Assembly: GCA_964497615.1 (NCBI GenBank)
Contig: CAZCEC010000018.1
Location: 1,176 to 65,175 of the forward strand
Source: an uncultured Anaerolineales bacterium
GTDB taxonomy: Bacteria > Chloroflexota > Anaerolineae > Anaerolineales > UBA6663
Direction of reading: 5' to 3'
Length of the DNA: 64,000 nucleotides
Numbering within the stretch: position 1 is the stretch's first letter; each line of letters begins with the position of its first letter. The position numbers were made by a program, and so were the translations under genes. This document shows, one piece after another, positions 1 to 64,000 of the stretch. The notes below the pieces were generated by a model. It searched no databases, was not told where the DNA came from, and was given only the letters and a program-made list of their open reading frames with translations.

Positions 1-2553
1 GTTGGTCAGGACCAGGCCGCCGGTGACGTGCAGTCCGCCCGCATTGCCGGTGGCGACGTTGTAGGCGAGGGTGCTGTCGGTGACTGTAGTCGGGCTGCTG
101 CTGGCGAGGCCGCCGCCAGTGGCGGCGGTGTTGCTGAACACCTGGCCGCGCAGGATGGTGAGGCTATCAGATGCAGCACCCGCGCTCCAGACACCGCCGC
201 CGTTGAGACCCTGGTTGCCGGCCACCACACTATCCACCAGCCGTATGTGACCAAGACTGCTATAGATACCGCCGCCGCCGTCGTAGTCGTCGTCAAAGCC
301 AGCGACGTTGCCCTGAATGAGGCTGTTGGTGATGGTGACAGCACCACCATCGTTGCTTAAGCCGCCCCCATAGTGGTAGACGGAATTGGATAGCACACCG
401 GAGCCGGATATCCAGGCGCTGGCCTGAAGCCCGAGGTTGGCGAGACCGCCGCCAACGCCTGCGGTGTTGGCGTTGAGGGAGGCGCCAGTCATCGTCAGCC
501 AGCCGCTGTTGAAGAGGCCGCCGCCGCCGAGGGCGGTGTTGGCCGAAAAGTCCGCGTCGAACACGGTAAGGTGCCCGAGATTGGCAAGGCCGCCACCGTC
601 GTTACCGGCGGCATTGTTCGCCAATGTGCCGCCATTAATGGATAGAAGGCCAATCGCTGCAAACGGCATGGATTGGTTGTGAAGGGCGCCGCCCAATTTG
701 CTGGCGGTATTGCTGATAAAGTCTGTGTCTACCACAGCGGCAGAGCCGAAGTTGCTGAGCGCCCCTCCGTCCTCGCCGGAGTTGCCTTCGAACTCATTGC
801 CGGACAACGCCAATGAACCCCAGTTCAAAATGGCGCCGCCGCGCGGCGTGAACGGGGGCGAAGCCAATGGAACGCTATTGCTAACAAATTCGCTTTCAGA
901 GATGGTCAGATCGCCATCGTTGTAAATGCCGCCGCCGCCAAGGCCGGCCAGGTTGGAGGCAAAGGTGCTCGAAGACACGATGGCAACGGCCGGCGAACTA
1001 TCGGGTTGAAACTCATTGGCAAAGCCACCTCCATACTGACCGGCGCTGTTGCTGATGACTGTCGTGTCTGTAATGCCCATCCAGCCAGCGTTGAAAAGGG
1101 CGCCGCCGTAGACACTCCAATTGTCCACAATGTAGGAATTTACCAGGGTGAATTGGCCCTCGTTGGCCGCCGCGCTTCCCAGGTGCGCGGTGTTGGAGAT
1201 GAACTGCACTTCACTGAGGCTGGCAAGCCCAGCCCCATTGAAGAGGCCGCCGCCGGGGCCAAAGGCAGAGACGAAATTGCCAGCGATGGTCGTATTGGTA
1301 ATGAGGGCCGTGGTGGCGGTGAGATACAGGCCGCCGCCGGAGAGGGAGGCGGTGTTGCTGAGGATGTGGCTGGCAGTCAAGGTCAGGGGGGCTTCGGCGT
1401 AGATGCCGCCGCCATTTTGGCTGGCGGTGTTGCTGACAATGGTGGTGCCGGAGATGACCAGGGGCGCGCCGCCGGGATATTGGTAGATGCCGCCCCCGCT
1501 GTTGCCCAGGATGGTGCTGTCCGCAATGAGGGAGGGCGGCGTTGGGCCTTCGAGTAGCAGGCCCAAGTTGAGGATGCCGCCCGAATACGTGATGGCCTCG
1601 TTGTAGGCGATGAGGCTGCCGGTGACCGTCATCTGGCCGAAGCTGGCAAGGCCGCCGGTGCCGGCGGCGTGGTTGTAGGCGACGGTGCTGGAGATGAGCG
1701 AGAGGTGGTGGGTGTTGAACATGCCGCCGATCTCGATGGCGGTGTTGCTCACGATCTCGCTCTGCTCGATCTGCATGACACCGTACGGCCAGTTGATCAC
1801 CCCGCTGCCTTGCCCGGCGGTGTTGCCCTCCACGCGGCTCGCAACGATGCGGGCTGTGGTAGTCACGGCGCCGACCAGGTTCCAGAATTCGCCATGCGCC
1901 AGGCCGCCGCCCAGGTTGGCGGTGTTGCTCAGTATGTCGCTGGCAGAGACCAGAAGGTCGCCATCACTGAAGATGCCGCCGCCGATGATAGCGCCGGTGT
2001 TGCTGATGACTCGGCTGTCGCGCAGCGTGAGCGTGCCTTGATTGAGTATCCCGCTTCCGTTCTGGAAGGCCCCAATCGTCAGGCTTCCGCCAGTGATCGT
2101 GACATTCTCAATCGTGATGGCCGCCGTTGGGGTGATCTCAATAACCCGGTCGCCGAAGAGGGCGCCGGTGGTGGAGATGATGGTGGTGGAGGAGAGCGCG
2201 CCGGAGAGGGTCAGGTCATCGGTGAGGTCGAGGTCGCCGGTGAGGGCGGCGTCTTCATCGCTGCCGGCGAGGGTGAGGGTGTAGGTACCCGAAGGGAGGG
2301 TAATGGTGTCGTGGCCGGGGGAGGCGTTGGCGGCGATGATGGCTTCGCGCAGGGAGCAGTCAAGGTCGCACACGCCGTCGGCGGTGTCGTCGGTCTTGGT
2401 GACGGTGAAGGCTGCCGTGGGGGCATGCGGTTTTGCGGCCGGACGGGCGCGGGCGTGGCAGGCGCGGGCGGGGGCGACGCCGAGGGAGCCGAGGGCGAGG
2501 AGGAGGGCGGCGAGGAGGCGGAGGGGCTTATGCGGTTGGGAGATGAAGGGCAT
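1..2553 (-). CDS. Secreted right-handed beta-helix protein with N-terminal CSLREA-type motif and polymorphic-membrane-protein-like repeats; partial, C-terminus lies beyond the left window edge (>=851 aa)
   Basis: Absent from ORF track because there is no stop in the window. My translation of the reverse strand from ATG 2553 gives MPFISQPHKPLRLLAALLLALGSLGVAPARA (signal peptide), then TKTDDTADGVCDLDCSLREAIIAANASPGHDTITL, then more than 20 degenerate repeats (SNTA..GGGLY, GGGIF, GGALFN, GGGLAN). The frame is open to nt 1. AGGGGGA purines lie 5 nt upstream of the ATG. Paralog of 27145..29466. Confidence 0.8.
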   Translation of the reverse strand, partial: MPFISQPHKPLRLLAALLLALGSLGVAPARACHARARPAAKPHAPTAAFTVTKTDDTADGVCDLDCSLREAIIAANASPGHDTITLPSGTYTLTLAGSDEDAALTGDLDLTDDLTLSGALSSTTIISTTGALFGDRVIEITPTAAITIENVTITGGSLTIGAFQNGSGILNQGTLTLRDSRVISNTGAIIGGGIFSDGDLLVSASDILSNTANLGGGLAHGEFWNLVGAVTTTARIVASRVEGNTAGQGSGVINWPYGVMQIEQSEIVSNTAIEIGGMFNTHHLSLISSTVAYNHAAGTGGLASFGQMTVTGSLIAYNEAITYSGGILNLGLLLEGPTPPSLIADSTILGNSGGGIYQYPGGAPLVISGTTIVSNTASQNGGGIYAEAPLTLTASHILSNTASLSGGGLYLTATTALITNTTIAGNFVSAFGPGGGLFNGAGLASLSEVQFISNTAHLGSAAANEGQFTLVNSYIVDNWSVYGGALFNAGWMGITDTTVISNSAGQYGGGFANEFQPDSSPAVAIVSSSTFASNLAGLGGGGIYNDGDLTISESEFVSNSVPLASPPFTPRGGAILNWGSLALSGNEFEGNSGEDGGALSNFGSAAVVDTDFISNTASKLGGALHNQSMPFAAIGLLSINGGTLANNAAGNDGGGLANLGHLTVFDADFSANTALGGGGLFNSGWLTMTGASLNANTAGVGGGLANLGLQASAWISGSGVLSNSVYHYGGGLSNDGGAVTITNSLIQGNVAGFDDDYDGGGGIYSSLGHIRLVDSVVAGNQGLNGGGVWSAGAASDSLTILRGQVFSNTAATGGGLASSSPTTVTDSTLAYNVATGNAGGLHVTGGLVLTN

Positions 2554-2601
2554 GATTTCCCCCTGGTGTGCGCCCCCTGATTACATGTCGAGAATAACCG
2601 G

Positions 2602-2610
2602 ATCGTACCA
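2602..2610 (-). promoter_or_regulatory. Candidate extended -10 (TGgTACGAT) for the beta-helix protein gene
   Basis: Reverse strand reads gaaaagTGgTACGATcc, about 42 nt upstream of ATG 2553. There is no recognisable -35; that position is occupied by the C10 tract. Confidence 0.35.
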
Positions 2611-2616
2611 CTTTTC

Positions 2617-2626
2617 GGGGGGGGGG
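2617..2626. repeat. G10 homopolymer (C10 on the reverse strand)
   Basis: Counted directly: cttttc-GGGGGGGGGG-aagt. It lies in the divergent intergenic region between the genes starting at 2553 (-) and 2861 (+). Confidence 0.95.
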
Positions 2627-2860
2627 AAGTGATAGTCGTCACTGCATGACACGGGCCGGCGGTGGACTATCCTGGCACAGGGAGAAAACGGAGAAAGCTG
2701 GGCGGAGTGGAAGGAATTCTGGGTGCGCGGATGGCGCGCGACACGGAGGTTACCGCGACGGTAACTTAGTCGTTCCCGCGCTGTAACCGGGCGGGGAACT
2801 GGGTGTGAACGTGGGCCCCTAGAGTGACGGTCAAAGAGGATCGTCACCTGGGAGGGGACC

Positions 2861-3673
2861 ATGAACACGCTCAACACGACCGACACCAAGATTCCTCGGC
2901 GGAGTGCGCCTCGGAATGACAACATTGGCGGGAGGGTTAGCCGGCGGGGGTTTCTGAAGCTGGGGTTGGCGGTGCTGGCGGCGGTGGCGATGCCGCCCGA
3001 GACGGCGATGGCGGTGGCGCCCAATTCGGCATTGCTGCCGGGGGACGAAGCGCCCGCGCCGCAGCCGGCCGCTGTGGAGGCCGACGCCGCGGTGCTGCGC
3101 TATGCCGTTCGCCTGGACCACGTGTATGACGTGCCGAACGGCGCGACCGTGCTGCGCCACCCCGTGCCCAGCCTGGGCACCGTCATCGGCGCCAACGCTG
3201 TCCTGACCCACAATCACTTCCACGCGGAGACGGGGCGGCTGGACAACGAGGCCATGCGCTTCGACGCCCCTGGCCAGCCGGCCGCCCGCGTGCCCATGGG
3301 CGACCTGGCGCACACGCGCCTCAATGACCAGACGACCCAATTCGCGCTCGGCGGCGAGTGGCGGCCCACTGCCGTTTATGCGCCCATCGCCGAGGCTGCC
3401 ACGCTGGCCGCCCTGCGGCCTGGCGACATGGTGACGGTGGTGTATTGGGACGATGCGGCTCAGTCGCTGGCGGTGACGGCCTGCGCCATCGCCGCCGTCA
3501 GCCCGGGCGTGCTCACCCTGGCCGACCCGGACAACCTGTTCAACGGCGGCGACTCGGGCGGGGGGGTGTTCTACCAGGGCGAGTTGGTGGGCAACACGTG
3601 GGGTTTCCTCACCGACCAAACGGGCGCGCGGCTGGGGCTGGTGAATGTGGCGCTGGTCAATGCCGGGAAATGA
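2861..3673 (+). CDS. Tat-signal trypsin-like (chymotrypsin-fold) serine protease
   Basis: 270-aa ORF. SRRGFLKLGLAVLAAVA is a twin-arginine signal. LTHNHF is the candidate His motif and GDSGGGVF the Ser motif. GGGAGGGG RBS ends 3 nt before the ATG. Confidence 0.75.
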   Translation: MNTLNTTDTKIPRRSAPRNDNIGGRVSRRGFLKLGLAVLAAVAMPPETAMAVAPNSALLPGDEAPAPQPAAVEADAAVLRYAVRLDHVYDVPNGATVLRHPVPSLGTVIGANAVLTHNHFHAETGRLDNEAMRFDAPGQPAARVPMGDLAHTRLNDQTTQFALGGEWRPTAVYAPIAEAATLAALRPGDMVTVVYWDDAAQSLAVTACAIAAVSPGVLTLADPDNLFNGGDSGGGVFYQGELVGNTWGFLTDQTGARLGLVNVALVNAGK

Positions 3674-3704
3674 AAGGAAGTTAGGGAAGCGCGGGACTTA
3701 TCGC

Positions 3705-4187
3705 TTAAGTCTCAAGCCTGACGCGGGCGACGTGGCCCTGGGTGGCGCGCAGGAGGTCGGCGGGGGTGAGGCAGAAGAGGGCGTTGGGGGTGCCGGCGGC
3801 GGCCCAGATTTCGGCGTGGGGGAGGAGGTCTTCATCAATGAAGGTGGGGATGGGCTCGAGGTGGCCGACGGGGGGCACGCCGCCGATGGCGAAGCCGGTA
3901 CGGGCGCGGACGAAATCGGCGTCGGCCTTGGCGAGGGGCTCGCCGAGGAGGGCGGCGATGGTTTTTTCATCCACGCGATTGGCGCCGGAGGTGAGGACGA
4001 GGACGGGGCGGTCACTCTGCGGGGCGCGGAAGAGGATGGATTTGACGATCTGGCCGAGGGTGCAGCCGACGGCGGCGGCGGCCTCGGGGGCGGTGCGGGT
4101 GCTCTGGGGCAACTCGACGACGTTGAGGGTCAGGCCGGCGGCGGCGAGGGCGTCTTGGACGCGCTGGGCGGAGGGGGAGAGGGACAT
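3705..4187 (-). CDS. YbaK/EbsC/ProX-type aminoacyl-tRNA editing deacylase
   Basis: ORF 3705..4226. I prefer the internal ATG at 4187 (MSLSPSAQRVQDALAAAGL...), giving 160 aa, typical for the family. Motifs TRTAPEAAAAVGC, KSILF and GGVPPVGH match my memory of the YbaK domain. Confidence 0.8.
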   Translation of the reverse strand: MSLSPSAQRVQDALAAAGLTLNVVELPQSTRTAPEAAAAVGCTLGQIVKSILFRAPQSDRPVLVLTSGANRVDEKTIAALLGEPLAKADADFVRARTGFAIGGVPPVGHLEPIPTFIDEDLLPHAEIWAAAGTPNALFCLTPADLLRATQGHVARVRLET

Positions 4188-4276
4188 GGGAAGGAGGAAG
4201 GATGAATTATGAAGGATGAAGGTCACGACCCCCCTTGGGCCAGGAGTGACCCCAGGGGGGTGAAGAGTGAGGAAAG

Positions 4277-4282
4277 ATTATA
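4277..4282 (-). promoter_or_regulatory. TATAAT -10 candidate upstream of the YbaK-like gene
   Basis: Plus strand reads attata; reverse strand reads gtcTATAATctttcc, about 90 nt upstream of ATG 4187. Confidence 0.3.
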
Positions 4283-4384
4283 GACGAAGGACGAACCCCG
4301 CGAAATGCTGTGGGGCAGGCGACGAAGGACGAAGATGGCGGAGGCAAGGTGAAGGGTGATGGGCGGAGGGCGAAAGTGGCGGGC

Positions 4385-4426
4385 GAAGGACGGAAGACGA
4401 AGGACGAAGGACGGAAGACGAAGCAC
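4385..4426. repeat. Six tandem heptamers (GAAGGAC/GGAAGAC/GAAGCAC) inside a purine-rich spacer spanning about 4283..4460
   Basis: Read directly: gaaggac ggaagac gaaggac gaaggac ggaagac gaagcac. More gacgaaggacgaa copies occur near 4284 and 4321. Confidence 0.9.
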
Positions 4427-4464
4427 AAAGGATGAAGGACGGGGGTTGGAGGATGATAGGCGGG

Positions 4465-4926
4465 TTAGGTGGGATTGAGTGAGAGGGTCTTCCAGTGCGT
4501 CTCGAATTTTTCGATGCGGCGGCGGATGTACCAGATGTGGGGGTCGGCGGCGCGGCGCTCGGCGCGGAGCTTCCACATGGCGTCGGCGGCGGAGTAGCCC
4601 TGGGCAATGAGGATGGCAGCGGCCTGGGCGACGCTGCGGTGCTTGCCGTGGTGGCAGTGGACGAAGACCTTGCCGCCGGACTCAATGACGGGCAGGGCGG
4701 CGCGGACGCCGCGCTCCAGGGCGCGCATGGGGATGGGGGTGAGGAAGGTATCAATGGTGCGCAGCCAGAGCGAAGCCAGGGGGGGCTGGGAGAAGACGGG
4801 GTGGGGCCGGAACTCGCCGCGCATGGAGATGACGAGGCCGATGCCAAGGTCGCATAGGGCAGGGGCGTCGGCGGGGGCGGGTTGGGCGCCGACGAAGAGG
4901 AAGTCGGTGATTTGGGAGATGTCCAT
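4465..4926 (-). CDS. Dual-specificity / protein-tyrosine phosphatase (HCX5R active site)
   Basis: 153-aa ORF. VHCHHGKHRS matches the HCxxGxxR(S/T) P-loop. Confidence 0.8.
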   Translation of the reverse strand: MDISQITDFLFVGAQPAPADAPALCDLGIGLVISMRGEFRPHPVFSQPPLASLWLRTIDTFLTPIPMRALERGVRAALPVIESGGKVFVHCHHGKHRSVAQAAAILIAQGYSAADAMWKLRAERRAADPHIWYIRRRIEKFETHWKTLSLNPT

Positions 4927-4945
4927 TAGGAGGACGACCGACGAC

Positions 4946-4999
4946 GCGGCTGAGTACAGCCACGCGGCTGACTACAGCCACGCGGCTGACTACAGCCGT
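4946..4999. repeat. 3 x 18-bp tandem repeat, each unit an internal dyad (GGCTG-N4-CAGCC)
   Basis: Units are gcggctgagtacagccac, gcggctgactacagccac and gcggctgactacagccgt. They lie 20-73 nt upstream of the phosphatase ATG (4926, minus strand) and are flanked by acgaccgacg on both sides. Confidence 0.9.
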
Positions 5000-5049
5000 T
5001 AACGACCGACGGCGGCCAAAAGGCGTGGGATTTCGTTCGGTCCCGATGG

Positions 5050-5184
5050 CTATTCATCGAAGGGAGTTGCATCATCTTTGTAGATGAGACTGCGATATGG
5101 CGGTTCAAGCTCGGCCTGGGCGGCGGGGACTTCTGCGAGCTCAATGTCGCGCTCGGTGTCGCGCGGAGCCGGGGAGGCGACCAT
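5050..5184 (-). CDS. Small acidic hypothetical protein (44 aa), predicted leaderless
   Basis: Internal ATG of ORF 5050..5289, giving MVASPAPRDTERDIELAEVPAAQAELEPPYRSLIYKDDATPFDE. TATAAT (5196..5191), then 6 nt (agcccc), then the ATG: the same geometry as at rsmG. Confidence 0.4.
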   Translation of the reverse strand: MVASPAPRDTERDIELAEVPAAQAELEPPYRSLIYKDDATPFDE

Positions 5185-5288
5185 GGGGCTATTATAGCCG
5201 GACGGAGACAGGCTTACCGATGAATTGCACGAAGGGTCCAGATCGAAAAGCCCCTGGCGGATGCCAGGGGCTTTTGGGTCGGGCCGCA

Positions 5289-5783
5289 TTACGCCTGCAG
5301 CCGCGCGAGCATTTCGTCCATACGCTCGGCGGACTCGTTGGCGCCGTCTTCCATGCCGGTGGCCAGCAGGCCGTCGCGCTCTTCCTTAGTCTTGAAACGC
5401 GTGTAGGAGGTGAGGATGGTGCGGCCGTCGTGCTCCTCGAAAGTGTAGGTCTCTTCGCCGGGCTCCACACCTTCGGGCAGACCGTCGTAGCCAAAGGTCC
5501 AAGTGATGCGCTCGGGGGCAACCACTTCGCGGTACTCGCCGAAGAAGTTCATGACGCTGCCGTCGGGGCCGTGCGAGACGAAGTGCCATTTGCCGCCGGG
5601 GCGGGCGTCCAGCGTCTCGACAATGGTGGTGTACGTGCGCCATCCCCACCACTGCGGGATCAGCGCCGGATCCACGTGGGCGCGGAAGACCAGCTCGCGC
5701 GGGGCGTTGAAGGTGCGGGTCATCACCAACTCGGTGTCGGAGGGCAGGGTTATCTGGTAACCGGTCTTGGTCGTGGCGGCCAT
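5289..5783 (-). CDS. SRPBCC-superfamily protein, AHSA1 (activator of Hsp90 ATPase homolog 1-like) domain
   Basis: Starts at MAATTKTGYQITLPSDTELVMTRTFNAPRELVFRAH. The ATG at 5783 lies 1 nt after the ArsR stop. The ArsR + AHSA1 pairing is a common two-gene arrangement. Confidence 0.8.
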   Translation of the reverse strand: MAATTKTGYQITLPSDTELVMTRTFNAPRELVFRAHVDPALIPQWWGWRTYTTIVETLDARPGGKWHFVSHGPDGSVMNFFGEYREVVAPERITWTFGYDGLPEGVEPGEETYTFEEHDGRTILTSYTRFKTKEERDGLLATGMEDGANESAERMDEMLARLQA

Positions 5784-5784
5784 G

Positions 5785-6102
5785 TTAGGGTTCCTTTTTC
5801 TGCAAAACTTGTAGGTGTTCTTCCAGGCGGTCGTAGCTGGCTTCCTTGAAGCGGCGGTAGCTGTCCAGCCAGGCGTCCAGCGCTCGAAACGGCTCGGCGC
5901 GGAGGCGGTAGATGCGCTGCTGGGCGGAGGGGTGCACATCCACCAACCCGGCTTCGCTGAGGATGCGCAAGTGCTTGGAGACTTGCGGCTGGCGGAGTTG
6001 GAGCGTCGCGGCAATCTCACCCACTGGGCGAGGGCCCTCGCGCAGGAGTTCGACGATCCGCAGACGGTTTGGCTGAGCCAGGGCAGTGAGGGTCGGAAGC
6101 AC
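5785..6102 (-). CDS. ArsR/SmtB-family metalloregulator-type transcriptional repressor
   Basis: LAQPNRLRIVELLREGPRPVGEIAATLQLRQPQVSKHLRILSEAGLV is a winged helix-turn-helix of ArsR type. I prefer the GTG start at 6102 because the promoter lies inside the longer ORF; the alternative is TTG at 6138. Confidence 0.8.
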   Translation of the reverse strand: MLPTLTALAQPNRLRIVELLREGPRPVGEIAATLQLRQPQVSKHLRILSEAGLVDVHPSAQQRIYRLRAEPFRALDAWLDSYRRFKEASYDRLEEHLQVLQKKEP

Positions 6103-6108
6103 GGATTG

Positions 6109-6146
6109 AATATACCACACGGAGAATATTCCTGTCAAGGAATATT
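6109..6146 (-). promoter_or_regulatory. arsR promoter with overlapping palindromic operator
   Basis: Reverse strand carries TTGACA (6138..6133), an 18-nt spacer, and TGgTATATT (6117..6109), followed by caatcc and GTG 6102. An inverted repeat AATATTCC (6125..6132) / GGAATATT (6139..6146) exactly brackets the -35 hexamer. Confidence 0.55.
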
Positions 6147-6209
6147 TCGCGGAAATTGGGTTAGGTCAGCGGAAGATCAAGTGTCGTCAGTCGTCCGGAC
6201 AGGCGGCGA

Positions 6210-6926
6210 CTATCTTAGCGGACTCTTGGCGGGCACTCCCGGCCGGCGGGGGTAGGCGGGCGGGGTGAGGGCGGTTTTGGAGTAGACGACGAGGTGGCGG
6301 GTCTCGACGATGCCGGGCAGTTCGATAGGGATGACCTGGGCGAGGGTGCCGCCGAGGCGGTGGACGGCGTGTTCGGCGGCGTGAGCCTCGGCGGGGGCGT
6401 CGTGGCCCTTTTGGGCGATGGCGAGGCCGCCGAGGCGGACAAGGGGCAAGAGATACTCGGCCAGGACGGGCATCTCGGCCACGGCGCGGGCGACGGCGAA
6501 GTCGTACTGTTCGCGATGGGCGGGGTCCTGACCGAGGTCTTCGGCGCGGGCCTTGATGACGGTGACGCCGGTGAGGCGAAGTTTTTCCACCAGGGCCTGG
6601 AGGAAGGTGATCTTCTTGCCGGTGGCCTCGACCAGGGTGAGGCGCAGGTCGGGGCAGAGGAGCTTGAGGGGCAGGCCGGGGATGCCGGCGCCGGTGCCCA
6701 CATCCACCAGGCGGGCGCGGCCCCAGCCGGAGGGCAAGGCCTTGAGCAGGGAGAGCGAGTCGAGGAAGTGCTTGATCTGGATGCCGTCATCGTCGGTGAT
6801 GGCAGTGAGGTTGAAGCGCTCGCTCCAGGCGCGCAGCTCGGCGGCGTAGGTCTCGAAGAGGGCCAGGTGGGCGGGGGCGAGGTCGAGGCCGAGGAGGGTG
6901 CGGGCGCCGAGGGTGAGGCGGTGCAT
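6210..6926 (-). CDS. rsmG: 16S rRNA (guanine527-N7)-methyltransferase
   Basis: 238 aa. FNLTAI, HFLDSL and VDVGTGAGIPGLPLKL (SAM-binding motif) are typical of RsmG/GidB. Confidence 0.9.
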   Translation of the reverse strand: MHRLTLGARTLLGLDLAPAHLALFETYAAELRAWSERFNLTAITDDDGIQIKHFLDSLSLLKALPSGWGRARLVDVGTGAGIPGLPLKLLCPDLRLTLVEATGKKITFLQALVEKLRLTGVTVIKARAEDLGQDPAHREQYDFAVARAVAEMPVLAEYLLPLVRLGGLAIAQKGHDAPAEAHAAEHAVHRLGGTLAQVIPIELPGIVETRHLVVYSKTALTPPAYPRRPGVPAKSPLR

Positions 6927-6932
6927 GGGGAC

Positions 6933-6938
6933 ATTATA
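6933..6938 (-). promoter_or_regulatory. TATAAT -10 positioned for leaderless transcription of rsmG
   Basis: Reverse strand reads ccgcTTATAATgtccccATG. Six nt separate the hexamer from the ATG (6926). No Shine-Dalgarno is present. Confidence 0.5.
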
Positions 6939-7140
6939 AGCGGGGAGGCAGGGGACTGAAGGGACTCAAGGGAAAGGAGGGAAAGGCGAAGGGTAAAAGG
7001 GGTGTGAGGGGCATAAGGGGCGGGGGGATGCTTGGCTGGGGGACTCAGGGGACTCGAGGGGAAGAGGGAGAAAGGGGGCTGAGGGCAAATGGGGCGAAAT
7101 GTGGAGGGCGTGAGGGGCGGGAGGGTGAGTTTGGGTAAGG
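6939..7140. repeat. G-rich, strand-asymmetric spacer with repeated GGGGACT(C/G)A(A/G)GGG-like motifs
   Basis: Plus strand is almost devoid of C runs and is full of G3-G7 runs. Motif copies: ggggactgaaggg, gggactcaaggg, gggggactcagggg, ggggactcgagggg. Confidence 0.85.
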
Positions 7141-7146
7141 TGGGCG

Positions 7147-7155
7147 TGCTAGAAT
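7147..7155 (+). promoter_or_regulatory. Candidate extended -10 (TGcTAGAAT) for the PBP gene
   Basis: ggcgTGcTAGAATctaac, about 55 nt upstream of ATG 7211. No clear -35. Confidence 0.35.
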
Positions 7156-7210
7156 CTAACATGATGGAAGGTATGGGATGACGATGACAGGCTGGAATTC
7201 GGGCTGACCC

Positions 7211-9739
7211 ATGGCGTCAACGGGCGAGGCACAGAACCAACAGATGGAACGCGGCGGCGGCGGGCGCTGGGCGCGCTGGCGGGGCGTGCGCTGGGCGGCC
7301 CTGTTTCTCTTTCTCTTTCTTCTTCTTTCTGCACTGGCGGGCTGGCAATGGCTGGCGACGGATTTGCCGTCGCTGGACCGGCTGACAGAGAACCTGGCCG
7401 TGCCGAGCACGAAGGTGCTGGCGCGCGACGGGCGGCTGCTGTTCGAGATCACCGATCCGGCGGGGGTGCACCATACGACGGTGCCGCTGAGCGAGATTCC
7501 GCTGGCGTTGCAGCAGGCGACGATCGCAACCGAGGACGCGAGCTTCTACAGCAACCCGGGCGTAGACGTGGTGGGCATCTTGCGGGCGCTGTGGATCAAC
7601 GTGACGGGGGGCGAGGTGCTGGCGGGGGGCAGTACGATCACGCAGCAGGTGGCGCGGAACATGCTGCTGGACCCGCAGGAGCGGGCGGAGCGCACGCTGA
7701 CGCGCAAGCTGCGCGAGAGCATCCTGGCGTGGCGGCTGTCGCGGGCGTACAGCAAGGACGAAATCCTGGCGCTGTATTTGAACCAGACGTATTACGGGCA
7801 TCTGGCCTATGGGGTGGAGGCGGCAGCGCGGACGTTCTTTGGGAAGAGCGTGCGCGACCTGGACCTGGCCGAGAGCGCGCTGCTGGCGGGGCTGCCGCAG
7901 GCGCCGTCTTTGTACGACCCGCTGCTGTTTGCGGAGGCGGCGCGCGAGCGGCAGGCAGTGGTGCTGGACTTGATGGCGCGGCAGGGGTACATCAGCGAGG
8001 AGGCGGCGCGGCTGGCGAAGGGCGAGGAAATGCAGTGGTCGGCGGCGGCGTTTCCGATCGAGGCGCCGCACTTTGTGTTCTATGTGTGGAACCTGCTGGA
8101 GCGGCGGTATGGGCCGGAGGTGCTGTATTCGGGGCTGACGGTGTGGACGACGCTGGACCTGGACCTGACGCGCGAGGCGCAGACGATCGCGGAGCGGCGG
8201 CTGCGGCAGTTGGCGGAGCGGGAGGGGGTGCCGGCGAATGCGACCGGGGCGGCGCTGGTGGCGCTGGACCCGCGCACGGGGCAGATATTGGCGATGCTGG
8301 GGTCGCCGGACTACTTTAGCGCGGAGAACGCCGGGGCGGTGAACATGGCGCTGGCGGCGCGGCAGCCGGGGAGCGCGATGAAGCCGCTTACCTATGCAGC
8401 GGCGTTTTCGCCGGAGTATTGTGGGGGAGGCACTGGCTGCCCGTGGACGGCGGCGACGATGATCCTGGATGTGCGGACGGCGTTTGTGACGAAGGAGGGG
8501 TTCTCGTATGTGCCGCAGAACTATGACCGGGCGTATCACGGACCGGTGTCGGCGCGGGAGGCGCTGGCGGGGAGCCTGAACCTGCCGGCGGTGGTGGCGC
8601 TGGACCACATCGGGCTGCCGACCTTTTTGGGGCTGGCGGGGCGGATGGGGCTGACGACGCTGACGGAGGCCGAGCGGTACGACCTCTCGCTGACGCTGGG
8701 CGGGGGCGAGGTGCGGCTGCTGGACCTGACGGCGGCATTTGGGGCGCTGGCGAACGGGGGTAAACGGATGGAGCCGTATGCGATCCTGAAGATCGAGACG
8801 GCGGCAGGGGAGGTGATCGAACAGTGGCAGCCGGCGGCGGGGGCGCGGGTGGTGGACGAGCGGGTGGCGTACCTGATCGGCGATATCCTGGCGGACAACA
8901 GCGCGCGGGCGCCGACGTTTGGGTTCAACAGCGTGCTGCAGATCGGGCGGCCGGCGGCGGTGAAGACGGGGACAACGACGGACTATCGTGACAACTGGAC
9001 GCTGGGCTACACGCCGGAACTGGTGGCGGGGGTGTGGGTGGGCAACCCCAATAACACGCCGATGATCAACCTGGGCGGGGTGGCGGGGGCGGGGCCGATC
9101 TGGCATGACTTTATGCGGGCGGCGCTGAAGGGCAAGCCGGAGACGTGGTTTGAGGAGCCGCCGGGGATGATGCGGGCGACGGTGTGCGTGCCGTCGGGAT
9201 TATTGCCGACGGACATTTGCCCGCGGACGCGGACGGAGCTGTTCCTGGCGGGGACGGCGCCGACGGCGTACGACGACCTGTACCGGGCGATCGCGATTGA
9301 CACGCGGACGGGCGGGCTGGCGGGGGCGGGGACGCCGGGCGAGTATGTGACGACGCAGGTGTTCCTGGTGCTGCCGCCGGAGGCCCAGGAGTGGGCGCGG
9401 CAAAATGGGATCCCGCAGCCGCCGGGGGAGGTGATGGCCGGGCCGGGCGAGGCGGAGGCGGCGCTGCGGGTGACGTCGCCGGATGCGAACACGGTGTACC
9501 TGATCTCGCCGCGCCTGCCGATCGAGAGCCAGTTGATTCCGCTGCGGGTGGCGGCGGCGGGCGAGGTGCGGTCGGTGACGTACTATGTGGACGGGGCGGC
9601 GATTGAGACGGTGACGAACGCGCCGTTCGAGGCGTGGTGGATGCTGAGGACAGGTACGCACCAGGTGACGGCGGAGGCGCGGCTGGCGGGGGGGGAGGTG
9701 GTGCGGAGCGAGGCGGTAGAGTTTAGAGTAGAACGGTGA
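7211..9739 (+). CDS. Class A penicillin-binding protein (GT51 transglycosylase + transpeptidase, PBP1A family)
   Basis: 842 aa with an N-terminal TM segment. GT51 motifs are EDASFYSNPGVD, GGSTITQQVARN and RKLRE. Transpeptidase motifs are SAMKP (SxxK) and KTGTT. Confidence 0.9.
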   Translation: MASTGEAQNQQMERGGGGRWARWRGVRWAALFLFLFLLLSALAGWQWLATDLPSLDRLTENLAVPSTKVLARDGRLLFEITDPAGVHHTTVPLSEIPLALQQATIATEDASFYSNPGVDVVGILRALWINVTGGEVLAGGSTITQQVARNMLLDPQERAERTLTRKLRESILAWRLSRAYSKDEILALYLNQTYYGHLAYGVEAAARTFFGKSVRDLDLAESALLAGLPQAPSLYDPLLFAEAARERQAVVLDLMARQGYISEEAARLAKGEEMQWSAAAFPIEAPHFVFYVWNLLERRYGPEVLYSGLTVWTTLDLDLTREAQTIAERRLRQLAEREGVPANATGAALVALDPRTGQILAMLGSPDYFSAENAGAVNMALAARQPGSAMKPLTYAAAFSPEYCGGGTGCPWTAATMILDVRTAFVTKEGFSYVPQNYDRAYHGPVSAREALAGSLNLPAVVALDHIGLPTFLGLAGRMGLTTLTEAERYDLSLTLGGGEVRLLDLTAAFGALANGGKRMEPYAILKIETAAGEVIEQWQPAAGARVVDERVAYLIGDILADNSARAPTFGFNSVLQIGRPAAVKTGTTTDYRDNWTLGYTPELVAGVWVGNPNNTPMINLGGVAGAGPIWHDFMRAALKGKPETWFEEPPGMMRATVCVPSGLLPTDICPRTRTELFLAGTAPTAYDDLYRAIAIDTRTGGLAGAGTPGEYVTTQVFLVLPPEAQEWARQNGIPQPPGEVMAGPGEAEAALRVTSPDANTVYLISPRLPIESQLIPLRVAAAGEVRSVTYYVDGAAIETVTNAPFEAWWMLRTGTHQVTAEARLAGGEVVRSEAVEFRVER

Positions 9740-9832
9740 ACGCGAGCTTGGGCGTCAACGGATAAGGCAACGGTTCAAGGGACCACATTGCGGGTTCGGT
9801 AGAGGGGCAGCGCGGCTGATGGCTCACGCCCG

Positions 9833-10087
9833 TCATGGCTGTGTGTTCGTTAAGGGGACAACTGAAGCCGGTGTGCGTGGCGATCCAGGCGTCGTTGGAC
9901 GCGAAGCTTGACGGTCACGGTTGGCGTAGATTTCAGCTGCGAGGGCATCAAGCTTGGGGTCGCTCCAAAGACCGAAGGCGGCCATGGCTCGGTGAACTTC
10001 GCCGCGGCGGATGGCCGCGATGAGGTCTGGGTCCTGCCCAAGGGCCAGCGCCGAAACCAGGTTAGTGTCGTCACGGCTAAGATCCAT
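9833..10087 (-). CDS. Small hypothetical protein (84 aa), predicted leaderless
   Basis: ORF track entry MDLSRDDTNLVSALALGQDPDLIAAIRRGEVHRAMAAFGLWSDPKLDALAAEIYANRDRQ... TATAAT (10100..10095), then 7 nt, then ATG 10087. No family recognised. Confidence 0.35.
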   Translation of the reverse strand: MDLSRDDTNLVSALALGQDPDLIAAIRRGEVHRAMAAFGLWSDPKLDALAAEIYANRDRQASRPTTPGSPRTPASVVPLTNTQP

Positions 10088-10173
10088 AGAACGAATTATA
10101 GATCACTGCGGACCAAGGAGAGATTCCTCAGGCCGCAAAGGCGGCGGCCTTCGGAATGACATTGACCGGCGGG

Positions 10174-10213
10174 GCGGGGAGCGTGTGCTCAATCGCACGC
10201 GCTCCCCGCTTTT
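10174..10213 (+). terminator. Orphan plus-strand hairpin followed by TTTT
   Basis: gcggggagcgtgtgc-tcaatc-gcacgcgctccccgc (15-bp arms, one mismatch), then ttttg. No annotated plus-strand gene ends nearby; the PBP stops about 430 nt upstream. Confidence 0.35.
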
Positions 10214-10350
10214 GCTGTGGGAGGCCGGCGGGATCGGGGCATAAAGCCCCGGACTACGGGAGACCGGCGGGCGACGGGGCGTGACCCCACCCCCGAAAAG
10301 ATGGGGGCAGGCGGGGCGCTTCGCAGAGCCGCGCGGTACAGACAGGGAAG

Positions 10351-13300
10351 CTAACGCATGATGATCGGCAGGAGGAGGCGGTAGATGTATTGGGCGACGG
10401 TGACGGCGGGGGCGGCGAGGTGGCGCACCTGGCCGTCGCCGGCAAGCTGGGCGGTGTTGTTGACGGTGCCGCTGAAAGCGATGGAGGCCTGGACGGTGAC
10501 GGTGTAGAGCACCTGCGCCAGCGGGCCGACCGAGCCGGTGCCGGTGAGAGTCGTGCTGCCGTTGAGGCCGGGGGCGTTGACGAGGGTGAGATTGAGGTCG
10601 AGCACATCGGTGAGGTGATAGGTGGCGGTTAGCTCGCCGCTGTTGGAGATGGTGAGGGTGTAGGTGAGCAGGTCGCCGCCGGTGATGGAGGTGGTGTTGA
10701 CCGTCTTTGAGGAGCCAGAGAGGTCTGCCGGGAAGGGCAGGTCGAGGCCGATGAGGACGGGGTCGTGGTCGGAGGCGCGGAACTGGTCGGGGGCGTAGAG
10801 GTCCTGCGGCTTGAACTCGATGTTGTAGTCAATGACGGAGGGCTCGTCGGCGTTGATGTGCCAGAAGGCGGCGCCGGTGATGTAGGGGTTGAGGCTGCCG
10901 GTGGACAGGCCGTGGTCCAGGTAGCCGGAGAAGCCGTCGAAGATGTAGGAGTAACGCCCGGCGGCGGGGATGTGCTGGGCGGCCTGGTCAATGAGGCCGC
11001 CAGCCACGAGGGTGTCGATCGGGTCTTCGGCGCCGTAGGAGTTCAGGTCGCCGATGACGATGACGTCCGGGTCGCCAGTCTCGGCCTGGAGATCGGCGAT
11101 GAAGTCCAGCAGGCCGGCGGCCTGCTCGACACGCTTGAGGTTCCAGCAGCCCTGCCCGTCACCCTGGTCGAGGTCGGGGCCGGAGCCTGGGCAACTGCCC
11201 TTGGACTTGAAGTGGTTGACGATGACGGTGAAGGTCTGACCGGTGAGGTTGTCCTGGAAGGTCTGCGCCAGGGGGGTGCGGTCGAACAGTTCGCCGGTGT
11301 AGGTGATGTGGTCGGTGACCTGGTAGTTGACGGCCAGGCCGACGGGGGTGACGGCGGCGGGCTGGTAGATGAGGGCGACCTTGATCTCGTCGGTGCCGGG
11401 GTCGGGCTCGGCCACGAAGGCGTAGGTGCCGGGGGCGGTCTCTTCGTTGAGGCGGTCCACCAAAGCCTGGATGGCGCTTTGGGCGCCGGTGCCGTCGTTC
11501 TCGATCTCCATCAACCCGACCACATCGGCGTCCAGGGCCACCAGGGCGGTGATGATCTTAGCCTCCTGGCGGATGAACTCGGTGAGGCTGTCGGCGCCGC
11601 GGGAGGTGGGGAAGCCGCCGCCCAGGCCGTCGCCGTTGAAGTAGTTGAGGACGTTGAAGCTGCCGACGCGCAGGTGGCCGCCCACGTCGCCGGGGAGAGC
11701 GGGGCGGTCGTTGACGCGGGTGAAGGTGACGGGCGCGGTGGGGTGCAGGCGGTAGAAGCGAATGTTGAAGTCGGAGTTGATCTGGCCATAGTCGAGCAGG
11801 CCGGTGAGGCCAGAGACCACGTCCCCGGCGCGGAGGGTGTTGTCGTCGCCGATGTAGGGGATGGGGTTGGGGTTCTGGTCGTTCAAGCCGTCATCCAGCA
11901 CCAGCATGCGCTTGGTGTTCTCTTCCAGGTCTTCACCCAGGTCGTTACCGTTGGTGGGGTTGTAGAGGCGGCCATCGGCGGCGAGGGTGACCTGGCCGTA
12001 GCGGCCCTGGAAGAAATTTTGCTGGGCGGTGAGGGTTTGCGGGATGGTGACGTACATGCCCTCGTAGCGCTCGTGATCGCCGAGAGTGTCCACCGGCAGG
12101 GTCAGCACAGTGGGGGCGAGGGCGTGGCCGGTGCTGCAGACGGTGACGGTGGTGACGGCGCCGAGCTCGGTGAGGGTGTTGAACTCGGTGATGGTGCCGG
12201 AGGCCACGATGAGGTCGCCCGCGCTGACGGCGAGGCTGTTGTTGAAGACGAACAGGCCGTCGGAGGTGGCGGGGTCGCCGTCGCCGCCGTCCTCGTCCTG
12301 GAGGAAGTAGCCGCTAAGGTTGACCGAGCCCTGATAGTCGCCGGTGACGATGCCGCGGGTGGTGACGGCCTGGCTGAGGTAGGGCGAGGTGGCGGTGGGG
12401 CCCTGGAGGGCGGAGATTTCGATGAAGCTGGCGTCGCACGGGTCGGGGGCGAGGACGGTGGTGGTGAACTCGGCCAGGTTGTTGCCGGGGTCGTCGCCGA
12501 TGGCGGTGGTGGTGAGGTGGACCGTGTTGGTGAAGACGTCGTTCTCGACCACGCTGACGGGCATGGTAAGGGCGAGGGTGAAGGAGAAGTGGGTGTTGCC
12601 GAGGACGGTGCCGGCCAGCCAGGTGCGGGTGGTGAGGTTGTCCACGACGCTCAGGCCACTGTCGTCGAAGGCGATGTTGTCCACGTCGAAGCCGGCGGGG
12701 AGGGTGTCGGTGAGGGTGACGGTGGTGGAAAGCTGGCCGTTGTTGCCGTAGCCGATGGTGTAGGTGATGCGCTTGCCCTGCTGGAGCGTGGCCGGGCCGG
12801 TCTTAGTGACGTAGGGGTCCGCGCCGAGGATGGTCACGCCGGCCTGGGCGAAGTTGTCGTCCAGGGTAGTTTCGGGGAGGCCGCTGGTGAGGACGGCGGT
12901 GTTGGTGAAGACACCGGCGGCGCTGGCAGTGCCGGTGAGCAGGATGGTGCCGCTGACGCCGACGCCGACGGATCCGAGGGTCCAGGTGACGAAGCCGTTG
13001 GCGTGCACGCCGCTGGCGGAGTCCTCGACGTAGGTAAGGCCGCCGGGGAGGCTGTCGACGAGGACCACGCCGGTCATGTCCACATCGCCGGTGTTGGAGT
13101 AGGACAGGGTGAAGGTGACGTCGCTTCCGGCGACGATGTCTGCGGCGGGGCCGGATTTGGCGAGGGCGAGGTTGGGAGCGCCAACGAGAGTGTAGGCCTC
13201 GGCCGTGTTATCGGCCGTAACGGTTTCGGTGGTGGCGGTGGAGACCGAGACGGTGTTGGTGAGCCAGGCGCCGGCCGCAATGGTGTTCGACAGGACTGCC

Positions 13301-14220
13301 TGGACCGACACGGTCACGCCGAGGCTGCCGACGGGCAGGGTGCCCAGGTCCCATACTAACTCCTGGCTGGTGGGCTGGGAAAACGAGACGGGGAGATCGG
13401 TGGTGTAGGTGACGAAGTCCACACCGGCCGGCAGGGTGTCCGTGAGAATGGTGCTGGTGGCGGACAGGGAGCCAGTGGCTGACAGCGTGAGGGTGTAGGT
13501 GATTGGCGCGGCAAGGCCGACCAGTTCCGGACCCGACTTGCTGATCTCCAACTCGGCCCCGAAGCTACAGGGGTCAATCGTGTGGGCGCCCAATTCCGAG
13601 AGAGTGTTGTTGGCGTATCCGTCCCACTCAGCGGCGAGATCGTCTCCAAAGTCGTTGGCCCCATTGGTGTCGCCGGAAATGATCGAACTCTTGCGGACCA
13701 AGGTGTTGTCGACGGTGCTGACCAGACCCGTTCCCCATTCGGTGCCAGGGTCAAAGCCGATCTGACCAAAGGTGTCAATGATCTGGCCGTTGTGGAAGAG
13801 CGCCAGAGCGTCGTCGCCGTTGAAGTTGATGACGGCGGACGAAATCTGGTCGGCCAGGACCGTAATGGTCACAGCCGCCGAACCATGGGCGAGGACGTAA
13901 ACGTCGTCCGGCGCAATGGTGCCCGACAAGACAACCGATTGGGAGACACTGGCACTGCCGTTCGTATAGAGCGCCAGGGAATAGGTGCCGGAGACAGAGA
14001 TCGGGTACTCAGTGCCGTTATAGAGTTCGATGGCCTTGTTGAAGGATGAACCTTCAATGTACTCAGAGATAAACAGGTTGGTTGGGCACGCGTTGACGGG
14101 CTCCAGGGCCGGGCGGGTTGGGGCGCTGGCTGACAAAGATGGCGTGGGCGCGGCGGCGGCGACGGGGGCGAAGACGGTGGACAGGACCAGCGTGAGGGCG
14201 AGGGCGAGGCGACGCAGCAT
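10351..14220 (-). CDS. ExeM/NucH-type extracellular nuclease: signal peptide, LTD-like domain, DUF11-type repeats, endonuclease/exonuclease/phosphatase domain, more DUF11-type repeats, C-terminal YRLLLPIIMR tail
   Basis: I prefer ATG 14220 (MLRRLALALTLVLSTVFAPVAAAAP signal peptide, AGGAG 6 nt upstream) over the ORF-track start at 14424. FISEYIEGSSFNKAIELYNGT marks the LTD domain, LRVGSFNVLNYFNG and SDHDPVLIGL the EEP domain. ITYTLTLS..LTDTLPAGVDFV-type repeats are present. Confidence 0.85.
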   Translation of the reverse strand: MLRRLALALTLVLSTVFAPVAAAAPTPSLSASAPTRPALEPVNACPTNLFISEYIEGSSFNKAIELYNGTEYPISVSGTYSLALYTNGSASVSQSVVLSGTIAPDDVYVLAHGSAAVTITVLADQISSAVINFNGDDALALFHNGQIIDTFGQIGFDPGTEWGTGLVSTVDNTLVRKSSIISGDTNGANDFGDDLAAEWDGYANNTLSELGAHTIDPCSFGAELEISKSGPELVGLAAPITYTLTLSATGSLSATSTILTDTLPAGVDFVTYTTDLPVSFSQPTSQELVWDLGTLPVGSLGVTVSVQAVLSNTIAAGAWLTNTVSVSTATTETVTADNTAEAYTLVGAPNLALAKSGPAADIVAGSDVTFTLSYSNTGDVDMTGVVLVDSLPGGLTYVEDSASGVHANGFVTWTLGSVGVGVSGTILLTGTASAAGVFTNTAVLTSGLPETTLDDNFAQAGVTILGADPYVTKTGPATLQQGKRITYTIGYGNNGQLSTTVTLTDTLPAGFDVDNIAFDDSGLSVVDNLTTRTWLAGTVLGNTHFSFTLALTMPVSVVENDVFTNTVHLTTTAIGDDPGNNLAEFTTTVLAPDPCDASFIEISALQGPTATSPYLSQAVTTRGIVTGDYQGSVNLSGYFLQDEDGGDGDPATSDGLFVFNNSLAVSAGDLIVASGTITEFNTLTELGAVTTVTVCSTGHALAPTVLTLPVDTLGDHERYEGMYVTIPQTLTAQQNFFQGRYGQVTLAADGRLYNPTNGNDLGEDLEENTKRMLVLDDGLNDQNPNPIPYIGDDNTLRAGDVVSGLTGLLDYGQINSDFNIRFYRLHPTAPVTFTRVNDRPALPGDVGGHLRVGSFNVLNYFNGDGLGGGFPTSRGADSLTEFIRQEAKIITALVALDADVVGLMEIENDGTGAQSAIQALVDRLNEETAPGTYAFVAEPDPGTDEIKVALIYQPAAVTPVGLAVNYQVTDHITYTGELFDRTPLAQTFQDNLTGQTFTVIVNHFKSKGSCPGSGPDLDQGDGQGCWNLKRVEQAAGLLDFIADLQAETGDPDVIVIGDLNSYGAEDPIDTLVAGGLIDQAAQHIPAAGRYSYIFDGFSGYLDHGLSTGSLNPYITGAAFWHINADEPSVIDYNIEFKPQDLYAPDQFRASDHDPVLIGLDLPFPADLSGSSKTVNTTSITGGDLLTYTLTISNSGELTATYHLTDVLDLNLTLVNAPGLNGSTTLTGTGSVGPLAQVLYTVTVQASIAFSGTVNNTAQLAGDGQVRHLAAPAVTVAQYIYRLLLPIIMR

Positions 14221-14400
14221 CGTCAGTCTCCTGGGGGAGGGTGCCGGGTGGGGCAGTTCGGGCGGCTGGAAGGGCGAGTCAAGATGTGGACCTTGAACCC
14301 TGCGCGCGGCGAAATGATATAGAAAGTACAGGATGGCTGACAGCGGGCGCCGGGGAGCGGGGCCGGGGCTGGGCCGCCAGGGTGCGGCCGATATGGTTAC

Positions 14401-14430
14401 ATTATAGTGGCTGTTGGCTGTCAAGCCAAC
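14401..14430 (-). promoter_or_regulatory. Candidate promoter of the nuclease gene with overlapping 7-4-7 inverted repeat
   Basis: Reverse strand reads GTTGGCTtgacAGCCAACagccacTATAATg. This gives TTGGCT-17-TATAAT (14429..14424 and 14406..14401). The perfect palindrome GTTGGCT-N4-AGCCAAC (14413..14430) lies over the -35. It predicts a C-rich 5' UTR of about 175 nt. Confidence 0.5.
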
Positions 14431-14491
14431 ATACTGCGACGGTCAAGCCAGGATCAGGCGGCGGGGGTGGCAAAGGCGGAAATACTGGTCT

Positions 14492-14507
14492 TTTGTCTAG
14501 AGACAAA
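14492..14507. promoter_or_regulatory. 7-2-7 inverted repeat TTTGTCT-ag-AGACAAA in an AT-rich island
   Basis: Read directly. The island (about 14490..14555) is the most AT-rich stretch I saw in the window. The repeat resembles GntR/HutC-type tGTCTAGAcA half-site architecture. Confidence 0.35.
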
Positions 14508-14776
14508 TCCTGAAAAATCGGATAAACTATTCTATAACTAGACCTATATATGGGGGCAGGGCCGAGGCTGATGGCCGGGGGCGGGGGGTATTGGCGGGCG
14601 GCGAACGAAACTTTTGTGCGGGGCCGGGGTTAATTGTTAGGGTAAGGTTGGCGGGGCGCTGGGTGACCGCCAACAGGGGGAGCGGGGTGGTGTGCGGCAG
14701 GGCAGCCGGACCGGGACGCCGATTGGGTCAGGGCCCAATACCCGGGCGGGTAGCCCTTGGGACTGGGGAGGTGGAG

Positions 14777-14881
14777 ATGGACCCCGTCTTGGTGGGCGCG
14801 GTGATCGTGTTAGTGGTGGTCCTGGCGATTTTCAGCGCCATCAGCTTTCTGGGGCTGTTAGGCCCCTCGAAGCGCTGGTAG
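14777..14881 (+). CDS. Small hydrophobic peptide (34 aa)
   Basis: MDPVLVGAVIVLVVVLAIFSAISFLGLLGPSKRW, an internal ATG of ORF 14591..14881. GGAGGTGGAG RBS lies directly upstream and a terminator immediately downstream. Confidence 0.45.
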   Translation: MDPVLVGAVIVLVVVLAIFSAISFLGLLGPSKRW

Positions 14882-14906
14882 GCGCAACGCAGCCAGGCAC
14901 CCCGGC

Positions 14907-14953
14907 GGGGCGTCTTTGCCGTCTGTGACGGTGGAGACGCCCCGTTTGGTTTT
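14907..14953 (+). terminator. Intrinsic terminator after the small peptide ORF
   Basis: ggggcgtct-(19 nt)-agacgcccc followed by gtttggtttt. Confidence 0.6.
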
Positions 14954-15131
14954 ACTGCCCGTTTGCAGCGGATTATGTAACGGATGTAGCGGATGGAGGG
15001 TCGATGGCCGATGCCATAAGCAGTTGCAAAGTCGGGCTTTGCAGAGCACCCGCGCCACAAGACGTTTGGGAAGGCGGGGGCGATTCGAGTCTGAGGCGGC
15101 GCACCGCGCCTTTTTGACGCGGGCGGAGAGG

Positions 15132-15854
15132 CTATGCAGAGGCGGTGACGAAACCTTCGAAGAGGCGGCGCATGGCGGGGTCGCCGGGGAGGCACTCGGG
15201 GTGCCATTGGACGGCGAGGGCGAAGGGGTGGCGGGGCAATTCGATGGCTTCGATCAGGCCATCGGGGGCGCGGGCGGCGGCGACGAGACCAGGGGCCAGG
15301 GCGCGGCAGGCCTGGTGGTGGAGGCTGTTGACGGGCACCAACGGAGCGCCGAGCAGGTCCGCCAGGCGGGTGGCCTGGGCTACCTGTACGGCATGGGGGC
15401 GCAGGTCCCAGGGGAGGCCGGGATCGGAATAGGCGTGCGGCTGGGCGCCGGGGTGCTCGCTGGTATCGGCGTAGAGGGTGCCGCCGAGGGCGACGTTGAG
15501 CACCTGGGCCCCGCGGCAGATGCCGAACAAGGGCTTGGCCTCGGCGAGGGCGCGGCGGGCCAGGCGCAGTTCGGCCTCGTCGCGGGCGGGGTCGATGCCC
15601 ACGGCCAGGGGGTGCGGGGGGAGGCCGTAGCGGGCCGGGGCCAGGTCGCCGCCGCCCGAGAGCAGGACTCCATCGGCGCGCTGAAAGACCTCATCCACCG
15701 CCGCCGAGCCCAGCCCGGCAGGCAGGAGCACAGGCGCGCCGCCCGCGCGCTCGACGGCGGCCGTGATCAGGGCCAGGAGGGCGTCGAGGTTGGCGCGGTC
15801 GGGGTCGGCGGGGCCGTGGGCGGTGATGGCGATGAGGGGCAAGCGAGGGCGCAC
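15132..15854 (-). CDS. Class I glutamine amidotransferase, peptidase C26 (gamma-glutamyl-GABA hydrolase-like)
   Basis: LFGICRGAQVLNVALGGTLY (nucleophile Cys), SLHHQA and VQWHPE motifs. I prefer GTG 15854 (VRPRLPLIAITAHG), 4 nt after the stop of the upstream small ORF. The ATG-15947 extension is P/W/S-rich and overlaps that ORF. Confidence 0.75.
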   Translation of the reverse strand: MRPRLPLIAITAHGPADPDRANLDALLALITAAVERAGGAPVLLPAGLGSAAVDEVFQRADGVLLSGGGDLAPARYGLPPHPLAVGIDPARDEAELRLARRALAEAKPLFGICRGAQVLNVALGGTLYADTSEHPGAQPHAYSDPGLPWDLRPHAVQVAQATRLADLLGAPLVPVNSLHHQACRALAPGLVAAARAPDGLIEAIELPRHPFALAVQWHPECLPGDPAMRRLFEGFVTASA

Positions 15855-15858
15855 GCGG

Positions 15859-16077
15859 CTAGAGGGCCAGGGCGGCCAGGAGCCCGCTGGTGGCCACGGG
15901 CTGGGTGAGCAAATAGACGCCAACGCCGACGGCACCCACGCACGCAATGCACAGCACGATGAGCAGGCAGCCGGCGCCGACAGCCCAAACCATGGGGTTG
16001 CGCACGCGGCGGGCGCGGTTGAGCATTTGCTGGCCGCGGTAGCGCAGGGAGTTTACGGAGAAACCTCGCCGATACAT
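15859..16077 (-). CDS. Small membrane protein (72 aa, one TM helix, basic N-terminus)
   Basis: MYRRGFSVNSLRYRGQQMLNRARRVRNPMVWAVGAGCLLIVLCIACVGAVGVGVYLL... Third codon positions are GC-rich and coding-like. TATAAT (16152..16147) lies about 70 nt upstream. Confidence 0.45.
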   Translation of the reverse strand: MYRRGFSVNSLRYRGQQMLNRARRVRNPMVWAVGAGCLLIVLCIACVGAVGVGVYLLTQPVATSGLLAALAL

Positions 16078-16315
16078 GGTTGCGTGCCTTTCTCGCCGGC
16101 CCGCCGCCAGGGCGGTTATCCGGCGCTAGGGGGACGTTCAATCCCTATTATAGGCCCGCGCGGAAGTGACTTTTAGCACTGGCCGGACCCATGATCCCGT
16201 GGCATGATGATTATGGAAGGTTGAGTTGCTTCCACACGCCTCGGCACCGGGGCCAACCCAGCGGCGCAGCCGCCTACCACTGGCGCGGGCCGGGGCATAG
16301 ACAGCGGAGGTTATC

Positions 16316-16549
16316 ATGTCTACGCCCGAACGCGAACCTGTGCACGATCCGCATGCTGATCTGGAGCAGGCCTTTATTCGCGAGTTCCTGCGCGACCAGG
16401 GTTACCTGCCGGAAGAACTGGCGACTCTGCCGGAGGACGAAGCCCACCGGCTCATGGTGGAGGCGTCGAAGTATGCCTCGGCCAAGCTGTGCGCGGTGGA
16501 AGCACGGGCGCACTTCGTAGAAGACGTGCACGGGAGCGGGCCGGCGTAA
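16316..16549 (+). CDS. Small conserved-looking hypothetical protein (77 aa)
   Basis: GGAGG RBS 6 nt upstream. MSTPEREPVHDPHADLEQAFIREFLRDQGYLPEELATLPEDEAHRLMVEASKYASAKLCAVEARAHFVEDVH. No family name recalled. Confidence 0.55.
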   Translation: MSTPEREPVHDPHADLEQAFIREFLRDQGYLPEELATLPEDEAHRLMVEASKYASAKLCAVEARAHFVEDVHGSGPA

Positions 16550-16589
16550 CGCGGAAAGCAAGAGACAGAGAAAGAGAAGAACGAGAGGC

Positions 16590-16629
16590 GCGGGGGCTGG
16601 GGTGAGTGACACGCGTCCCCAGTCCCCGC
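16590..16629. terminator. Bidirectional terminator hairpin between convergent genes
   Basis: gcgggggctgggg-(14 nt)-ccccagtccccgc. The purine/A-rich run upstream becomes a U/C-rich tail for the minus-strand (GRE) transcript. Confidence 0.5.
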
Positions 16630-16636
16630 GCTGGAT

Positions 16637-18892
16637 TTAAGCCAGGGCTTCGGCCAGGATGCGGTCCACGACGAGCTGGCGGAAGGCGGGCGAGAGGCTG
16701 GCGAAGTAGGCGCTGAAGCCGGTGACGCGGACAACCAAATCGGGATACAGGCTGGGGTCCTGGTGCGCGGCCAGGACCTTGGCTTTGTCCATGATGTTGA
16801 GGTTGATCTGGGTGCCGCCCAGGTCGAAGTGGGTGCGGATGAGGCTGGCGACGAGGTCCACGCCGCCCTGCTCGCGGGTGATCAGGGGGTCGAGCTCGAT
16901 TTGCATGGGGGCGGTGTTGCCGTAGCCGGGCTGGACGAGGGCGATGGCGGCGGCCAGGGCGGTGGGGGCGCCGTCGCGGCGGAAGCCAGGCTCCGGGTTG
17001 GAGCCGTGCGAGATGGGGGCGCCCGCGCGGCGGCCGTTGGGGGTGGCGCCCACGTCCTTGCCCATGGGGATGGTGTTGGCCCACGAGAAGAGGCCGGGGA
17101 TGAGTTGGTGGCCGGCGGGGGTGGTCGTGCCGGCGACGAGATCGGAGAACAGGCGGGCCACGCGCACGGCATAGTCGTCGGCCAGAGCGCCGCCGGAGCC
17201 GTAGCGGGGGGTGGAGTGCATGATCAGGCGGGCGCGCTCGCCGGCCACGCCCTCCCAATTGCGATCCAGGTGTCCTTTCAGATCAGCCCAGGTGAGGCGG
17301 CCCTCACGCTCGACGCGCTGTTCAATAGCGGCGAAGGAATCGGCGACGACGGCCAAGGCGGCGCCATCGAGGCCGAGATTGGTGAACTCGACGCCACCGT
17401 GCGAGGCATCCTCGCCGGTCTCAAGCGGGCCGTAGCAGAGCAAGTCCAGGACCAATTCGGGCAGGACCTGATGCATGTGGGCAACGTGCAGGTCCATGCA
17501 GCGGGCGGTGACGGCGATGGCGCGGCGCAGGTGGGTCTCGAAGCGGCGATAAAGCTCGGCCACGGTGGGCGCGATGGACGGATCGGCCAGCAGGTCTTCG
17601 AGGGCCACTTCGAAGATGCGCGCCAGGTTGATCTTGACGCAGTCGTTCATAGTGTATTCGCGGCCTGGGAGGGCCAGCCAGTGGCAGCCAGCGTAGATGC
17701 GCTGGCGGCCCAGCTCGATGGGGAAGCCGCTGCGGGCGAAGCCTTCGGCGGTGCGGTCCACGGCCAGGAACTTGGGGAAGCCGCATTTGTCCTCGAACTG
17801 AATCTCGACGCCGCGGCGCAGGAGGCCGGGGTCCACCTCGCGGCCGACGGCCACGCCGACGTTGGCGGGGATGCGCAGGCGGTGACCGGCCTCCAGGATG
17901 AGGTAGGACAGGCGGCTGGTGACGTCGTGACCATCCGCGGCAGGGCCGCCGAGCTGGATGTAGGCGGTGTCGCGGATGAGGAGGCAGGCCAGGTCGAAGA
18001 TGACGGTCTCGTCGTCGGTGAGGCCAAAGGCCAGGTCGTGGACGTAGTAGGGCTGGAGCAACACATCCAACCGGCCGAGGGAGCCACTGCCGTTGTACAT
18101 GCGGGCGATGGTCTGATACCACAGGATCCACTGGCAGGCTTCGCGGAAGGTGCGGGGCGGGTGGTCCACCAGCCAGTCGTTCATCGCCGCCATCTCGGCC
18201 AGATTGGCGCGGAGGTCCGGATGGGGCTCGGCGGCGGCCAGCACGCGGGCGGCGGTGGCGGTGCGGGCGATCCAATCCTGGATGCCGGTGACGATGGCTT
18301 CCAGGCCGGCGTAGAAATCGGCCTTGGCGGGGCCGTGCTCGGCCGCATAGCGGCGGACCTTTTTCAGGAGGCCGCCCCAGCCCAGGTCGAGGCCGAGGCG
18401 CAGGTCCTGGCAGAAGTGCTGGGCGGCGCCGATGCCGGGGAGGAGCTTGTAGCGGTCGATATCGGCCTGGAACTCGGCGAAGGAGAAGTCCGGGTTCCAA
18501 TGCGGCTTGCGGTAGGACATGAAGTTGGTCATATAGCCGCCGGCCAGGGAGGACATGGGGTCCACATAGGTGGGGTGGAGGCGCAGGAGGCGGCCAAAGT
18601 TTTCGCCGCAGGCGCGCGGGCCGAAGAAGCCGCCGCTGGGGTGGTTGCTGACGATCTCGAAGCCCTCCAACAGGCAGTCTTTGATGGGCATGCCGGAGGC
18701 GCTCATGGTCTGGACGAGGCGGCGGCGGTCGGGCGGGGGCAGGATGAGGGCGTGGTCGTCGTGGTCCATGGCGCCGATGACGCGCTGCTTTTCGGCGGTT
18801 TGTTCAAGCTTGGCGGCGCGCAGGGCATCGAGGCGCTGGGCGGCGCTGACCCTTTGGGCAGCGCTGGGGAGGGCGGGGTGGAGGGCTTCCAT
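16637..18892 (-). CDS. Glycyl-radical enzyme, PFL2/glycerol-dehydratase-like family, with an atypical Cys loop
   Basis: 751 aa. C-terminal glycyl-radical motif VVRVTGFSAYFASL (Gly codon 16720..16718). ATPNGRRAGAPISHGSNP region. Candidate thiyl loop RIYAGCHWLALPG (Cys 17686..17684, His 17683..17681, Trp 17680..17678). Confidence 0.9.
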   Translation of the reverse strand: MEALHPALPSAAQRVSAAQRLDALRAAKLEQTAEKQRVIGAMDHDDHALILPPPDRRRLVQTMSASGMPIKDCLLEGFEIVSNHPSGGFFGPRACGENFGRLLRLHPTYVDPMSSLAGGYMTNFMSYRKPHWNPDFSFAEFQADIDRYKLLPGIGAAQHFCQDLRLGLDLGWGGLLKKVRRYAAEHGPAKADFYAGLEAIVTGIQDWIARTATAARVLAAAEPHPDLRANLAEMAAMNDWLVDHPPRTFREACQWILWYQTIARMYNGSGSLGRLDVLLQPYYVHDLAFGLTDDETVIFDLACLLIRDTAYIQLGGPAADGHDVTSRLSYLILEAGHRLRIPANVGVAVGREVDPGLLRRGVEIQFEDKCGFPKFLAVDRTAEGFARSGFPIELGRQRIYAGCHWLALPGREYTMNDCVKINLARIFEVALEDLLADPSIAPTVAELYRRFETHLRRAIAVTARCMDLHVAHMHQVLPELVLDLLCYGPLETGEDASHGGVEFTNLGLDGAALAVVADSFAAIEQRVEREGRLTWADLKGHLDRNWEGVAGERARLIMHSTPRYGSGGALADDYAVRVARLFSDLVAGTTTPAGHQLIPGLFSWANTIPMGKDVGATPNGRRAGAPISHGSNPEPGFRRDGAPTALAAAIALVQPGYGNTAPMQIELDPLITREQGGVDLVASLIRTHFDLGGTQINLNIMDKAKVLAAHQDPSLYPDLVVRVTGFSAYFASLSPAFRQLVVDRILAEALA

Positions 18893-18907
18893 GGGAGACT
18901 CCTTGGG

Positions 18908-19834
18908 TTAGCGGGCGAGGGCGGGCACGCCCACGGCGCGGGCGGCCTGGACCAGTTCGGCCATGGCGGCTTTGCTGGGCGGGATGAGATGCGCGGCGCG
19001 GTCGTCGAGGCCGAGGCTGGTGTACTTATCGGCGGCGAGGCGGTGGAAGGGGAGCAGTTCCAAGGCCAGGGGCGGCGCACCGGCGGGGCGGGCGGCGCTT
19101 AGCTCGCGCACGAATTCGGCGATGGCCTGAATCTCGGGGACGGTGGCGTTGACGGTGGGCACAACCGGGGTGCGGAAGAGGATGGGCTTGCTGGTGGCGG
19201 CCAGGCGGCGGATGTTGGCGAGAATGCGATGATTGGCGACGCCGGTGGCGGCCTGATGCTGGCGGGAGTCCAGGTGTTTGATATCCACCATGAAGAGGTC
19301 CACGAAGGGCAGGATGGCGCGCAGGTTTTCCCAACGGGTTTGGGTGGTGGTCTCGACGGCGGTGTGCAGGCCAGCGGCGCGGCAGGCCTGGAGCAGGGCC
19401 AGGGTGAAGGCGGGCTGGAGCAAAGGTTCGCCGCCGGAGAGGGTGACGCCCCCGCCGGAGGACTCGTAGAAGGCCCGGTCGCGGAGGACCTCGGCCTTGA
19501 CCTGCTCGACCGTCATCTCGCGGCCGGAGAGCTGGAGAGCCTCGGCGAAGCACTCGGCCACGCAGGCGCCGCAGGTGACGCAGCGGTCGCGGTGGTAGAG
19601 GCGGCCATGGGGGCCAAGCTCCTGGGCGCCATGCTGGCAGGCGCGGACGCAGGCGCCGCAGGCGATGCAGCGGGAGGGGGTGAACTGGACTTCGAGACGG
19701 GGGCGCAGGCCTTCCGGGTTGTGACACCAGAAGCAGCGCAGGGGGCAGCCCTTGAGGAAGACGGTGGTGCGGATGCCGGGGCCGTCGTGGATGGAGAAGC
19801 GCTGGAGGTTGAAGACCAGCCCGCCGGGCATCAT
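18908..19834 (-). CDS. Glycyl-radical enzyme activating protein (radical SAM with two extra ferredoxin-type clusters)
   Basis: CPLRCFWCHNPE (CxxxCxxC), CIACGACVRACQHGA, CVTCGACVAECFAEA and GGVTLSGGEPL. Confidence 0.9.
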   Translation of the reverse strand: MMPGGLVFNLQRFSIHDGPGIRTTVFLKGCPLRCFWCHNPEGLRPRLEVQFTPSRCIACGACVRACQHGAQELGPHGRLYHRDRCVTCGACVAECFAEALQLSGREMTVEQVKAEVLRDRAFYESSGGGVTLSGGEPLLQPAFTLALLQACRAAGLHTAVETTTQTRWENLRAILPFVDLFMVDIKHLDSRQHQAATGVANHRILANIRRLAATSKPILFRTPVVPTVNATVPEIQAIAEFVRELSAARPAGAPPLALELLPFHRLAADKYTSLGLDDRAAHLIPPSKAAMAELVQAARAVGVPALAR

Positions 19835-19840
19835 CGTCGT

Positions 19841-19870
19841 ATCCTAACAATATCCGATTGGTCTTGTCAG
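19841..19870 (-). promoter_or_regulatory. Candidate promoter for leaderless activase/GRE operon
   Basis: Reverse strand reads cTGACA-18-TAGGAT-acgacg-ATG(19834). No SD. Confidence 0.4.
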
Positions 19871-19932
19871 TGATTAATGTCATATGGCGGGGATGAGGAG
19901 GAAGAGGGTCCGAAAAGGCCACAACCTTGGTC

Positions 19933-19968
19933 ACGAATTGAACGAATTGGCACGAATTGGAACGAATG
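19933..19968 (+). promoter_or_regulatory. Four phased direct repeats ACGAAT(T)G at 9-10-10 bp spacing
   Basis: tcACGAATTGaACGAATTGgcACGAATTGgaACGAATGagg. Starts at 19933, 19942, 19952 and 19962. A TATACT -10 candidate (19991..19996) lies 23 nt downstream of the last repeat. Confidence 0.6.
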
Positions 19969-20055
19969 AGGTTGTTTCAGAGAGAGTGTGTATACTCAGG
20001 CGGGGGCAGGGGCGGGCGTATGGGGAGGTTGAGTGGGGTGGAGGAGACCGGAGTG

Positions 20056-20748
20056 ATGGCAATACCGCCGCTGAAACCAGAGACGCTGGAGGCGCTGCGG
20101 CAGTTTGACAGCCCGACGGTATCGAACGCTATCGAGCACTTTCGCGTGCGCGATCCGGTGACGGGGTTCGCGTCGCTGGAGCTGGTGTGCCAGTTCCCGG
20201 AGCGCGGGCCGATGGCGGGGTACGCAGTGACGTGCACGGCCGACAGCAGCACACCCGGCGACACGCGCCCGAGCCGCTTGCAGCAGGTGTGGGACGCGCT
20301 GGAGGCCGCGCCGCAGCCGGCGATCCTGGTGATCCAGTATGCGGGGCCGGACCGGCTGCGGGCGTGCGTGGCGGGCGACATGATCGCGACGGCAGTGCAG
20401 CAGTATGGGGGGCGGGGCATCGTGACGGACGCGGCGGTGCGCGACCGGAGCTGGATCAAGGCCAAGACGACGGACTTCCAGGTGTTCTGCCCGGGGTCGG
20501 TGGTGTCGCACGGATATCCGATCTTTATTGACTTCAACCTGCCGGTGACGATTTGCGGGCTGAGGATCGAGCCAGGGGACCTGCTGCACGGGGACGAGAG
20601 CGGGCTGCTGACGGTGCCGCTGGGGGTGGCGGCGGAGACGCCGGAGCAGGCGCGGGCGGTGCGGGCGCGGGAGAGCGAGTTTTTTGAGTACTTGAAGTCT
20701 GGCGCGTTCAACTTCGCTGGCCTGCGCCAGCGGATGAAGGGGCACTAA
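20056..20748 (+). CDS. RraA-family protein (RraA / HMG-CHA aldolase / oxaloacetate decarboxylase-like)
   Basis: I prefer ATG 20056 (MAIPPLKPETLEALRQFDSPTVSNAIEHF), with a GGAGGAG RBS about 10 nt upstream. The GDMIATAVQQYGGRGIVTDAAVRD region is typical of the family. Confidence 0.75.
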   Translation: MAIPPLKPETLEALRQFDSPTVSNAIEHFRVRDPVTGFASLELVCQFPERGPMAGYAVTCTADSSTPGDTRPSRLQQVWDALEAAPQPAILVIQYAGPDRLRACVAGDMIATAVQQYGGRGIVTDAAVRDRSWIKAKTTDFQVFCPGSVVSHGYPIFIDFNLPVTICGLRIEPGDLLHGDESGLLTVPLGVAAETPEQARAVRARESEFFEYLKSGAFNFAGLRQRMKGH

Positions 20749-20765
20749 CTTAAGAGGGAAACTAT

Positions 20766-22106
20766 ATGTCACACGATCCAGAGAAGATGCATTCCATCGC
20801 CGAGATCATCGAAACGCACGCTGTCCAATTCATCAATCTCCAGTTCACCGACATCATGGGCGTGGTCAAGAGCGTCGGCATCCCGGTCAAGCAATGGGAG
20901 GATGTGCTGGACCACGGGCTGTGGTTCGATGGCTCGTCGGTGCAGGGCTTTGCCCGCATCGCCGAGAGCGACATGCTGCTCCACCCGGACCTGGACACGT
21001 TCGCCGTCATCCCCTGGGACACGGACGTGCCCACGGCGCGCGTGATTTGCGATGTGCACCTGCCCACGGGTGAGCCGTTCAGCGGCGACCCGCGCCAGGT
21101 GCTGCGGCGGGCGGTGGCCGAAGCGGCCAGCCTGGGCTACGAATACTTCACCGGGCCGGAGTTGGAGTTCTTCCTGTTCAAGCCGAATGCCGACGGCGGG
21201 CTGCTGCCGCTGACGCCACACGACCAGGCGGGGTACTTTGACGTGAGCACGGACCAGGCGCACCCGGTGCGGCGGCAGATGGTGACGGCGCTGGCGGCCT
21301 TTGGCATCACGGTGGAGGCCCTGCACCACGAGGTGGCGGTGGGCCAGCACGAGATTGACTTCAAGTATGACCGGGCGCTGCGGACGGCGGACAACGCCGT
21401 GACCCTGCGGCTGACGCTCAAGGCCATCGCCCAGCGGAATGGGTTGTACGCGACCTTTATGCCCAAGCCAGTGGCGGGCATCAACGGCAGCGGGATGCAC
21501 ACGCACCAGAGCCTATGGCAAGAGGGCAAGAACGCCTTCGCCGACGCGGCGGATGAGTATGGCCTGAGCACGTTGGCCAAGCAGTTCATCGCTGGGCAAT
21601 TGAAGCATGCGCGCGCCCTGTCGACCGTCATCGCGCCGCTGGTGAACAGCTACAAGCGGCTGGTGCCGGGGTACGAGGCGCCGGTGTATTTGAGTTGGGC
21701 GCGGACCAATCGCTCGGCGCTGATCCGCATTCCGAAGGTGAGCCCGGGACGGGTGGCGACGGCGACGCGGATCGAGCTGCGCTGCCCGGACCCGAGCGCC
21801 AACCCGTACCTGGCCTTCGCGGTGATGCTGCGGGCCGGGCTGGACGGCATTCGCAACAACCTGCCGGTGCCGGCGGCGAACGAGGAAGACCTGTATCACC
21901 TGGACGAAAGCGCGCTGGCGAAGCTGACGGCGATGCCGGGCTCGCTGGGGGAGGCGATTGAGGAGCTGAAGGGCAGCGCGCTGGTGCGCGAGACGTTTGG
22001 CGACCATCTCTTCGAGCGCTACCTGGAGGGGCGGCGGCAGGAGTGGGACGAGTACCGGCTGAGCGTGAGCGGGTGGGAGCTGGAGCGGTATCTGCCGGTG
22101 TATTAG
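20766..22106 (+). CDS. glnA: Type I glutamine synthetase (446 aa)
   Basis: N-terminal beta-grasp FINLQFTDIMGVVKSVGIP, DGSSVQGF, catalytic region NGSGMHTHQSLW, SYKRLVPGYEAP and NRSALIRIP. Confidence 0.9.
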   Translation: MSHDPEKMHSIAEIIETHAVQFINLQFTDIMGVVKSVGIPVKQWEDVLDHGLWFDGSSVQGFARIAESDMLLHPDLDTFAVIPWDTDVPTARVICDVHLPTGEPFSGDPRQVLRRAVAEAASLGYEYFTGPELEFFLFKPNADGGLLPLTPHDQAGYFDVSTDQAHPVRRQMVTALAAFGITVEALHHEVAVGQHEIDFKYDRALRTADNAVTLRLTLKAIAQRNGLYATFMPKPVAGINGSGMHTHQSLWQEGKNAFADAADEYGLSTLAKQFIAGQLKHARALSTVIAPLVNSYKRLVPGYEAPVYLSWARTNRSALIRIPKVSPGRVATATRIELRCPDPSANPYLAFAVMLRAGLDGIRNNLPVPAANEEDLYHLDESALAKLTAMPGSLGEAIEELKGSALVRETFGDHLFERYLEGRRQEWDEYRLSVSGWELERYLPVY

Positions 22107-22160
22107 AGGCAGAGAAAAAGAACGAGAAAAAGGAAAAACAGACGGGCAGAGAAAAAAGAA

Positions 22161-22200
22161 AGAGCGGTCCGGCAGGCGCCCTCGCCCGCCGGACCGCTCT
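22161..22200. terminator. Bidirectional terminator between glnA and the convergent beta-propeller gene
   Basis: agagcggtccggc-(14 nt)-gccggaccgctct, a perfect 13-bp stem. The A-rich run upstream gives the U-tract for the minus strand; ttgatt lies downstream. Confidence 0.65.
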
Positions 22201-22218
22201 TTGATTCAAGGCGCGAGG

Positions 22219-23181
22219 CTAGACCTGGGCCAGGACGAAGTAGAAGCCGGGGTTCCAGGCCTGGACGACGAGGTACAACTGGTTGTTGTGGATGTGCCAA
22301 ACGACGTTGTGGATGTGGTCGGCCAGCTCGACGCCCAACTCTTCCTTGGGGCGGATGGTGGAGATGACGGCGTAGTTGTCCACGTCCAGGACGTAGATGG
22401 GGGCGGGGCGGCCCGGCTGCGGGTCGTCCAGGCTGCCGATGACGGCGTACCAGTGGTCCTTCCAATTGACGTAGTCGATGCCGCAGGGACGCGAGTCCTC
22501 GGGCATGGAATACGAGGCGACTGACTCGCCGTCGTAGCTGACCATCTCCAGCCGCCAGTTGGAGCGGTCGGCGATGGTGAGGTGGTCGCCGACGGGCGAG
22601 GGGGTGATGCCGTGGGCGGTGCCGAACTTGCCGTGGATGGCGCGGTCCTCGCTGCGGCCGCCGAAGTAGCCGGTCCATTGGCGAGTGGCTGTGTCGGCGT
22701 GCGAGATGAACTGGCCGTGGCCGTAGCCGTCCGCCACGAAGAGCTTGTCGCCCAGCGGGGCGGTGTCGGTGGGGCGGAAGGGCTGGTTCTCGGCTTGCTC
22801 ATACACGTCCCATTCCGGTTTGGGCAAGATGTAGTCCACATCGCCGTCGAGGGTGACGATGGCGACGCGGGCTTCGTCGTTGACGGAGAGGAACAGGCGC
22901 GGCTGGCCGCCCAGGAAGCCCATGCGGGTGCTGTGGAAGTTGGGGGCGGTAAGCTCGGGCGGCAGGGTGATCAGGTCCTGGGAGGTGAGGTCGGCGCTGA
23001 CGCGGAGGAGGCCGAGGCCGGGCATGCCGTAGAAGAGTTCGTTGTGGCCGGGGCGCTTGTCCACGGCGAAGGTGCCGTGCAGTTTGGATTCGAAGGGCAG
23101 GGCCGCCGCGGGCAGACGACGGAAGTCTTCGACGTGTGAGAAGGTGAAGGCCCCCTGCCCGCTGGTCTTGGTGGGTGACAT
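22219..23181 (-). CDS. Hypothetical protein, probably a six-bladed beta-propeller (NHL/SGL-like)
   Basis: I prefer ATG 23181 (MSPTKTSGQGAFTF), with AGGAG 7 nt upstream. The TATAAT at 23233..23228 lies inside the longer ORF-track version. The fold call rests on a periodic hydrophobic/Gly-Asp pattern only and is weak. Confidence 0.5.
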   Translation of the reverse strand: MSPTKTSGQGAFTFSHVEDFRRLPAAALPFESKLHGTFAVDKRPGHNELFYGMPGLGLLRVSADLTSQDLITLPPELTAPNFHSTRMGFLGGQPRLFLSVNDEARVAIVTLDGDVDYILPKPEWDVYEQAENQPFRPTDTAPLGDKLFVADGYGHGQFISHADTATRQWTGYFGGRSEDRAIHGKFGTAHGITPSPVGDHLTIADRSNWRLEMVSYDGESVASYSMPEDSRPCGIDYVNWKDHWYAVIGSLDDPQPGRPAPIYVLDVDNYAVISTIRPKEELGVELADHIHNVVWHIHNNQLYLVVQAWNPGFYFVLAQV

Positions 23182-23227
23182 GCGGTGCTCCTGTGCGCTA
23201 GGACGTGCGTGGGTCGGTTGGCGGGGG

Positions 23228-23233
23228 ATTATA
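23228..23233 (-). promoter_or_regulatory. TATAAT -10 candidate for the beta-propeller gene
   Basis: Reverse strand reads cccgccTATAATcccccgcc, about 45 nt upstream of ATG 23181. Confidence 0.4.
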
Positions 23234-23300
23234 GGCGGGGATGGGGGAGGCGCAAAGTGCGGGTTCAGCAGCAAACGCAGATCCTTGACGCGAGAGCGGG

Positions 23301-24100
23301 CTAGGCGGGCTCAGCGAGAAAGCCGATCACTTCGCGCAGGAACAACTCTGGGGCTGTGTTCATCGCAACATGCTGCTGGCCCGGCAGGACCGCGATCCGG
23401 CTGTTGGGCAGGAGGCCATGGAGCGCCGTGATGGTGTCGGCGTAGAGCGGCGGGCTGTCGCCCCCCAGCAGTAACAGGGTCGGGGCCGTCAGCGCCTGAT
23501 AGCGCTCGGGGGCCAGGATGGGCAGCGCTTCGAGGGCGTGGATTTCTCGCAGGATGGTGTGGGCGGCGGCGACGCGGCCCGGCCAGGACGGCGCGGACCG
23601 CAGCAATTCAAGCTCGTGGGGTGGCAGGCGCGCTACGTGGAGCAAGAAGGTGCTGACGGCGCCGGCGCGGTCGCCAGCCTGAAGCAGGTTCTGCATCGCC
23701 GTCACCGCGCCTGGCGGCAGGCCGCCGGGCACGCCGGGCGGGGGCGGCTCATACAGAATCAACGCGCGGAGGTTGGGCGTGAGGCGGGCCGCCTCCAGCG
23801 CGCAGAACGCGCCAAACGAATGCCCCAGCACATCCACCGGGCCGCCGATTGAGGCGATGACGGCCGCCACATCCTCAAACTCGCGCTGAATGGCATAGGG
23901 CTCGGTGTCACCGCTGGCGCCCCGGCCGCGGCGGTCGAGCGCATACACGGTGGCGCGCTGTTCCAGGGCAGGGAGCACGGGCGCCCAGCGCGAACGGTCG
24001 GCGACGGCCCCATGGACCAGGACCAGCGGCGGGCCGGTCCCACTGCGCTGAACGCCAATGAGGGTGCCATCGGTGGAAGTGACGGTCAGCAAATCCACGT

Positions 24101-24104
<4 letters not shown>
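23301..24104 (-). CDS. Alpha/beta-fold hydrolase
   Basis: [10 protein letters not shown] and the nucleophile elbow LGHSFGAF (GxSxG). Its ATG overlaps the acnA stop (ATGA at 24101..24104). Confidence 0.8.
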
Positions 24105-26824
<2,720 letters not shown>

Positions 26825-26880
26825 CAGTTACTCGCTTTCCGGATCATTCGCAGATTACGCCGATGGGCGCAGATAGTTCG

Positions 26881-26886
26881 ATTATA
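26881..26886 (-). promoter_or_regulatory. TATAAT -10 candidate for acnA
   Basis: Reverse strand reads gtgcggcTATAATcgaac, about 57 nt upstream of ATG 26824. A G-rich (plus strand) spacer lies further upstream, about 26892..27033. Confidence 0.4.
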
Positions 26887-27144
26887 GCCGCACGAGGGGG
26901 CGGCATCAATGACGAGGGGGCGAGGGGAGGTATCGGGCGGGGCGAGGGGAGAGTCCGGGGGCGTGGGAGTACACGGAGGGCACGGACAAAGGCGTATGGC
27001 ACGCAAGGGAGGAAGTGATTCGGACGGGAGAGCGCGGATTGGCCGTATGATATGATAGTTCAACGCTGCGCTCTGAGCAGGGGTGCTCGCTGGCCGCGCG
27101 CCCGGAATGGCTGGGGCCACACACATCGCCAATGGGGGGTTGAC

Positions 27145-29466
27145 ATGTCAGCTTCGCGCAATTTCACCTTCGCCGCCTTAGCCTTACGGCTAGCTGCGTC
27201 GCTCGCGCTCATCATTGCTTCCACTCCCATCATGGATATGGGCCTGACACCGCCACCCACGGCGTGGGCCGCCGGGCATGTCGTCAACCAGACGGCCGAC
27301 CCCGGCGACGGCGTGTGCGATGCGACCTGCACTCTTCGCGACGCCGTGCTAGCTGCGAATGCCAGCGCGGGACCAGACACCATTATGTTCGACACCAGCG
27401 GCACGGTCGTGCTGGGGTCGGCACTGCCTGCGATCACGGACACGCTGACGATTGACGGCAGCGGCCAAACGGTCGCCCTGGATGGCGCGAACGCCTATCG
27501 CGTGATATCGGCCACGGCTCCGCTGACCCTGACGGCGCTGACCGTGCAAAATGGCTACGCGGCGGGCAATGGCGGCGGGGCTTACTTTGGCAGCACTGGG
27601 ACGATCTCCGCGGTGACCTTCCTGAGTAATACGGTCAGCCTCAGCGATGACTATGGGGGCGGCGGCGCCTGGTTCGATGATCTGGCCCAGGTTTACCACT
27701 CGACCTTTGTGGGCAATATTTCCAGCGGCACCGGGGGCGGGGCGCATTTCGCGGCGGCGGCGTCGGTCTCGAGCACAGACTTCATCCACAATACCGCCGA
27801 AGGCACCTTTCTGGCTGGCGGCGGCGCATTGTTTTGGGGCTCGGCCCAACTGACGGCGGTCACTTTCGTCAGCAATACCACCGATGGGTACGGCGGCGGC
27901 GCGATGTTTGGCGAGGCTGAGTTGAGCGCTGTCACGTTCATTGACAACAGCGCGTTCAGCTGCGGAGGAGCATGCTTTGGTTCTCCGTCCGTTGTCAGTG
28001 ATGCGTCTTTCGTTGGCAACGTCTCGCTCACAGACGGCGGCGGCGCGATCTTTGGGGATACCGCCGTTGTCACTTCAACGACGTTCTTGAGTAACACAGC
28101 CGCCAGCGCGGCCGGCGGCGCACGGTTCGATGCGCGCGTGGTCATGACGGGGACGACCTTTATAGGTAACGCAGCGCTGTTCTCCTGGGGCGGCGCGGCG
28201 TCATTAAATGCCGACGATTCTGTAATCCAGTACAGCCTGTTCCAGGCGAATACTACCAGCGGTGTGGGCGGCGCCCTCTATCTACTCAGCGGGACCAATG
28301 TCAACTTGCTCGCCAACCAGTTCCTCGATAACCAGGCCGCATACGAGGGCGGCGCGCTGCAACTGTCGAGTAACACTCAAACCAACCTGGACAACAATAT
28401 ATTCGCGGGCAACCGCGTGCTCACCGACACCGGCGCGGCCGACATAGATATGTACCCGAACCTTCTGGGCCTCACCGGCCGGCACAACACCCTGGCTTCG
28501 GCTGTGCCAGGCCAGGGCCTGGCGCTGCAGGCCGGCCCCACCGCCACCGTTGCATTGACTAATACGATCTTCGACGGCTATGCGGTCGCCGTACAGGCCG
28601 GGGTGGCTACCACGATGACGCTCGATGGCGTCCTCTGGTCGAACGTCACTACGCCCACGCAGGGTGCTGGCATCACAGTGACCAACGACGTCACCGGCAG
28701 CTCGGCCTTTGCCGACCCGGGCGCGCACGACTATCACTTGACCCAGGCCAGCGATGCGCGCGATGCAGGGGTCGTCACCGGCCTAAGTGTGGACTACGAG
28801 GGCGACTCGCGCAGCTTTGGTCCCGCGCCTGACCTCGGCGCCGACGAGTACACCTTTCCGGCCGCGCCCGTAGCCGTGGATGACACCGCCAGCACCCCGG
28901 AGGATACGGCCGTGACGTTGAATGTGTTGGTGAATGACAGCGATTTGAACGGCGACCCGCTGAGCGTAGGCGCGGTGGGGGTTCCGACCAGCGGCATGGC
29001 GGTCGTCAGCGGCACGACGCAGATCGTCTATACACCGGCGCTCAACTTCAACGGCGCGGCGGTCTTTGCCTATGCCGCCAGCGATGGCGCACTGACGGCG
29101 ACGGCCAGCGTGACAGTCACGGTAACGGCAGTGAACGATGACCCAACGATGACCGCGCCGGGCGATCTGAGCATCACGGTCAACAGCAGCACCGGCGCAA
29201 TCCCCTTCACGGTGGGCGACGTAGACGAGGGCGATGTGCTCACAGTGACGGCAGAGTCGTCGAACACCGGACTGGTGCCCAACGGCGATATTCTGCTGGC
29301 CGGCAGCGGGATCAGCCGGACCGTGACGATTACGCCTACTGCTGGTCAGTGGGGGGCGGCCACAATCACGCTCACGGTGAGCGACGGGCAGGGCGGAATG
29401 GCGCAGGCGAGTTTTGGGTTGACCGTGATCGAGTACAGGCTGTACTTGCCGTTGGTGATGAGGTAA
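27145..29466 (+). CDS. Secreted CSLREA-type / PMP-repeat beta-helix protein with C-terminal cadherin/Ig-like repeats and a YRLYLPLVMR tail
   Basis: I prefer ATG 27145 (MSASRNFTFAALALRLAASLALIIAS). Contains DPGDGVCDATCTLRDAVLAANAS and GGGAYF/GGGAWF/GGGAHF/GGGALF repeats. PVAVDDTASTPEDTAVTLNVLVNDSDLNGDPLSV and VTAVNDDPT are Ig/cadherin-like modules. Confidence 0.8.
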   Translation: MSASRNFTFAALALRLAASLALIIASTPIMDMGLTPPPTAWAAGHVVNQTADPGDGVCDATCTLRDAVLAANASAGPDTIMFDTSGTVVLGSALPAITDTLTIDGSGQTVALDGANAYRVISATAPLTLTALTVQNGYAAGNGGGAYFGSTGTISAVTFLSNTVSLSDDYGGGGAWFDDLAQVYHSTFVGNISSGTGGGAHFAAAASVSSTDFIHNTAEGTFLAGGGALFWGSAQLTAVTFVSNTTDGYGGGAMFGEAELSAVTFIDNSAFSCGGACFGSPSVVSDASFVGNVSLTDGGGAIFGDTAVVTSTTFLSNTAASAAGGARFDARVVMTGTTFIGNAALFSWGGAASLNADDSVIQYSLFQANTTSGVGGALYLLSGTNVNLLANQFLDNQAAYEGGALQLSSNTQTNLDNNIFAGNRVLTDTGAADIDMYPNLLGLTGRHNTLASAVPGQGLALQAGPTATVALTNTIFDGYAVAVQAGVATTMTLDGVLWSNVTTPTQGAGITVTNDVTGSSAFADPGAHDYHLTQASDARDAGVVTGLSVDYEGDSRSFGPAPDLGADEYTFPAAPVAVDDTASTPEDTAVTLNVLVNDSDLNGDPLSVGAVGVPTSGMAVVSGTTQIVYTPALNFNGAAVFAYAASDGALTATASVTVTVTAVNDDPTMTAPGDLSITVNSSTGAIPFTVGDVDEGDVLTVTAESSNTGLVPNGDILLAGSGISRTVTITPTAGQWGAATITLTVSDGQGGMAQASFGLTVIEYRLYLPLVMR

Positions 29467-29501
29467 GGACGGGCTCGGCGGGGACCGTGGCCCCACTGCT
29501 A

Positions 29502-30485
29502 CTAAACTTCCTCAACTGACAACGGGTGTTCCTTGAGATAGGCTTCGGCCTGGGGGCGGGTGAAGACCCCGGCCGTGGTGCCGAGGCGGGTGCAGGCGGA
29601 GGCGCCGATGACGCTGGCGAATTGCAGGGTGCGGGCGGCGTCCCAGCCTTCCAGCAGGCCGACGATCAGGCCGGCGGCAAAGGCGTCGCCCGCGCCGGAG
29701 CCGTCCACCACCTCGACTTTGGCGGGTTCGCACATCAGGGTCTGATGCTGGTTGACGAGCAGAGCGCCGCGCTCGCCGAGGGTGATGATGACGGCGCCGC
29801 AGCCAGCCTGGAGCAGGCGGCGGGCCTGGGCTTCGGGGTCGGCTTCGCCGGTGAGGGCGCGGGCCTCGGTGTCGTTGGGCAGAAAGTAGTCCACCTCGGG
29901 CAGGACGGCTTCGACCGCGGCGAGGGATTTGCCGGGGTCACCGGCCGGGACCACGACATCGAGCACGGTGATGGCGCCGTGCGCGCGGGCGCGGCGCATG
30001 GCGGCGCGCAGGTCGGCGGGGTTGAGGTGGGGCAGGACGAGGTAGCCGCCCAGGCAGAAGACGCGGGCGGTGTCGAGCAGGTGGGCGGGCAGGTCCGCGC
30101 CTTGGAAATCCGCGTTGGCGCCGAAGGTGTGGATGTAGCGCCGGTCCTGGCCGATGACGGGCAGGATGACGGTCTTGGAGGTGCCGTGGGTGGCGGAGCG
30201 CGAGATGGCGCTGGTGTGCACGCCCTTGCCGGCCATATCGTGCGCCACGAAGTCGCCAAAGATATCCTGGCCGACCTTGCCGGCCACGGCGGTGGGCACG
30301 CCCAACTTCACCAGGCAGGTGGCGGTGTTAGCCGCGCAGCCGCCCGAGTCTACCAGGAAGTCTTCGGTGGCGACGAGGGCGCCCTCGGCGGGCAGGCCGG
30401 CGAGCGGCGGCACGAACAGGTCGGCGACGAGGATGCCGGCGCAGACGACGGCGGGCGCGGGGCTAGGCGCGGTAGTAGCGGTCAT
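29502..30485 (-). CDS. PfkB-family carbohydrate kinase
   Basis: 327 aa with DSGGCAANTA and GAGDAFAAGLIVG motifs. Overlaps the upstream isomerase gene by 23 nt. Confidence 0.85.
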   Translation of the reverse strand: MTATTAPSPAPAVVCAGILVADLFVPPLAGLPAEGALVATEDFLVDSGGCAANTATCLVKLGVPTAVAGKVGQDIFGDFVAHDMAGKGVHTSAISRSATHGTSKTVILPVIGQDRRYIHTFGANADFQGADLPAHLLDTARVFCLGGYLVLPHLNPADLRAAMRRARAHGAITVLDVVVPAGDPGKSLAAVEAVLPEVDYFLPNDTEARALTGEADPEAQARRLLQAGCGAVIITLGERGALLVNQHQTLMCEPAKVEVVDGSGAGDAFAAGLIVGLLEGWDAARTLQFASVIGASACTRLGTTAGVFTRPQAEAYLKEHPLSVEEV

Positions 30486-31149
30486 AGTCGTTGACGAGCA
30501 GGTAGAGGGGCGGTTCGTCTTCTTCGATGTCGGGGAAGCGGCCGACGGGACCGTGAAAGCGGTTGTCGGTGTTGTCGTCGTTGACCAGTGAGACCTCGCC
30601 CACCAGCACGCGGCTCTCGACGCCCCAGAACTCGTGATAGCAATAGGGGATCAGGGTGATGCTCTCGCCGGGGCGCAGGATGACGGTGGCGCCGGCCTTG
30701 ACGGTGCGGGTGACGCCGTCCAGGCTGACCGTCACATCGGTATCGGCGAACTGCTCATCGGGCGCGGCATTGTAAAGCTGGACAGCCAGATTGCCGCCGC
30801 CGCGGTTGATGATGTCTTCCATCTTGACCCAATGGAAGTGCATGGGCGTCACCTGGTTCACGTTCGCGATCAGGATCTTCTCGGCGTAGATCTTGCCACG
30901 GCCGGTCTTGAGGTTCTCGGGTGAACCGTTGCGGATGGTGAAGACGGCCAGGCCGATGCGGGCGAAGTCGCCCTGGCCGAAGTCGGTGATGTCCCAGCCC
31001 AGGCGGCGGTCGACGATCTCGCGCGCCTCGGGACCCTTGGCCGCCCACTCCTCCGGGCTCCAATAGGCGAAGGGGGGCAGGTGGAATTGGTGAGCTTTGA
31101 GAAATTCGTCCGCGTCGCGGATGAGGGCGTTGACTTCGGAGCGTTTCAT
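30463..31149 (-). CDS. D-lyxose/D-mannose ketol-isomerase (cupin, YdaE/Z5688 family)
   Basis: 228 aa. Matches, as I remember the family, HLPPFAYWSP, YAEKILI...QVTPMHFHWVKMEDIINRGGGNL and GEVSLVNDDNTDNRF. Confidence 0.8.
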   Translation of the reverse strand: MKRSEVNALIRDADEFLKAHQFHLPPFAYWSPEEWAAKGPEAREIVDRRLGWDITDFGQGDFARIGLAVFTIRNGSPENLKTGRGKIYAEKILIANVNQVTPMHFHWVKMEDIINRGGGNLAVQLYNAAPDEQFADTDVTVSLDGVTRTVKAGATVILRPGESITLIPYCYHEFWGVESRVLVGEVSLVNDDNTDNRFHGPVGRFPDIEEDEPPLYLLVNDYDRYYRA

Positions 31150-31163
31150 GTAAGTACCTTTGG

Positions 31164-32051
31164 TTATGCCTGGCCGGCGCTGCCATATAACTGCATCAGC
31201 TCGGCGATGAGGCGCGCCAGGCGCTGCTTTCCGGCCAACAGGATATCGCTATCATAGCGCGAGCCGACGAAAGCGTGCACATTGAACTGGGCGGGGAGGG
31301 CGCCCACGGCGGCGTGCACCCCGGCGAGGAACTCCTGCTTGAGGCGGGTGCCATAGTTGATCTTGGCCGCGCCGCGGGCGATGGCGGGGCGAATGGCCTC
31401 AGCCGGGATGCCGGTGCCGCCGTGGAGCACCAAGGGCAGGCCGGTGGACTGGCGGATGGCGGCCAGCCGGTCGAGGTCCAGCGCGGCCTGCCCGTTGGCG
31501 AGCAGGTGCACATTGCCGATGGAGACGGCCAGCGCGTCGATGCCGGTCGCGGCGGCGAAGCGGGCGGCGTCGTCAGGATCAGTGAGGGTGCCGGGGCCAT
31601 CTTCGGGCTGGCCGGCGGTGGGGAGGTGGCCGAGTTCGGCCTCGACGGCGGCGCCGGCCGCGTGGGCGGCGAGGGCCATTTCGCGGGTGACGCGCACGTT
31701 CTCATCCCAGGCCAGGCGCGAGGTGTCGAGCATGATGGCGTTGCAGCCGGCGGCCAGGCCGCGCCGGGCGTGGTCGAGGGACTGGGCTTCATTAAAGAGG
31801 ACGGCGGCGGGCACGCGGGCGCGCTCGGCCAGAGTGCGGGCCAGGGCAGCGAGGGACTCGATGCCGCCCTTGTCGAGCCAGGCGGGGTTGGTGACGGCCG
31901 CGCCAAAGCCAAGGATGGCAGGGGAGCGCAGGGCCTCGGCGGTCTCGATCACGGCTTCCAGGGAATACTGGTCCCAGGACTCGAAGTAGCCGACAGCATA
32001 GCCGCCCTGGAGGGCCGCGCTGAGGATGGAGTTCAGATTCGTTATCGGCAT
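31164..32051 (-). CDS. Class II fructose/tagatose-bisphosphate aldolase-family protein with substituted first metal/acid motif
   Basis: I prefer ATG 32051 (MPITNLNSILSAALQGGYAVGYF). VEAELGHLP, SIGNVHLL and LVLHGGTGIP are conserved. The canonical LHLDH(G/H) position reads VLFNEA (Asn-Glu codons 31793..31788). Confidence 0.75.
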   Translation of the reverse strand: MPITNLNSILSAALQGGYAVGYFESWDQYSLEAVIETAEALRSPAILGFGAAVTNPAWLDKGGIESLAALARTLAERARVPAAVLFNEAQSLDHARRGLAAGCNAIMLDTSRLAWDENVRVTREMALAAHAAGAAVEAELGHLPTAGQPEDGPGTLTDPDDAARFAAATGIDALAVSIGNVHLLANGQAALDLDRLAAIRQSTGLPLVLHGGTGIPAEAIRPAIARGAAKINYGTRLKQEFLAGVHAAVGALPAQFNVHAFVGSRYDSDILLAGKQRLARLIAELMQLYGSAGQA

Positions 32052-32163
32052 CGCGGCGGGAAGGTAGCACGGGGGCCAATCCGTGTCAATCTGTATTATG
32101 ATTGGAGCTTGCACGATCTTGGACTGCGTCCACTAACGACCCCTGAATGAGACGGAGAAACTG

Positions 32164-33210
32164 ATGCCGGAGCAGATGGCGCCGATTGTTGACACGACCA
32201 GCCGCCCGCCCTCACCCCCGGCCCCTCCCCCGCCAGGGGAGGGGGGGCGGACCCTGCTCGACCACGCGCAGCGGCTGCGCCTGTACCGCGACATGCGGCT
32301 GGCGCGGCGATTTGAGGAAGTGGTGAATGAGCTGTATTTGCAGGGGAAGATCCCTTCGACCCTGCATCTGTATATCGGGCAGGAAGCGGTGGCGGTGGGG
32401 GTGTGCGCGGCGCTGCGGCCCGACGACTACGTGCTGAGCACGCACCGGCCGCACGGGCACGCGCTGGCCAAGGGCGTGTCGCCGGATGCTATCATGGCTG
32501 AGTTGTACGGCAAGGCGACGGGCACCTGCAAGGCCAAGGGCGGCTCGATGCACGTGGGCGATTTCTCCATCGGCATGTTCCCGGCCATCGCCATTGTGGG
32601 CGGCAACGTGCCGCTGGCGGCGGGGGCGGCCTTTGCCAGCAAGCGGCTGAAGAACGGGCGGGTGACGGCCTGCTTCTTTGGCGAGGGGGCGGTGAACGAG
32701 GGCGCGTGGCACGAGGGCGTAAACGCCGCCGCCATCTGGGACCTGCCGGTGATCCTGGTGTGCGAGAACAACCTGTACGCGGCCTCGACGCCGGTGAGCA
32801 TGGTGGTGAAGACGACGGTGGCCGAGCGCGGGCGGGGCTACGGCATCCCGGCGCTGACGATTGACGGCAACGACGTGCTGGCCGTGTATCAGGCGACGGC
32901 GGAGGCCGCCGCACGGGCGCGGGCCGGGAACGGGCCGACCCTGATCGAGTGCCTGACTTACCGGCAGTGCGGCCATTCGCGCTCGGACCCGCGCACCTAC
33001 CGCACGCGGGAGGAGGAGGCTGAGTGGCAGGGCAACGACCCGCTGGACCGGTACGCGGCCTGGCTGACGAAGGAGCAGGGGGTGGAAGAGGCGACCATCG
33101 CTGCACTGCAGGCCGAGGTGGAGCAAGTCATCCAGGACGCGATTGCGTTCGCCGAGACGAGCCCGCTGCCGCACCCAGATGACATCTACACGGATGTGTT
33201 CAAGGACTGA
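32164..33210 (+). CDS. 2-oxoacid (pyruvate/acetoin/branched-chain) dehydrogenase E1 alpha subunit, TPP-dependent
   Basis: 348 aa, GGAGA RBS. Motifs YIGQEAVAVG, GGSMH and GEGAVNEGAWHE. Confidence 0.85.
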   Translation: MPEQMAPIVDTTSRPPSPPAPPPPGEGGRTLLDHAQRLRLYRDMRLARRFEEVVNELYLQGKIPSTLHLYIGQEAVAVGVCAALRPDDYVLSTHRPHGHALAKGVSPDAIMAELYGKATGTCKAKGGSMHVGDFSIGMFPAIAIVGGNVPLAAGAAFASKRLKNGRVTACFFGEGAVNEGAWHEGVNAAAIWDLPVILVCENNLYAASTPVSMVVKTTVAERGRGYGIPALTIDGNDVLAVYQATAEAAARARAGNGPTLIECLTYRQCGHSRSDPRTYRTREEEAEWQGNDPLDRYAAWLTKEQGVEEATIAALQAEVEQVIQDAIAFAETSPLPHPDDIYTDVFKD

Positions 33211-33213
33211 CCC

Positions 33214-34227
33214 ATGCCTCAGATGAGCATTGCCGAAGCGCTGCGGGCTGCCATCCGCGACGAGATGCGGCGGGACGAGCGCGTGTTCTGCCTGGGCGAG
33301 GACATCGGCATCCCGGGCGGGTTTGGCGGCGCGTTCACGGTGACGCTGGGGCTGTCGGACGAGTTCGGGCACGAGCGCATTCTGGACACGCCGATCTCGG
33401 AGGCGCTGATCGCGGGGATGGCGGTGGGCGCGGCGGCGTGCGGACTGCGGCCCATCGCCGATGTGCAGTACGGCGACTTCCTCTTCAACATGATGGACCA
33501 ACTGGCGAACCAGGCGGCCAAGCTGCGCTATATGTCGGGCGGGACGCTGGCGGTGCCGATGGTGATGCGGGCGCCGGTGGGGGCGACGGGGCGCGGGTCG
33601 CAGCACGCGCAGAGTCTGGAGGCGTTCTTTACGCATGTGCCGGGGTTGAAGGTGGTCGCTCCATCCACGGCCTACGACGCCAAGGGCCTGCTGACCGCCG
33701 CCATCCGCGACGACAACCCGGTGCTGGTGTTCGAGCATAAACTGCTGTATGGCTCCAAGGGGGCGCGGAAGGAGAAGGGGGCGCTTAGCCCGGTGGGCGA
33801 GGTGCCGGAGGAAGACTACATCGTGCCGATCGGTAAGGGGGCGATCCGGCGGGAGGGCAAGGACCTGACCATCGTCGCCAACCTGCTGATGCTGTACCGG
33901 TCGCTGGCGGCGGCGGACAAGCTGAGGGAGCAGGGCATCGAGGCGGAGGTGATTGACCCGCGCACGCTGGTGCCGCTGGACAAGCAGTTGATCCTGGAGT
34001 CGGTGCAGAAGACAGGGCGGCTGCTGATCGTGGAGGAAGACAACCTGACGAACGGCTGGGGGGCGGAGATCGCGGCGCTGATGGCGGACGAGGCCTTTGC
34101 GTGGCTGGATGCGCCCATCAAGCGGCTGGCTGCGCCGGACGTGCCGCCGCCGTTCGCGCCGATCCTGGAACAGGCGTATGTGCCCAGCGAGCAGAAGATT
34201 GTGGACATGGCGTTGAGCATGTTCTGA
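33214..34227 (+). CDS. 2-oxoacid dehydrogenase E1 beta subunit
   Basis: 337 aa, starting 4 nt after the E1 alpha stop. Transketolase-like pyrimidine-binding region DTPISEALIAGMAVGAA. Confidence 0.85.
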   Translation: MPQMSIAEALRAAIRDEMRRDERVFCLGEDIGIPGGFGGAFTVTLGLSDEFGHERILDTPISEALIAGMAVGAAACGLRPIADVQYGDFLFNMMDQLANQAAKLRYMSGGTLAVPMVMRAPVGATGRGSQHAQSLEAFFTHVPGLKVVAPSTAYDAKGLLTAAIRDDNPVLVFEHKLLYGSKGARKEKGALSPVGEVPEEDYIVPIGKGAIRREGKDLTIVANLLMLYRSLAAADKLREQGIEAEVIDPRTLVPLDKQLILESVQKTGRLLIVEEDNLTNGWGAEIAALMADEAFAWLDAPIKRLAAPDVPPPFAPILEQAYVPSEQKIVDMALSMF

Positions 34228-34233
34228 ATCAAG

Positions 34234-35619
34234 ATGACCATTGACATCATCGTTCCGCCCCTAAGCCAGACCTCGGACAGCCTGGTGCTGGTGAGGTGGC
34301 TGAAGCAGGCCGGCGACCCGGTCATCAAGGGTGAGCCGCTGTTCGAGGTCGAGACCGACAAGGCCACGCTCGAAGTGGAGGCGCCCGCGACGGGCACGGT
34401 GGGCGAACTGCTGGCCGAGCCGGGGAGCGAGATCGTCGTGCGCTCGGTGATTGGCCGCATCCTGACCCCGGATGAGGCGGCTGGGCCGGCCGGCGAAGCG
34501 CCCAGCAACGGCGGCTCGGCCCGCCGCGCGCCGGCCACCCAATCACGAGCCCCCCACGCGCTCATGCCTCGTTCTGATCGCGCTGGCCGCCTGTTTGCCA
34601 GCCCGCGGGCGCGCGGATTGGCTGAACGGGAAGGCGTGAGCCTGGACGGCATCGCGGCGACGGGGCCGCAGGGGATGATCGTGGAGCGGGATGTGTGCGC
34701 CTACCTGGCGCAACGCGGCGCGATTGATGCCGCGGCGCCTGCCGCTGAAGTCCGGTCGACGCCCGTTGCCCGGCGCGTGGCAGCGGAGGCTGGCGTAGAT
34801 TTGGGCGAAGTGGCACGGGTCGCACCCGGCAAGCCCATCCGGCGGGCAGATGTGGAGGCGGCGGTGCGGCAGCGCGGGGTGGCCCCCACCCCTCAGCCCG
34901 CAGTTGCTCCCACGGAACACGCAAGGGAGGGGGAGGCGGGGAGCCGGCGGGTGCCGCTGACGCCCACGCGCCGGACGATTGCGCGGCGGCTGGAAGCCAG
35001 CCAGCGCGAGACCGTGCCGGTGACGCTGACGCGCGAGGTGGAGGCGACGGCGCTGGCGGCGCTGCGCGAGCGGCTGTTGCTGGAACTGGCGGAGGGGGAG
35101 GAACGGCTGACCTACACGGACCTGCTGGTGAGCATTACGGCGCGGTGCCTCGGGCGGCATCCGCACCTGAACGCCAGGTTTGACGGCGAGGCGCTGGAGG
35201 TGTTTGAGGCGGTGCATATGGGGCTGGCGGTGGACACCGAGCGCGGGCTGATCGTGCCGGTGCTGCGGGACGCGGGCGCGAAGGGCCTGCGGGCGCTGGC
35301 GCGGGAGCGGGCGCGGCTGGTGGAGCGCGCGCAGACGGGCACGCTGACGCTGGACGAACTGGCGGGCGGCACGTTCACTCTGACCAATTTGGGCGCGCTG
35401 GGCGTGGATGGGTTTACGCCGGTGCTCAACCCACCCCAGGTGGCGATCCTGGGGCTGGGGCGGGTGCGGCCGGTGATGGGGGCGGCGGAGGCGGACGGGC
35501 GGCGGGTGATGTGGCTGTCGCTGACGTTCGATCACCGGGCGGTGGACGGCGCACCGGCGGCGCGACTGCTGGGCGATATCGCGGACTTGGTGGAGCAGCC
35601 GGACCGGGTGTGGCTGTAG
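34234..35619 (+). CDS. Dihydrolipoamide acyltransferase (E2)
   Basis: Lipoyl motif VETDKATLEVEAP. Two subunit-binding-like segments (ASPRARGLAEREGVSL and STPVARRVAAEAGVDL). Catalytic LSLTFDHRAVDGAPAA. Confidence 0.85.
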   Translation: MTIDIIVPPLSQTSDSLVLVRWLKQAGDPVIKGEPLFEVETDKATLEVEAPATGTVGELLAEPGSEIVVRSVIGRILTPDEAAGPAGEAPSNGGSARRAPATQSRAPHALMPRSDRAGRLFASPRARGLAEREGVSLDGIAATGPQGMIVERDVCAYLAQRGAIDAAAPAAEVRSTPVARRVAAEAGVDLGEVARVAPGKPIRRADVEAAVRQRGVAPTPQPAVAPTEHAREGEAGSRRVPLTPTRRTIARRLEASQRETVPVTLTREVEATALAALRERLLLELAEGEERLTYTDLLVSITARCLGRHPHLNARFDGEALEVFEAVHMGLAVDTERGLIVPVLRDAGAKGLRALARERARLVERAQTGTLTLDELAGGTFTLTNLGALGVDGFTPVLNPPQVAILGLGRVRPVMGAAEADGRRVMWLSLTFDHRAVDGAPAARLLGDIADLVEQPDRVWL

Positions 35620-35642
35620 GGGGCTGCGCACCTGCGGGTCTT

Positions 35643-35665
35643 GAGACGGCGCACCGCGCCGTCTC
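35643..35665 (+). terminator. Perfect 10-bp hairpin after the E2 gene (no U-tract)
   Basis: gagacggcgc-acc-gcgccgtctc. The core ggcgcaccgcgcc also occurs at 15098..15110. Confidence 0.4.
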
Positions 35666-35679
35666 TACATAGGCGGGGG

Positions 35680-36909
35680 TTAAGGGTCGCGGCGCAGCCA
35701 GAGGGACACACTCTTTGGCTCAAGCGTATCCTGGACCACTCGCATCAATTGCGTGTTAAGTTGGTCGAGGTCGGCATCGGCGTCGGCGCGCAGGGCCGCG
35801 CCATAGGCCTCCAGGGTGCGGGCCGCATCGTAGCGGCGGCGGTTGAAGCGCCGGTCGATACCGCGCTGGACGCGGGTGCGCAGGGGGCCGGCGGCGGCGG
35901 CGATGACCAGGGTTGAGAACACCGTGACCAGCGGCGACTGCGCCTGGCCGGTGAGGGCCCGCAAGCCCCCTTGCAGCACAATCACACTCCCCAAATACAG
36001 AATCGCCAGCGCCCCGGTGAGCGTGGTGTACAGCAGGGTGCGGCGGATGAGCAGGTCAATGTCCCACAGCCGATAGCGCAGGATTGAGACGGCGAGACTG
36101 AGCGGCAGCAAGGCCACGGCCAGCCGCAGGGCATGGTCCGTGACGAACTGCGCCAGGGCCGCCAGCGGCGTGGCCGCCAGCAGGGTGACCACCAAGAAGG
36201 CATTAATCAGCAGGATCACCATCGCCGACAGCCCGACCACGACCCACTTGATCTGCTGGCGCTCCACGGGCGTAGACAGCCGCCGGTAGCGATAGGCCAG
36301 CGCACCCACGCCGATGGGCAGTAAGATCAGCCAGGTCAGTATCCAGGCGGTCCAGACGGCTCCCCCGTCCGTCTGAAGATTCCACACGGTCAGCCCGGCC
36401 TCGACCGCAAAGGCTAATCCAAAGAACCAGCCCAGCCAGCCCCTGGCCGGCCGGCCGCTGGGAAACAGCAGGATGAACAGCGCCATCGCGTTCAGGCTCA
36501 GGAGGCTGAGCGCCTCGCTCGTCTGGGCGAAGAGGCGGCGCCAGGGCCAGGGGTAGTAGAGCCAGTCGCCGTCGTAGCCGCTGAGGGCGAGCGGCAGCGT
36601 GACCAGCAGCGCGCCGGCCAGCCAGGCGGCCCGGTCATCGGCCTTGCGCCAGCCAATGAACAGACCGGTGAACGCGCACAGTAGGGCGACGGCGTAGTCG
36701 CGGCCCAGAATGTAGCGGGCATACGCCGCCCGGCTGAGATACGACGCCACGGCGGGATAACTCTCCTGAAACACCCATTCGGTCGAAATGGTCAGCCGGC
36801 GGATGGGCGTCTGAAGCGCCAGCAGGGCGAGGCCTGTCACGGCGATCAGCAGGAATGTCGCTCGGGCCAGGGCCAGGCGGCGGGGCGCCGTCCACCAGGC
36901 CAGGGTCAT
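35680..36909 (-). CDS. Polytopic membrane protein resembling the N-terminal sensor/membrane module of histidine kinases, lacking any kinase domain
   Basis: ATG 36909 overlaps the upstream stop (ATGA). It has at least 8 hydrophobic segments. The ILRYRLWDIDLLIRRTLLYT and RVQRGIDRRFNRRRYDAARTLEAY motifs normally precede HisKA/HATPase domains, but the protein ends at ...VSLWLRRDP. Confidence 0.65.
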   Translation of the reverse strand: MTLAWWTAPRRLALARATFLLIAVTGLALLALQTPIRRLTISTEWVFQESYPAVASYLSRAAYARYILGRDYAVALLCAFTGLFIGWRKADDRAAWLAGALLVTLPLALSGYDGDWLYYPWPWRRLFAQTSEALSLLSLNAMALFILLFPSGRPARGWLGWFFGLAFAVEAGLTVWNLQTDGGAVWTAWILTWLILLPIGVGALAYRYRRLSTPVERQQIKWVVVGLSAMVILLINAFLVVTLLAATPLAALAQFVTDHALRLAVALLPLSLAVSILRYRLWDIDLLIRRTLLYTTLTGALAILYLGSVIVLQGGLRALTGQAQSPLVTVFSTLVIAAAAGPLRTRVQRGIDRRFNRRRYDAARTLEAYGAALRADADADLDQLNTQLMRVVQDTLEPKSVSLWLRRDP

Positions 36910-38939
36910 GCCGGGGCGGCCTCCGGCGCGGGGCGGCGGGCAGAGAGGAGGGTGAGCGCGCCGAGCGCCATCCAGCCCAGGCCCAAGCAAATCACCATCA
37001 GCCAAAGCGGCCAATCGGTGTTGGGCGCGAGCCAGAAACTGGCGACCAGCGGAAGCGGCCCGCCGAGCGGCCCGATGATGAGCGGCAGGAAGTTGAGGTG
37101 CGGCAACAGGCGCGTCTTCAGGTTGGCCAACCCAAAGAGCATCAGGCCCACGGTGTGAACCAGGAGCCCGAGGATCAGCAGATACCAGCCCGCCTCCCAT
37201 GCGAACCACTCGGAGACGAAGGCGATGCCAATTGCGACAATGCCCAGCACGGCGCCAGCCAACCCAACCCCGCCCAGCCGCCCGAGGCGGCCCAGAGTAC
37301 TCAGCCCGACCGCGCCCACCCCGATAAGAGTGGTGGCAAATACGAGCAGGAAAGACCACTGGTCCTGCCCGTCGCCGCTGGAGAGTGACCACACGGCCAG
37401 CCACGAAAGCCCGCCGAGGACCCCGGCCAGCCCGCCCAGACGGGCGAGGAACTGGCGCGACACGCCCGGCCAGAAACGCCAGCCGACCGTGCCCAGCGGC
37501 AAACCGACGACGGCCAGCAAGGCCAGCCAGCGGACGGGCACGGGCGGGCGATAGTCGGGCAGGGGGGCCAGGGCGCGGGCAGTGTAATTGGGGCACAGGC
37601 TGGCAGCGCTGGGGGCGCAGTGCTCGAATCGCCCGCCCACCATCGTGGCGAGCACGCTGAGGCGGCGCAATTCTTCCGCGCCCACGGCCAGGGGGTTGCC
37701 GGAGACGACGATGAGGTCCGCGTACTTGCCGGGGGCGAGGCTGCCGACTTCGGCTTCGCGGAAGAGGGCATAGGCGGACTGGAGGGTCATGATCGAGAGT
37801 GCCTCGGAGACGGTGAGGGTATCGTCGAGCAGCCAGGGCTGGGGGGCGCAGGTGCGGTAGCCGCTGTACACGTCGAGGCGGGTGACAAAGCCGTACAGGT
37901 GGATGAAGGGGTTAATGGAATGGAAGGGATAGTCGGAGTGCCAGGCGATGTTGAGGCCAGGGTTGCGGTCGCGCAAATCGCGCCAGGGCCACTCCCAGTC
38001 GCCGTAGGCCTCCGGCAGCGGCGGGCCAAAGGGGACGCAGCTCAGGTAGTTGCCCGGCAGCACCGGCACCAGGTTCAACTCACCAAAGCGCGCAACCAAC
38101 TCCGGCGGCAGCACGCTGACGTGCTCGAGGCGGTGGCGGTAGGTGTTGGGCTGACCGTTAAGGGCGGCGGCCACGGCGGTTTGCGCCTGCGCCACGGCGC
38201 GGTCGCCGATGGCGTGGATGGCGGCCTGATGGCCGGCGGCCTGGACCTCGGCCACCATCGCGTTGAGTTCGTCTTGCGTGTGCCACAGGTCGCCGCCGTG
38301 CTGATCGGCATGGTCAAAGCTGAGGGCCACGTTGCCACACGAGCCGCCGTCGGTGAAGATTTTGACGCCGCCGAGGCGGAGCATCTCGCCGGGGACGCGG
38401 GTGGGCGGATAGGCTTTCCACCAATCGCCCTGGTCGCTGCCGCAGGGGTCGGTGTGGACGAGATACAAGCTGGTGTGCAGGCGCAAGTAACCGCCGTCGT
38501 TGAAGGCCTGGACCTCCTGCAGGAAGACCTGGTCCACATACAAATCGCCAATCGTGGTGATGCCGCTGCGGAGAGCTAGGCCCTGGGCCTGGTCGAGGCT
38601 CATGCCCTGGGAGCGGGCGTCGTTGAGGACGTGGGTGTGAGCGTCCACGAAGCCGGGCATCAGGGTGCGGCCGGCGAGATCAATGACTAGGCTGTCGGGC
38701 GCGGCCAGGGCCAGCACGCTGGCGTCATCGCCGACGGCTTCGATCTTGTCGCCGCGCAGGGCGATGGCCTGGGCCACCGGCTGAGACGACTCCATGGTCA
38801 GCACAATGCCATTGTGGAAGATGACGGACTGGCCGGGATCAACCGGCTCGACGGGAGTGCCGAGGAGGGCGGGGGCGCAGGCGGCGAGGAGGCTGGCGGC
38901 GGCCAGGAGGATGAGCAGGCTGGCAGGGCGGGTCGGCAT
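36906..38939 (-). CDS. Lipoprotein-signal amidohydrolase (Amidohydro_3/YtcJ-like) fused to a C-terminal multi-TM domain
   Basis: I prefer ATG 38939 (MPTRPASLLILLAAASLLAAC lipobox, GGAG 9 nt upstream). LMPGFVDAHTHVL is the metal-binding motif. The last ~230 aa contain at least 6 hydrophobic helices. Confidence 0.7.
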   Translation of the reverse strand: MPTRPASLLILLAAASLLAACAPALLGTPVEPVDPGQSVIFHNGIVLTMESSQPVAQAIALRGDKIEAVGDDASVLALAAPDSLVIDLAGRTLMPGFVDAHTHVLNDARSQGMSLDQAQGLALRSGITTIGDLYVDQVFLQEVQAFNDGGYLRLHTSLYLVHTDPCGSDQGDWWKAYPPTRVPGEMLRLGGVKIFTDGGSCGNVALSFDHADQHGGDLWHTQDELNAMVAEVQAAGHQAAIHAIGDRAVAQAQTAVAAALNGQPNTYRHRLEHVSVLPPELVARFGELNLVPVLPGNYLSCVPFGPPLPEAYGDWEWPWRDLRDRNPGLNIAWHSDYPFHSINPFIHLYGFVTRLDVYSGYRTCAPQPWLLDDTLTVSEALSIMTLQSAYALFREAEVGSLAPGKYADLIVVSGNPLAVGAEELRRLSVLATMVGGRFEHCAPSAASLCPNYTARALAPLPDYRPPVPVRWLALLAVVGLPLGTVGWRFWPGVSRQFLARLGGLAGVLGGLSWLAVWSLSSGDGQDQWSFLLVFATTLIGVGAVGLSTLGRLGRLGGVGLAGAVLGIVAIGIAFVSEWFAWEAGWYLLILGLLVHTVGLMLFGLANLKTRLLPHLNFLPLIIGPLGGPLPLVASFWLAPNTDWPLWLMVICLGLGWMALGALTLLSARRPAPEAAPA

Positions 38940-38985
38940 GAAAGGACTCCGGCGAAGGCGGCGCAAGTGATGGATTGTGTTTGAC

Positions 38986-39020
38986 TGTAAATGAAAGCGC
39001 CCCCGGTGTCATGGGGGCGC
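38986..39020 (-). terminator. Intrinsic terminator after the epimerase gene
   Basis: Reverse strand reads gcgccccc-atgacacc-gggggcgc followed by tttcattt. Confidence 0.6.
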
Positions 39021-39059
39021 GTTCCTGATTGTTTGGGAGGTTTTGCCCGGGGGTTGGGT

Positions 39060-40040
39060 CTAGTCGAGGACGATCTGGCTGGCCCAGGCGCGCTCGCGCT
39101 GGTACCAGTCCACCAGGGCGCGCACGCCGTCGGCGAAGGGGGTGCGCGGTTCCCAGCCCAACTGCTGGCGGGCGCGGGTGATGTCGGCCCAGGAGGCGGG
39201 GATGTCGGCCTTGTGGCGGGGCTGGAAGTCTATCTGGGCGGCGCGGCCCGTCAACTGCTCGATCAGGCGCAGGGCGTCGAGGAGCACCACCGGCTGGTCG
39301 GAGCCGAGGTTGATGACGGTGTAGCCGGCGGGGGCCAGCCCGGCGATGGTGCCGTGCGCGATGTCGTCCACAAAGGTGAAGTCGCGCGACTGCTGCCCAT
39401 CGCCGAAGATCGTCACCGGCCGGCCTTCGCTGACCCATTGCACTATCCGCAAGAGGCTCATGTCGGGCCGGCCGGCCGGACCATAGACCGTGAAGTAACG
39501 GAACACGGTCACGTCCAGGCCGTGCAGGTAGTGGTAGGTGTAGCACAGAGCCTCGGCGGCCTTCTTGGAGGCGGCATAGGGCGAGAGGGGGCGGCTGGTG
39601 TCGGCGTCCTCGCGCCAGGGCATGGGGTTATCGGCGCCATACAGGCTGGAGGTGGAGGCCAGCACGAACTTGGGCACGCCGCTGGCGCGGCACAACTCCA
39701 GCAGGTTGAGGGTGCCGGTGAGGTTGGTGTCGAAGTAGGTCCACGGGTCGGCGACGCTCTGGCGCACCCCGGCGCGGGCGGCGAGGTTGACAACAGCGGC
39801 AACAGGCGCGGGGGCGGATTGCCAGGCCGCCTGGAGCGCGGGCCGGTCGGTGATATCCACCTGGTGAAAGTGAAAGTTGGGATGCTGGCGCAGGCGGTCC
39901 AGCCGCCAGTGCTTGAGGCGCACGTCGTAGGCGCTGTTGAGGTTGTCGAGACCGACGACGGTGTGGCCGAGGGCCAACAGCAGATCGGATACGCGGTTGG
40001 CGATGAAGCCGGCGGCGCCGGTGACGAGGATGACGGACAC
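39060..40040 (-). CDS. NAD-dependent epimerase/dehydratase (extended SDR, UDP-sugar 4-epimerase-like)
   Basis: VILVTGAAGFIANRV (Rossmann motif) and YAASKKAAE (YxxxK). I prefer GTG 40040, with AGGAG 6 nt upstream. TATAAT at 40066..40061 overlaps the upstream gene's stop codon. Confidence 0.8.
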   Translation of the reverse strand: MSVILVTGAAGFIANRVSDLLLALGHTVVGLDNLNSAYDVRLKHWRLDRLRQHPNFHFHQVDITDRPALQAAWQSAPAPVAAVVNLAARAGVRQSVADPWTYFDTNLTGTLNLLELCRASGVPKFVLASTSSLYGADNPMPWREDADTSRPLSPYAASKKAAEALCYTYHYLHGLDVTVFRYFTVYGPAGRPDMSLLRIVQWVSEGRPVTIFGDGQQSRDFTFVDDIAHGTIAGLAPAGYTVINLGSDQPVVLLDALRLIEQLTGRAAQIDFQPRHKADIPASWADITRARQQLGWEPRTPFADGVRALVDWYQRERAWASQIVLD

Positions 40041-40061
40041 AGGCAACTCCTAGCAGGAGGA

Positions 40062-41048
40062 TTATACGCCGAACGCGGCCGAGAGCCGGGCGGCCTGCTC
40101 GATGGCCTTGAGCAGGCTGGCGTGGTCGGCCACGCCCCGACCGGCGATGTCGAAGGCGGTGCCGTGGTCCACGCTGGTGCGCACGAAGGGCAGGCCCACG
40201 GTGACATTGACGCCGTTCTCCACACCCAGGTACTTGACCGGGATCAGGCCTTGATCGTGGTACAGCGCCACGACGATATCGAACTCGCCGCGGCGGGCGC
40301 GCATAAAGATGGTGTCGGGCGGGTAGGGGCCGCTGGCGTCCAGGCCCTCGCGCTGGGCTTGCTGGATGGCGGGCAGGATGATCTCGATCTCCTCATCGCC
40401 AAACAGGCCATTCTCCCCGGCATGCGGGTTGAGGCCGGCGACGGCGATGCGGGGCCGGGGGACGCCCAGGCCGGCGGTCGCGCGGCCCGCCAGCCGGATG
40501 GTCTTGAGCACGCGCTCGAAAGTGATCAACTCAATCGCCTCGCGCAGGGAGACGTGGATGGTGACCAGGATGGTGCGCAGTTCGTCATTCGCCAGCATCA
40601 TGGCGAAGTCGGTGGTGCCGCTGAGGTCGGCCAGCATTTCGGTGTGGCCGGGGTAGGGGATGCCGGCGGCCTTGAAGGCATCCTTGTTCAGGGGCGCGGT
40701 GGCAATGGCGCGCACACGCCGCGCCAGGGCCAGGTGGATGGCGCGCTCCACATAATCGTGGGCGGCGCGGCCCGCCACGGCGCTCACCTGGCCCAGCGGC
40801 AGGTCCACGGGCAGATCGGTGAGGGAGATGACGGGCACGACGCCGGGGCCGGGGCGGGCGGCCTCCGGGTCGGCGATCGGCTGGATGTCGAGGGGCAGGC
40901 TGAGGTTGGCCGCGGTGCGGCGCAAGAGACCGGCATCGCCCACCACCAGGATCGGCTCGGTGAGGCGCGGGTCCGCGAAGGTTTTAACGACGATCTCCGG
41001 CCCGATGCCGGCGGGATCGCCCATGGTGACGGCGATGGGGAGGGTCAA
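40062..41048 (-). CDS. PdxA-family NAD-dependent dehydrogenase/decarboxylase (4-hydroxythreonine-4-phosphate dehydrogenase family; context suggests PdxA2-type)
   Basis: TTG 41048 overlaps the upstream stop (TTGA), with GGAGA 7 nt upstream. Motifs TMGDPAGIGPEI, YPGHTE, GLNPHAGENG, YHDQGLIP and TSVDHGTAFDIAG. Confidence 0.8.
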   Translation of the reverse strand: MTLPIAVTMGDPAGIGPEIVVKTFADPRLTEPILVVGDAGLLRRTAANLSLPLDIQPIADPEAARPGPGVVPVISLTDLPVDLPLGQVSAVAGRAAHDYVERAIHLALARRVRAIATAPLNKDAFKAAGIPYPGHTEMLADLSGTTDFAMMLANDELRTILVTIHVSLREAIELITFERVLKTIRLAGRATAGLGVPRPRIAVAGLNPHAGENGLFGDEEIEIILPAIQQAQREGLDASGPYPPDTIFMRARRGEFDIVVALYHDQGLIPVKYLGVENGVNVTVGLPFVRTSVDHGTAFDIAGRGVADHASLLKAIEQAARLSAAFGV

Positions 41049-42358
41049 CGCGGGTCTCCGTTTGTTTCCAGGGTCAGGTGCTGGAGCGACCTCAGCAGGG
41101 CCGCGGGCGAGCCAAAGGCGCCAGCTTTGATGACGATGAGCGCCGGCCGCGGCCCGACGAGGCGCGTGAGGGGAATGCCAGGCTCCACCTCGCGCACGAT
41201 CTCTACGGCCTGCGCGCCGAGCGCGGCGCACACGGCGCTGGCTGTCTCGCCGCCGGTGACCGCCAGGCCGGTGAGGGCGGGCGCGGCGGTGACGATTGCC
41301 TCGGCCAGGCGGGCGAGGGCCAGAGAGATGCGCTGAGCCACGAGGGCGGGAGTCTGCCCGGCTTGCGCGCTCTGGGCGGTGACGGCTGCCACTTCGGCGC
41401 GGTCCGAAAGAAGGCCGATGGCGGGCGACTGGCCGTGCCGGATGGCGTGGAGGGCGAAGGCCAGGCAACGGTCGTGCTCCGCCTGGGCCTCTGCGCCGCC
41501 TGCTGCCAGGGCGAATGGGTTGGCCTTGAGGATGGCGACATCTGGACGCTCTGCCAGCACGTCGAACTGCTGGCGGGTGTGCTCGGAGGCGGTGCCGGCG
41601 AGGATGAGGCCGGGGGCGGGGTGCTCGGGCAGATCCACGATGGCGGGCAGGGGAGACGGACGGAAGTAGGCGCCGACATGCCCGGCCAGGCCGGTGGAGC
41701 CGACCCACAAAGGCACGAGACGCGCGCGCGCCACCGCCTGCACCAAGCGGGCCAGGTCGTCTTCCTCGGCCGCATCGGCGATGAGCAGTTGGCGCCCCGC
41801 GGCGGCGAGGGTCGTGAGCGAGGCGGCTAGTTCGGCCCCGGGCGCGCGTACTTCGGCGAGGGTGAGAGCGGCAGACGCGAGGCCGAGCGGGGCGAGCAGG
41901 GCCGGCACGCTTGACTCGCGGACCGGGTTGACGGGGTCGGTGCCGAATTCGGTGAGGTGCATGGGCAGGCCGCGCAGGTGCTGCACACCTCCCTCGGTCG
42001 TGCGGCCGTAGGTGGGGAAGGCGGGCGCGGCGAGGACGAGGTCTGGCTGGGCGACCTCCAACACGGCGCGCACTTCGTCGGCGACGTTGCCGCGCAGGGT
42101 GGAGTCCATCGACTTGTAGAAGTGGCGGTAGCCCAGGTTGCTTAACTGCTGGGCGGCGCGGCGGGTGAGGGCGTAAGCGTCCGCGCCGGAGCCGAGGCGG
42201 CTCTCGGTGGTAACGGACATGACATCCGTGGAAGGCAGAGTCGGCCAGTCGTCCACACGGTGGAGGGGCACGGTGACGCGCAGGCCCCAACGCGCGAGCT
42301 GCACGCCGCAGTCGGTGGCGCTGGAGAGGTCGTCGGCGACGAGGGCGAGTTCGGGCAT
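41045..42358 (-). CDS. Four-carbon acid-sugar kinase family protein (DUF1537)
   Basis: 437 aa. The N-terminal LALVADDLSSATDCG resembles the ADDxTGA motif of the family. Translationally coupled to the PdxA-family gene. Confidence 0.7.
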   Translation of the reverse strand: MPELALVADDLSSATDCGVQLARWGLRVTVPLHRVDDWPTLPSTDVMSVTTESRLGSGADAYALTRRAAQQLSNLGYRHFYKSMDSTLRGNVADEVRAVLEVAQPDLVLAAPAFPTYGRTTEGGVQHLRGLPMHLTEFGTDPVNPVRESSVPALLAPLGLASAALTLAEVRAPGAELAASLTTLAAAGRQLLIADAAEEDDLARLVQAVARARLVPLWVGSTGLAGHVGAYFRPSPLPAIVDLPEHPAPGLILAGTASEHTRQQFDVLAERPDVAILKANPFALAAGGAEAQAEHDRCLAFALHAIRHGQSPAIGLLSDRAEVAAVTAQSAQAGQTPALVAQRISLALARLAEAIVTAAPALTGLAVTGGETASAVCAALGAQAVEIVREVEPGIPLTRLVGPRPALIVIKAGAFGSPAALLRSLQHLTLETNGDPR

Positions 42359-42373
42359 GCTGGGGGGAGGCGG

Positions 42374-43894
42374 CTAGCTGGCCGCGATCAGTGCGGCGGT
42401 GATGCGCTCGGCGGCCACCAGGGTGGGGACGTAGGTGTTGGCGCGCGGGATGATGGGCATGACGGCGGCATCCGCGACGTAGACGTTATCCAGGCCGTGC
42501 ACCCGGCCATCCGTGTCCACCACGGCGGCGGGGTCGGAGGCAGGGCCGAGCTTGCAGGTGCCGACTGGATGAAAGTAGTGCAGGCAGTTGCGGCGCACGC
42601 TGTCCGCATCGGTGATTTGCGCGGTGGCGGGCAACTCCGCGCCCAACCACTCCGCCAGGGGCGATTGGCGGGCCATCGTGCGGGCGAGGTCGAGGCCGCT
42701 CAGCAGCACGCGCAGGTCCGCGCCCTCCGGATCGGTGAGGTAGCCGGTGTCGATGATGGGGGCGGAAACGGGGTCGAGGTCAGGCAGGGTCACCCGACCG
42801 CGCGACAGGGGGGCCATGTTGCCCACGGGCAGGGTGAATTCCCACTCATCGCGGGCCGTCGCTGCCCGCCCGCCGACGGGGAACAGGTGCAGGTCGAAGG
42901 CCACGGCGCAGTGCGGGCTGCGGGCCTTGGCAAGGCTTTGCTCGGCGACAAGGGTTTGGCCGCCGCGCTCGAACGCCTCCAAAGCCTCAATCAGCGCAGG
43001 CGTGCCGGAGTAGCGCAGGTACAGGCTGGGATGGTCGTGCAGGTTGCGGCCCACGCCGGGCAGGTCCAGCACGATGCCGGTCCCCAGGGCACGCAGTTCG
43101 GGCGCGGGGCCGATGCCGGAGCGGAGCAGGACGGCGGGTGAGCCATAGGCCCCGGCGCAGAGGACCACGCGCCCGGCCGCGATGCTGGCGGGTTGGCCGG
43201 CGATGAGGCAGGCGACCTCGACAGCGCGGCCATGTTCGACGCGCACCCGGTCCACCAGGGCCTCGCCCACGATGGTGAGGCGCGGGCTGGCGCGCACGGG
43301 GTCGAGATAGGCCAGGGCGGTGTTCCAGCGCAGTCCGTCGCGCACATTGACGGCGGCGGTACTGGCGCCTTCGTTCTCGTCGAGGTTGCTCAGGTCATCC
43401 ACCAGGGGCAGGCCGGCGCGCTGCATGGCGGTGAGGCAGGCCTGGTGGAAGGGGGTGATCTCTTCGGGCGCATAGCGGCGCACCTGGAGGGTCTGGTTGA
43501 CGGTGTGAAACAGGGGCAGCAGGTCGGTGGTGGCCCAGCCGGGATTGCCGAAGGCGGCCCAGGCGTCGTAGTCGACGCGGTGGCCCCACATGGCGATGCA
43601 GCCATTGTGGGTCGAGCACCCGCCGATGACGCGCGCGCGTTCGAGCGGGTGGCGAGGCAGGCCATGCGCGGCGGCGCTGGTGTAGCCCCAATCGTGGCTA
43701 AGGGCCAGGGCGCGGGCATCGAGCAAGTCGGCGGGCCAGCGGCCATCGGCCAGCGCGCCGTAGTCGGGGCCGGCCTCCAGCAGCACCACGGATTGGGCGG
43801 TGTGCTGGGCCAGGCGCCCGGCCACCACCGCGCCGGCCGAGCCGCCGCCGATGACTACGGTGTCGGCATAAGGGGGAAGGACAGTATTGGGCAT
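42374..43894 (-). CDS. GMC-family FAD oxidoreductase (choline/sugar dehydrogenase-like)
   Basis: 506 aa. VVIGGGSAGAVVAGRLA (FAD-binding motif), a GGCSTHNG-like segment, and C-terminal HPVGTCKLG. AGGAG 5 nt upstream. Confidence 0.85.
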   Translation of the reverse strand: MPNTVLPPYADTVVIGGGSAGAVVAGRLAQHTAQSVVLLEAGPDYGALADGRWPADLLDARALALSHDWGYTSAAAHGLPRHPLERARVIGGCSTHNGCIAMWGHRVDYDAWAAFGNPGWATTDLLPLFHTVNQTLQVRRYAPEEITPFHQACLTAMQRAGLPLVDDLSNLDENEGASTAAVNVRDGLRWNTALAYLDPVRASPRLTIVGEALVDRVRVEHGRAVEVACLIAGQPASIAAGRVVLCAGAYGSPAVLLRSGIGPAPELRALGTGIVLDLPGVGRNLHDHPSLYLRYSGTPALIEALEAFERGGQTLVAEQSLAKARSPHCAVAFDLHLFPVGGRAATARDEWEFTLPVGNMAPLSRGRVTLPDLDPVSAPIIDTGYLTDPEGADLRVLLSGLDLARTMARQSPLAEWLGAELPATAQITDADSVRRNCLHYFHPVGTCKLGPASDPAAVVDTDGRVHGLDNVYVADAAVMPIIPRANTYVPTLVAAERITAALIAAS

Positions 43895-43931
43895 ATTGCT
43901 CCTAACGGCGCGTGGAGTGGAACCGCGGATC

Positions 43932-43997
43932 GCGCGTGCAACGCGCTCCTACAATAGATGGGCGGTGTGGGACATTGCGCATGCAATGCGCTCCTAC
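43932..43997. repeat. Two copies of a 21-nt hairpin motif, 45 bp apart
   Basis: gcgcgtgcaacgcgctcctac (43932..43952) and gcgcatgcaatgcgctcctac (43977..43997). Each forms a 6-bp stem with a gca loop. The G:C to A:T change is compensatory. Confidence 0.85.
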
Positions 43998-44041
43998 GGA
44001 GGATAAGCGGGCTAGCGGCGGCAAGCAATGGCGGCAGCGCA

Positions 44042-44854
44042 TTAGAGTAAAGCCAATTGGTCGGCCAGCGCGCCGATGTCGGGGAAAACGAAGTCCGGGG
44101 GGTGCTGGGCACTGGGCACGTCCTCGGGGCGGGTTTCGCCGCTGAGTAATAAGATGGCGGGGAGGCCGGCGGCGGCCCCCAAGGCGATGTCGGTATAGAG
44201 CCGGTCGCCCACCATCGCCAGGGAGGCGAGAGGCACGCCAGCGCGCTCGGCGGCCATTTCCGCCATCAGGCGGTTGGGCTTGCCGATGATGTGGTCCGGC
44301 TCGCGGCCGGTGGCGGCGCGCACGGCGGCAATGAAGGCGCCGATGTCGGGCATGGTACCGGTTTCAGTGGGGCAGACCAGATCGGGATGCGTGGCGAGGT
44401 AGGGTACGCCGGACGAGACGAGGTCGCACAGCTTCCATAGCTTGGCGTAGGTGAGGGTGGTGTCGAAGCCCAGCACCGCTACATCGGGCGCGTCGCTGGC
44501 GAGGGTGAAGCCGCGCGCGGCAAACTCGGCTTCCAGGCTGGGCGTGCCCACCACATAGACGCGCGCGCCGGGCCGCTGCCCGTGCAGATATTGGGCGGTG
44601 GCCGCGCCAGAGGTGAGCACCTGCTCCAGCGAGGCGGGCAGGCCCAGCCGGTTGAGCTTATCAACGTACTGGCGGGCATCCTTGGAAGAGTTGTTGGTGA
44701 GAAAGATATGGCGCAGGCCGCGCGCCTGGAGCAATTGCAGGAAGCGCAGCGCGCCGGGCAGCAGGCGCTCGCCCAGGTACACGGTGCCATCCATATCAAG
44801 CAGAAAGCAGCGGACCGGCGCGAGGCGGGCGAGGTTGGGCAGAGGCTGGGGCAT
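44042..44854 (-). CDS. HAD-superfamily subfamily IIA phosphatase (NagD-like)
   Basis: I prefer ATG 44854 (MPQPLPNLARLAPVRCFLLDMDGTVY), 7 nt after the upstream stop. DMDGT is motif I; LTNNSS and GDRLYTDI are also present. Confidence 0.8.
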   Translation of the reverse strand: MPQPLPNLARLAPVRCFLLDMDGTVYLGERLLPGALRFLQLLQARGLRHIFLTNNSSKDARQYVDKLNRLGLPASLEQVLTSGAATAQYLHGQRPGARVYVVGTPSLEAEFAARGFTLASDAPDVAVLGFDTTLTYAKLWKLCDLVSSGVPYLATHPDLVCPTETGTMPDIGAFIAAVRAATGREPDHIIGKPNRLMAEMAAERAGVPLASLAMVGDRLYTDIALGAAAGLPAILLLSGETRPEDVPSAQHPPDFVFPDIGALADQLALL

Positions 44855-44861
44855 GGGGCGC

Positions 44862-46391
44862 TCAGGCGGCGGCCGCGCCAGCGGCGGCGAAGACCGGCTG
44901 GAGGGCGAAGTAGGCTTGCCGGTAGCGTTGATAGGGCGCGTGGTAGGCGCGCTGGCGGGCGGGGTCTGGCTCGAAGCGTTGATCAAGCTGCACCAACTGC
45001 TCGGCGGCTTCGGCGAGGCTGGCAAAGCGGCCCAGGCCCACCAGCGCCAGCAGGGCCGCGCCCAGGGCAGTGGTCTCGTGGATGGCGGGGACCAGCACGG
45101 GCAGGCCGCACACGTCGGCCTTGATCTGGTTCCACAGGGGGCTGCGCGCGCCGCCGCCCATTACGCGCAGTTCGGACACGTCCAGGCGCATGGCGCGCAG
45201 GCGGTCCACGATGTCGCGCACGGCATAAGCGGAGCCCTCGAGCACGGCCCGCGCGAAGTGGGCGCGGGTGTGGGCCAGGGTGAAGCCCAGCCACGCGCCG
45301 CGCATCTCCGGGTCCCAGGTGGGGGCCATCGCGCCCATCAGGCAGGGCAGGAACACGAGGCCGTCGCTGCCGGGAGGAACGGCGGCGGCCTGGGCGTCCA
45401 GGCGGGCATAGGCGGTTTGGGGTGTGCCGAGGGCGGCGTTGATCTCGGCCTGGCCGAAGTGATCGCGGTACCAGCGGAAGTTGCCGCCAGAGACAAAGCC
45501 GGGGTTCTCCAGCAGCCACTGGCCGGGGTCGGCGTGGCAGTGAGTTTCCAGCAGGCGGGTGTCGTCGAAGCGCGGCGCGGGCAGGGCGGCGCACACTGGC
45601 TCGGCGGTGCCGGCGATATCGCCCACGCGGCCGGGCGCGAGTATGCCGGCCCCCAGGCAGGCGGCGTGCTCGTCGCCGCAGCCGGCGAGCACCAGGGTGG
45701 CGGGCGTGAGGCCCAGCGCCTCGGCGGCGGCGGGCCGCAGGGGACCAAGCACCGTGGCGGCGGCGCACACCGGCGCGAGACGGGCCGGATCGACGCCAAA
45801 GGCAGCGCACAGGTCGGGCGCCCACCGGCGCTCGACGACGTCTAGCAGCAGGGTGGACGAGGCATTGGAGTAATCCACTGCCAGTTCGCCGCACAACCAG
45901 CGGGCCACAAAGCTCCCCGGCAGAAGGTAATGGGCGGTTTGCGCGTCAACGTGCGGCTCGTTGTCGGCGATCCAACGGATCTTGGGCGCGACGTGAGTCG
46001 GGTCGAGGTTGAGGCCGGTGCGGGCGAAGAGGCGGCCCGCATCCATCGCCTGCTCGGCTTGTGCGCATTGCGGGCCGGCCCGCCGGTCCATCCAGATGAG
46101 GGCCGGACGGAGCGGCTGGCCGGCGCCATCTACCGGCACGATCCCATCCACCTGGGCGGCGACGGCCAGCGCGCGGACGCTGGCGGCGGGCGCCTGGGCG
46201 GCATGCAGGGCGCGGCGGACGGCGCGCGCCAGGGCGGAGAGCCAGCGTTCGGCGGGCTGCTCGGCCCATAGGGGCGCCGGGTAGTCCACCGCGTAGTCTT
46301 CGGCGGCCTCGGCGGCCAGGCTGCCGGCGGCCGTCAACAGGATGGCCTTGGCGCTCTGCGAGCCGACGTCGCAGCCCAGCACATAGTCCAT
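44862..46391 (-). CDS. FGGY-family carbohydrate kinase
   Basis: Starts MDYVLGCDVGSQSAKAILL (ATG 46391). Contains the WMDRR motif and the GGGARSPLWNQIKADV C-terminal motif. Confidence 0.85.
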   Translation of the reverse strand: MDYVLGCDVGSQSAKAILLTAAGSLAAEAAEDYAVDYPAPLWAEQPAERWLSALARAVRRALHAAQAPAASVRALAVAAQVDGIVPVDGAGQPLRPALIWMDRRAGPQCAQAEQAMDAGRLFARTGLNLDPTHVAPKIRWIADNEPHVDAQTAHYLLPGSFVARWLCGELAVDYSNASSTLLLDVVERRWAPDLCAAFGVDPARLAPVCAAATVLGPLRPAAAEALGLTPATLVLAGCGDEHAACLGAGILAPGRVGDIAGTAEPVCAALPAPRFDDTRLLETHCHADPGQWLLENPGFVSGGNFRWYRDHFGQAEINAALGTPQTAYARLDAQAAAVPPGSDGLVFLPCLMGAMAPTWDPEMRGAWLGFTLAHTRAHFARAVLEGSAYAVRDIVDRLRAMRLDVSELRVMGGGARSPLWNQIKADVCGLPVLVPAIHETTALGAALLALVGLGRFASLAEAAEQLVQLDQRFEPDPARQRAYHAPYQRYRQAYFALQPVFAAAGAAAA

Positions 46392-46402
46392 CGGCGCTGA
46401 GC

Positions 46403-47245
46403 CTAGGCCTTCACCTGCCCGTTGACGGCCTCCATCAGTTCCTGATGGGCCTGGGAGGCCGGCCAGCCGTCGCGGAAAATGCGGCTGATGGCGCGAGTGA
46501 TGGCCTCCGGGTTCTGGTGCTGGAAGATGTTGCGGCCCACGGAGCAGCCGACGGCGCCCACGCTGCGGGCCTGGGCCATGCGGGTGAGCAGTTCCTCGTC
46601 GGAGATGAGGGAGCCGCCGGCCAGCACGACGGGCCGGTCGCAGGCGCGGATGATGTCGCCGAAGGAGGCGGCGTCGCCGGACCAGTTGACCTTGACGATG
46701 TCGGCGCCCATCTCGGCGCACAGGCGGGCGTTGCGTATGAGGTAGTCTGGACCGAGGCTGGCGGCCATGCTGTTGAGGCTCTGGTAGGCGTTGGGGTATT
46801 CGGCCTCGGCGATGAAGGGCATGCCCACGCGTTCGCAGGTCTCGCCGATGCTGGAGAGGTAGGCGATGGCGTCGGGCTCGTTCTCGCCGGCCAGGGCCAC
46901 GTAGACCACGACGGCGTCGGCGCCGATGCGCAGGGCCTCGTCCACCGAGCCAATGGCGGTGATGAGGGCGCCGCTGGGCCGGCCGGCGGCCGAGGCGGTG
47001 AGCATGAGGGCCAGCGAGGTGTCGCGGCGGAAGTCGCCGGCGAACTGCTTGGCGACGCCGCGGCCCAGCATGAGCACGTTCGCGCCGCCGGCAATCGCCT
47101 GCCGCACGCGGGCGCCGGTGTCGTACAGCCCATCGAGGAAGATGGGCGAGGTCATCCCGTGGTCTATGGCGCAGATGAGGCAGGTGTTGGTTTCGGCCTG
47201 GATAAGCCGCTGCATGCGGATGCGTTTGCCGGTCGAAGCAGACAT
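46403..47245 (-). CDS. Class I aldolase, DeoC/FbaB/LsrF (DhnA-type) family
   Basis: I prefer ATG 47245, with AAGGAG 8 nt upstream. Contains ICAIDHG, ADIVKVNWSG (candidate Schiff-base Lys) and VGRNIFQH. Confidence 0.75.
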   Translation of the reverse strand: MSASTGKRIRMQRLIQAETNTCLICAIDHGMTSPIFLDGLYDTGARVRQAIAGGANVLMLGRGVAKQFAGDFRRDTSLALMLTASAAGRPSGALITAIGSVDEALRIGADAVVVYVALAGENEPDAIAYLSSIGETCERVGMPFIAEAEYPNAYQSLNSMAASLGPDYLIRNARLCAEMGADIVKVNWSGDAASFGDIIRACDRPVVLAGGSLISDEELLTRMAQARSVGAVGCSVGRNIFQHQNPEAITRAISRIFRDGWPASQAHQELMEAVNGQVKA

Positions 47246-47257
47246 GAGCAATCTCCT

Positions 47258-48751
47258 TTATGGGTGGTGGGCGCAGGGTACTGCGCTGGGGGCGGGCGCG
47301 GGCAGTTCGTCTCGCAGCCACACGCGGGACCAAAGCGAGGCCGCATCCCAATTCAGAAACACGAATAGATCGCCGAGCGTGAGCCGGCGGCGGATAAGAG
47401 GAGCGCTGAAGAACGCAAAGCGCACATCGGCTTCGGCGGCGGGCGGGTCCAACTCGTCGAAGCGCAGGGGCGCGCCAGCCCGCTCCAGGATGAGGGCGGC
47501 CTGCCGCCAGGTGCGCAGCCGCTCCTGCAAGCCAGCCCGGGCGGCGGGCCAATGACGGAGGGCCGCGGCCGTGCGCTCGCGTTGGGCGTGCCAGGCGGCG
47601 AGTTTGAGCTGATAGTCGGCCCAGCACTCCTGGGCCACGCCGCCGCTGGGGTCGAGGGCACTAAAGGCGGCCTGGATTTTCGCCTGCATTGCGCCCGCGT
47701 CTGGGTAACAGGCTTCGAGGGTGACCTCAGCCGGGTCGAACTCGGCCAGGAATAACTCCCAGGCGCGGGTGGTGAGGGTGGTGGCGAGGGCGACCTGCGA
47801 GCCGTGCTGGGCCAGGGGGCGGCCGGCGCGCTCGGCTGCCAGATCGAGGACGTGCGAAACGACGTGCTCGAAGCCAGAGAGGGGGGCGGTGGCGTGCGAG
47901 AGCGACATCGCCAGCCCGGCGAGGGTGATGAGGCGGGCCAAGATCGAAACTGCCTCCAGTTCGCCCGCGCGGATGGCGGGGGCCTGCTCCAGCAGGATGT
48001 CATCAAGTGGTCCCATCAGGGTGCGGGCGAACTCAGTGTGGGTGTCGTCCAGGCCAAGCTGGTTGGCGAGGTACCAATCCGCGAAGCTGCCGCAGGCGGC
48101 CACCAGGTCGCCCACGCCCGCCGCCGTCATGCTGGCCGGGGCGTCGCGCAGAGTCTCCAGGTCGCACACCAGCACATCCGGGTAGCGCGAGGGCTGGGTG
48201 CGCTTGACGCCGCCGACGAAGACCGGGGCCATGTTGGAGGTGTAGGCGCTGACGCTGTTGGCGGTCTGGTAGACGACGAAGGGCAGGGGCGCGGCCTGGG
48301 CTTCCTTAGCCCACAGGAAGCAGGCGTGCTTGGCCACGTCCGTCACCGTGCCGGAGCCGACGGAGAGCACGGCCACGCCAGGGCGCAGGCGGGCCTGAAC
48401 CGACTCGATCTGGGGAAAGTCGGTGTGGACCTGGCCGGTGTGGTCGGGGGCCAGCCAAACAGGCTCGGGCTGCCAGCCGGCCGCGCGCAAGACGGAGAGG
48501 ACCTGGGGCTTGAGGTCCGCGCCAGCGCGCCGCATGGGGGTCTGATCCATGACCACGAGCAGGGGCTGATCGGGCCGCGCACCGGCCTCGGTGAGCAATT
48601 CCGGCAGGCGGAAGAGCGCGCCGCTCTCAAACACCATGGCGCGGATGGGCTGCGGCTCGCCGGCCGGATAGCCGGGGATCTGACGGATGAGGTCCCAGAA
48701 AGCGCCGCCGTGGGCGCCGCCGGTGGCGGGGTCGAAGGGCAGGCTAGGCAT
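47258..48751 (-). CDS. Iron-containing alcohol dehydrogenase / glycerol-1-phosphate dehydrogenase-like (DHQS-fold) protein
   Basis: 497 aa. VGSGTVTDVAKHA is a Gly-rich nucleotide motif and SGFEHVVSHVLD a metal-His region. Family-level assignment only. Confidence 0.6.
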   Translation of the reverse strand: MPSLPFDPATGGAHGGAFWDLIRQIPGYPAGEPQPIRAMVFESGALFRLPELLTEAGARPDQPLLVVMDQTPMRRAGADLKPQVLSVLRAAGWQPEPVWLAPDHTGQVHTDFPQIESVQARLRPGVAVLSVGSGTVTDVAKHACFLWAKEAQAAPLPFVVYQTANSVSAYTSNMAPVFVGGVKRTQPSRYPDVLVCDLETLRDAPASMTAAGVGDLVAACGSFADWYLANQLGLDDTHTEFARTLMGPLDDILLEQAPAIRAGELEAVSILARLITLAGLAMSLSHATAPLSGFEHVVSHVLDLAAERAGRPLAQHGSQVALATTLTTRAWELFLAEFDPAEVTLEACYPDAGAMQAKIQAAFSALDPSGGVAQECWADYQLKLAAWHAQRERTAAALRHWPAARAGLQERLRTWRQAALILERAGAPLRFDELDPPAAEADVRFAFFSAPLIRRRLTLGDLFVFLNWDAASLWSRVWLRDELPAPAPSAVPCAHHP

Positions 48752-49682
48752 GGACCTTTTCTTCCAGCAGGCCAGCCTGGAGCATCGAGCGGCGGATGCC
48801 GGCTAACTCGGCCTGCGCGAGGGGGAGCAGGGGCGGGCGCACGGCGATGTTCTCGATGACACCGAGGAGCGACAGGGCATACTTGGTGCGCGCGCGGTAG
48901 TCGGTGACGGGCGGGGCGAAGATGAGGTCGGCGAAGGGCTGGAGGCGCGCTCCCAGCGCCTGGCCCGCGGCGAAGTCCTGCTGGCGCACGGCGGCCAGCA
49001 TCTCCACCTGCTCGCGCAGGCCGAGGGTGGCGAAGCCGAGCAGCGCGCCGTCGGCGCCCAGCACGAAGGCCTCGTAGATGAAGTTGTCGTTGCCGTTGAG
49101 CAGGGCGATGGGCCGAGGGGCGGATTGGAGGGCGGCCTTGACCTGGAGGAAGCGCAGGGCGTCGAAGCTGGCCTCCTTGATGGCGGTGACGGTGGGGATC
49201 TCGATGAGCCGGTGGATGATCTCCGGTTCGAACAGCACGCCGCCGAGGGCAGGCTGAAGCTGGAAGAGGATGAGGGGCAGGTCCACTGCCTCGGCCACGG
49301 CGGCGTGATATTGATAGGGCACCTCCGGGTTGAGGGGTTGGCCGAGGTAGGCAGAGATGGGGAACATGAGCAGGGCATCGGCCCCGGCGGCCTGCGCGGC
49401 GCGGGCGTTGGCAATGCCCAGCGCTGTGGACGACCCGGCGATGCCGGCCACTACGCCGCAGCGGCCGGCCGCCGCCTCGGCCACCGTCTCGATGGTCAGG
49501 CGGCGCTCGTCGGGCGTGAGGTTGGGACCTTCGCCGGTGTCGGCGTTGACGGCCAGCGCCACGGGGCCTTGCGGGACGAGCCACTCGACGTAGCGGCGCA
49601 GGGCGGGGACGTCCACCTGGCCGTCCCGGGTGAAGGGGGTGACGATGGCGGGGATGAGGCCGTTAAGGTTGAGGGTTGGCAT
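48744..49682 (-). CDS. DapA/NAL-family (dihydrodipicolinate synthase-like) class I aldolase/dehydratase
   Basis: I prefer ATG 49682 (MPTLNLNGLIPAIVTPFTRDGQVD), with GGAGA 7 nt upstream. Contains GEGPNLT and TAIKEAS (candidate Lys). Confidence 0.8.
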   Translation of the reverse strand: MPTLNLNGLIPAIVTPFTRDGQVDVPALRRYVEWLVPQGPVALAVNADTGEGPNLTPDERRLTIETVAEAAAGRCGVVAGIAGSSTALGIANARAAQAAGADALLMFPISAYLGQPLNPEVPYQYHAAVAEAVDLPLILFQLQPALGGVLFEPEIIHRLIEIPTVTAIKEASFDALRFLQVKAALQSAPRPIALLNGNDNFIYEAFVLGADGALLGFATLGLREQVEMLAAVRQQDFAAGQALGARLQPFADLIFAPPVTDYRARTKYALSLLGVIENIAVRPPLLPLAQAELAGIRRSMLQAGLLEEKVHA

Positions 49683-50745
49683 GGGCAGTCTCCAAGACAG
49701 GGATAGCACGGCATTCGAGGGCGGAGGCGTACAAGGCCAGGATGGCGGCCAGGGCGCGGCGCGCATCGTGGCCGCTGGTGGGGGCGGGTTGGCCGGCCTG
49801 CACGGCGCGGGCGAAGTCGTCCACGGCGCGGGCAAAGACGTTCACCGGCGGGTTGGGCAGGGTGAGCCACTCGCCCGCGGGCAGATCGTTCCAGGGGCGG
49901 CGCCGGAACAGGCGCAGAGGATCGTCGGTGTAGGGGTCCGGCAGGCGCAACTGCCCCTCGGTGCCATACAGGTCGAAGCACTCATCGCCAGGCCGGGCGC
50001 CGGGCAGGTGCGCGCCCGCGATGAGGCTGCCGATGGCGCCGTTCTCGAAGCGCAGGGTGGCGGCGGCGGTGTCTTCCACCTCCACCTCGGGCGGGGCTTG
50101 CAGGGCATCAACCTCGCCCGTGATGCGGATGACCGGCAGACCGGTGACGTGCCAGAGCAGGTCCAGCAGATGGCTGGTGTTCATCAGCACCACGCCGCCG
50201 CCGGCCTCGGCGCGGCGAGCGCGCCAGGGGTTGGGGCTGCGGCCGGTGTAGCCCGCGCGCCAGTACGTGAGGGGCTTGTCGATCAGGGTTTGGATGCGCA
50301 CCGCCGTGATCTCGCCGAGGGCGCCAGCCTGCACCAGGGAGCGCGCGTGGACGTAGGCGGGGTGATGGCGCAATTCGTAGAACACGCCCAGCGCCAGGCC
50401 GCGCGAGGCGGCCAGCGCGATCAACTCATCGGCGCCGGCCAGGGTGAGGGCCAGTGGTTTTTCAACCAGGGCGGCTTTGCCGGCCAGCAGAGCAAGGCGC
50501 GCGAGGGCGGCGAGGCTGGCGTGGGGCACGGCGATGTAGACGGCGTCCACGCCGGGATGCTCGAGCAGGGCTTCGAGGCTCTCGGCGCAATCCACGCCAT
50601 AGCGGCCAGCGAGATCGCTGGCGAGCACGAGGTCGCGGTCGTATACCTGCGTGATGCGGGCGACGCTGGACTCGGCCAGGGCGGCGCAGACGGGCAGGGC
50701 GGCACTGCCGCAGCCGATGATGCCAAAGCGCACCCGCTCAGGCAT
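49663..50745 (-). CDS. Gfo/Idh/MocA-family NAD(P)-dependent oxidoreductase
   Basis: Starts MPERVRFGIIGCGSAA (ATG 50745). Contains the EKPLALT motif. Confidence 0.85.
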   Translation of the reverse strand: MPERVRFGIIGCGSAALPVCAALAESSVARITQVYDRDLVLASDLAGRYGVDCAESLEALLEHPGVDAVYIAVPHASLAALARLALLAGKAALVEKPLALTLAGADELIALAASRGLALGVFYELRHHPAYVHARSLVQAGALGEITAVRIQTLIDKPLTYWRAGYTGRSPNPWRARRAEAGGGVVLMNTSHLLDLLWHVTGLPVIRITGEVDALQAPPEVEVEDTAAATLRFENGAIGSLIAGAHLPGARPGDECFDLYGTEGQLRLPDPYTDDPLRLFRRRPWNDLPAGEWLTLPNPPVNVFARAVDDFARAVQAGQPAPTSGHDARRALAAILALYASALECRAIPVLETAHANPQP

Positions 50746-51697
50746 GGCGCGCCTCCAGCAGGAAAACGGCGTCACCCTCGCCGGCAGGGGGCAGCCACTC
50801 GCCATCGAGGCGGCCAATGTGAAACGGCGAGGCGTGCCGCACCTGGGCGCGGGTGGTGAAGGCAGCGCAGAAGCCGGCGCGGGCCAGGGCGGCGGGGGTG
50901 CGCTCGTCGAAGCCGCCGAAGGGATAGGCAAAGGCGAAGGGGCCGGGCGCGAGGCGGGCCAGCCAGGCCGCAGAGGCAGATGCTTCGCGCGCCAGGGCGG
51001 TGTCGTCCAGAAAGTCGAGCCAGGGATGGGTGGCGCTGTGGCCGCCAAAATGCATGCCGCCGGCCAGCATCTCGCGCGCCTGGGCGGGAGAGAGGAAGAG
51101 GCGGTCGGCCACTTCCAACTCGGGTCCGATGTGGGCGGCGAACAACTGCGCAAGGGCTGGCGCGGCCTCGCGGGCCAGTTCGCGTTGGAGCGTAACCCGA
51201 AAGGCTTCGGTGGGATTGTCGCGGGCGAAGGTGAAGGGGCCAGCGAGATGGGCCGCGGAGATGGCGGCCAGGCGCTGGCGCGCAGCGGCGTCGAGGCGCG
51301 CCTCCAGGCGCTCACGGAAACCGTCAAAGCCAAGCGCTGCGATCAGGAAGTGCAATTGGTGAGGCAGGGGCAGGCCCGCGCCCTCCTGGCGCGCCAGCGC
51401 GAAGAACAGGCCGGACAGGCCGCGCGCGCGGAGGCGCGGGAAGACGTTGAGATAGTGGTCGCTCACGCCGTCGTCGAAGGTGAGTGCGCAGGCGCGGGGG
51501 GGCAGCGCCGCCTCGCCCAGCAGATGGGCGCGCACCGCGGGCCAATCCACGAGGGTGTAACGCTCAGCCAGCAGATCAAGCTGGGCGTCGAAGAGGGCGG
51601 TGGGCAGGCCGAGGATGCCGGAGCCGGCCTCGGCCGCGTCGCCGGGGTCGCGCACATAGTGGTACATCACAACGGTCAGATCAAGCGGCCGGTCCAT
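50738..51697 (-). CDS. Polysaccharide deacetylase (NodB-homology, CE4-like)
   Basis: 319 aa. VMYHYV and LTFDDGVSDHY motifs, and HSATHPWL. Confidence 0.8.
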   Translation of the reverse strand: MDRPLDLTVVMYHYVRDPGDAAEAGSGILGLPTALFDAQLDLLAERYTLVDWPAVRAHLLGEAALPPRACALTFDDGVSDHYLNVFPRLRARGLSGLFFALARQEGAGLPLPHQLHFLIAALGFDGFRERLEARLDAAARQRLAAISAAHLAGPFTFARDNPTEAFRVTLQRELAREAAPALAQLFAAHIGPELEVADRLFLSPAQAREMLAGGMHFGGHSATHPWLDFLDDTALAREASASAAWLARLAPGPFAFAYPFGGFDERTPAALARAGFCAAFTTRAQVRHASPFHIGRLDGEWLPPAGEGDAVFLLEARHA

Positions 51698-51698
51698 G

Positions 51699-54029
51699 TC
51701 ACACGTCGAGGCGCAGGGTAATCAACTCACGTTCATTGCGGGCGCGCCAGGATCTGATAACGGCGGCGGGGACCGCGGCGGCGCCACACTCGACGGTGAC
51801 ATCCACGAGGCTGCCGTCGAGGGCCTCCACGCGGGCGCGCCGCAGTGGGCCGCCGATCCAGGCCGAGTCAAACTCAATGCCCGCATTCGTGAGCGCGGTG
51901 AGCGAGCCCGCTGGGCCGCGCACCAACTGGAAGATGGCGGGCGCTGAAAACGCGGCGACACCTTCAATTTGCTCTGCACCTGATCCGCTGAGGCACTGGC
52001 CGCCGGCCGCCACGCGCACCTGGCGAATGGCCGCGCCGGTGAAGGACACGCCGCCCACACTTACCTGCTCGGGCGGCGCGGCGCCGACGGCGGCGAAGGC
52101 TTCGTCGCCATCGGGCAGTGAGATGCGAAAGGCGCCATTGGGGGAGGCGGCGACGGCGACTTGCGCAAACTCAGCGGCGGGGTCGAAGGGGGCGGGGCGC
52201 GCCAGGCTGATGGCGGCCACGCAGCGCACGAGGGCGCTCGGCTCGGTCTCGCACACCAGGGGCTGCTCGGCGTAGGGGTAGGCCAGGTTCAGGTTGGACT
52301 GGCCGAGGAACGGGGCGCTGGCCTGCTGGCCGTCGTAGCCGAGCAAGCGGCGGATGCCAACGGCGCGGCCCTCGGCCTCGGCGTATTCCCAGCCGCTGGC
52401 CGGGTCCGAACGGCGCGTGACAGTGGTGGCCTGGGCGCAGCCAAGGGCGGCTGGGGCCTCAAAGGCCCGCACCGGGAAGGTGGGCTGGAGACGGGCGAGG
52501 CGCACTTGCCGGTCGCCCCACAGCAGCACCGCCGCCCACACGAGTTGAATCTCGTCCTCCACCATCTGCGGGAAGCACGCCCAGGAGAAGCCGGGGGCCA
52601 CGCCGCCGGTCAGGGTGTTCAGGCGGTGGCCGAAGGCGCGACCATCTCGGGTGAGGGATACCATGCCGTCCGGCGCTTGCGAGCCGCGCACCGCCGCCAC
52701 GTTGAAGGGGAAGTGGGTGCTGTAGGCCAACTTGCCGTACTTGGCGGCGTAGTGGTAGCCGGGGGCTTCGTGCTCCTGGCCGGCGCGGCTGTTGAGCAGC
52801 AGCACTTGGCCGGTGGCGCGCCGCCCGGAGACGACGAAGCCGGGGCCGGGCAGGACTACTTCGTAGTCATCCTGCTCGACCGGCAGGGGCGCCTCAGGCT
52901 CGGTCCAGAACGGGTCATCTGGGGCGAAGGCGAGGGCATACAGGCCGCGGCAGCACCAATAGACGGAGCCGGGGGAGATGTAGGGTTCGCCGGCCGGGGG
53001 GTAATGACCGTGGTAACCATTAGTGAGGTGATGATCCACCGGGTCGAACAGGCCGCGCTCGGAGAAGTAGCGCAGGCTGCCGCTGGACAGGCGGCGGAGC
53101 ACGCCGGGCGCGGCCGGGGCGATGCCCAACTGGTGCGCCACCTGGAAGCAGCCGGCGAGGGCGAAGCGATAGACGAGCGAACGCCCCCAGGCCGGGCAGA
53201 CGCCGTTGGCGCCGAAGAGGCGCAGGAAGCCAGCGAGGAAGGAGCGCGACCGGGCCAGCAAGCGGTCGCGGTACTCGGGCCGGCGGACGCCGTCGAGGGC
53301 CGCCCATTGGAGGTAGTGGCCGTTGAACATCCAGGCGTTGTACAGCTCGAACTCGTTCGCGATGCCGTCCACGTACCAACCGTCGCCGCGGTAGAACTCG
53401 GCCATGCGGTCCAGGCTGCTATCCAATTCGGCCAGGGGCACAGGCTGGCCCAGGCATAGGCGCACGGTCTGCGCCAGGGCGGGGAACATGTACCAGTTGT
53501 CAATGTAGACGCCGCGCCCATCCACCTGGGCGAGCCAGCGCAGCACCTGGGCCTGCTCGCCGGGGGTAAAGCGGTTGAACACACGCTCACGGGTGAGCCA
53601 CACCGCCAGGGCCAGGTCGGCGCTTTCCACGAGGCGCTGATCCATGTGCTCGATGTCACCCCAATAGGTGCGGGGGTCGTGCGGGTCGGTGCCTTCGAGC
53701 AGGCCCTGGCGCAGCAAGGCGGCCAGGTCCAGCGGGTGACCGTCCCACTCAATCACCTCCGGGTTGGCGGGCTGGCTGAGCCACGCTGCCCAGCCGGAGG
53801 CAATGCGGGCAAAAGACTCGATGCCGTCCACGCTGTCGGGCAGGCCGCGCCGGTCGTCCGGGTAGAGGGCGCGGGCGGGCGAGCCGGAGCGGGCGGCGGC
53901 CAGGGTGAAGCCGTAGGTCAGGCGCGCCAGCAGCGCCACCCAATGGGCGCGGGTCCAGCCGGTGAAGGGCGACTGGGCCGGATCGAGCGCGGAGGGTGCG
54001 CTGGGGGCGGGCGCGGCGGCGACGGTCAT
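51699..54029 (-). CDS. DUF2264-like protein with a long C-terminal extension (776 aa)
   Basis: The N-terminal half (SPFTGWTRAHWVALL..., DGWYVDG, YNAWMF, YISPGSVYWCCRG) matches my memory of DUF2264, an (alpha/alpha)-barrel-like family of carbohydrate loci. Its ATG overlaps the upstream stop (ATGA). Confidence 0.55.
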   Translation of the reverse strand: MTVAAAPAPSAPSALDPAQSPFTGWTRAHWVALLARLTYGFTLAAARSGSPARALYPDDRRGLPDSVDGIESFARIASGWAAWLSQPANPEVIEWDGHPLDLAALLRQGLLEGTDPHDPRTYWGDIEHMDQRLVESADLALAVWLTRERVFNRFTPGEQAQVLRWLAQVDGRGVYIDNWYMFPALAQTVRLCLGQPVPLAELDSSLDRMAEFYRGDGWYVDGIANEFELYNAWMFNGHYLQWAALDGVRRPEYRDRLLARSRSFLAGFLRLFGANGVCPAWGRSLVYRFALAGCFQVAHQLGIAPAAPGVLRRLSSGSLRYFSERGLFDPVDHHLTNGYHGHYPPAGEPYISPGSVYWCCRGLYALAFAPDDPFWTEPEAPLPVEQDDYEVVLPGPGFVVSGRRATGQVLLLNSRAGQEHEAPGYHYAAKYGKLAYSTHFPFNVAAVRGSQAPDGMVSLTRDGRAFGHRLNTLTGGVAPGFSWACFPQMVEDEIQLVWAAVLLWGDRQVRLARLQPTFPVRAFEAPAALGCAQATTVTRRSDPASGWEYAEAEGRAVGIRRLLGYDGQQASAPFLGQSNLNLAYPYAEQPLVCETEPSALVRCVAAISLARPAPFDPAAEFAQVAVAASPNGAFRISLPDGDEAFAAVGAAPPEQVSVGGVSFTGAAIRQVRVAAGGQCLSGSGAEQIEGVAAFSAPAIFQLVRGPAGSLTALTNAGIEFDSAWIGGPLRRARVEALDGSLVDVTVECGAAAVPAAVIRSWRARNERELITLRLDV

Positions 54030-55006
54030 CGGAAGGCGGGCATCACTTCGGCGGAGATGAGCTCCAGCTCGCGCATGATGTGGTCATGCGGCATGCCGGG
54101 GAAGTACAGGCGGCAGATGAGGTGATCCACGCCGAAAGTCTCCTCAAAGCGCTTGAGCTTGAGGATGCAGTCTTCGGGGCTGCCGACGATGAAGCGGTCG
54201 CGGCTGAGGGCTTCGAGCTGGTCCACCGGAGTGCTGTCCTGCGTGCCGATGAGGGGATGGTTCCAGCCGCCGTATTCGTCGCGGTAGTTGATCATCAGGT
54301 ACCTCTCGGCCAATTCCCAGGCGCGCTCGCGGGTGTCGGCGATGACGACCTCACGGGTGAGGGGTGAAGGCACGGCCGCCGGGTCCTTGCCGAACTCGAC
54401 CAGGTGGGCGCGATACTTGACCTGGGCATCGAGCAGTTTGTCGAGGTGGGCGGTGGGGCCAGGCACCCAGGCGTCGCCGAGTTGGGCGGCGCGCTTGAGC
54501 GACAACTCGCCCCAGCCGCCCAGCCACAGGGGCGGGGGCGCGGCCGGGCGCGGTTCGATGCGGCCGCGGACGGTGAAGTGGCGGCCGGCGAAGTTTACTT
54601 CTTCCTGCGTCCACAAGGCGCGCATGATCTGGAGCATCTCCACATACATGCCGCCGCGGCCATCCAGGGGCTGGCCGTAAAGCTCGAACTCCGGCGGGCG
54701 GTAGCCGATGGCGACGCCGAGGATGGCGCGCCCGCCGGACATGACATCGAGCAGGGCCACGTCTTCGGCCACGCGCACGGGGTGGTAGAAGGGCAGGACG
54801 ATGATGTCGGTGCCGAGGAGCAAGCGCTCGGTGCGGGTGGCGATGCCGGCCAGGGCCATCAGGGGCGAGGGCCAATAGTGGTTGCGGATGCCGTGGTGCT
54901 CCTCCAGCCAGATTGAATCAAAGCCCAGGGCCTCGCCGTGCAGGGCCTCTTCCAGGGCCTCCTTGAAGAACGGACCACCTTCGGTGGGGATGAAGCCAAA
55001 GCGCAT
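54026..55006 (-). CDS. LLM-class (luciferase-like) flavin/F420-dependent oxidoreductase
   Basis: I prefer ATG 55006 (MRFGFIPTEGG...LGFDSIWLEEHH), with GGGAGA upstream. Confidence 0.8.
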   Translation of the reverse strand: MRFGFIPTEGGPFFKEALEEALHGEALGFDSIWLEEHHGIRNHYWPSPLMALAGIATRTERLLLGTDIIVLPFYHPVRVAEDVALLDVMSGGRAILGVAIGYRPPEFELYGQPLDGRGGMYVEMLQIMRALWTQEEVNFAGRHFTVRGRIEPRPAAPPPLWLGGWGELSLKRAAQLGDAWVPGPTAHLDKLLDAQVKYRAHLVEFGKDPAAVPSPLTREVVIADTRERAWELAERYLMINYRDEYGGWNHPLIGTQDSTPVDQLEALSRDRFIVGSPEDCILKLKRFEETFGVDHLICRLYFPGMPHDHIMRELELISAEVMPAFR

Positions 55007-55034
55007 CGTGGTTGTCTCCCGTTGATTCAGGCCA

Positions 55035-55862
55035 TTAGTTAGCCGAGGCCGCGCGCAAGCGCTCCAGCACGGGGCGGGCGGCGGGCAGAGCGCGCTCGGC
55101 AGGGTCAAGGTGCGGGTGCCAGGCGCGCTCCCATTCCAGGCTCAACGCGCCGGTGAAGGGCTGAGGGCCGGCGCGCAGCAGCCTCATCGCCGCCGCCAGG
55201 GGCACCTGCCCCTCGCCTAGCGCCGTCAGTCGCCAGGTCTCGCCCTGGCCGGTGCCGTCCTTGAGTTGGACATAGGCCAGGCGCGGCCCCAGGCGGGGCC
55301 AGGTTTCGGCGGGCAACTCGCCGGCCGAGTAGGCGTTGCCCACGTCCCAGATGACGCGCACCGCCGGGTGCGGCAGGGCCGCCAGGATAGGGGCCACCGT
55401 CTCGGAGCGGACGAAGTCGTCGTGCGGCTCGACGGCCAGGATGACGTCCAGCGCGGCGGCATATTCGGCGGCGGCGTGCAGGCTCTCCAGGATGCCGGGC
55501 TGGGCGTCGAGGGCCGAGCGGCCGGAGGGCAGTTCGCCCAGGAACACGCGCACGTAGCGGGCACCCAAGTCAGCGGCCAGGTCCACGGTGCGGCGGGCGT
55601 TCACCACATTCGCCTCGCGCTCGGCTGCGTCGGGGGAGGTGAAGGCGGTGTAGGCGGTGACGGCCAGGGAAAAGAGGCCGGCCTGGGCCACCTGGCGGCG
55701 CAGGGCGCGGCAATCGGCCACCGACATGCTAAGCGGCACGTGGCCTTCGGGTCCGCCGCGCCACTCGAGGCCGGCGTAGCCATAGGCGGCGGCCCGCTCG
55801 ACGACGGCGGCGGCAGGCCACTCCGGGCAGGCCAGGGTGCTGAAGGTGAGGGGGTTCAGCAT
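55035..55862 (-). CDS. Sugar phosphate isomerase/epimerase (xylose isomerase-like TIM barrel)
   Basis: 275 aa, with an AYGYAGLEWRGG and LAVEPH pattern. Confidence 0.75.
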   Translation of the reverse strand: MLNPLTFSTLACPEWPAAAVVERAAAYGYAGLEWRGGPEGHVPLSMSVADCRALRRQVAQAGLFSLAVTAYTAFTSPDAAEREANVVNARRTVDLAADLGARYVRVFLGELPSGRSALDAQPGILESLHAAAEYAAALDVILAVEPHDDFVRSETVAPILAALPHPAVRVIWDVGNAYSAGELPAETWPRLGPRLAYVQLKDGTGQGETWRLTALGEGQVPLAAAMRLLRAGPQPFTGALSLEWERAWHPHLDPAERALPAARPVLERLRAASAN

Positions 55863-55866
55863 CGGA

Positions 55867-57036
55867 TTACGGCGCGTCCCAACTCACCCGGTAGACGTTG
55901 CTTTGCCCGCCGTGATTGGCGGTGAAGATCACCTGCCGGCCATCGGGCGAAAACGAGGGGTGGGGATGGGCGCGCTGATCCTCTTCCGGCTCGTAGCTAT
56001 CGTGCCGGCACAGCACCTCAAACACCTGCCGCCCCTCGCACAGGTGGATGCGGGAGAGGCAGCCTGGATTCGCCTCGCCGTCGCTTACCATGTCCTGGCC
56101 GCCGGGGTGCAGGTTGTAGTGGGCATAGCCGCGGCCGGGCGTGCGGTGCACGAAGCGCTCCATCCGCCCATCGGCCAGGCTATACCAGCCGCAGAAGGCG
56201 CGGTCCGGCTCATCATTCCAGCCGCCGTGAAAGCAGATGCGGCCGCCATCGGTGCTCCAGAACTCGTGCTGATACCACTCATCCGGGGCCTGGCCGGGGA
56301 CGACGGCGCACTCGCCCGTCAGCGTGTTCAGCAGCCACATCCGGTCCGGGTCGTTGGTGAACTCGTGGCAGAAGAGGATGAGGTGCGGCTGGGTGGGGTG
56401 GAGGAGCACATGGTTGATCCAGAAGCCATCGCGGCGCAGCACTTCCTCTGCCGCACCGGTCTCAGTTGAGACGAGAACGATGGTGCTGGCGCCGGCCTGC
56501 AAGAAGTCTTGATTGGCAAAGCGCTCACCCGCGAACGCGCGCCGGGCGTAGCCGTCGAAGAGGGTCTCATCCCAGGTGGCGAACACCAGGGTGCGCCCAG
56601 CCGCATCGGCATGCAGGATGGAGGGCCGCCGGTCGGGCGGCAGGGTGAGCACCAGGCGGCGCTGGAAGGTTTCCAGGTGAACGCCGTACAGGGCATGGCC
56701 CTCGAAGTAGTAGACGCTCTGGCCAGCATCGCCCACAGCGGCGAGGCACGCGCCCGCGCCGAGGATGGGGGGCGTGAACGGCCAGTAGTCGGCCCGCGCC
56801 GGAGCGGCGTCAGTCAGTTGGACGATGGCGCCGCTGGCGAGGTCCAGGCGGAACAGGTTGTTCAGCCCGGTCCGGTCGGAATAAAAGATCAGGCTGCGCC
56901 CGTCCGGGGTGACGGAGGGGTTGTAGAAGTACAGGTGATAGTTGCTGCCCACAGAGGTGAGCTGCTGCACCGGGCGGCCGGTCTGGGCGTCCACCTGCCA
57001 TTGCCACTCCGGGGCGAATCTGTCGCCAACAGGCAT
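55867..57036 (-). CDS. Oligogalacturonate lyase (PL22)-like beta-propeller protein
   Basis: QQLTSVGSNYHLYFYNPSVTPDGRSLIFYSDRTGLNNLFRLDLASGAIVQLTD resembles the Ogl-family N-terminus. I prefer ATG 57036, 10 nt after the upstream stop; an alternative start is at 57069. Confidence 0.6.
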   Translation of the reverse strand: MPVGDRFAPEWQWQVDAQTGRPVQQLTSVGSNYHLYFYNPSVTPDGRSLIFYSDRTGLNNLFRLDLASGAIVQLTDAAPARADYWPFTPPILGAGACLAAVGDAGQSVYYFEGHALYGVHLETFQRRLVLTLPPDRRPSILHADAAGRTLVFATWDETLFDGYARRAFAGERFANQDFLQAGASTIVLVSTETGAAEEVLRRDGFWINHVLLHPTQPHLILFCHEFTNDPDRMWLLNTLTGECAVVPGQAPDEWYQHEFWSTDGGRICFHGGWNDEPDRAFCGWYSLADGRMERFVHRTPGRGYAHYNLHPGGQDMVSDGEANPGCLSRIHLCEGRQVFEVLCRHDSYEPEEDQRAHPHPSFSPDGRQVIFTANHGGQSNVYRVSWDAP

Positions 57037-57046
57037 GCCGGCCCCC

Positions 57047-57829
57047 CTAAGCTGCGAACGCCTCATCAATGCAGCGGCCTTCCCAATGATCGTCCGGGGT
57101 CAGGCCCAGCAGCCGCGCCAGGGTGGGGGCGGTGTCCAGCAGGCTGACCGGGCCGGTGAGGGCGTGGCCGGGGCGAATGCGGGGGCCAGCCAGCATCCAG
57201 GGGATGGTCATATCCTCGGAGGCCTCGGTGCCGTGGCTGCGGTCGTGCCCGCCGTGATCGGCCTGGATGAGGATGTGGTCTTCATCCGGGCGCAGGGCGG
57301 CCAGCAGGCTGCCCACCAAACCATCCACCCGCTTCACCTGAGCCAGATACTCGGCGCTCATCCAGCCGTGGTTGTGGCCCTGCTCGTCGGTGGTGCCGTG
57401 ATAGACGAAGGCGAAATCGGGCCGGTGGGCGGGGAGCCAGCGGATGGCCTCGGCGGAGATCAGGTCGTCGCCGTCGAGCTGCTGCACGTTGTCGTGGAAG
57501 TGGCTGAAGAAGAGGGTGCCGGGCTGGTTGAGGTTGCGCAGCGGTTCCCAGTTGATGAAGAAGGCGCAGCGCTGGCCGCCGGCCTGGGCCAGGTCCACCA
57601 GACCGGGCACGGGGCGGGCCATGGGGCTCCAGGTGTTGGTGGTGACGCCGTGGCGGGTGGGCGGCACAGAGTGAAAGATGGACATGTGGCAAGGCAGGGT
57701 GATGCAGGGCATGACGCTGCGGGCCTGGCGGGTGCTGGCGCCGCGGGCCATGAGTTGGGTGAGGTGGGGGGCGCCGGCGGGAGTGATGGCCTCCGGCCGC
57801 AGCCCGTCAATCATCAGCAGCACGATCAT
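57047..57829 (-). CDS. Alkaline-phosphatase-superfamily protein (type I phosphodiesterase/nucleotide pyrophosphatase-like)
   Basis: 260 aa. MIDGLRPE, ITLPCHMSIF..HGV and DHGGHD metal-ligand patterns. Confidence 0.7.
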   Translation of the reverse strand: MIVLLMIDGLRPEAITPAGAPHLTQLMARGASTRQARSVMPCITLPCHMSIFHSVPPTRHGVTTNTWSPMARPVPGLVDLAQAGGQRCAFFINWEPLRNLNQPGTLFFSHFHDNVQQLDGDDLISAEAIRWLPAHRPDFAFVYHGTTDEQGHNHGWMSAEYLAQVKRVDGLVGSLLAALRPDEDHILIQADHGGHDRSHGTEASEDMTIPWMLAGPRIRPGHALTGPVSLLDTAPTLARLLGLTPDDHWEGRCIDEAFAA

Positions 57830-57956
57830 GTCGGCCTCGATCTCGGTGAGTGGTGTGGGTGTGGGCCTGCCCGCGGCAGGCCTTAACAGGCTGTGATGCC
57901 GGGTTGAGCGCGCCTTAACCCGGGCGGACTAATCTAGGTTCCTGTGCCGGCGCAAC

Positions 57957-58748
57957 TTAGGCCGGGGGCGTAGGTTCATCCGCGAGCGCGGTGCTTTCGA
58001 GCCGCACGGGGCCGCGGCGCAGGAGCATGAAGTCGAAGGCGTCTGGCAGATGATATTCGCGCGAATACAGAATGGCCTCGTCGGCGGACGAGAAATCAGT
58101 TTGCAGAATATAGAGCAGGGGCGAACCGGCCGGCACTTGCAGCCTGGCCGAGATGTCTTTGGGCGCCAGCACGGGCAGGATGCGGGCCACGCCGTAGGCC
58201 ACCGTCAGGCGGAGCTGCTTGGCCATGGCCGCATACAGGGAGGGCTCTTGCTCGGCCTGACGGCGCAACTCGTCCACATCGGCGATTAGCTTGTGGGGCA
58301 GGGCATCCAGCGAGTAGACGACCGGGCGGCCATCGGCGGTGCGCACCCGTTCGATGGTGACGACAGAGGCGCCCGGCTCGAGGTTGAGGGCTTCGGCGGT
58401 AAGGTCGTCGGCGGCGGTGACGTCCACCGCCGTCAGGGCGGTGCCGGGAGTCATGCCGGCGGAAATGATCATATCGGTGGCGCCGAAGTTGAGGCTGAGG
58501 TTGTTCAGAATGGCATTTTTGCGTACAAAGGTGCCCGACCCTTGCCGGCGGGTGATGAGGCCGTCTTCTTCCAGGATGCGCAGGGCGTCGCGGACCACGG
58601 TGCGCGAGACGCCGAGGATAGAGACCAACTCCATTTCGCCCGGCAACTGGCTGCCAGGGGCAAAGCGGCCCGCCAGAATCGCCTTGCGAATCTCGTTTTG
58701 GGCGGCTTCTGTAAGGGTTTTGGCGTTGGACCGCGCCGAGCGGATCAT
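57957..58748 (-). CDS. GntR-family transcriptional regulator, HutC subfamily (UTRA effector domain)
   Basis: LPGEMELVSILGVSRTVVRDALRILEEDGLITRRQGSGTFV. Confidence 0.85.
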   Translation of the reverse strand: MIRSARSNAKTLTEAAQNEIRKAILAGRFAPGSQLPGEMELVSILGVSRTVVRDALRILEEDGLITRRQGSGTFVRKNAILNNLSLNFGATDMIISAGMTPGTALTAVDVTAADDLTAEALNLEPGASVVTIERVRTADGRPVVYSLDALPHKLIADVDELRRQAEQEPSLYAAMAKQLRLTVAYGVARILPVLAPKDISARLQVPAGSPLLYILQTDFSSADEAILYSREYHLPDAFDFMLLRRGPVRLESTALADEPTPPA

Positions 58749-58761
58749 GATGGCCTTGTGC

Positions 58762-58809
58762 TTGACAAGTATTTCGATTTAATGCTATGTTGTCATACGT
58801 TATAACAAC
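58762..58809 (+). promoter_or_regulatory. Promoter of the ABC operon with overlapping GntR-type operator
   Basis: TTGACA (58762..58767), an 18-nt spacer, and TGcTATGTT (58783..58791). The palindrome GTTGTcATAcgtTATaACAAC (58789..58809, 8 of 10 positions symmetric) overlaps the -10 and the predicted TSS. Confidence 0.55.
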
Positions 58810-58936
58810 TTTTGGCAGTCTAGCAAATTACAGGTCCTAAGTCAACAGTCAAAGGAGGACGTGCACTCACCAGCCATCAAACCCCACCCATTTCCACGCT
58901 GTACAAGCTAGTCCCGCTTACCAAGGAGGAGGCTCG

Positions 58937-61129
58937 ATGATGCCCAAGCGACGGATTTACTCGATACTAGCCTTGCTGATGATTACGTCGGTGCTGTTGG
59001 TGAGCTGCCGTGCCAATACGCCGACCCCCACCCAGGCCCCCGCGGCCACGCAAGTTGACGTCCCCACTCAGTCCCCAGCCGACACCCAGGCGCCACAACC
59101 CACCACAGCCCCAGAGGCCACCCAGGCGCCCGAAGCTACCCAGCCGCCTGCCGGTCCGGTGGCTTGCCCGGCCATCACCGTGGCCGACATGGGCGGTGTG
59201 GCCCCGGGCGCCTATCCGCAGCAGTATGAGTTGGATGAGTTCGAGACGCTGGCCAACTGCGAGTTGACCCTGACCGGCCGCGACGAGTATGACGCCCGGC
59301 TGGTTGAATTTGGCTTCCTGCCGGAGGGCGACCTGCCGCCGCTGGAAGAGCGCCTGCCCGCAGAGCCGATGGTGGTGGTGCCGTACGACGAGATCGGCAG
59401 CTACGGCGGCCGCTTTGTGGGCGTTTCGATCGGCCCGGAAGCCGGCAACTCGGAATTCCTGAGCGTGCGGCATGTGAACCTGCTGCGCTTTGCCGACGAC
59501 CTGGTGACGATTGTGCCCAACATGGCGAAGTCGTACGAGTACAACGATGACTTTACCCAGTTGACGATCGTCCTGCGCCAGGGCCACAAGTGGTCGGACG
59601 GCGCGCCCTTCACCACCGAGGACATCGACTTCTGGTGGAACGACATCATGCTGAACACCGACCTGTACCAGAACGTGCCGAGCTTCTGGGTGTACGGCGG
59701 CGAGCCGATGCAGGTGGAGGTGGTGGATGAGGTGACGGTCAACTTCAACTTTGCGGCGCCCGCGCCGGCGTTCGCGACCCTGATCGCCACGACCTACACG
59801 CACCTGTGGGCGCCCAAGCACTACCTGATGGACAAGCACATCACCTACAACCCCGATGCCGACGCCGAGGCGCAGGCGGAGGGCTTTGAAGGCTGGGCGC
59901 AGCGCTTCGTGCCCCTGTACTTCAGCGACTGGGAAGACGCCAACCACATCTACGGCCTGCCGAAGCTGGAGGCGTGGATCAAGGTGGACGAGACGCCCGA
60001 GCACCAACTGTTCGCGCCCAACCCCTACTACTACAAGGTGGACACGGCCGGCCAGCAACTGCCGTACTTCGACGAGATCGAAGAAGTGTACGTGTCGGAC
60101 GCCGAACTGATCGAGCTGAAGGTCATCAACGGCGAAGTGGACCTGAAGGCCCAGTCGCTGGATATCGCCAGCCTGCCGCTGTTCCAGCAGAGCCAGGACC
60201 AGGGCAACTACGACATCCAGATGGCGCAGGGCGCCAGCAACGGCCCGATCTACGCCTTCAACTGCACCCACCAGGACCCGGCCCTGGCCGAAATCTTCTC
60301 GAACCCTGAGTTCAGCCGCGCGATGTCGCTGGCGCTGAACCGGGACGAGATGAACCAGGCGCTGTGCTTCGGCCTGTGCGAAGCAACGTCGGCTGTGCCG
60401 GTGCACCGGACGGTGTCGTTCGCTAAGCCGGAGTGGTTCACCCGCGACATCGAGTACGACCCGGATCAGGCGAATGCCATCCTGGACGGGCTGGGGCTGG
60501 TCCGCGGGGCCGACGGCTTCCGGACCCGGCCAGACGGTGAGCCGATCATCATCAACTTGCAGTATGCCATCCAGTTTGGGCCGGCCACCCGGCATGAACT
60601 GGCCAAGGAATACTGGGAGGACGTGGGCATCCGCGTGGAAGTGCGCGAGGTGGATACCACGGCCTACCGGGCTACCACCTCGGCCAACGAGCACGACATC
60701 GCAGTGACCTACACCGGCCTGGTGCTGGAAGCGCCGCTGTACTCGAATCCCTTGGGGTTTGTCCCACCGTTCGGCGACGCGGCGCTGGAGAACATCTGCG
60801 GCAACCCGTGGGTGGAATGGCACGAGACCGGCGGCGCCTCGGGCATCGAGCCGCCGGACGACATCAAGCAGTTGTGGGACCTGACCGACCAGTGGAAGTC
60901 GAGCCTGCCGGGCACGGATGAGTACCTGAGCCTGGGCCAGCAGATCGTCGAAATCCACCTGGCGCACAACATCATGATTGGGACCGTCACGACGACCCCG
61001 GCGGTCACGATCGTGTCGCGCGAGCTGGGCAATGTGCCGCAGTACAGCATCAACGCCTTCGAGTACTACCGGACCTATCCGTACCGGACGGACCAGTGGT
61101 ACTTCCAGGAGGGGGCGGCGAACAACTAA
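58937..61129 (+). CDS. ABC transporter substrate-binding lipoprotein, family 5 (peptide/oligosaccharide type)
   Basis: 730 aa. Lipobox LLVSC, a Pro/Thr/Gln-rich linker, and AAGGAGGAGG RBS. Confidence 0.85.
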   Translation: MMPKRRIYSILALLMITSVLLVSCRANTPTPTQAPAATQVDVPTQSPADTQAPQPTTAPEATQAPEATQPPAGPVACPAITVADMGGVAPGAYPQQYELDEFETLANCELTLTGRDEYDARLVEFGFLPEGDLPPLEERLPAEPMVVVPYDEIGSYGGRFVGVSIGPEAGNSEFLSVRHVNLLRFADDLVTIVPNMAKSYEYNDDFTQLTIVLRQGHKWSDGAPFTTEDIDFWWNDIMLNTDLYQNVPSFWVYGGEPMQVEVVDEVTVNFNFAAPAPAFATLIATTYTHLWAPKHYLMDKHITYNPDADAEAQAEGFEGWAQRFVPLYFSDWEDANHIYGLPKLEAWIKVDETPEHQLFAPNPYYYKVDTAGQQLPYFDEIEEVYVSDAELIELKVINGEVDLKAQSLDIASLPLFQQSQDQGNYDIQMAQGASNGPIYAFNCTHQDPALAEIFSNPEFSRAMSLALNRDEMNQALCFGLCEATSAVPVHRTVSFAKPEWFTRDIEYDPDQANAILDGLGLVRGADGFRTRPDGEPIIINLQYAIQFGPATRHELAKEYWEDVGIRVEVREVDTTAYRATTSANEHDIAVTYTGLVLEAPLYSNPLGFVPPFGDAALENICGNPWVEWHETGGASGIEPPDDIKQLWDLTDQWKSSLPGTDEYLSLGQQIVEIHLAHNIMIGTVTTTPAVTIVSRELGNVPQYSINAFEYYRTYPYRTDQWYFQEGAANN

Positions 61130-61158
61130 GCCCGTCTCGGACTTCAGCTTTACCCTGA

Positions 61159-61197
61159 CCCTCGCCTGGCCCGCGGATGATGCGGGCCAGGCGAGGG
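61159..61197 (+). terminator. Perfect 16-bp hairpin after the SBP gene (attenuator/stabiliser type, no U-tract)
   Basis: ccctcgcctggcccgc-ggatgat-gcgggccaggcgaggg. Confidence 0.5.
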
Positions 61198-61219
61198 CTG
61201 CGCGCCCGCGCCAGGCGGC

Positions 61220-61247
61220 TTGACAGGTGTGCAACATTGACTAGGCT
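61220..61247 (+). promoter_or_regulatory. Candidate internal promoter before the permease genes
   Basis: TTGACA (61220..61225), a 16-nt spacer, and TAGGCT (61242..61247). Confidence 0.3.
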
Positions 61248-61295
61248 AGGGCCGCACAGGGCTGGCGACCAGGCACCGGAACCGGAGAGCGGCGA

Positions 61296-62291
61296 GTGGC
61301 ACGATACCTGATACAGCGGCTGATCATCATGATCGTGATGCTGGCGATGCTATCGTTCATCGTCTTCATCACGATTGAACTGCCTCCGGGTGACTACGCC
61401 GACCGGCGGGCGCTGGACCTGCGGTCGCAGGGCATCACCGTCCTCGAAGAGGACGTCATCAATCTCCGGCACCAATTGGGCCTCGACCGGCCATTCCTGC
61501 AGCGCTACTGGACCTGGATCACCAATATCGTGCTGCGCGGGAATTTTGGGCTATCGATGACCCTGCACCTGCCGGTGACGCAGGTGCTGGGCGAGCGCGT
61601 GGGCCTGACGATGATGCTGGCCCTGGCCACCATCATTTTCACCTATGGTTTGGCCATTCCCATCGGGATCTACTCAGCCATCCGACAATACTCAGTGGGG
61701 GATTATTTCTTCACGGCGCTCGGCTACCTGGGAATGGCGGTGCCGAGCTTCATGCTGGCGCTGGTGCTGCTATATACCAGCGTAGTCATGCTCGGCAGCA
61801 GCGTGGGCGGCTTGTTTTCGCCGGAGTACCGCGAGGCGCCGTGGAGCCTGGCCAAGTTTGTGGACTTGCTGGGCCATTTGTGGGTGCCGGCGATCGTGCT
61901 GGCGGTGGCCGGCACGGCGTTCGAGATCCGGACCATGCGGGCAACAATGCTGGATGAGAAGAATAAGCTGTACGTGACGGCGGCCCGCGCCAAGGGGCTG
62001 CCGGAGTGGAAGCTGCTGATGAAGTACCCCGTGCGGGTGGCCATGAACCCGATCGTCAGCACCATTGGCTGGGAGTTGACGGCCATCATCTCCGGCGCGC
62101 CGCTGGTGTCGTTTGTGCTGGCGCTGCCCGATACCGGCCCCTTGTTTCTGCGGGCGCTGCTCGACCAGGACATCTATCTGTCGGGCGCGATTCTGCTGAT
62201 GTACGCGACGCTGACGATCCTGGGCACTTTCCTATCCGACATCCTGCTGGCCGTCCTGGATCCGCGCATCCGGTATGGGGAGAAAATCTAG
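61296..62291 (+). CDS. ABC transporter permease (DppB/OppB type)
   Basis: 331 aa, GTG start with GGAGAG upstream. Starts MARYLIQRLIIMIVML and carries the TAARAKGLPE EAA-loop motif. Confidence 0.85.
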   Translation: MARYLIQRLIIMIVMLAMLSFIVFITIELPPGDYADRRALDLRSQGITVLEEDVINLRHQLGLDRPFLQRYWTWITNIVLRGNFGLSMTLHLPVTQVLGERVGLTMMLALATIIFTYGLAIPIGIYSAIRQYSVGDYFFTALGYLGMAVPSFMLALVLLYTSVVMLGSSVGGLFSPEYREAPWSLAKFVDLLGHLWVPAIVLAVAGTAFEIRTMRATMLDEKNKLYVTAARAKGLPEWKLLMKYPVRVAMNPIVSTIGWELTAIISGAPLVSFVLALPDTGPLFLRALLDQDIYLSGAILLMYATLTILGTFLSDILLAVLDPRIRYGEKI

Positions 62292-62293
62292 CC

Positions 62294-63454
62294 ATGGCGC
62301 AAGCCAGCGAGGTGGTGCAACCCGGCACACTCCCGGCCTCAGCCGCCGCGGGCAAGACGCGCGAGGCGGACCTCAAGTATTACACCGCGTCACAGTTCCA
62401 ACTGATGTGGTGGAAGTTCCGCAAGCACCGCCTGGCGCTGTTCGGGACGATTATCCTGGGACTGCTGGCCTTTGTGGCGACCTTTGCCGAGTTCCTGGCG
62501 CCCTACGACGCGGGGACGCGCACACCCAACTACCTGAACGGCCGGCCGCAGACCCTCCACTTTGTGGATGCGGAGGGGGTGTTCCACTGGCGGCCGTTCA
62601 CCTATGCGCTGGCGGTGCGCATGGACCCGGCGACCTTCCAGTTGGAGATTATCGAGGACACGGACGAGCCCTGGCCGGTGTACTTCTTTGTGCAGGGCGA
62701 CGAATACGAGGTCCTGGGGCGGTGGAAGACGGATTGGCACCTGTTCGGCGTGCAGGAGGGCCACTTGCACCTGCTGGGCACCGACGAGCTGGGGCGCGAC
62801 CTGCTGTCGCGGCTGTTCTTCGCCACGCGCACTTCGCTGACCATCGGCGTGGTGGGGCTGGTGGTGGCGTTTGTGCTGGGCCTGGCGATCGGCGGCATCT
62901 CGGGCTATTTCGGCGGCTTGGTGGACGACGTGATCCAACGGTTGATTGAGTTTATCCGCTCGGTGCCCACCCTGCCGCTGTGGATGGCGCTGGCCGCGGC
63001 GGTGCCGAAGGAGTGGACGGCGGAGCAGGTGTACTTCGCCATCACCATCCTGCTGGGGATGCTGGGCTGGACCCACCTGGCGCGGCGGGTGCGCGGCAAG
63101 CTGCTGGCGCTGCGGGAGGAGGATTTTATCATCGCGGCGCGGGTGGCCGGCAGCAGCAACGCGCGCATCATCACGCGCCACATGCTGCCGTCGTTCCTGA
63201 GCTACATCATCGTGGACCTGTCGATTTCGTTCCCGTATATGATCCTGGCCGAGACGTCGCTGTCGTTTATCGGGCTGGGGCTGCGCGCGCCGGTGGTGTC
63301 GTGGGGGGTGTTGCTGCAGAACGCGCAGAATGTGCAGGCGATTGCGCTGTACCCGTGGCTGTTCTCGCCGGTGGCGTTTGTCATCCTGGCGGTGATGGCG
63401 TTCAGTTTCGTCGGCGACGGCATGCGCGACGCCGCCGATCCCTACTCGCGCTGA
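62294..63454 (+). CDS. ABC transporter permease (DppC/OppC type)
   Basis: I prefer ATG 62294 (MAQASEVV...), 3 nt after the upstream stop. Contains LGTDELGRDLLSRL and AARVAGSSNARII motifs. Confidence 0.85.
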   Translation: MAQASEVVQPGTLPASAAAGKTREADLKYYTASQFQLMWWKFRKHRLALFGTIILGLLAFVATFAEFLAPYDAGTRTPNYLNGRPQTLHFVDAEGVFHWRPFTYALAVRMDPATFQLEIIEDTDEPWPVYFFVQGDEYEVLGRWKTDWHLFGVQEGHLHLLGTDELGRDLLSRLFFATRTSLTIGVVGLVVAFVLGLAIGGISGYFGGLVDDVIQRLIEFIRSVPTLPLWMALAAAVPKEWTAEQVYFAITILLGMLGWTHLARRVRGKLLALREEDFIIAARVAGSSNARIITRHMLPSFLSYIIVDLSISFPYMILAETSLSFIGLGLRAPVVSWGVLLQNAQNVQAIALYPWLFSPVAFVILAVMAFSFVGDGMRDAADPYSR

Positions 63455-63468
63455 CAGGCGGCCGCTCC

Positions 63469-64000
63469 ATGACGGATGTCCTGCTGGAGATCAAGGATCT
63501 GAAGGTGTCGTTCCCGCTAGACGAGGGGCACGTGCAGGCGGTGGCGGGCGCCAGCCTGACTATCCGGCGCGGGGAGGTGCTGGGGGTGGTGGGCGAAAGC
63601 GGCTGCGGCAAGACGGTGACGGCACAGTCGGTGCTGCGCATCATCCCGTCGCCGGGGCGCATCGATGGCGGGCAAATCCTGTTCCGCCCGCCGGGCGGCG
63701 ACGGGGCGCAGAGCGGGGGCGTGATCGACCTGGCGGCGCTGCGCCCGACCGGGCCGCAGATCCGCGCGATCCGCGGCAAGGACATCGCGATGATCTTCCA
63801 GGAGCCGATGAGCTCCTTTTCGCCGGTGCACACGATCGGCAACCAGATCATGGAGGCGATTCTGCTGCACCAGCGCGTGAGCCAGAGCGAGGCGCGGGCG
63901 CAAGCGGTGGAATTGCTGCGGACGGTGGGCATCCCGCTGGCGGAGGAGCGCATTGACGCCTACCCGCACCAATTCTCAGGCGGGATGCGGCAGCGGGCGA
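63469..64000 (+). CDS. ABC transporter ATP-binding protein (DppD/OppD type); partial, runs off the right window edge
   Basis: Absent from ORF track (no stop). My translation gives MTDVLLEIKDLKVSFPLDEGHVQAVAGASLTIRRGEVLGVVGESGCGKT (Walker A) ... YPHQFSGGMRQRA (signature motif). Confidence 0.85.
   Translation, partial: MTDVLLEIKDLKVSFPLDEGHVQAVAGASLTIRRGEVLGVVGESGCGKTVTAQSVLRIIPSPGRIDGGQILFRPPGGDGAQSGGVIDLAALRPTGPQIRAIRGKDIAMIFQEPMSSFSPVHTIGNQIMEAILLHQRVSQSEARAQAVELLRTVGIPLAEERIDAYPHQFSGGMRQRA

Follow-up and report, generated by a model that had tools for sequence, protein, structure and literature searches.

Two unrelated proteins with predicted export signals very probably carry the YLP-box, an ultrashort C-terminal motif with a likely role in sorting or retention

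Introduction

Two genes on opposite strands of the 64-kb window (the whole stretch of DNA that was analysed) encode large proteins, here called A and B, that end in a similar ten-residue tail. This raises the question of whether the tail is a sorting tag of exported proteins, and by what means such a short peptide could act. With no membrane-spanning segment, such a tag would be half as long as the shortest sorting domain described at prokaryotic C-termini. In sampled matches, many surface enzymes and adhesin-like proteins of a single bacterial group carry it. This group has no BAM or LPS genes, and there is debate over whether its envelope is monoderm or diderm-like. A partner of the tag would explain how nucleases, proteases, glycosidases and adhesins are held at the surface, and it could reveal components of the outer layer. 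In this study, we determined the identity, shape, carriers and distribution of the tail, and we compared it with known sorting systems.

Results

Two exported proteins with a common tail

Gene A (773 aa; 27145..29466, plus strand) encodes a signal-like segment, a CSLREA N-terminal motif, a parallel beta-helix with a choice-of-anchor Q end, two Big_9/cadherin-like domains and the tail. Its product is identical to P0001, the database protein called on the source contig. A start at the first ATG (27052) was rejected, as its product is not on record, and the called start is 27145. Gene B (1289 aa; 10351..14220, minus strand) encodes a signal peptide, a lamin-tail domain, four DUF11 repeats, an ExeM/NucH nuclease domain (E = 1.5e-177 against NF033681, ExeM_NucH_DNase), a DUF7927-like domain and the tail, and its product is identical to the database protein P0121. 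The probable signal peptides of A (MSASRNFTFAALALRLAASLALIIASTPIMDMGLTPPPTAWA; 27145..27270, plus strand) and B (MLRRLALALTLVLSTVFAPVAAA; 14152..14220, minus strand) were called from the translation with a hydrophobicity heuristic, not a dedicated predictor. Both genes end close to GC-rich intergenic DNA. The names found among homologues of A and B were Caldilineaceae, Ardenticatenales and Anaerolineae.

Tail A is YRLYLPLVMR (29434..29463, plus strand; 29434..29466 with its TAA stop), and the protein end reads EYRLYLPLVMR. Tail B is YRLLLPIIMR (10354..10383, minus strand; 10351..10383 with its TAG stop), and the protein end reads IYRLLLPIIMR. In both genes the stop codon comes directly after the final Arg. 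A six-frame scan of the window with the pattern [YF]RL.LP[LIVM][LIVM]MR returned the two tails as the sole matches, terminal or internal. The tails are identical at 7/10 residues and at 20/33 nucleotides. Nucleotide identity was 9/10 at codon position 2, compared with 4/10 at position 1 and 5/10 at position 3, and both Arg residues come from different codon families (AGG versus CGC/CGT). When the flanks of the two tails were compared, no DNA repeat in common was found. The best BLASTP alignment between A and B had E = 0.36 and was anchored on the tail itself, and the Pfam domains of the two proteins differ. These results bear out the preliminary description in its placement of both tails, in its claim that the codons differ and the tail is kept at the protein level, and in its view that the rest of A and B is unrelated. 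In the AlphaFold2 model, the final Ig-like domain is confident and tail A is a coil past its last strand. In-frame translation beyond the stops of both genes gave no hydrophobic segment.

Identity of the tail

The tail had been taken as undescribed at the outset. This did not stand, since it is already covered by the NCBIfam models NF050076.1 (sort_motif_YLP) and NF053834.1 (ultrashort_CTERM), each of which bears the name 'YLP-box putative sorting motif', and tail A scores above both cut-offs. Scanned alone, it reached 19.3-20 bits against NF050076 (cut-off 15) and 15.2-15.8 bits against NF053834 (cut-off 10), and it aligned to all 11 and all 10 positions of the two models, respectively. With full-length protein A, the YLP-box score fell to 13.4 bits, just under the cut-off. 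Tail A thus shares with the curated YLP-box both the motif and the extreme C-terminal position. Tail B gave no match in NCBIfam up to E = 10. It differs from the curated motif by Leu in place of the usual Tyr/Phe ahead of Leu-Pro and is reported by neither model. The same LLP variant is also present in two other proteins (P0076 and P0038), and we treat tail B as a divergent LLP variant of the YLP-box that the curated models miss.

On a position matrix of our own, derived from 112 independent tails, tail A scored 35.6 bits and tail B 24.3 bits, and the maximum was 3.8 bits among 812 other open-frame ends (296 from the window and 516 from non-Chloroflexota loci). Internal 11-mers scored as high as tail B or higher in only 3 of 356,031 cases. 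The match of tails A and B is far past chance. Among 78 independently found tagged proteins, NF050076 and NF053834 were the commonest families matched (29/78 each). The tail is also not limited to these two proteins, a limitation that would have counted against the reading in the preliminary description: many unrelated proteins of other genomes carry it, and the YRLYLPLVMR end of L090 is identical to tail A. The decapeptide YRLYLPLVMR is the consensus of a phylum-wide motif and not a peculiarity of this genome, and tails A and B are almost certainly instances of the YLP-box. The NCBIfam entries give a name only, qualified as putative. A literature search for the YLP-box, its model accessions or an experiment on the motif returned no paper, and with it no mechanism or cognate enzyme. 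What the window adds is two carriers of an already curated motif, one of them an LLP variant that the models miss.

Shape of the motif

Haft (10.1101/2023.06.07.544157) has given eight criteria for small C-terminal sorting signals, and the YLP-box was compared with each of them. The first concerns terminal position. The strict motif lay within the last 16 residues in 40 homologues of A and was found internally only twice in 105,798 residues. Under the third criterion, which concerns the motif itself, we aligned 84 tails of homologues of A on Pro, the residue fixed by the search expression, with alternatives allowed at the other scored positions. Leu was present at position -1 in 75/84 tails, Tyr, Phe or Trp at -2 in 73/84, and Arg or Lys at +4 in 73/84; an Arg/Lys also lay four residues ahead of Pro in 45/84. 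The consensus may be written as aromatic/basic-[RK]-[LIV]-[YF]-L-P-L-[VI]-x-[RK], about 10-11 residues, and as read from these sequences it mostly stands last in the protein, or else has up to about four residues behind it (0-4 from the C-terminus). Pro was exactly 4 residues from the end in 46/84 tails and 4-8 residues from it in 82/84, and 38/84 tails had 1-7 or more extra residues beyond the basic residue. All three types of stop codon are in use across carriers, and several tails sit behind Pro/Thr-rich linkers.

The fourth criterion is a hydrophobic region long enough for a transmembrane helix, and here the YLP-box departs from Haft's signals. There is no transmembrane segment, and the median length of the uncharged stretch around Pro is 7 residues (exactly 7 in 55/115 tails), so that the tail is too short for a tripartite signal of motif, transmembrane helix and basic end, as had been supposed. 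Where the fifth criterion has 2-5 basic residues at the end, one Arg/Lys followed Pro in 92/115 tails and two in 21/115.

Carriers and exchange of tails among homologues

The sixth criterion is an N-terminal signal peptide in most carriers. A signal-like hydrophobic segment was present in 40/50 complete tagged reading frames, as well as in A and B, as judged with a hydrophobicity heuristic in place of a trained predictor. Carriers should also be otherwise unrelated, according to the seventh criterion. Besides A and B, the 78 tagged proteins from other genomes matched 86 Pfam families, with no family in more than 8 of them, and most carriers were singletons in an all-against-all BLAST. From their sequences, the tagged proteins of filamentous Chloroflexota (Anaerolineae in the broad sense, and Chloroflexia) are predicted to be Sec/Tat-exported, and most of them to be large surface or hydrolytic proteins with several domains.

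The last criterion concerns homologues without the signal or with another. The tail was present in 84/120 homologues of A and in about 10/120 ExeM/NucH homologues. Two of the latter (P0207 and P0188) have a T9SS type A sorting domain at the C-terminus, and others have transmembrane-plus-basic tails. Among CSLREA homologues, some end in a transmembrane-plus-RRRR tail, some in a PEP-like or a YLP tail, and some have none. In beta-helix proteins the tag begins about 5 residues past the domain end D[IL]GAYE, and in 90 of them we found 72 LP tails, 10 ends at the domain with nothing beyond, and 4 PEP-CTERM-like tails. The PEP-like tails were called by inspection only, and full-length scans with the PEP-CTERM models gave no match to them. 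These results demonstrate that the tag is a modular, terminal, protein-level element on signal-peptide proteins of unrelated families, where it is swapped with other anchors among homologues. They agree with the earlier reading of the tail as a modular tag at the C-terminus of exported proteins, placed in the slot where homologues from other lineages bear other sorting signals.

Lineage distribution and copies per genome

Genomes were scanned with the pattern LYLPL[VIM]xR-stop as codon-restricted DNA. The scan is biased to CTN, TAC and CGN codons, and its counts are those of a sample, not totals. Among the 120 matches listed, 86 were Chloroflexota-labelled, and 71 of these 86 closed an open frame of 100 aa or more. 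This related-genome scan, as suggested in the preliminary description, thus placed the tail family in many Chloroflexota records, mostly at gene ends. The other 34 of the 120 matches listed came from other taxa, with 7 at gene ends, all 7 in metagenome-assembled genomes. The same scan of viral contigs as a control gave 9 matches, 0 at a gene end. A looser search found 21 further tails among open frames in Chloroflexota loci, compared with 0/291 in non-Chloroflexota loci. Among the matches listed, the tag is almost only found in records labelled Anaerolineae or Chloroflexia.

Multiple copies per genome are the second of Haft's criteria. Two tagged genes lie in this 64-kb window, and among the matches listed, ten assemblies, including metagenome-assembled genomes, had 2-3 matches to one narrow pattern. 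Up to three tagged genes were found within 8 kb in four loci (L016, L066, L102 and L111). Taken over all eight criteria, the YLP-box agrees outright with five and in part with two, and it fails on the transmembrane segment.

Search for a partner enzyme

Gene neighbours were compared by an all-against-all BLAST in which the window and the carrier loci together supplied 2,663 open frames. Except for ubiquitous two-component regulators, no gene family recurred beside the 78 tagged genes (8-kb tiles), no CPBP gene was found near the carriers, and no sorting-enzyme candidate was found in the window. The uncharacterised membrane proteins of the window yielded no candidate either; their sole match (16.5 bits, to the PrsK transmembrane region) was regarded as non-specific. 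Membrane and uncharacterised frames between clustered carriers were also rejected as the enzyme; they comprised only a carotenoid-synthesis-like membrane protein, an ISL3 transposase, and SnoaL-like and cohesin-like proteins.

Discussion

The YLP-box shares many features with LPXTG/sortase, PEP-CTERM/exosortase, GlyGly-CTERM/rhombosortase and MYXO-CTERM/myxosortase signals. Like these, it is C-terminal, occurs in many copies per genome, and has an invariant Pro and a basic end; its carriers likewise have signal peptides, are mutually unrelated, and have homologues with other tails or none. In contrast to these classical tripartite signals, it has no hydrophobic segment of transmembrane length, usually one or two basic residues, and no known cognate enzyme. 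It is also not a member of the LPXTG/sortase class, because Leu-Pro is followed by Leu, Val/Ile, any residue and Arg/Lys, with no Thr-Gly and no transmembrane segment. The CAAX box, which is processed by Rce1/CPBP-type proteases, is similarly ultrashort and set by its distance from the C-terminus. The Cys of the CAAX box is three residues from the end, compared with four for the Pro of the YLP-box. However, the YLP-box has no Cys or lipidation site and tolerates 1-4 extra residues, and its carriers are extracytoplasmic. Several prokaryotic C-terminal signals are processed by enzymes of the CPBP family, to which the myxosortases are related, and the shortest signal described in that work is CGP-CTERM, with 20 residues compared with about 10 in the YLP-box (10.1101/2023.06.07.544157).

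A sorting or retention role of the YLP-box is likely. As ways in which it may act, the preliminary description had suggested a C-terminal recognition strand, a protease or transpeptidase site at LP, and attachment to the cell envelope or a sheath. We propose that the YLP-box is an envelope sorting or retention tag read by a dedicated protein, and our preferred version includes cleavage and attachment; for this proposal as a whole, we consider the chances to be about even. Envelope retention, reading by a dedicated protein and cleavage are all three what we infer. The carrier would be exported first, and its free, unstructured tail would then be recognised, in the form of a linear peptide, by a dedicated protein of the envelope. 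A protein binding site is favoured over generic lipid partitioning because the aromatic-Leu-Pro core is near-invariant and because basic residues stand on either side of an uncharged stretch of seven residues. In the preferred version, the partner would be a membrane-associated processing enzyme that cuts at or near Leu-Pro and leaves the protein attached to some part of the wall or outer layer, or passes it on to such a part. Its role would be like that of the sortase, exosortase or myxosortase systems, with a signal that has no transmembrane helix. The step of cleavage with attachment is a pure conjecture that we hold to be somewhat doubtful. Since the tail has no transmembrane segment, a median of 7 uncharged residues and usually one basic residue after Pro, it is hard to picture how a membrane enzyme would grip it, and since the tag often starts about 5 residues past a folded domain, there is little room for an intramembrane active site.

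A bolder version is that the YLP-box serves a novel type of sorting pathway whose signal has no transmembrane helix. Its reader, an enzyme or receptor family, would be unrelated to sortases, exosortases, rhombosortases and CPBP proteases, and the pathway would fix exported proteins to the unusual outer layer that the cells of filamentous Chloroflexota have in common. An outer layer, together with a protein layer, has been described in filamentous Chloroflexota, which have no BAM or LPS genes (preprint 10.1101/2025.08.19.671072). We regard this version as tentative and on balance improbable; if true, it would give a molecular handle on the composition of the filamentous Chloroflexota outer layer.

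The rival explanation that survives best, though we think it unlikely, is a tail that docks or anchors the protein and is never cleaved. It would stay on the mature protein and hold it at the envelope non-covalently, either through a receptor protein or a polymer that belongs to the outer or proteinaceous layer, or as a wedge of seven uncharged residues at the lipid interface with the flanking Arg/Lys on head groups. The shortness of the tail, its lack of a transmembrane helix, its closeness to the folded domain and its modelling as a free coil all fit this explanation. So do the basic residues that flank the hydrophobic core and the aromatic residue, as in interfacial peptides, and the outer and protein layers noted above. 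However, docking by lipid partitioning alone would not need a near-invariant Leu-Pro and fixed spacing, and about 7 residues on their own make a weak anchor for carriers as large as these (500-1700 aa).

It is also quite improbable that the tail is a second-step export signal, which would direct proteins over the outer layer of the filament after Sec/Tat, in a role like that of the T9SS C-terminal domain. The carrier lineages have a multilayered envelope, and the T9SS type A sorting domain (TIGR04183) occupies the same C-terminal slot on Bacteroidota ExeM/NucH homologues, also as a lineage-specific tag on Sec-exported surface proteins. In contrast to the YLP-box, a ten-residue peptide modelled as unstructured, this domain is folded, has about 72 residues and is read by an outer-membrane translocon. 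Known signals of this type are folded domains of about 70-100 residues, and no such transport system is known in Chloroflexota. The Pro/Thr-rich stalks ahead of some tails also suggest that the C-terminus is proximal to the cell, which points to anchoring and not to release.

Even less probable is a tag for a C-terminal (tail-specific, PDZ-type) protease, which would serve maturation or turnover rather than localisation. PDZ-type proteases read hydrophobic C-termini, and the motif is strictly terminal, both of which count for this explanation. However, the C-terminal residue is charged (Arg or Lys), the extra residues on 38/84 tails leave the free carboxylate in no fixed register, and the swapping with genuine anchors among homologues points to localisation.

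An artefact or coincidence is refuted for practical purposes: it has in its favour only the shortness of the motif and the GC-rich intergenic DNA, and it fails as overlap with a DNA repeat or terminator (differing codons, no repeat in the flanks), as a chance match (control ends at 3.8 bits or less against 24-36 bits for tails A and B), as recoding or stop-codon read-through into a transmembrane segment (all three stops used, no hydrophobic segment beyond them) and as an intramolecular capping strand of the final domain (a coil outside the fold in AlphaFold2). What precedes the tail also varies, from domains of unrelated types to Pro/Thr linkers.

A third exported CSLREA/beta-helix protein is encoded at the edge of the window (1..2553, minus strand; CSLREA_Nterm E = 1.5e-9). 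Its N-terminal 851 aa lie inside, and its C-terminus lies outside, in agreement with the earlier remark that this beta-helix protein extends past the window edge. The best homology-search match was 33% identical, and the C-terminus was not recovered by it. YLP-type tails were present on 39/119 homologues of this protein.

Two unrelated genes in the window end in the same type of tail

Translation of both strands placed the two tails exactly where the preliminary description had located them. The CSLREA/beta-helix gene (27145..29466, plus strand; 773 aa, called on the source contig as P0001) ends in YRLYLPLVMR followed by TAA, with the tail at 29434..29463. The ExeM/NucH nuclease gene (10351..14220, minus strand; 1289 aa, called on the source contig as P0121) ends in YRLLLPIIMR followed by TAG, with the tail at 10354..10383. 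A six-frame scan found no further [YF]RL.LP[LIVM][LIVM]MR, terminal or internal, in the window. Domain scans detected a CSLREA motif at the N-terminus of the first protein, along with a parallel beta-helix that closes in a choice-of-anchor Q end and a pair of Big_9/cadherin-like domains. In the nuclease they found one lamin-tail domain, DUF11 repeated four times and the ExeM/NucH nuclease domain (E = 1.5e-177). No significant similarity between them was detected by BLASTP, the best alignment (E = 0.36) being anchored on the tail, and the remainder of the two proteins is unrelated, as had been claimed. The DNA of the two tails agrees at 20 of 33 bases, with identity concentrated at codon position 2 (9/10). 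Both arginines use differing codon families (AGG versus CGC/CGT), and no DNA repeat common to the flanks was found. These results indicate that the tail is conserved at the protein level.

The two CSLREA/beta-helix genes of the window, 27145..29466 and 1..2553 (minus strand), have a third-position GC of 0.77 and 0.80 compared with 0.87-0.94 in their neighbours, which could reflect composition or more recent acquisition. The nearest CSLREA proteins (P0001-P0020; window 27145..27270) also have a common N-terminal signal/anchor region, roughly ...RL(V/A)xSLAL..A..P..D.RLA, whose conservation exceeds what is usual for signal peptides.

The tail is the catalogued YLP-box

The tail was previously proposed to be an undescribed tag. 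This was wrong, since the beta-helix tail matched two curated NCBIfam models from end to end. Both NF050076.1 (sort_motif_YLP) and NF053834.1 (ultrashort_CTERM) carry the description "YLP-box putative sorting motif-containing protein". In the beta-helix frame read from its first ATG (27052), NF050076.1 matched residues 794-804 with 13.4 bits (cut-off 15). With the tail alone, the match covered all 11 positions of this model at 19.3-20.0 bits; for NF053834.1 it covered all 10 at 15.2-15.8 bits (cut-off 10). Full-text searches found no papers mentioning the YLP-box or its model accessions. The nuclease tail, with Leu in place of the motif's Tyr or Phe, matched neither model. A position matrix was constructed from 112 tails of other proteins, and it scored the beta-helix tail at 35.6 bits and the nuclease tail at 24.3 bits. 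The highest of 812 control open-frame ends reached 3.8 bits, and only 3 of 356,031 internal 11-mers scored at or above the nuclease tail. The shared tail is far beyond chance and, on its matrix score, the nuclease tail belongs to the same class as a divergent member. The window adds two YLP-box carriers, one of them a variant missed by the curated models.

Anatomy of the motif

The motif lay within the last 14 residues in 84 of the best 120 homologues of the beta-helix protein. Relative to the Pro, these 84 tails had Arg or Lys at -4 (45), Leu, Ile or Val at -3 (66), Tyr, Phe or Trp at -2 (73), Leu at -1 (75), Leu at +1 (52), Val or Ile at +2 (65), a variable residue at +3, and Arg or Lys at +4 (73). 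The protein ended directly at +4 in 46 tails, and most others had 1-4 extra residues. The stretch around the Pro lacking charged or strongly polar residues had a median length of 7, and it was followed by usually one, sometimes two, basic residues. Of these homologues, 40 had strict [YF]LP[LIV][LIVM].[RK] within their last 16 residues, with just two instances in the other 105,798 residues, a terminal preference that the earlier proposal required.

In beta-helix proteins whose domain ends in D[IL]GAYE, the tail begins about 5 residues later, giving an appendix of 12-19 residues in all. Among 90 such proteins, 72 had a Leu-Pro tail, 10 stopped at the domain end and 4 had a PEP-CTERM-like tail. 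Some other carriers have Pro/Thr-rich linkers immediately before the tail. The window's beta-helix protein was modelled over its final 208 residues with AlphaFold2 (mean pLDDT 93.5), which gave two confident Ig-like domains; the last strand ended ...GLTVIE and the tail was coil (last block pLDDT 73). The tail is therefore predicted to be an appended free peptide outside any fold.

Carriers are mostly exported proteins of Chloroflexota

We scanned one genome per species with the pattern CTNTACCTNCCNCTNRTNNNNCGNTRR (LYLPL[VIM]xR-stop with common codons). A match counted as a gene end if it closed an open frame of 100 aa or more that had a true stop. Chloroflexota-labelled records gave at least 86 matches, at least 71 of them at a gene end, and other taxa gave at least 34, at least 7 of them at a gene end. 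In viral contigs, scanned with the same pattern as the control, none of 9 matches was at a gene end. By label, the Chloroflexota matches listed were 52 Anaerolineae-type (including Caldilineae, Ardenticatenia, Thermoflexales and the cultured Anaerolinea thermolimosa and Bellilinea caldifistulae), 26 Chloroflexia-type (including Roseiflexus, Herpetosiphonaceae, Oscillochloris and Viridilinea) and 8 unclassified. The labels Dehalococcoidia, Ktedonobacteria and Thermomicrobia were not seen among the matches listed. Weighed against the number of genomes that exist for these three classes, this suggests that, by record labels among these matches, the YLP-box is restricted to the filamentous classes. 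All 7 non-Chloroflexota gene-end matches listed came from metagenome-assembled genomes. Two of these 7 lie on loci labelled 'Candidatus Gracilibacteria bacterium SM1_231_1' (L034 and L064, JAAUTF01; 58-61% GC), which encode YLP-box proteins of 901 aa and 733 aa and are probably misbinned Chloroflexota contigs.

Among the matches listed, 40 of 50 complete carrier frames had an N-terminal signal-like hydrophobic segment, as judged by a hydrophobicity heuristic. The 78 carriers among these matches contained 86 different Pfam families, none in more than eight carriers, including subtilases, C25 peptidases, GH44, LRR, DUF11 and CarboxypepD_reg; the NCBIfam families matched most often were the two YLP models. 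Carrier genes were numerous and often clustered. At least 10 assemblies had two or three matches to this narrow pattern, some 8-kb DNA tiles around carriers held three carriers each, and 21 additional loose tails were found in Chloroflexota tiles compared with 0 in 291 control open frames.

The YLP-box is exchanged with other anchors

About 10 of the best 120 ExeM/NucH homologues had YLP-type tails, including ones named Caldilineaceae and Anaerolineaceae. Bacteroidota members carried a terminal T9SS type A sorting domain (TIGR04183; P0207 and P0188), and other homologues had a final basic cluster preceded by some 20 residues of hydrophobic segment. CSLREA/beta-helix homologues ended in a YLP tail, a transmembrane-plus-RRRR tail, a PEP-like tail or a bare domain. 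Both families carry other tails elsewhere, as the preliminary description had stated. Cyanobacterial ExeM/NucH homologues with HemolysinCabind repeats (P0157, P0160, P0164, P0170, P0173 and others) had in common a conserved extreme C-terminus of a different kind, ...T(A/S)xDF(V/I)(T/A)(V/L/A)-COOH. It may correspond to the acidic-plus-hydrophobic terminus that type 1 secretion substrates typically have.

Anchor exchange among homologues is listed by Haft as typical of small C-terminal sorting signals (10.1101/2023.06.07.544157). The YLP-box conforms to criteria 1, 3, 6, 7 and 8 of Haft's eight, and to criterion 2 as far as the fragments at hand allow. It is borderline for criterion 5 (basic cluster) and lacks the transmembrane-length hydrophobic segment of criterion 4, its uncharged stretch having a median of 7, which bears out the claim that it is too short for a motif/transmembrane/basic tripartite signal. 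Its length is about half that of the shortest signal in that paper (20 residues; 10.1101/2023.06.07.544157). By these comparisons, the YLP-box behaves like a sorting signal outside the tripartite class. The proposed sorting-type tag is thereby supported on comparative grounds.

Proposed mechanism

By the matches listed, the YLP-box is almost confined to one lineage, whose multilayered envelope consists of the cytoplasmic membrane, an outer layer that is shared, and a layer of protein, and which has no BAM or LPS genes (preprint 10.1101/2025.08.19.671072). The tag is a free, strictly terminal peptide with a near-invariant aromatic-Leu-Pro core and seven uncharged residues between basic residues, found on exported proteins and exchangeable with known anchors. 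From this we infer that the tag sorts proteins to the envelope or retains them there, and that a dedicated protein reads it. The invariant Leu-Pro would be unnecessary for generic partitioning into lipid. That 1-4 extra residues are tolerated speaks against the free carboxylate being what is recognised, and the need for a near-terminal position points to a peptide that has to fit into a pocket or is removed as a short fragment. In the version that we tentatively prefer, a membrane-associated enzyme would cut at or near Leu-Pro, and the cut protein would then be attached or handed over to a wall or outer-layer component. It is doubtful that the tail instead serves as an uncleaved docking peptide, and a second-step export signal is improbable. 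As for the cleavage that we prefer, CPBP-type proteases process very short C-terminal motifs in eukaryotes. They also process several prokaryotic sorting signals (10.1101/2023.06.07.544157), and as candidates for processing this tag they are worth testing, as a lead rather than a result.

Genes near the carriers

The preliminary description proposed a search for a co-occurring enzyme, and none emerged near the carriers. When all open frames of the window and of the 78 carrier tiles were compared with one another, only two-component regulators recurred as neighbours, and open frames between clustered carriers gave no informative candidate. No look-alike of a sortase, exosortase, rhomboid or CPBP protease was found in the 64-kb window. 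Along with genes of ordinary metabolism, the window encodes a class A penicillin-binding protein (by the nuclease gene), a lipoprotein of the peptide-binding type, an amidohydrolase and, in a further open frame, an uncharacterised polytopic membrane protein. In one carrier locus, L016, an ISL3-family transposase (5825-7120) adjoins three YLP-box genes, and a carotenoid-synthesis-like membrane protein sits between two of its YLP-box genes.

The penicillin-binding protein gene (7211..9739, plus strand; transglycosylase and transpeptidase, with an Ig-like domain at the C-terminus) is convergent with the nuclease gene, facing its 3' end. At 35680..38966 (minus strand), the amidohydrolase frame (36906..38966), with a lipoprotein-like N-terminus, overlaps the membrane frame (35680..37596) in another frame; a frameshift or a fusion may lie behind this, or the two may simply be adjacent genes. 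For the membrane frame, about 9 transmembrane segments are predicted; it matches no Pfam family, and its sole match is a weak one (16.5 bits) to the PrsK transmembrane region. Unrelated to the tail, a glycyl-radical enzyme (PFL-like and Gly_radical domains) lies at 16637..19834 (minus strand) next to a probable activating enzyme.
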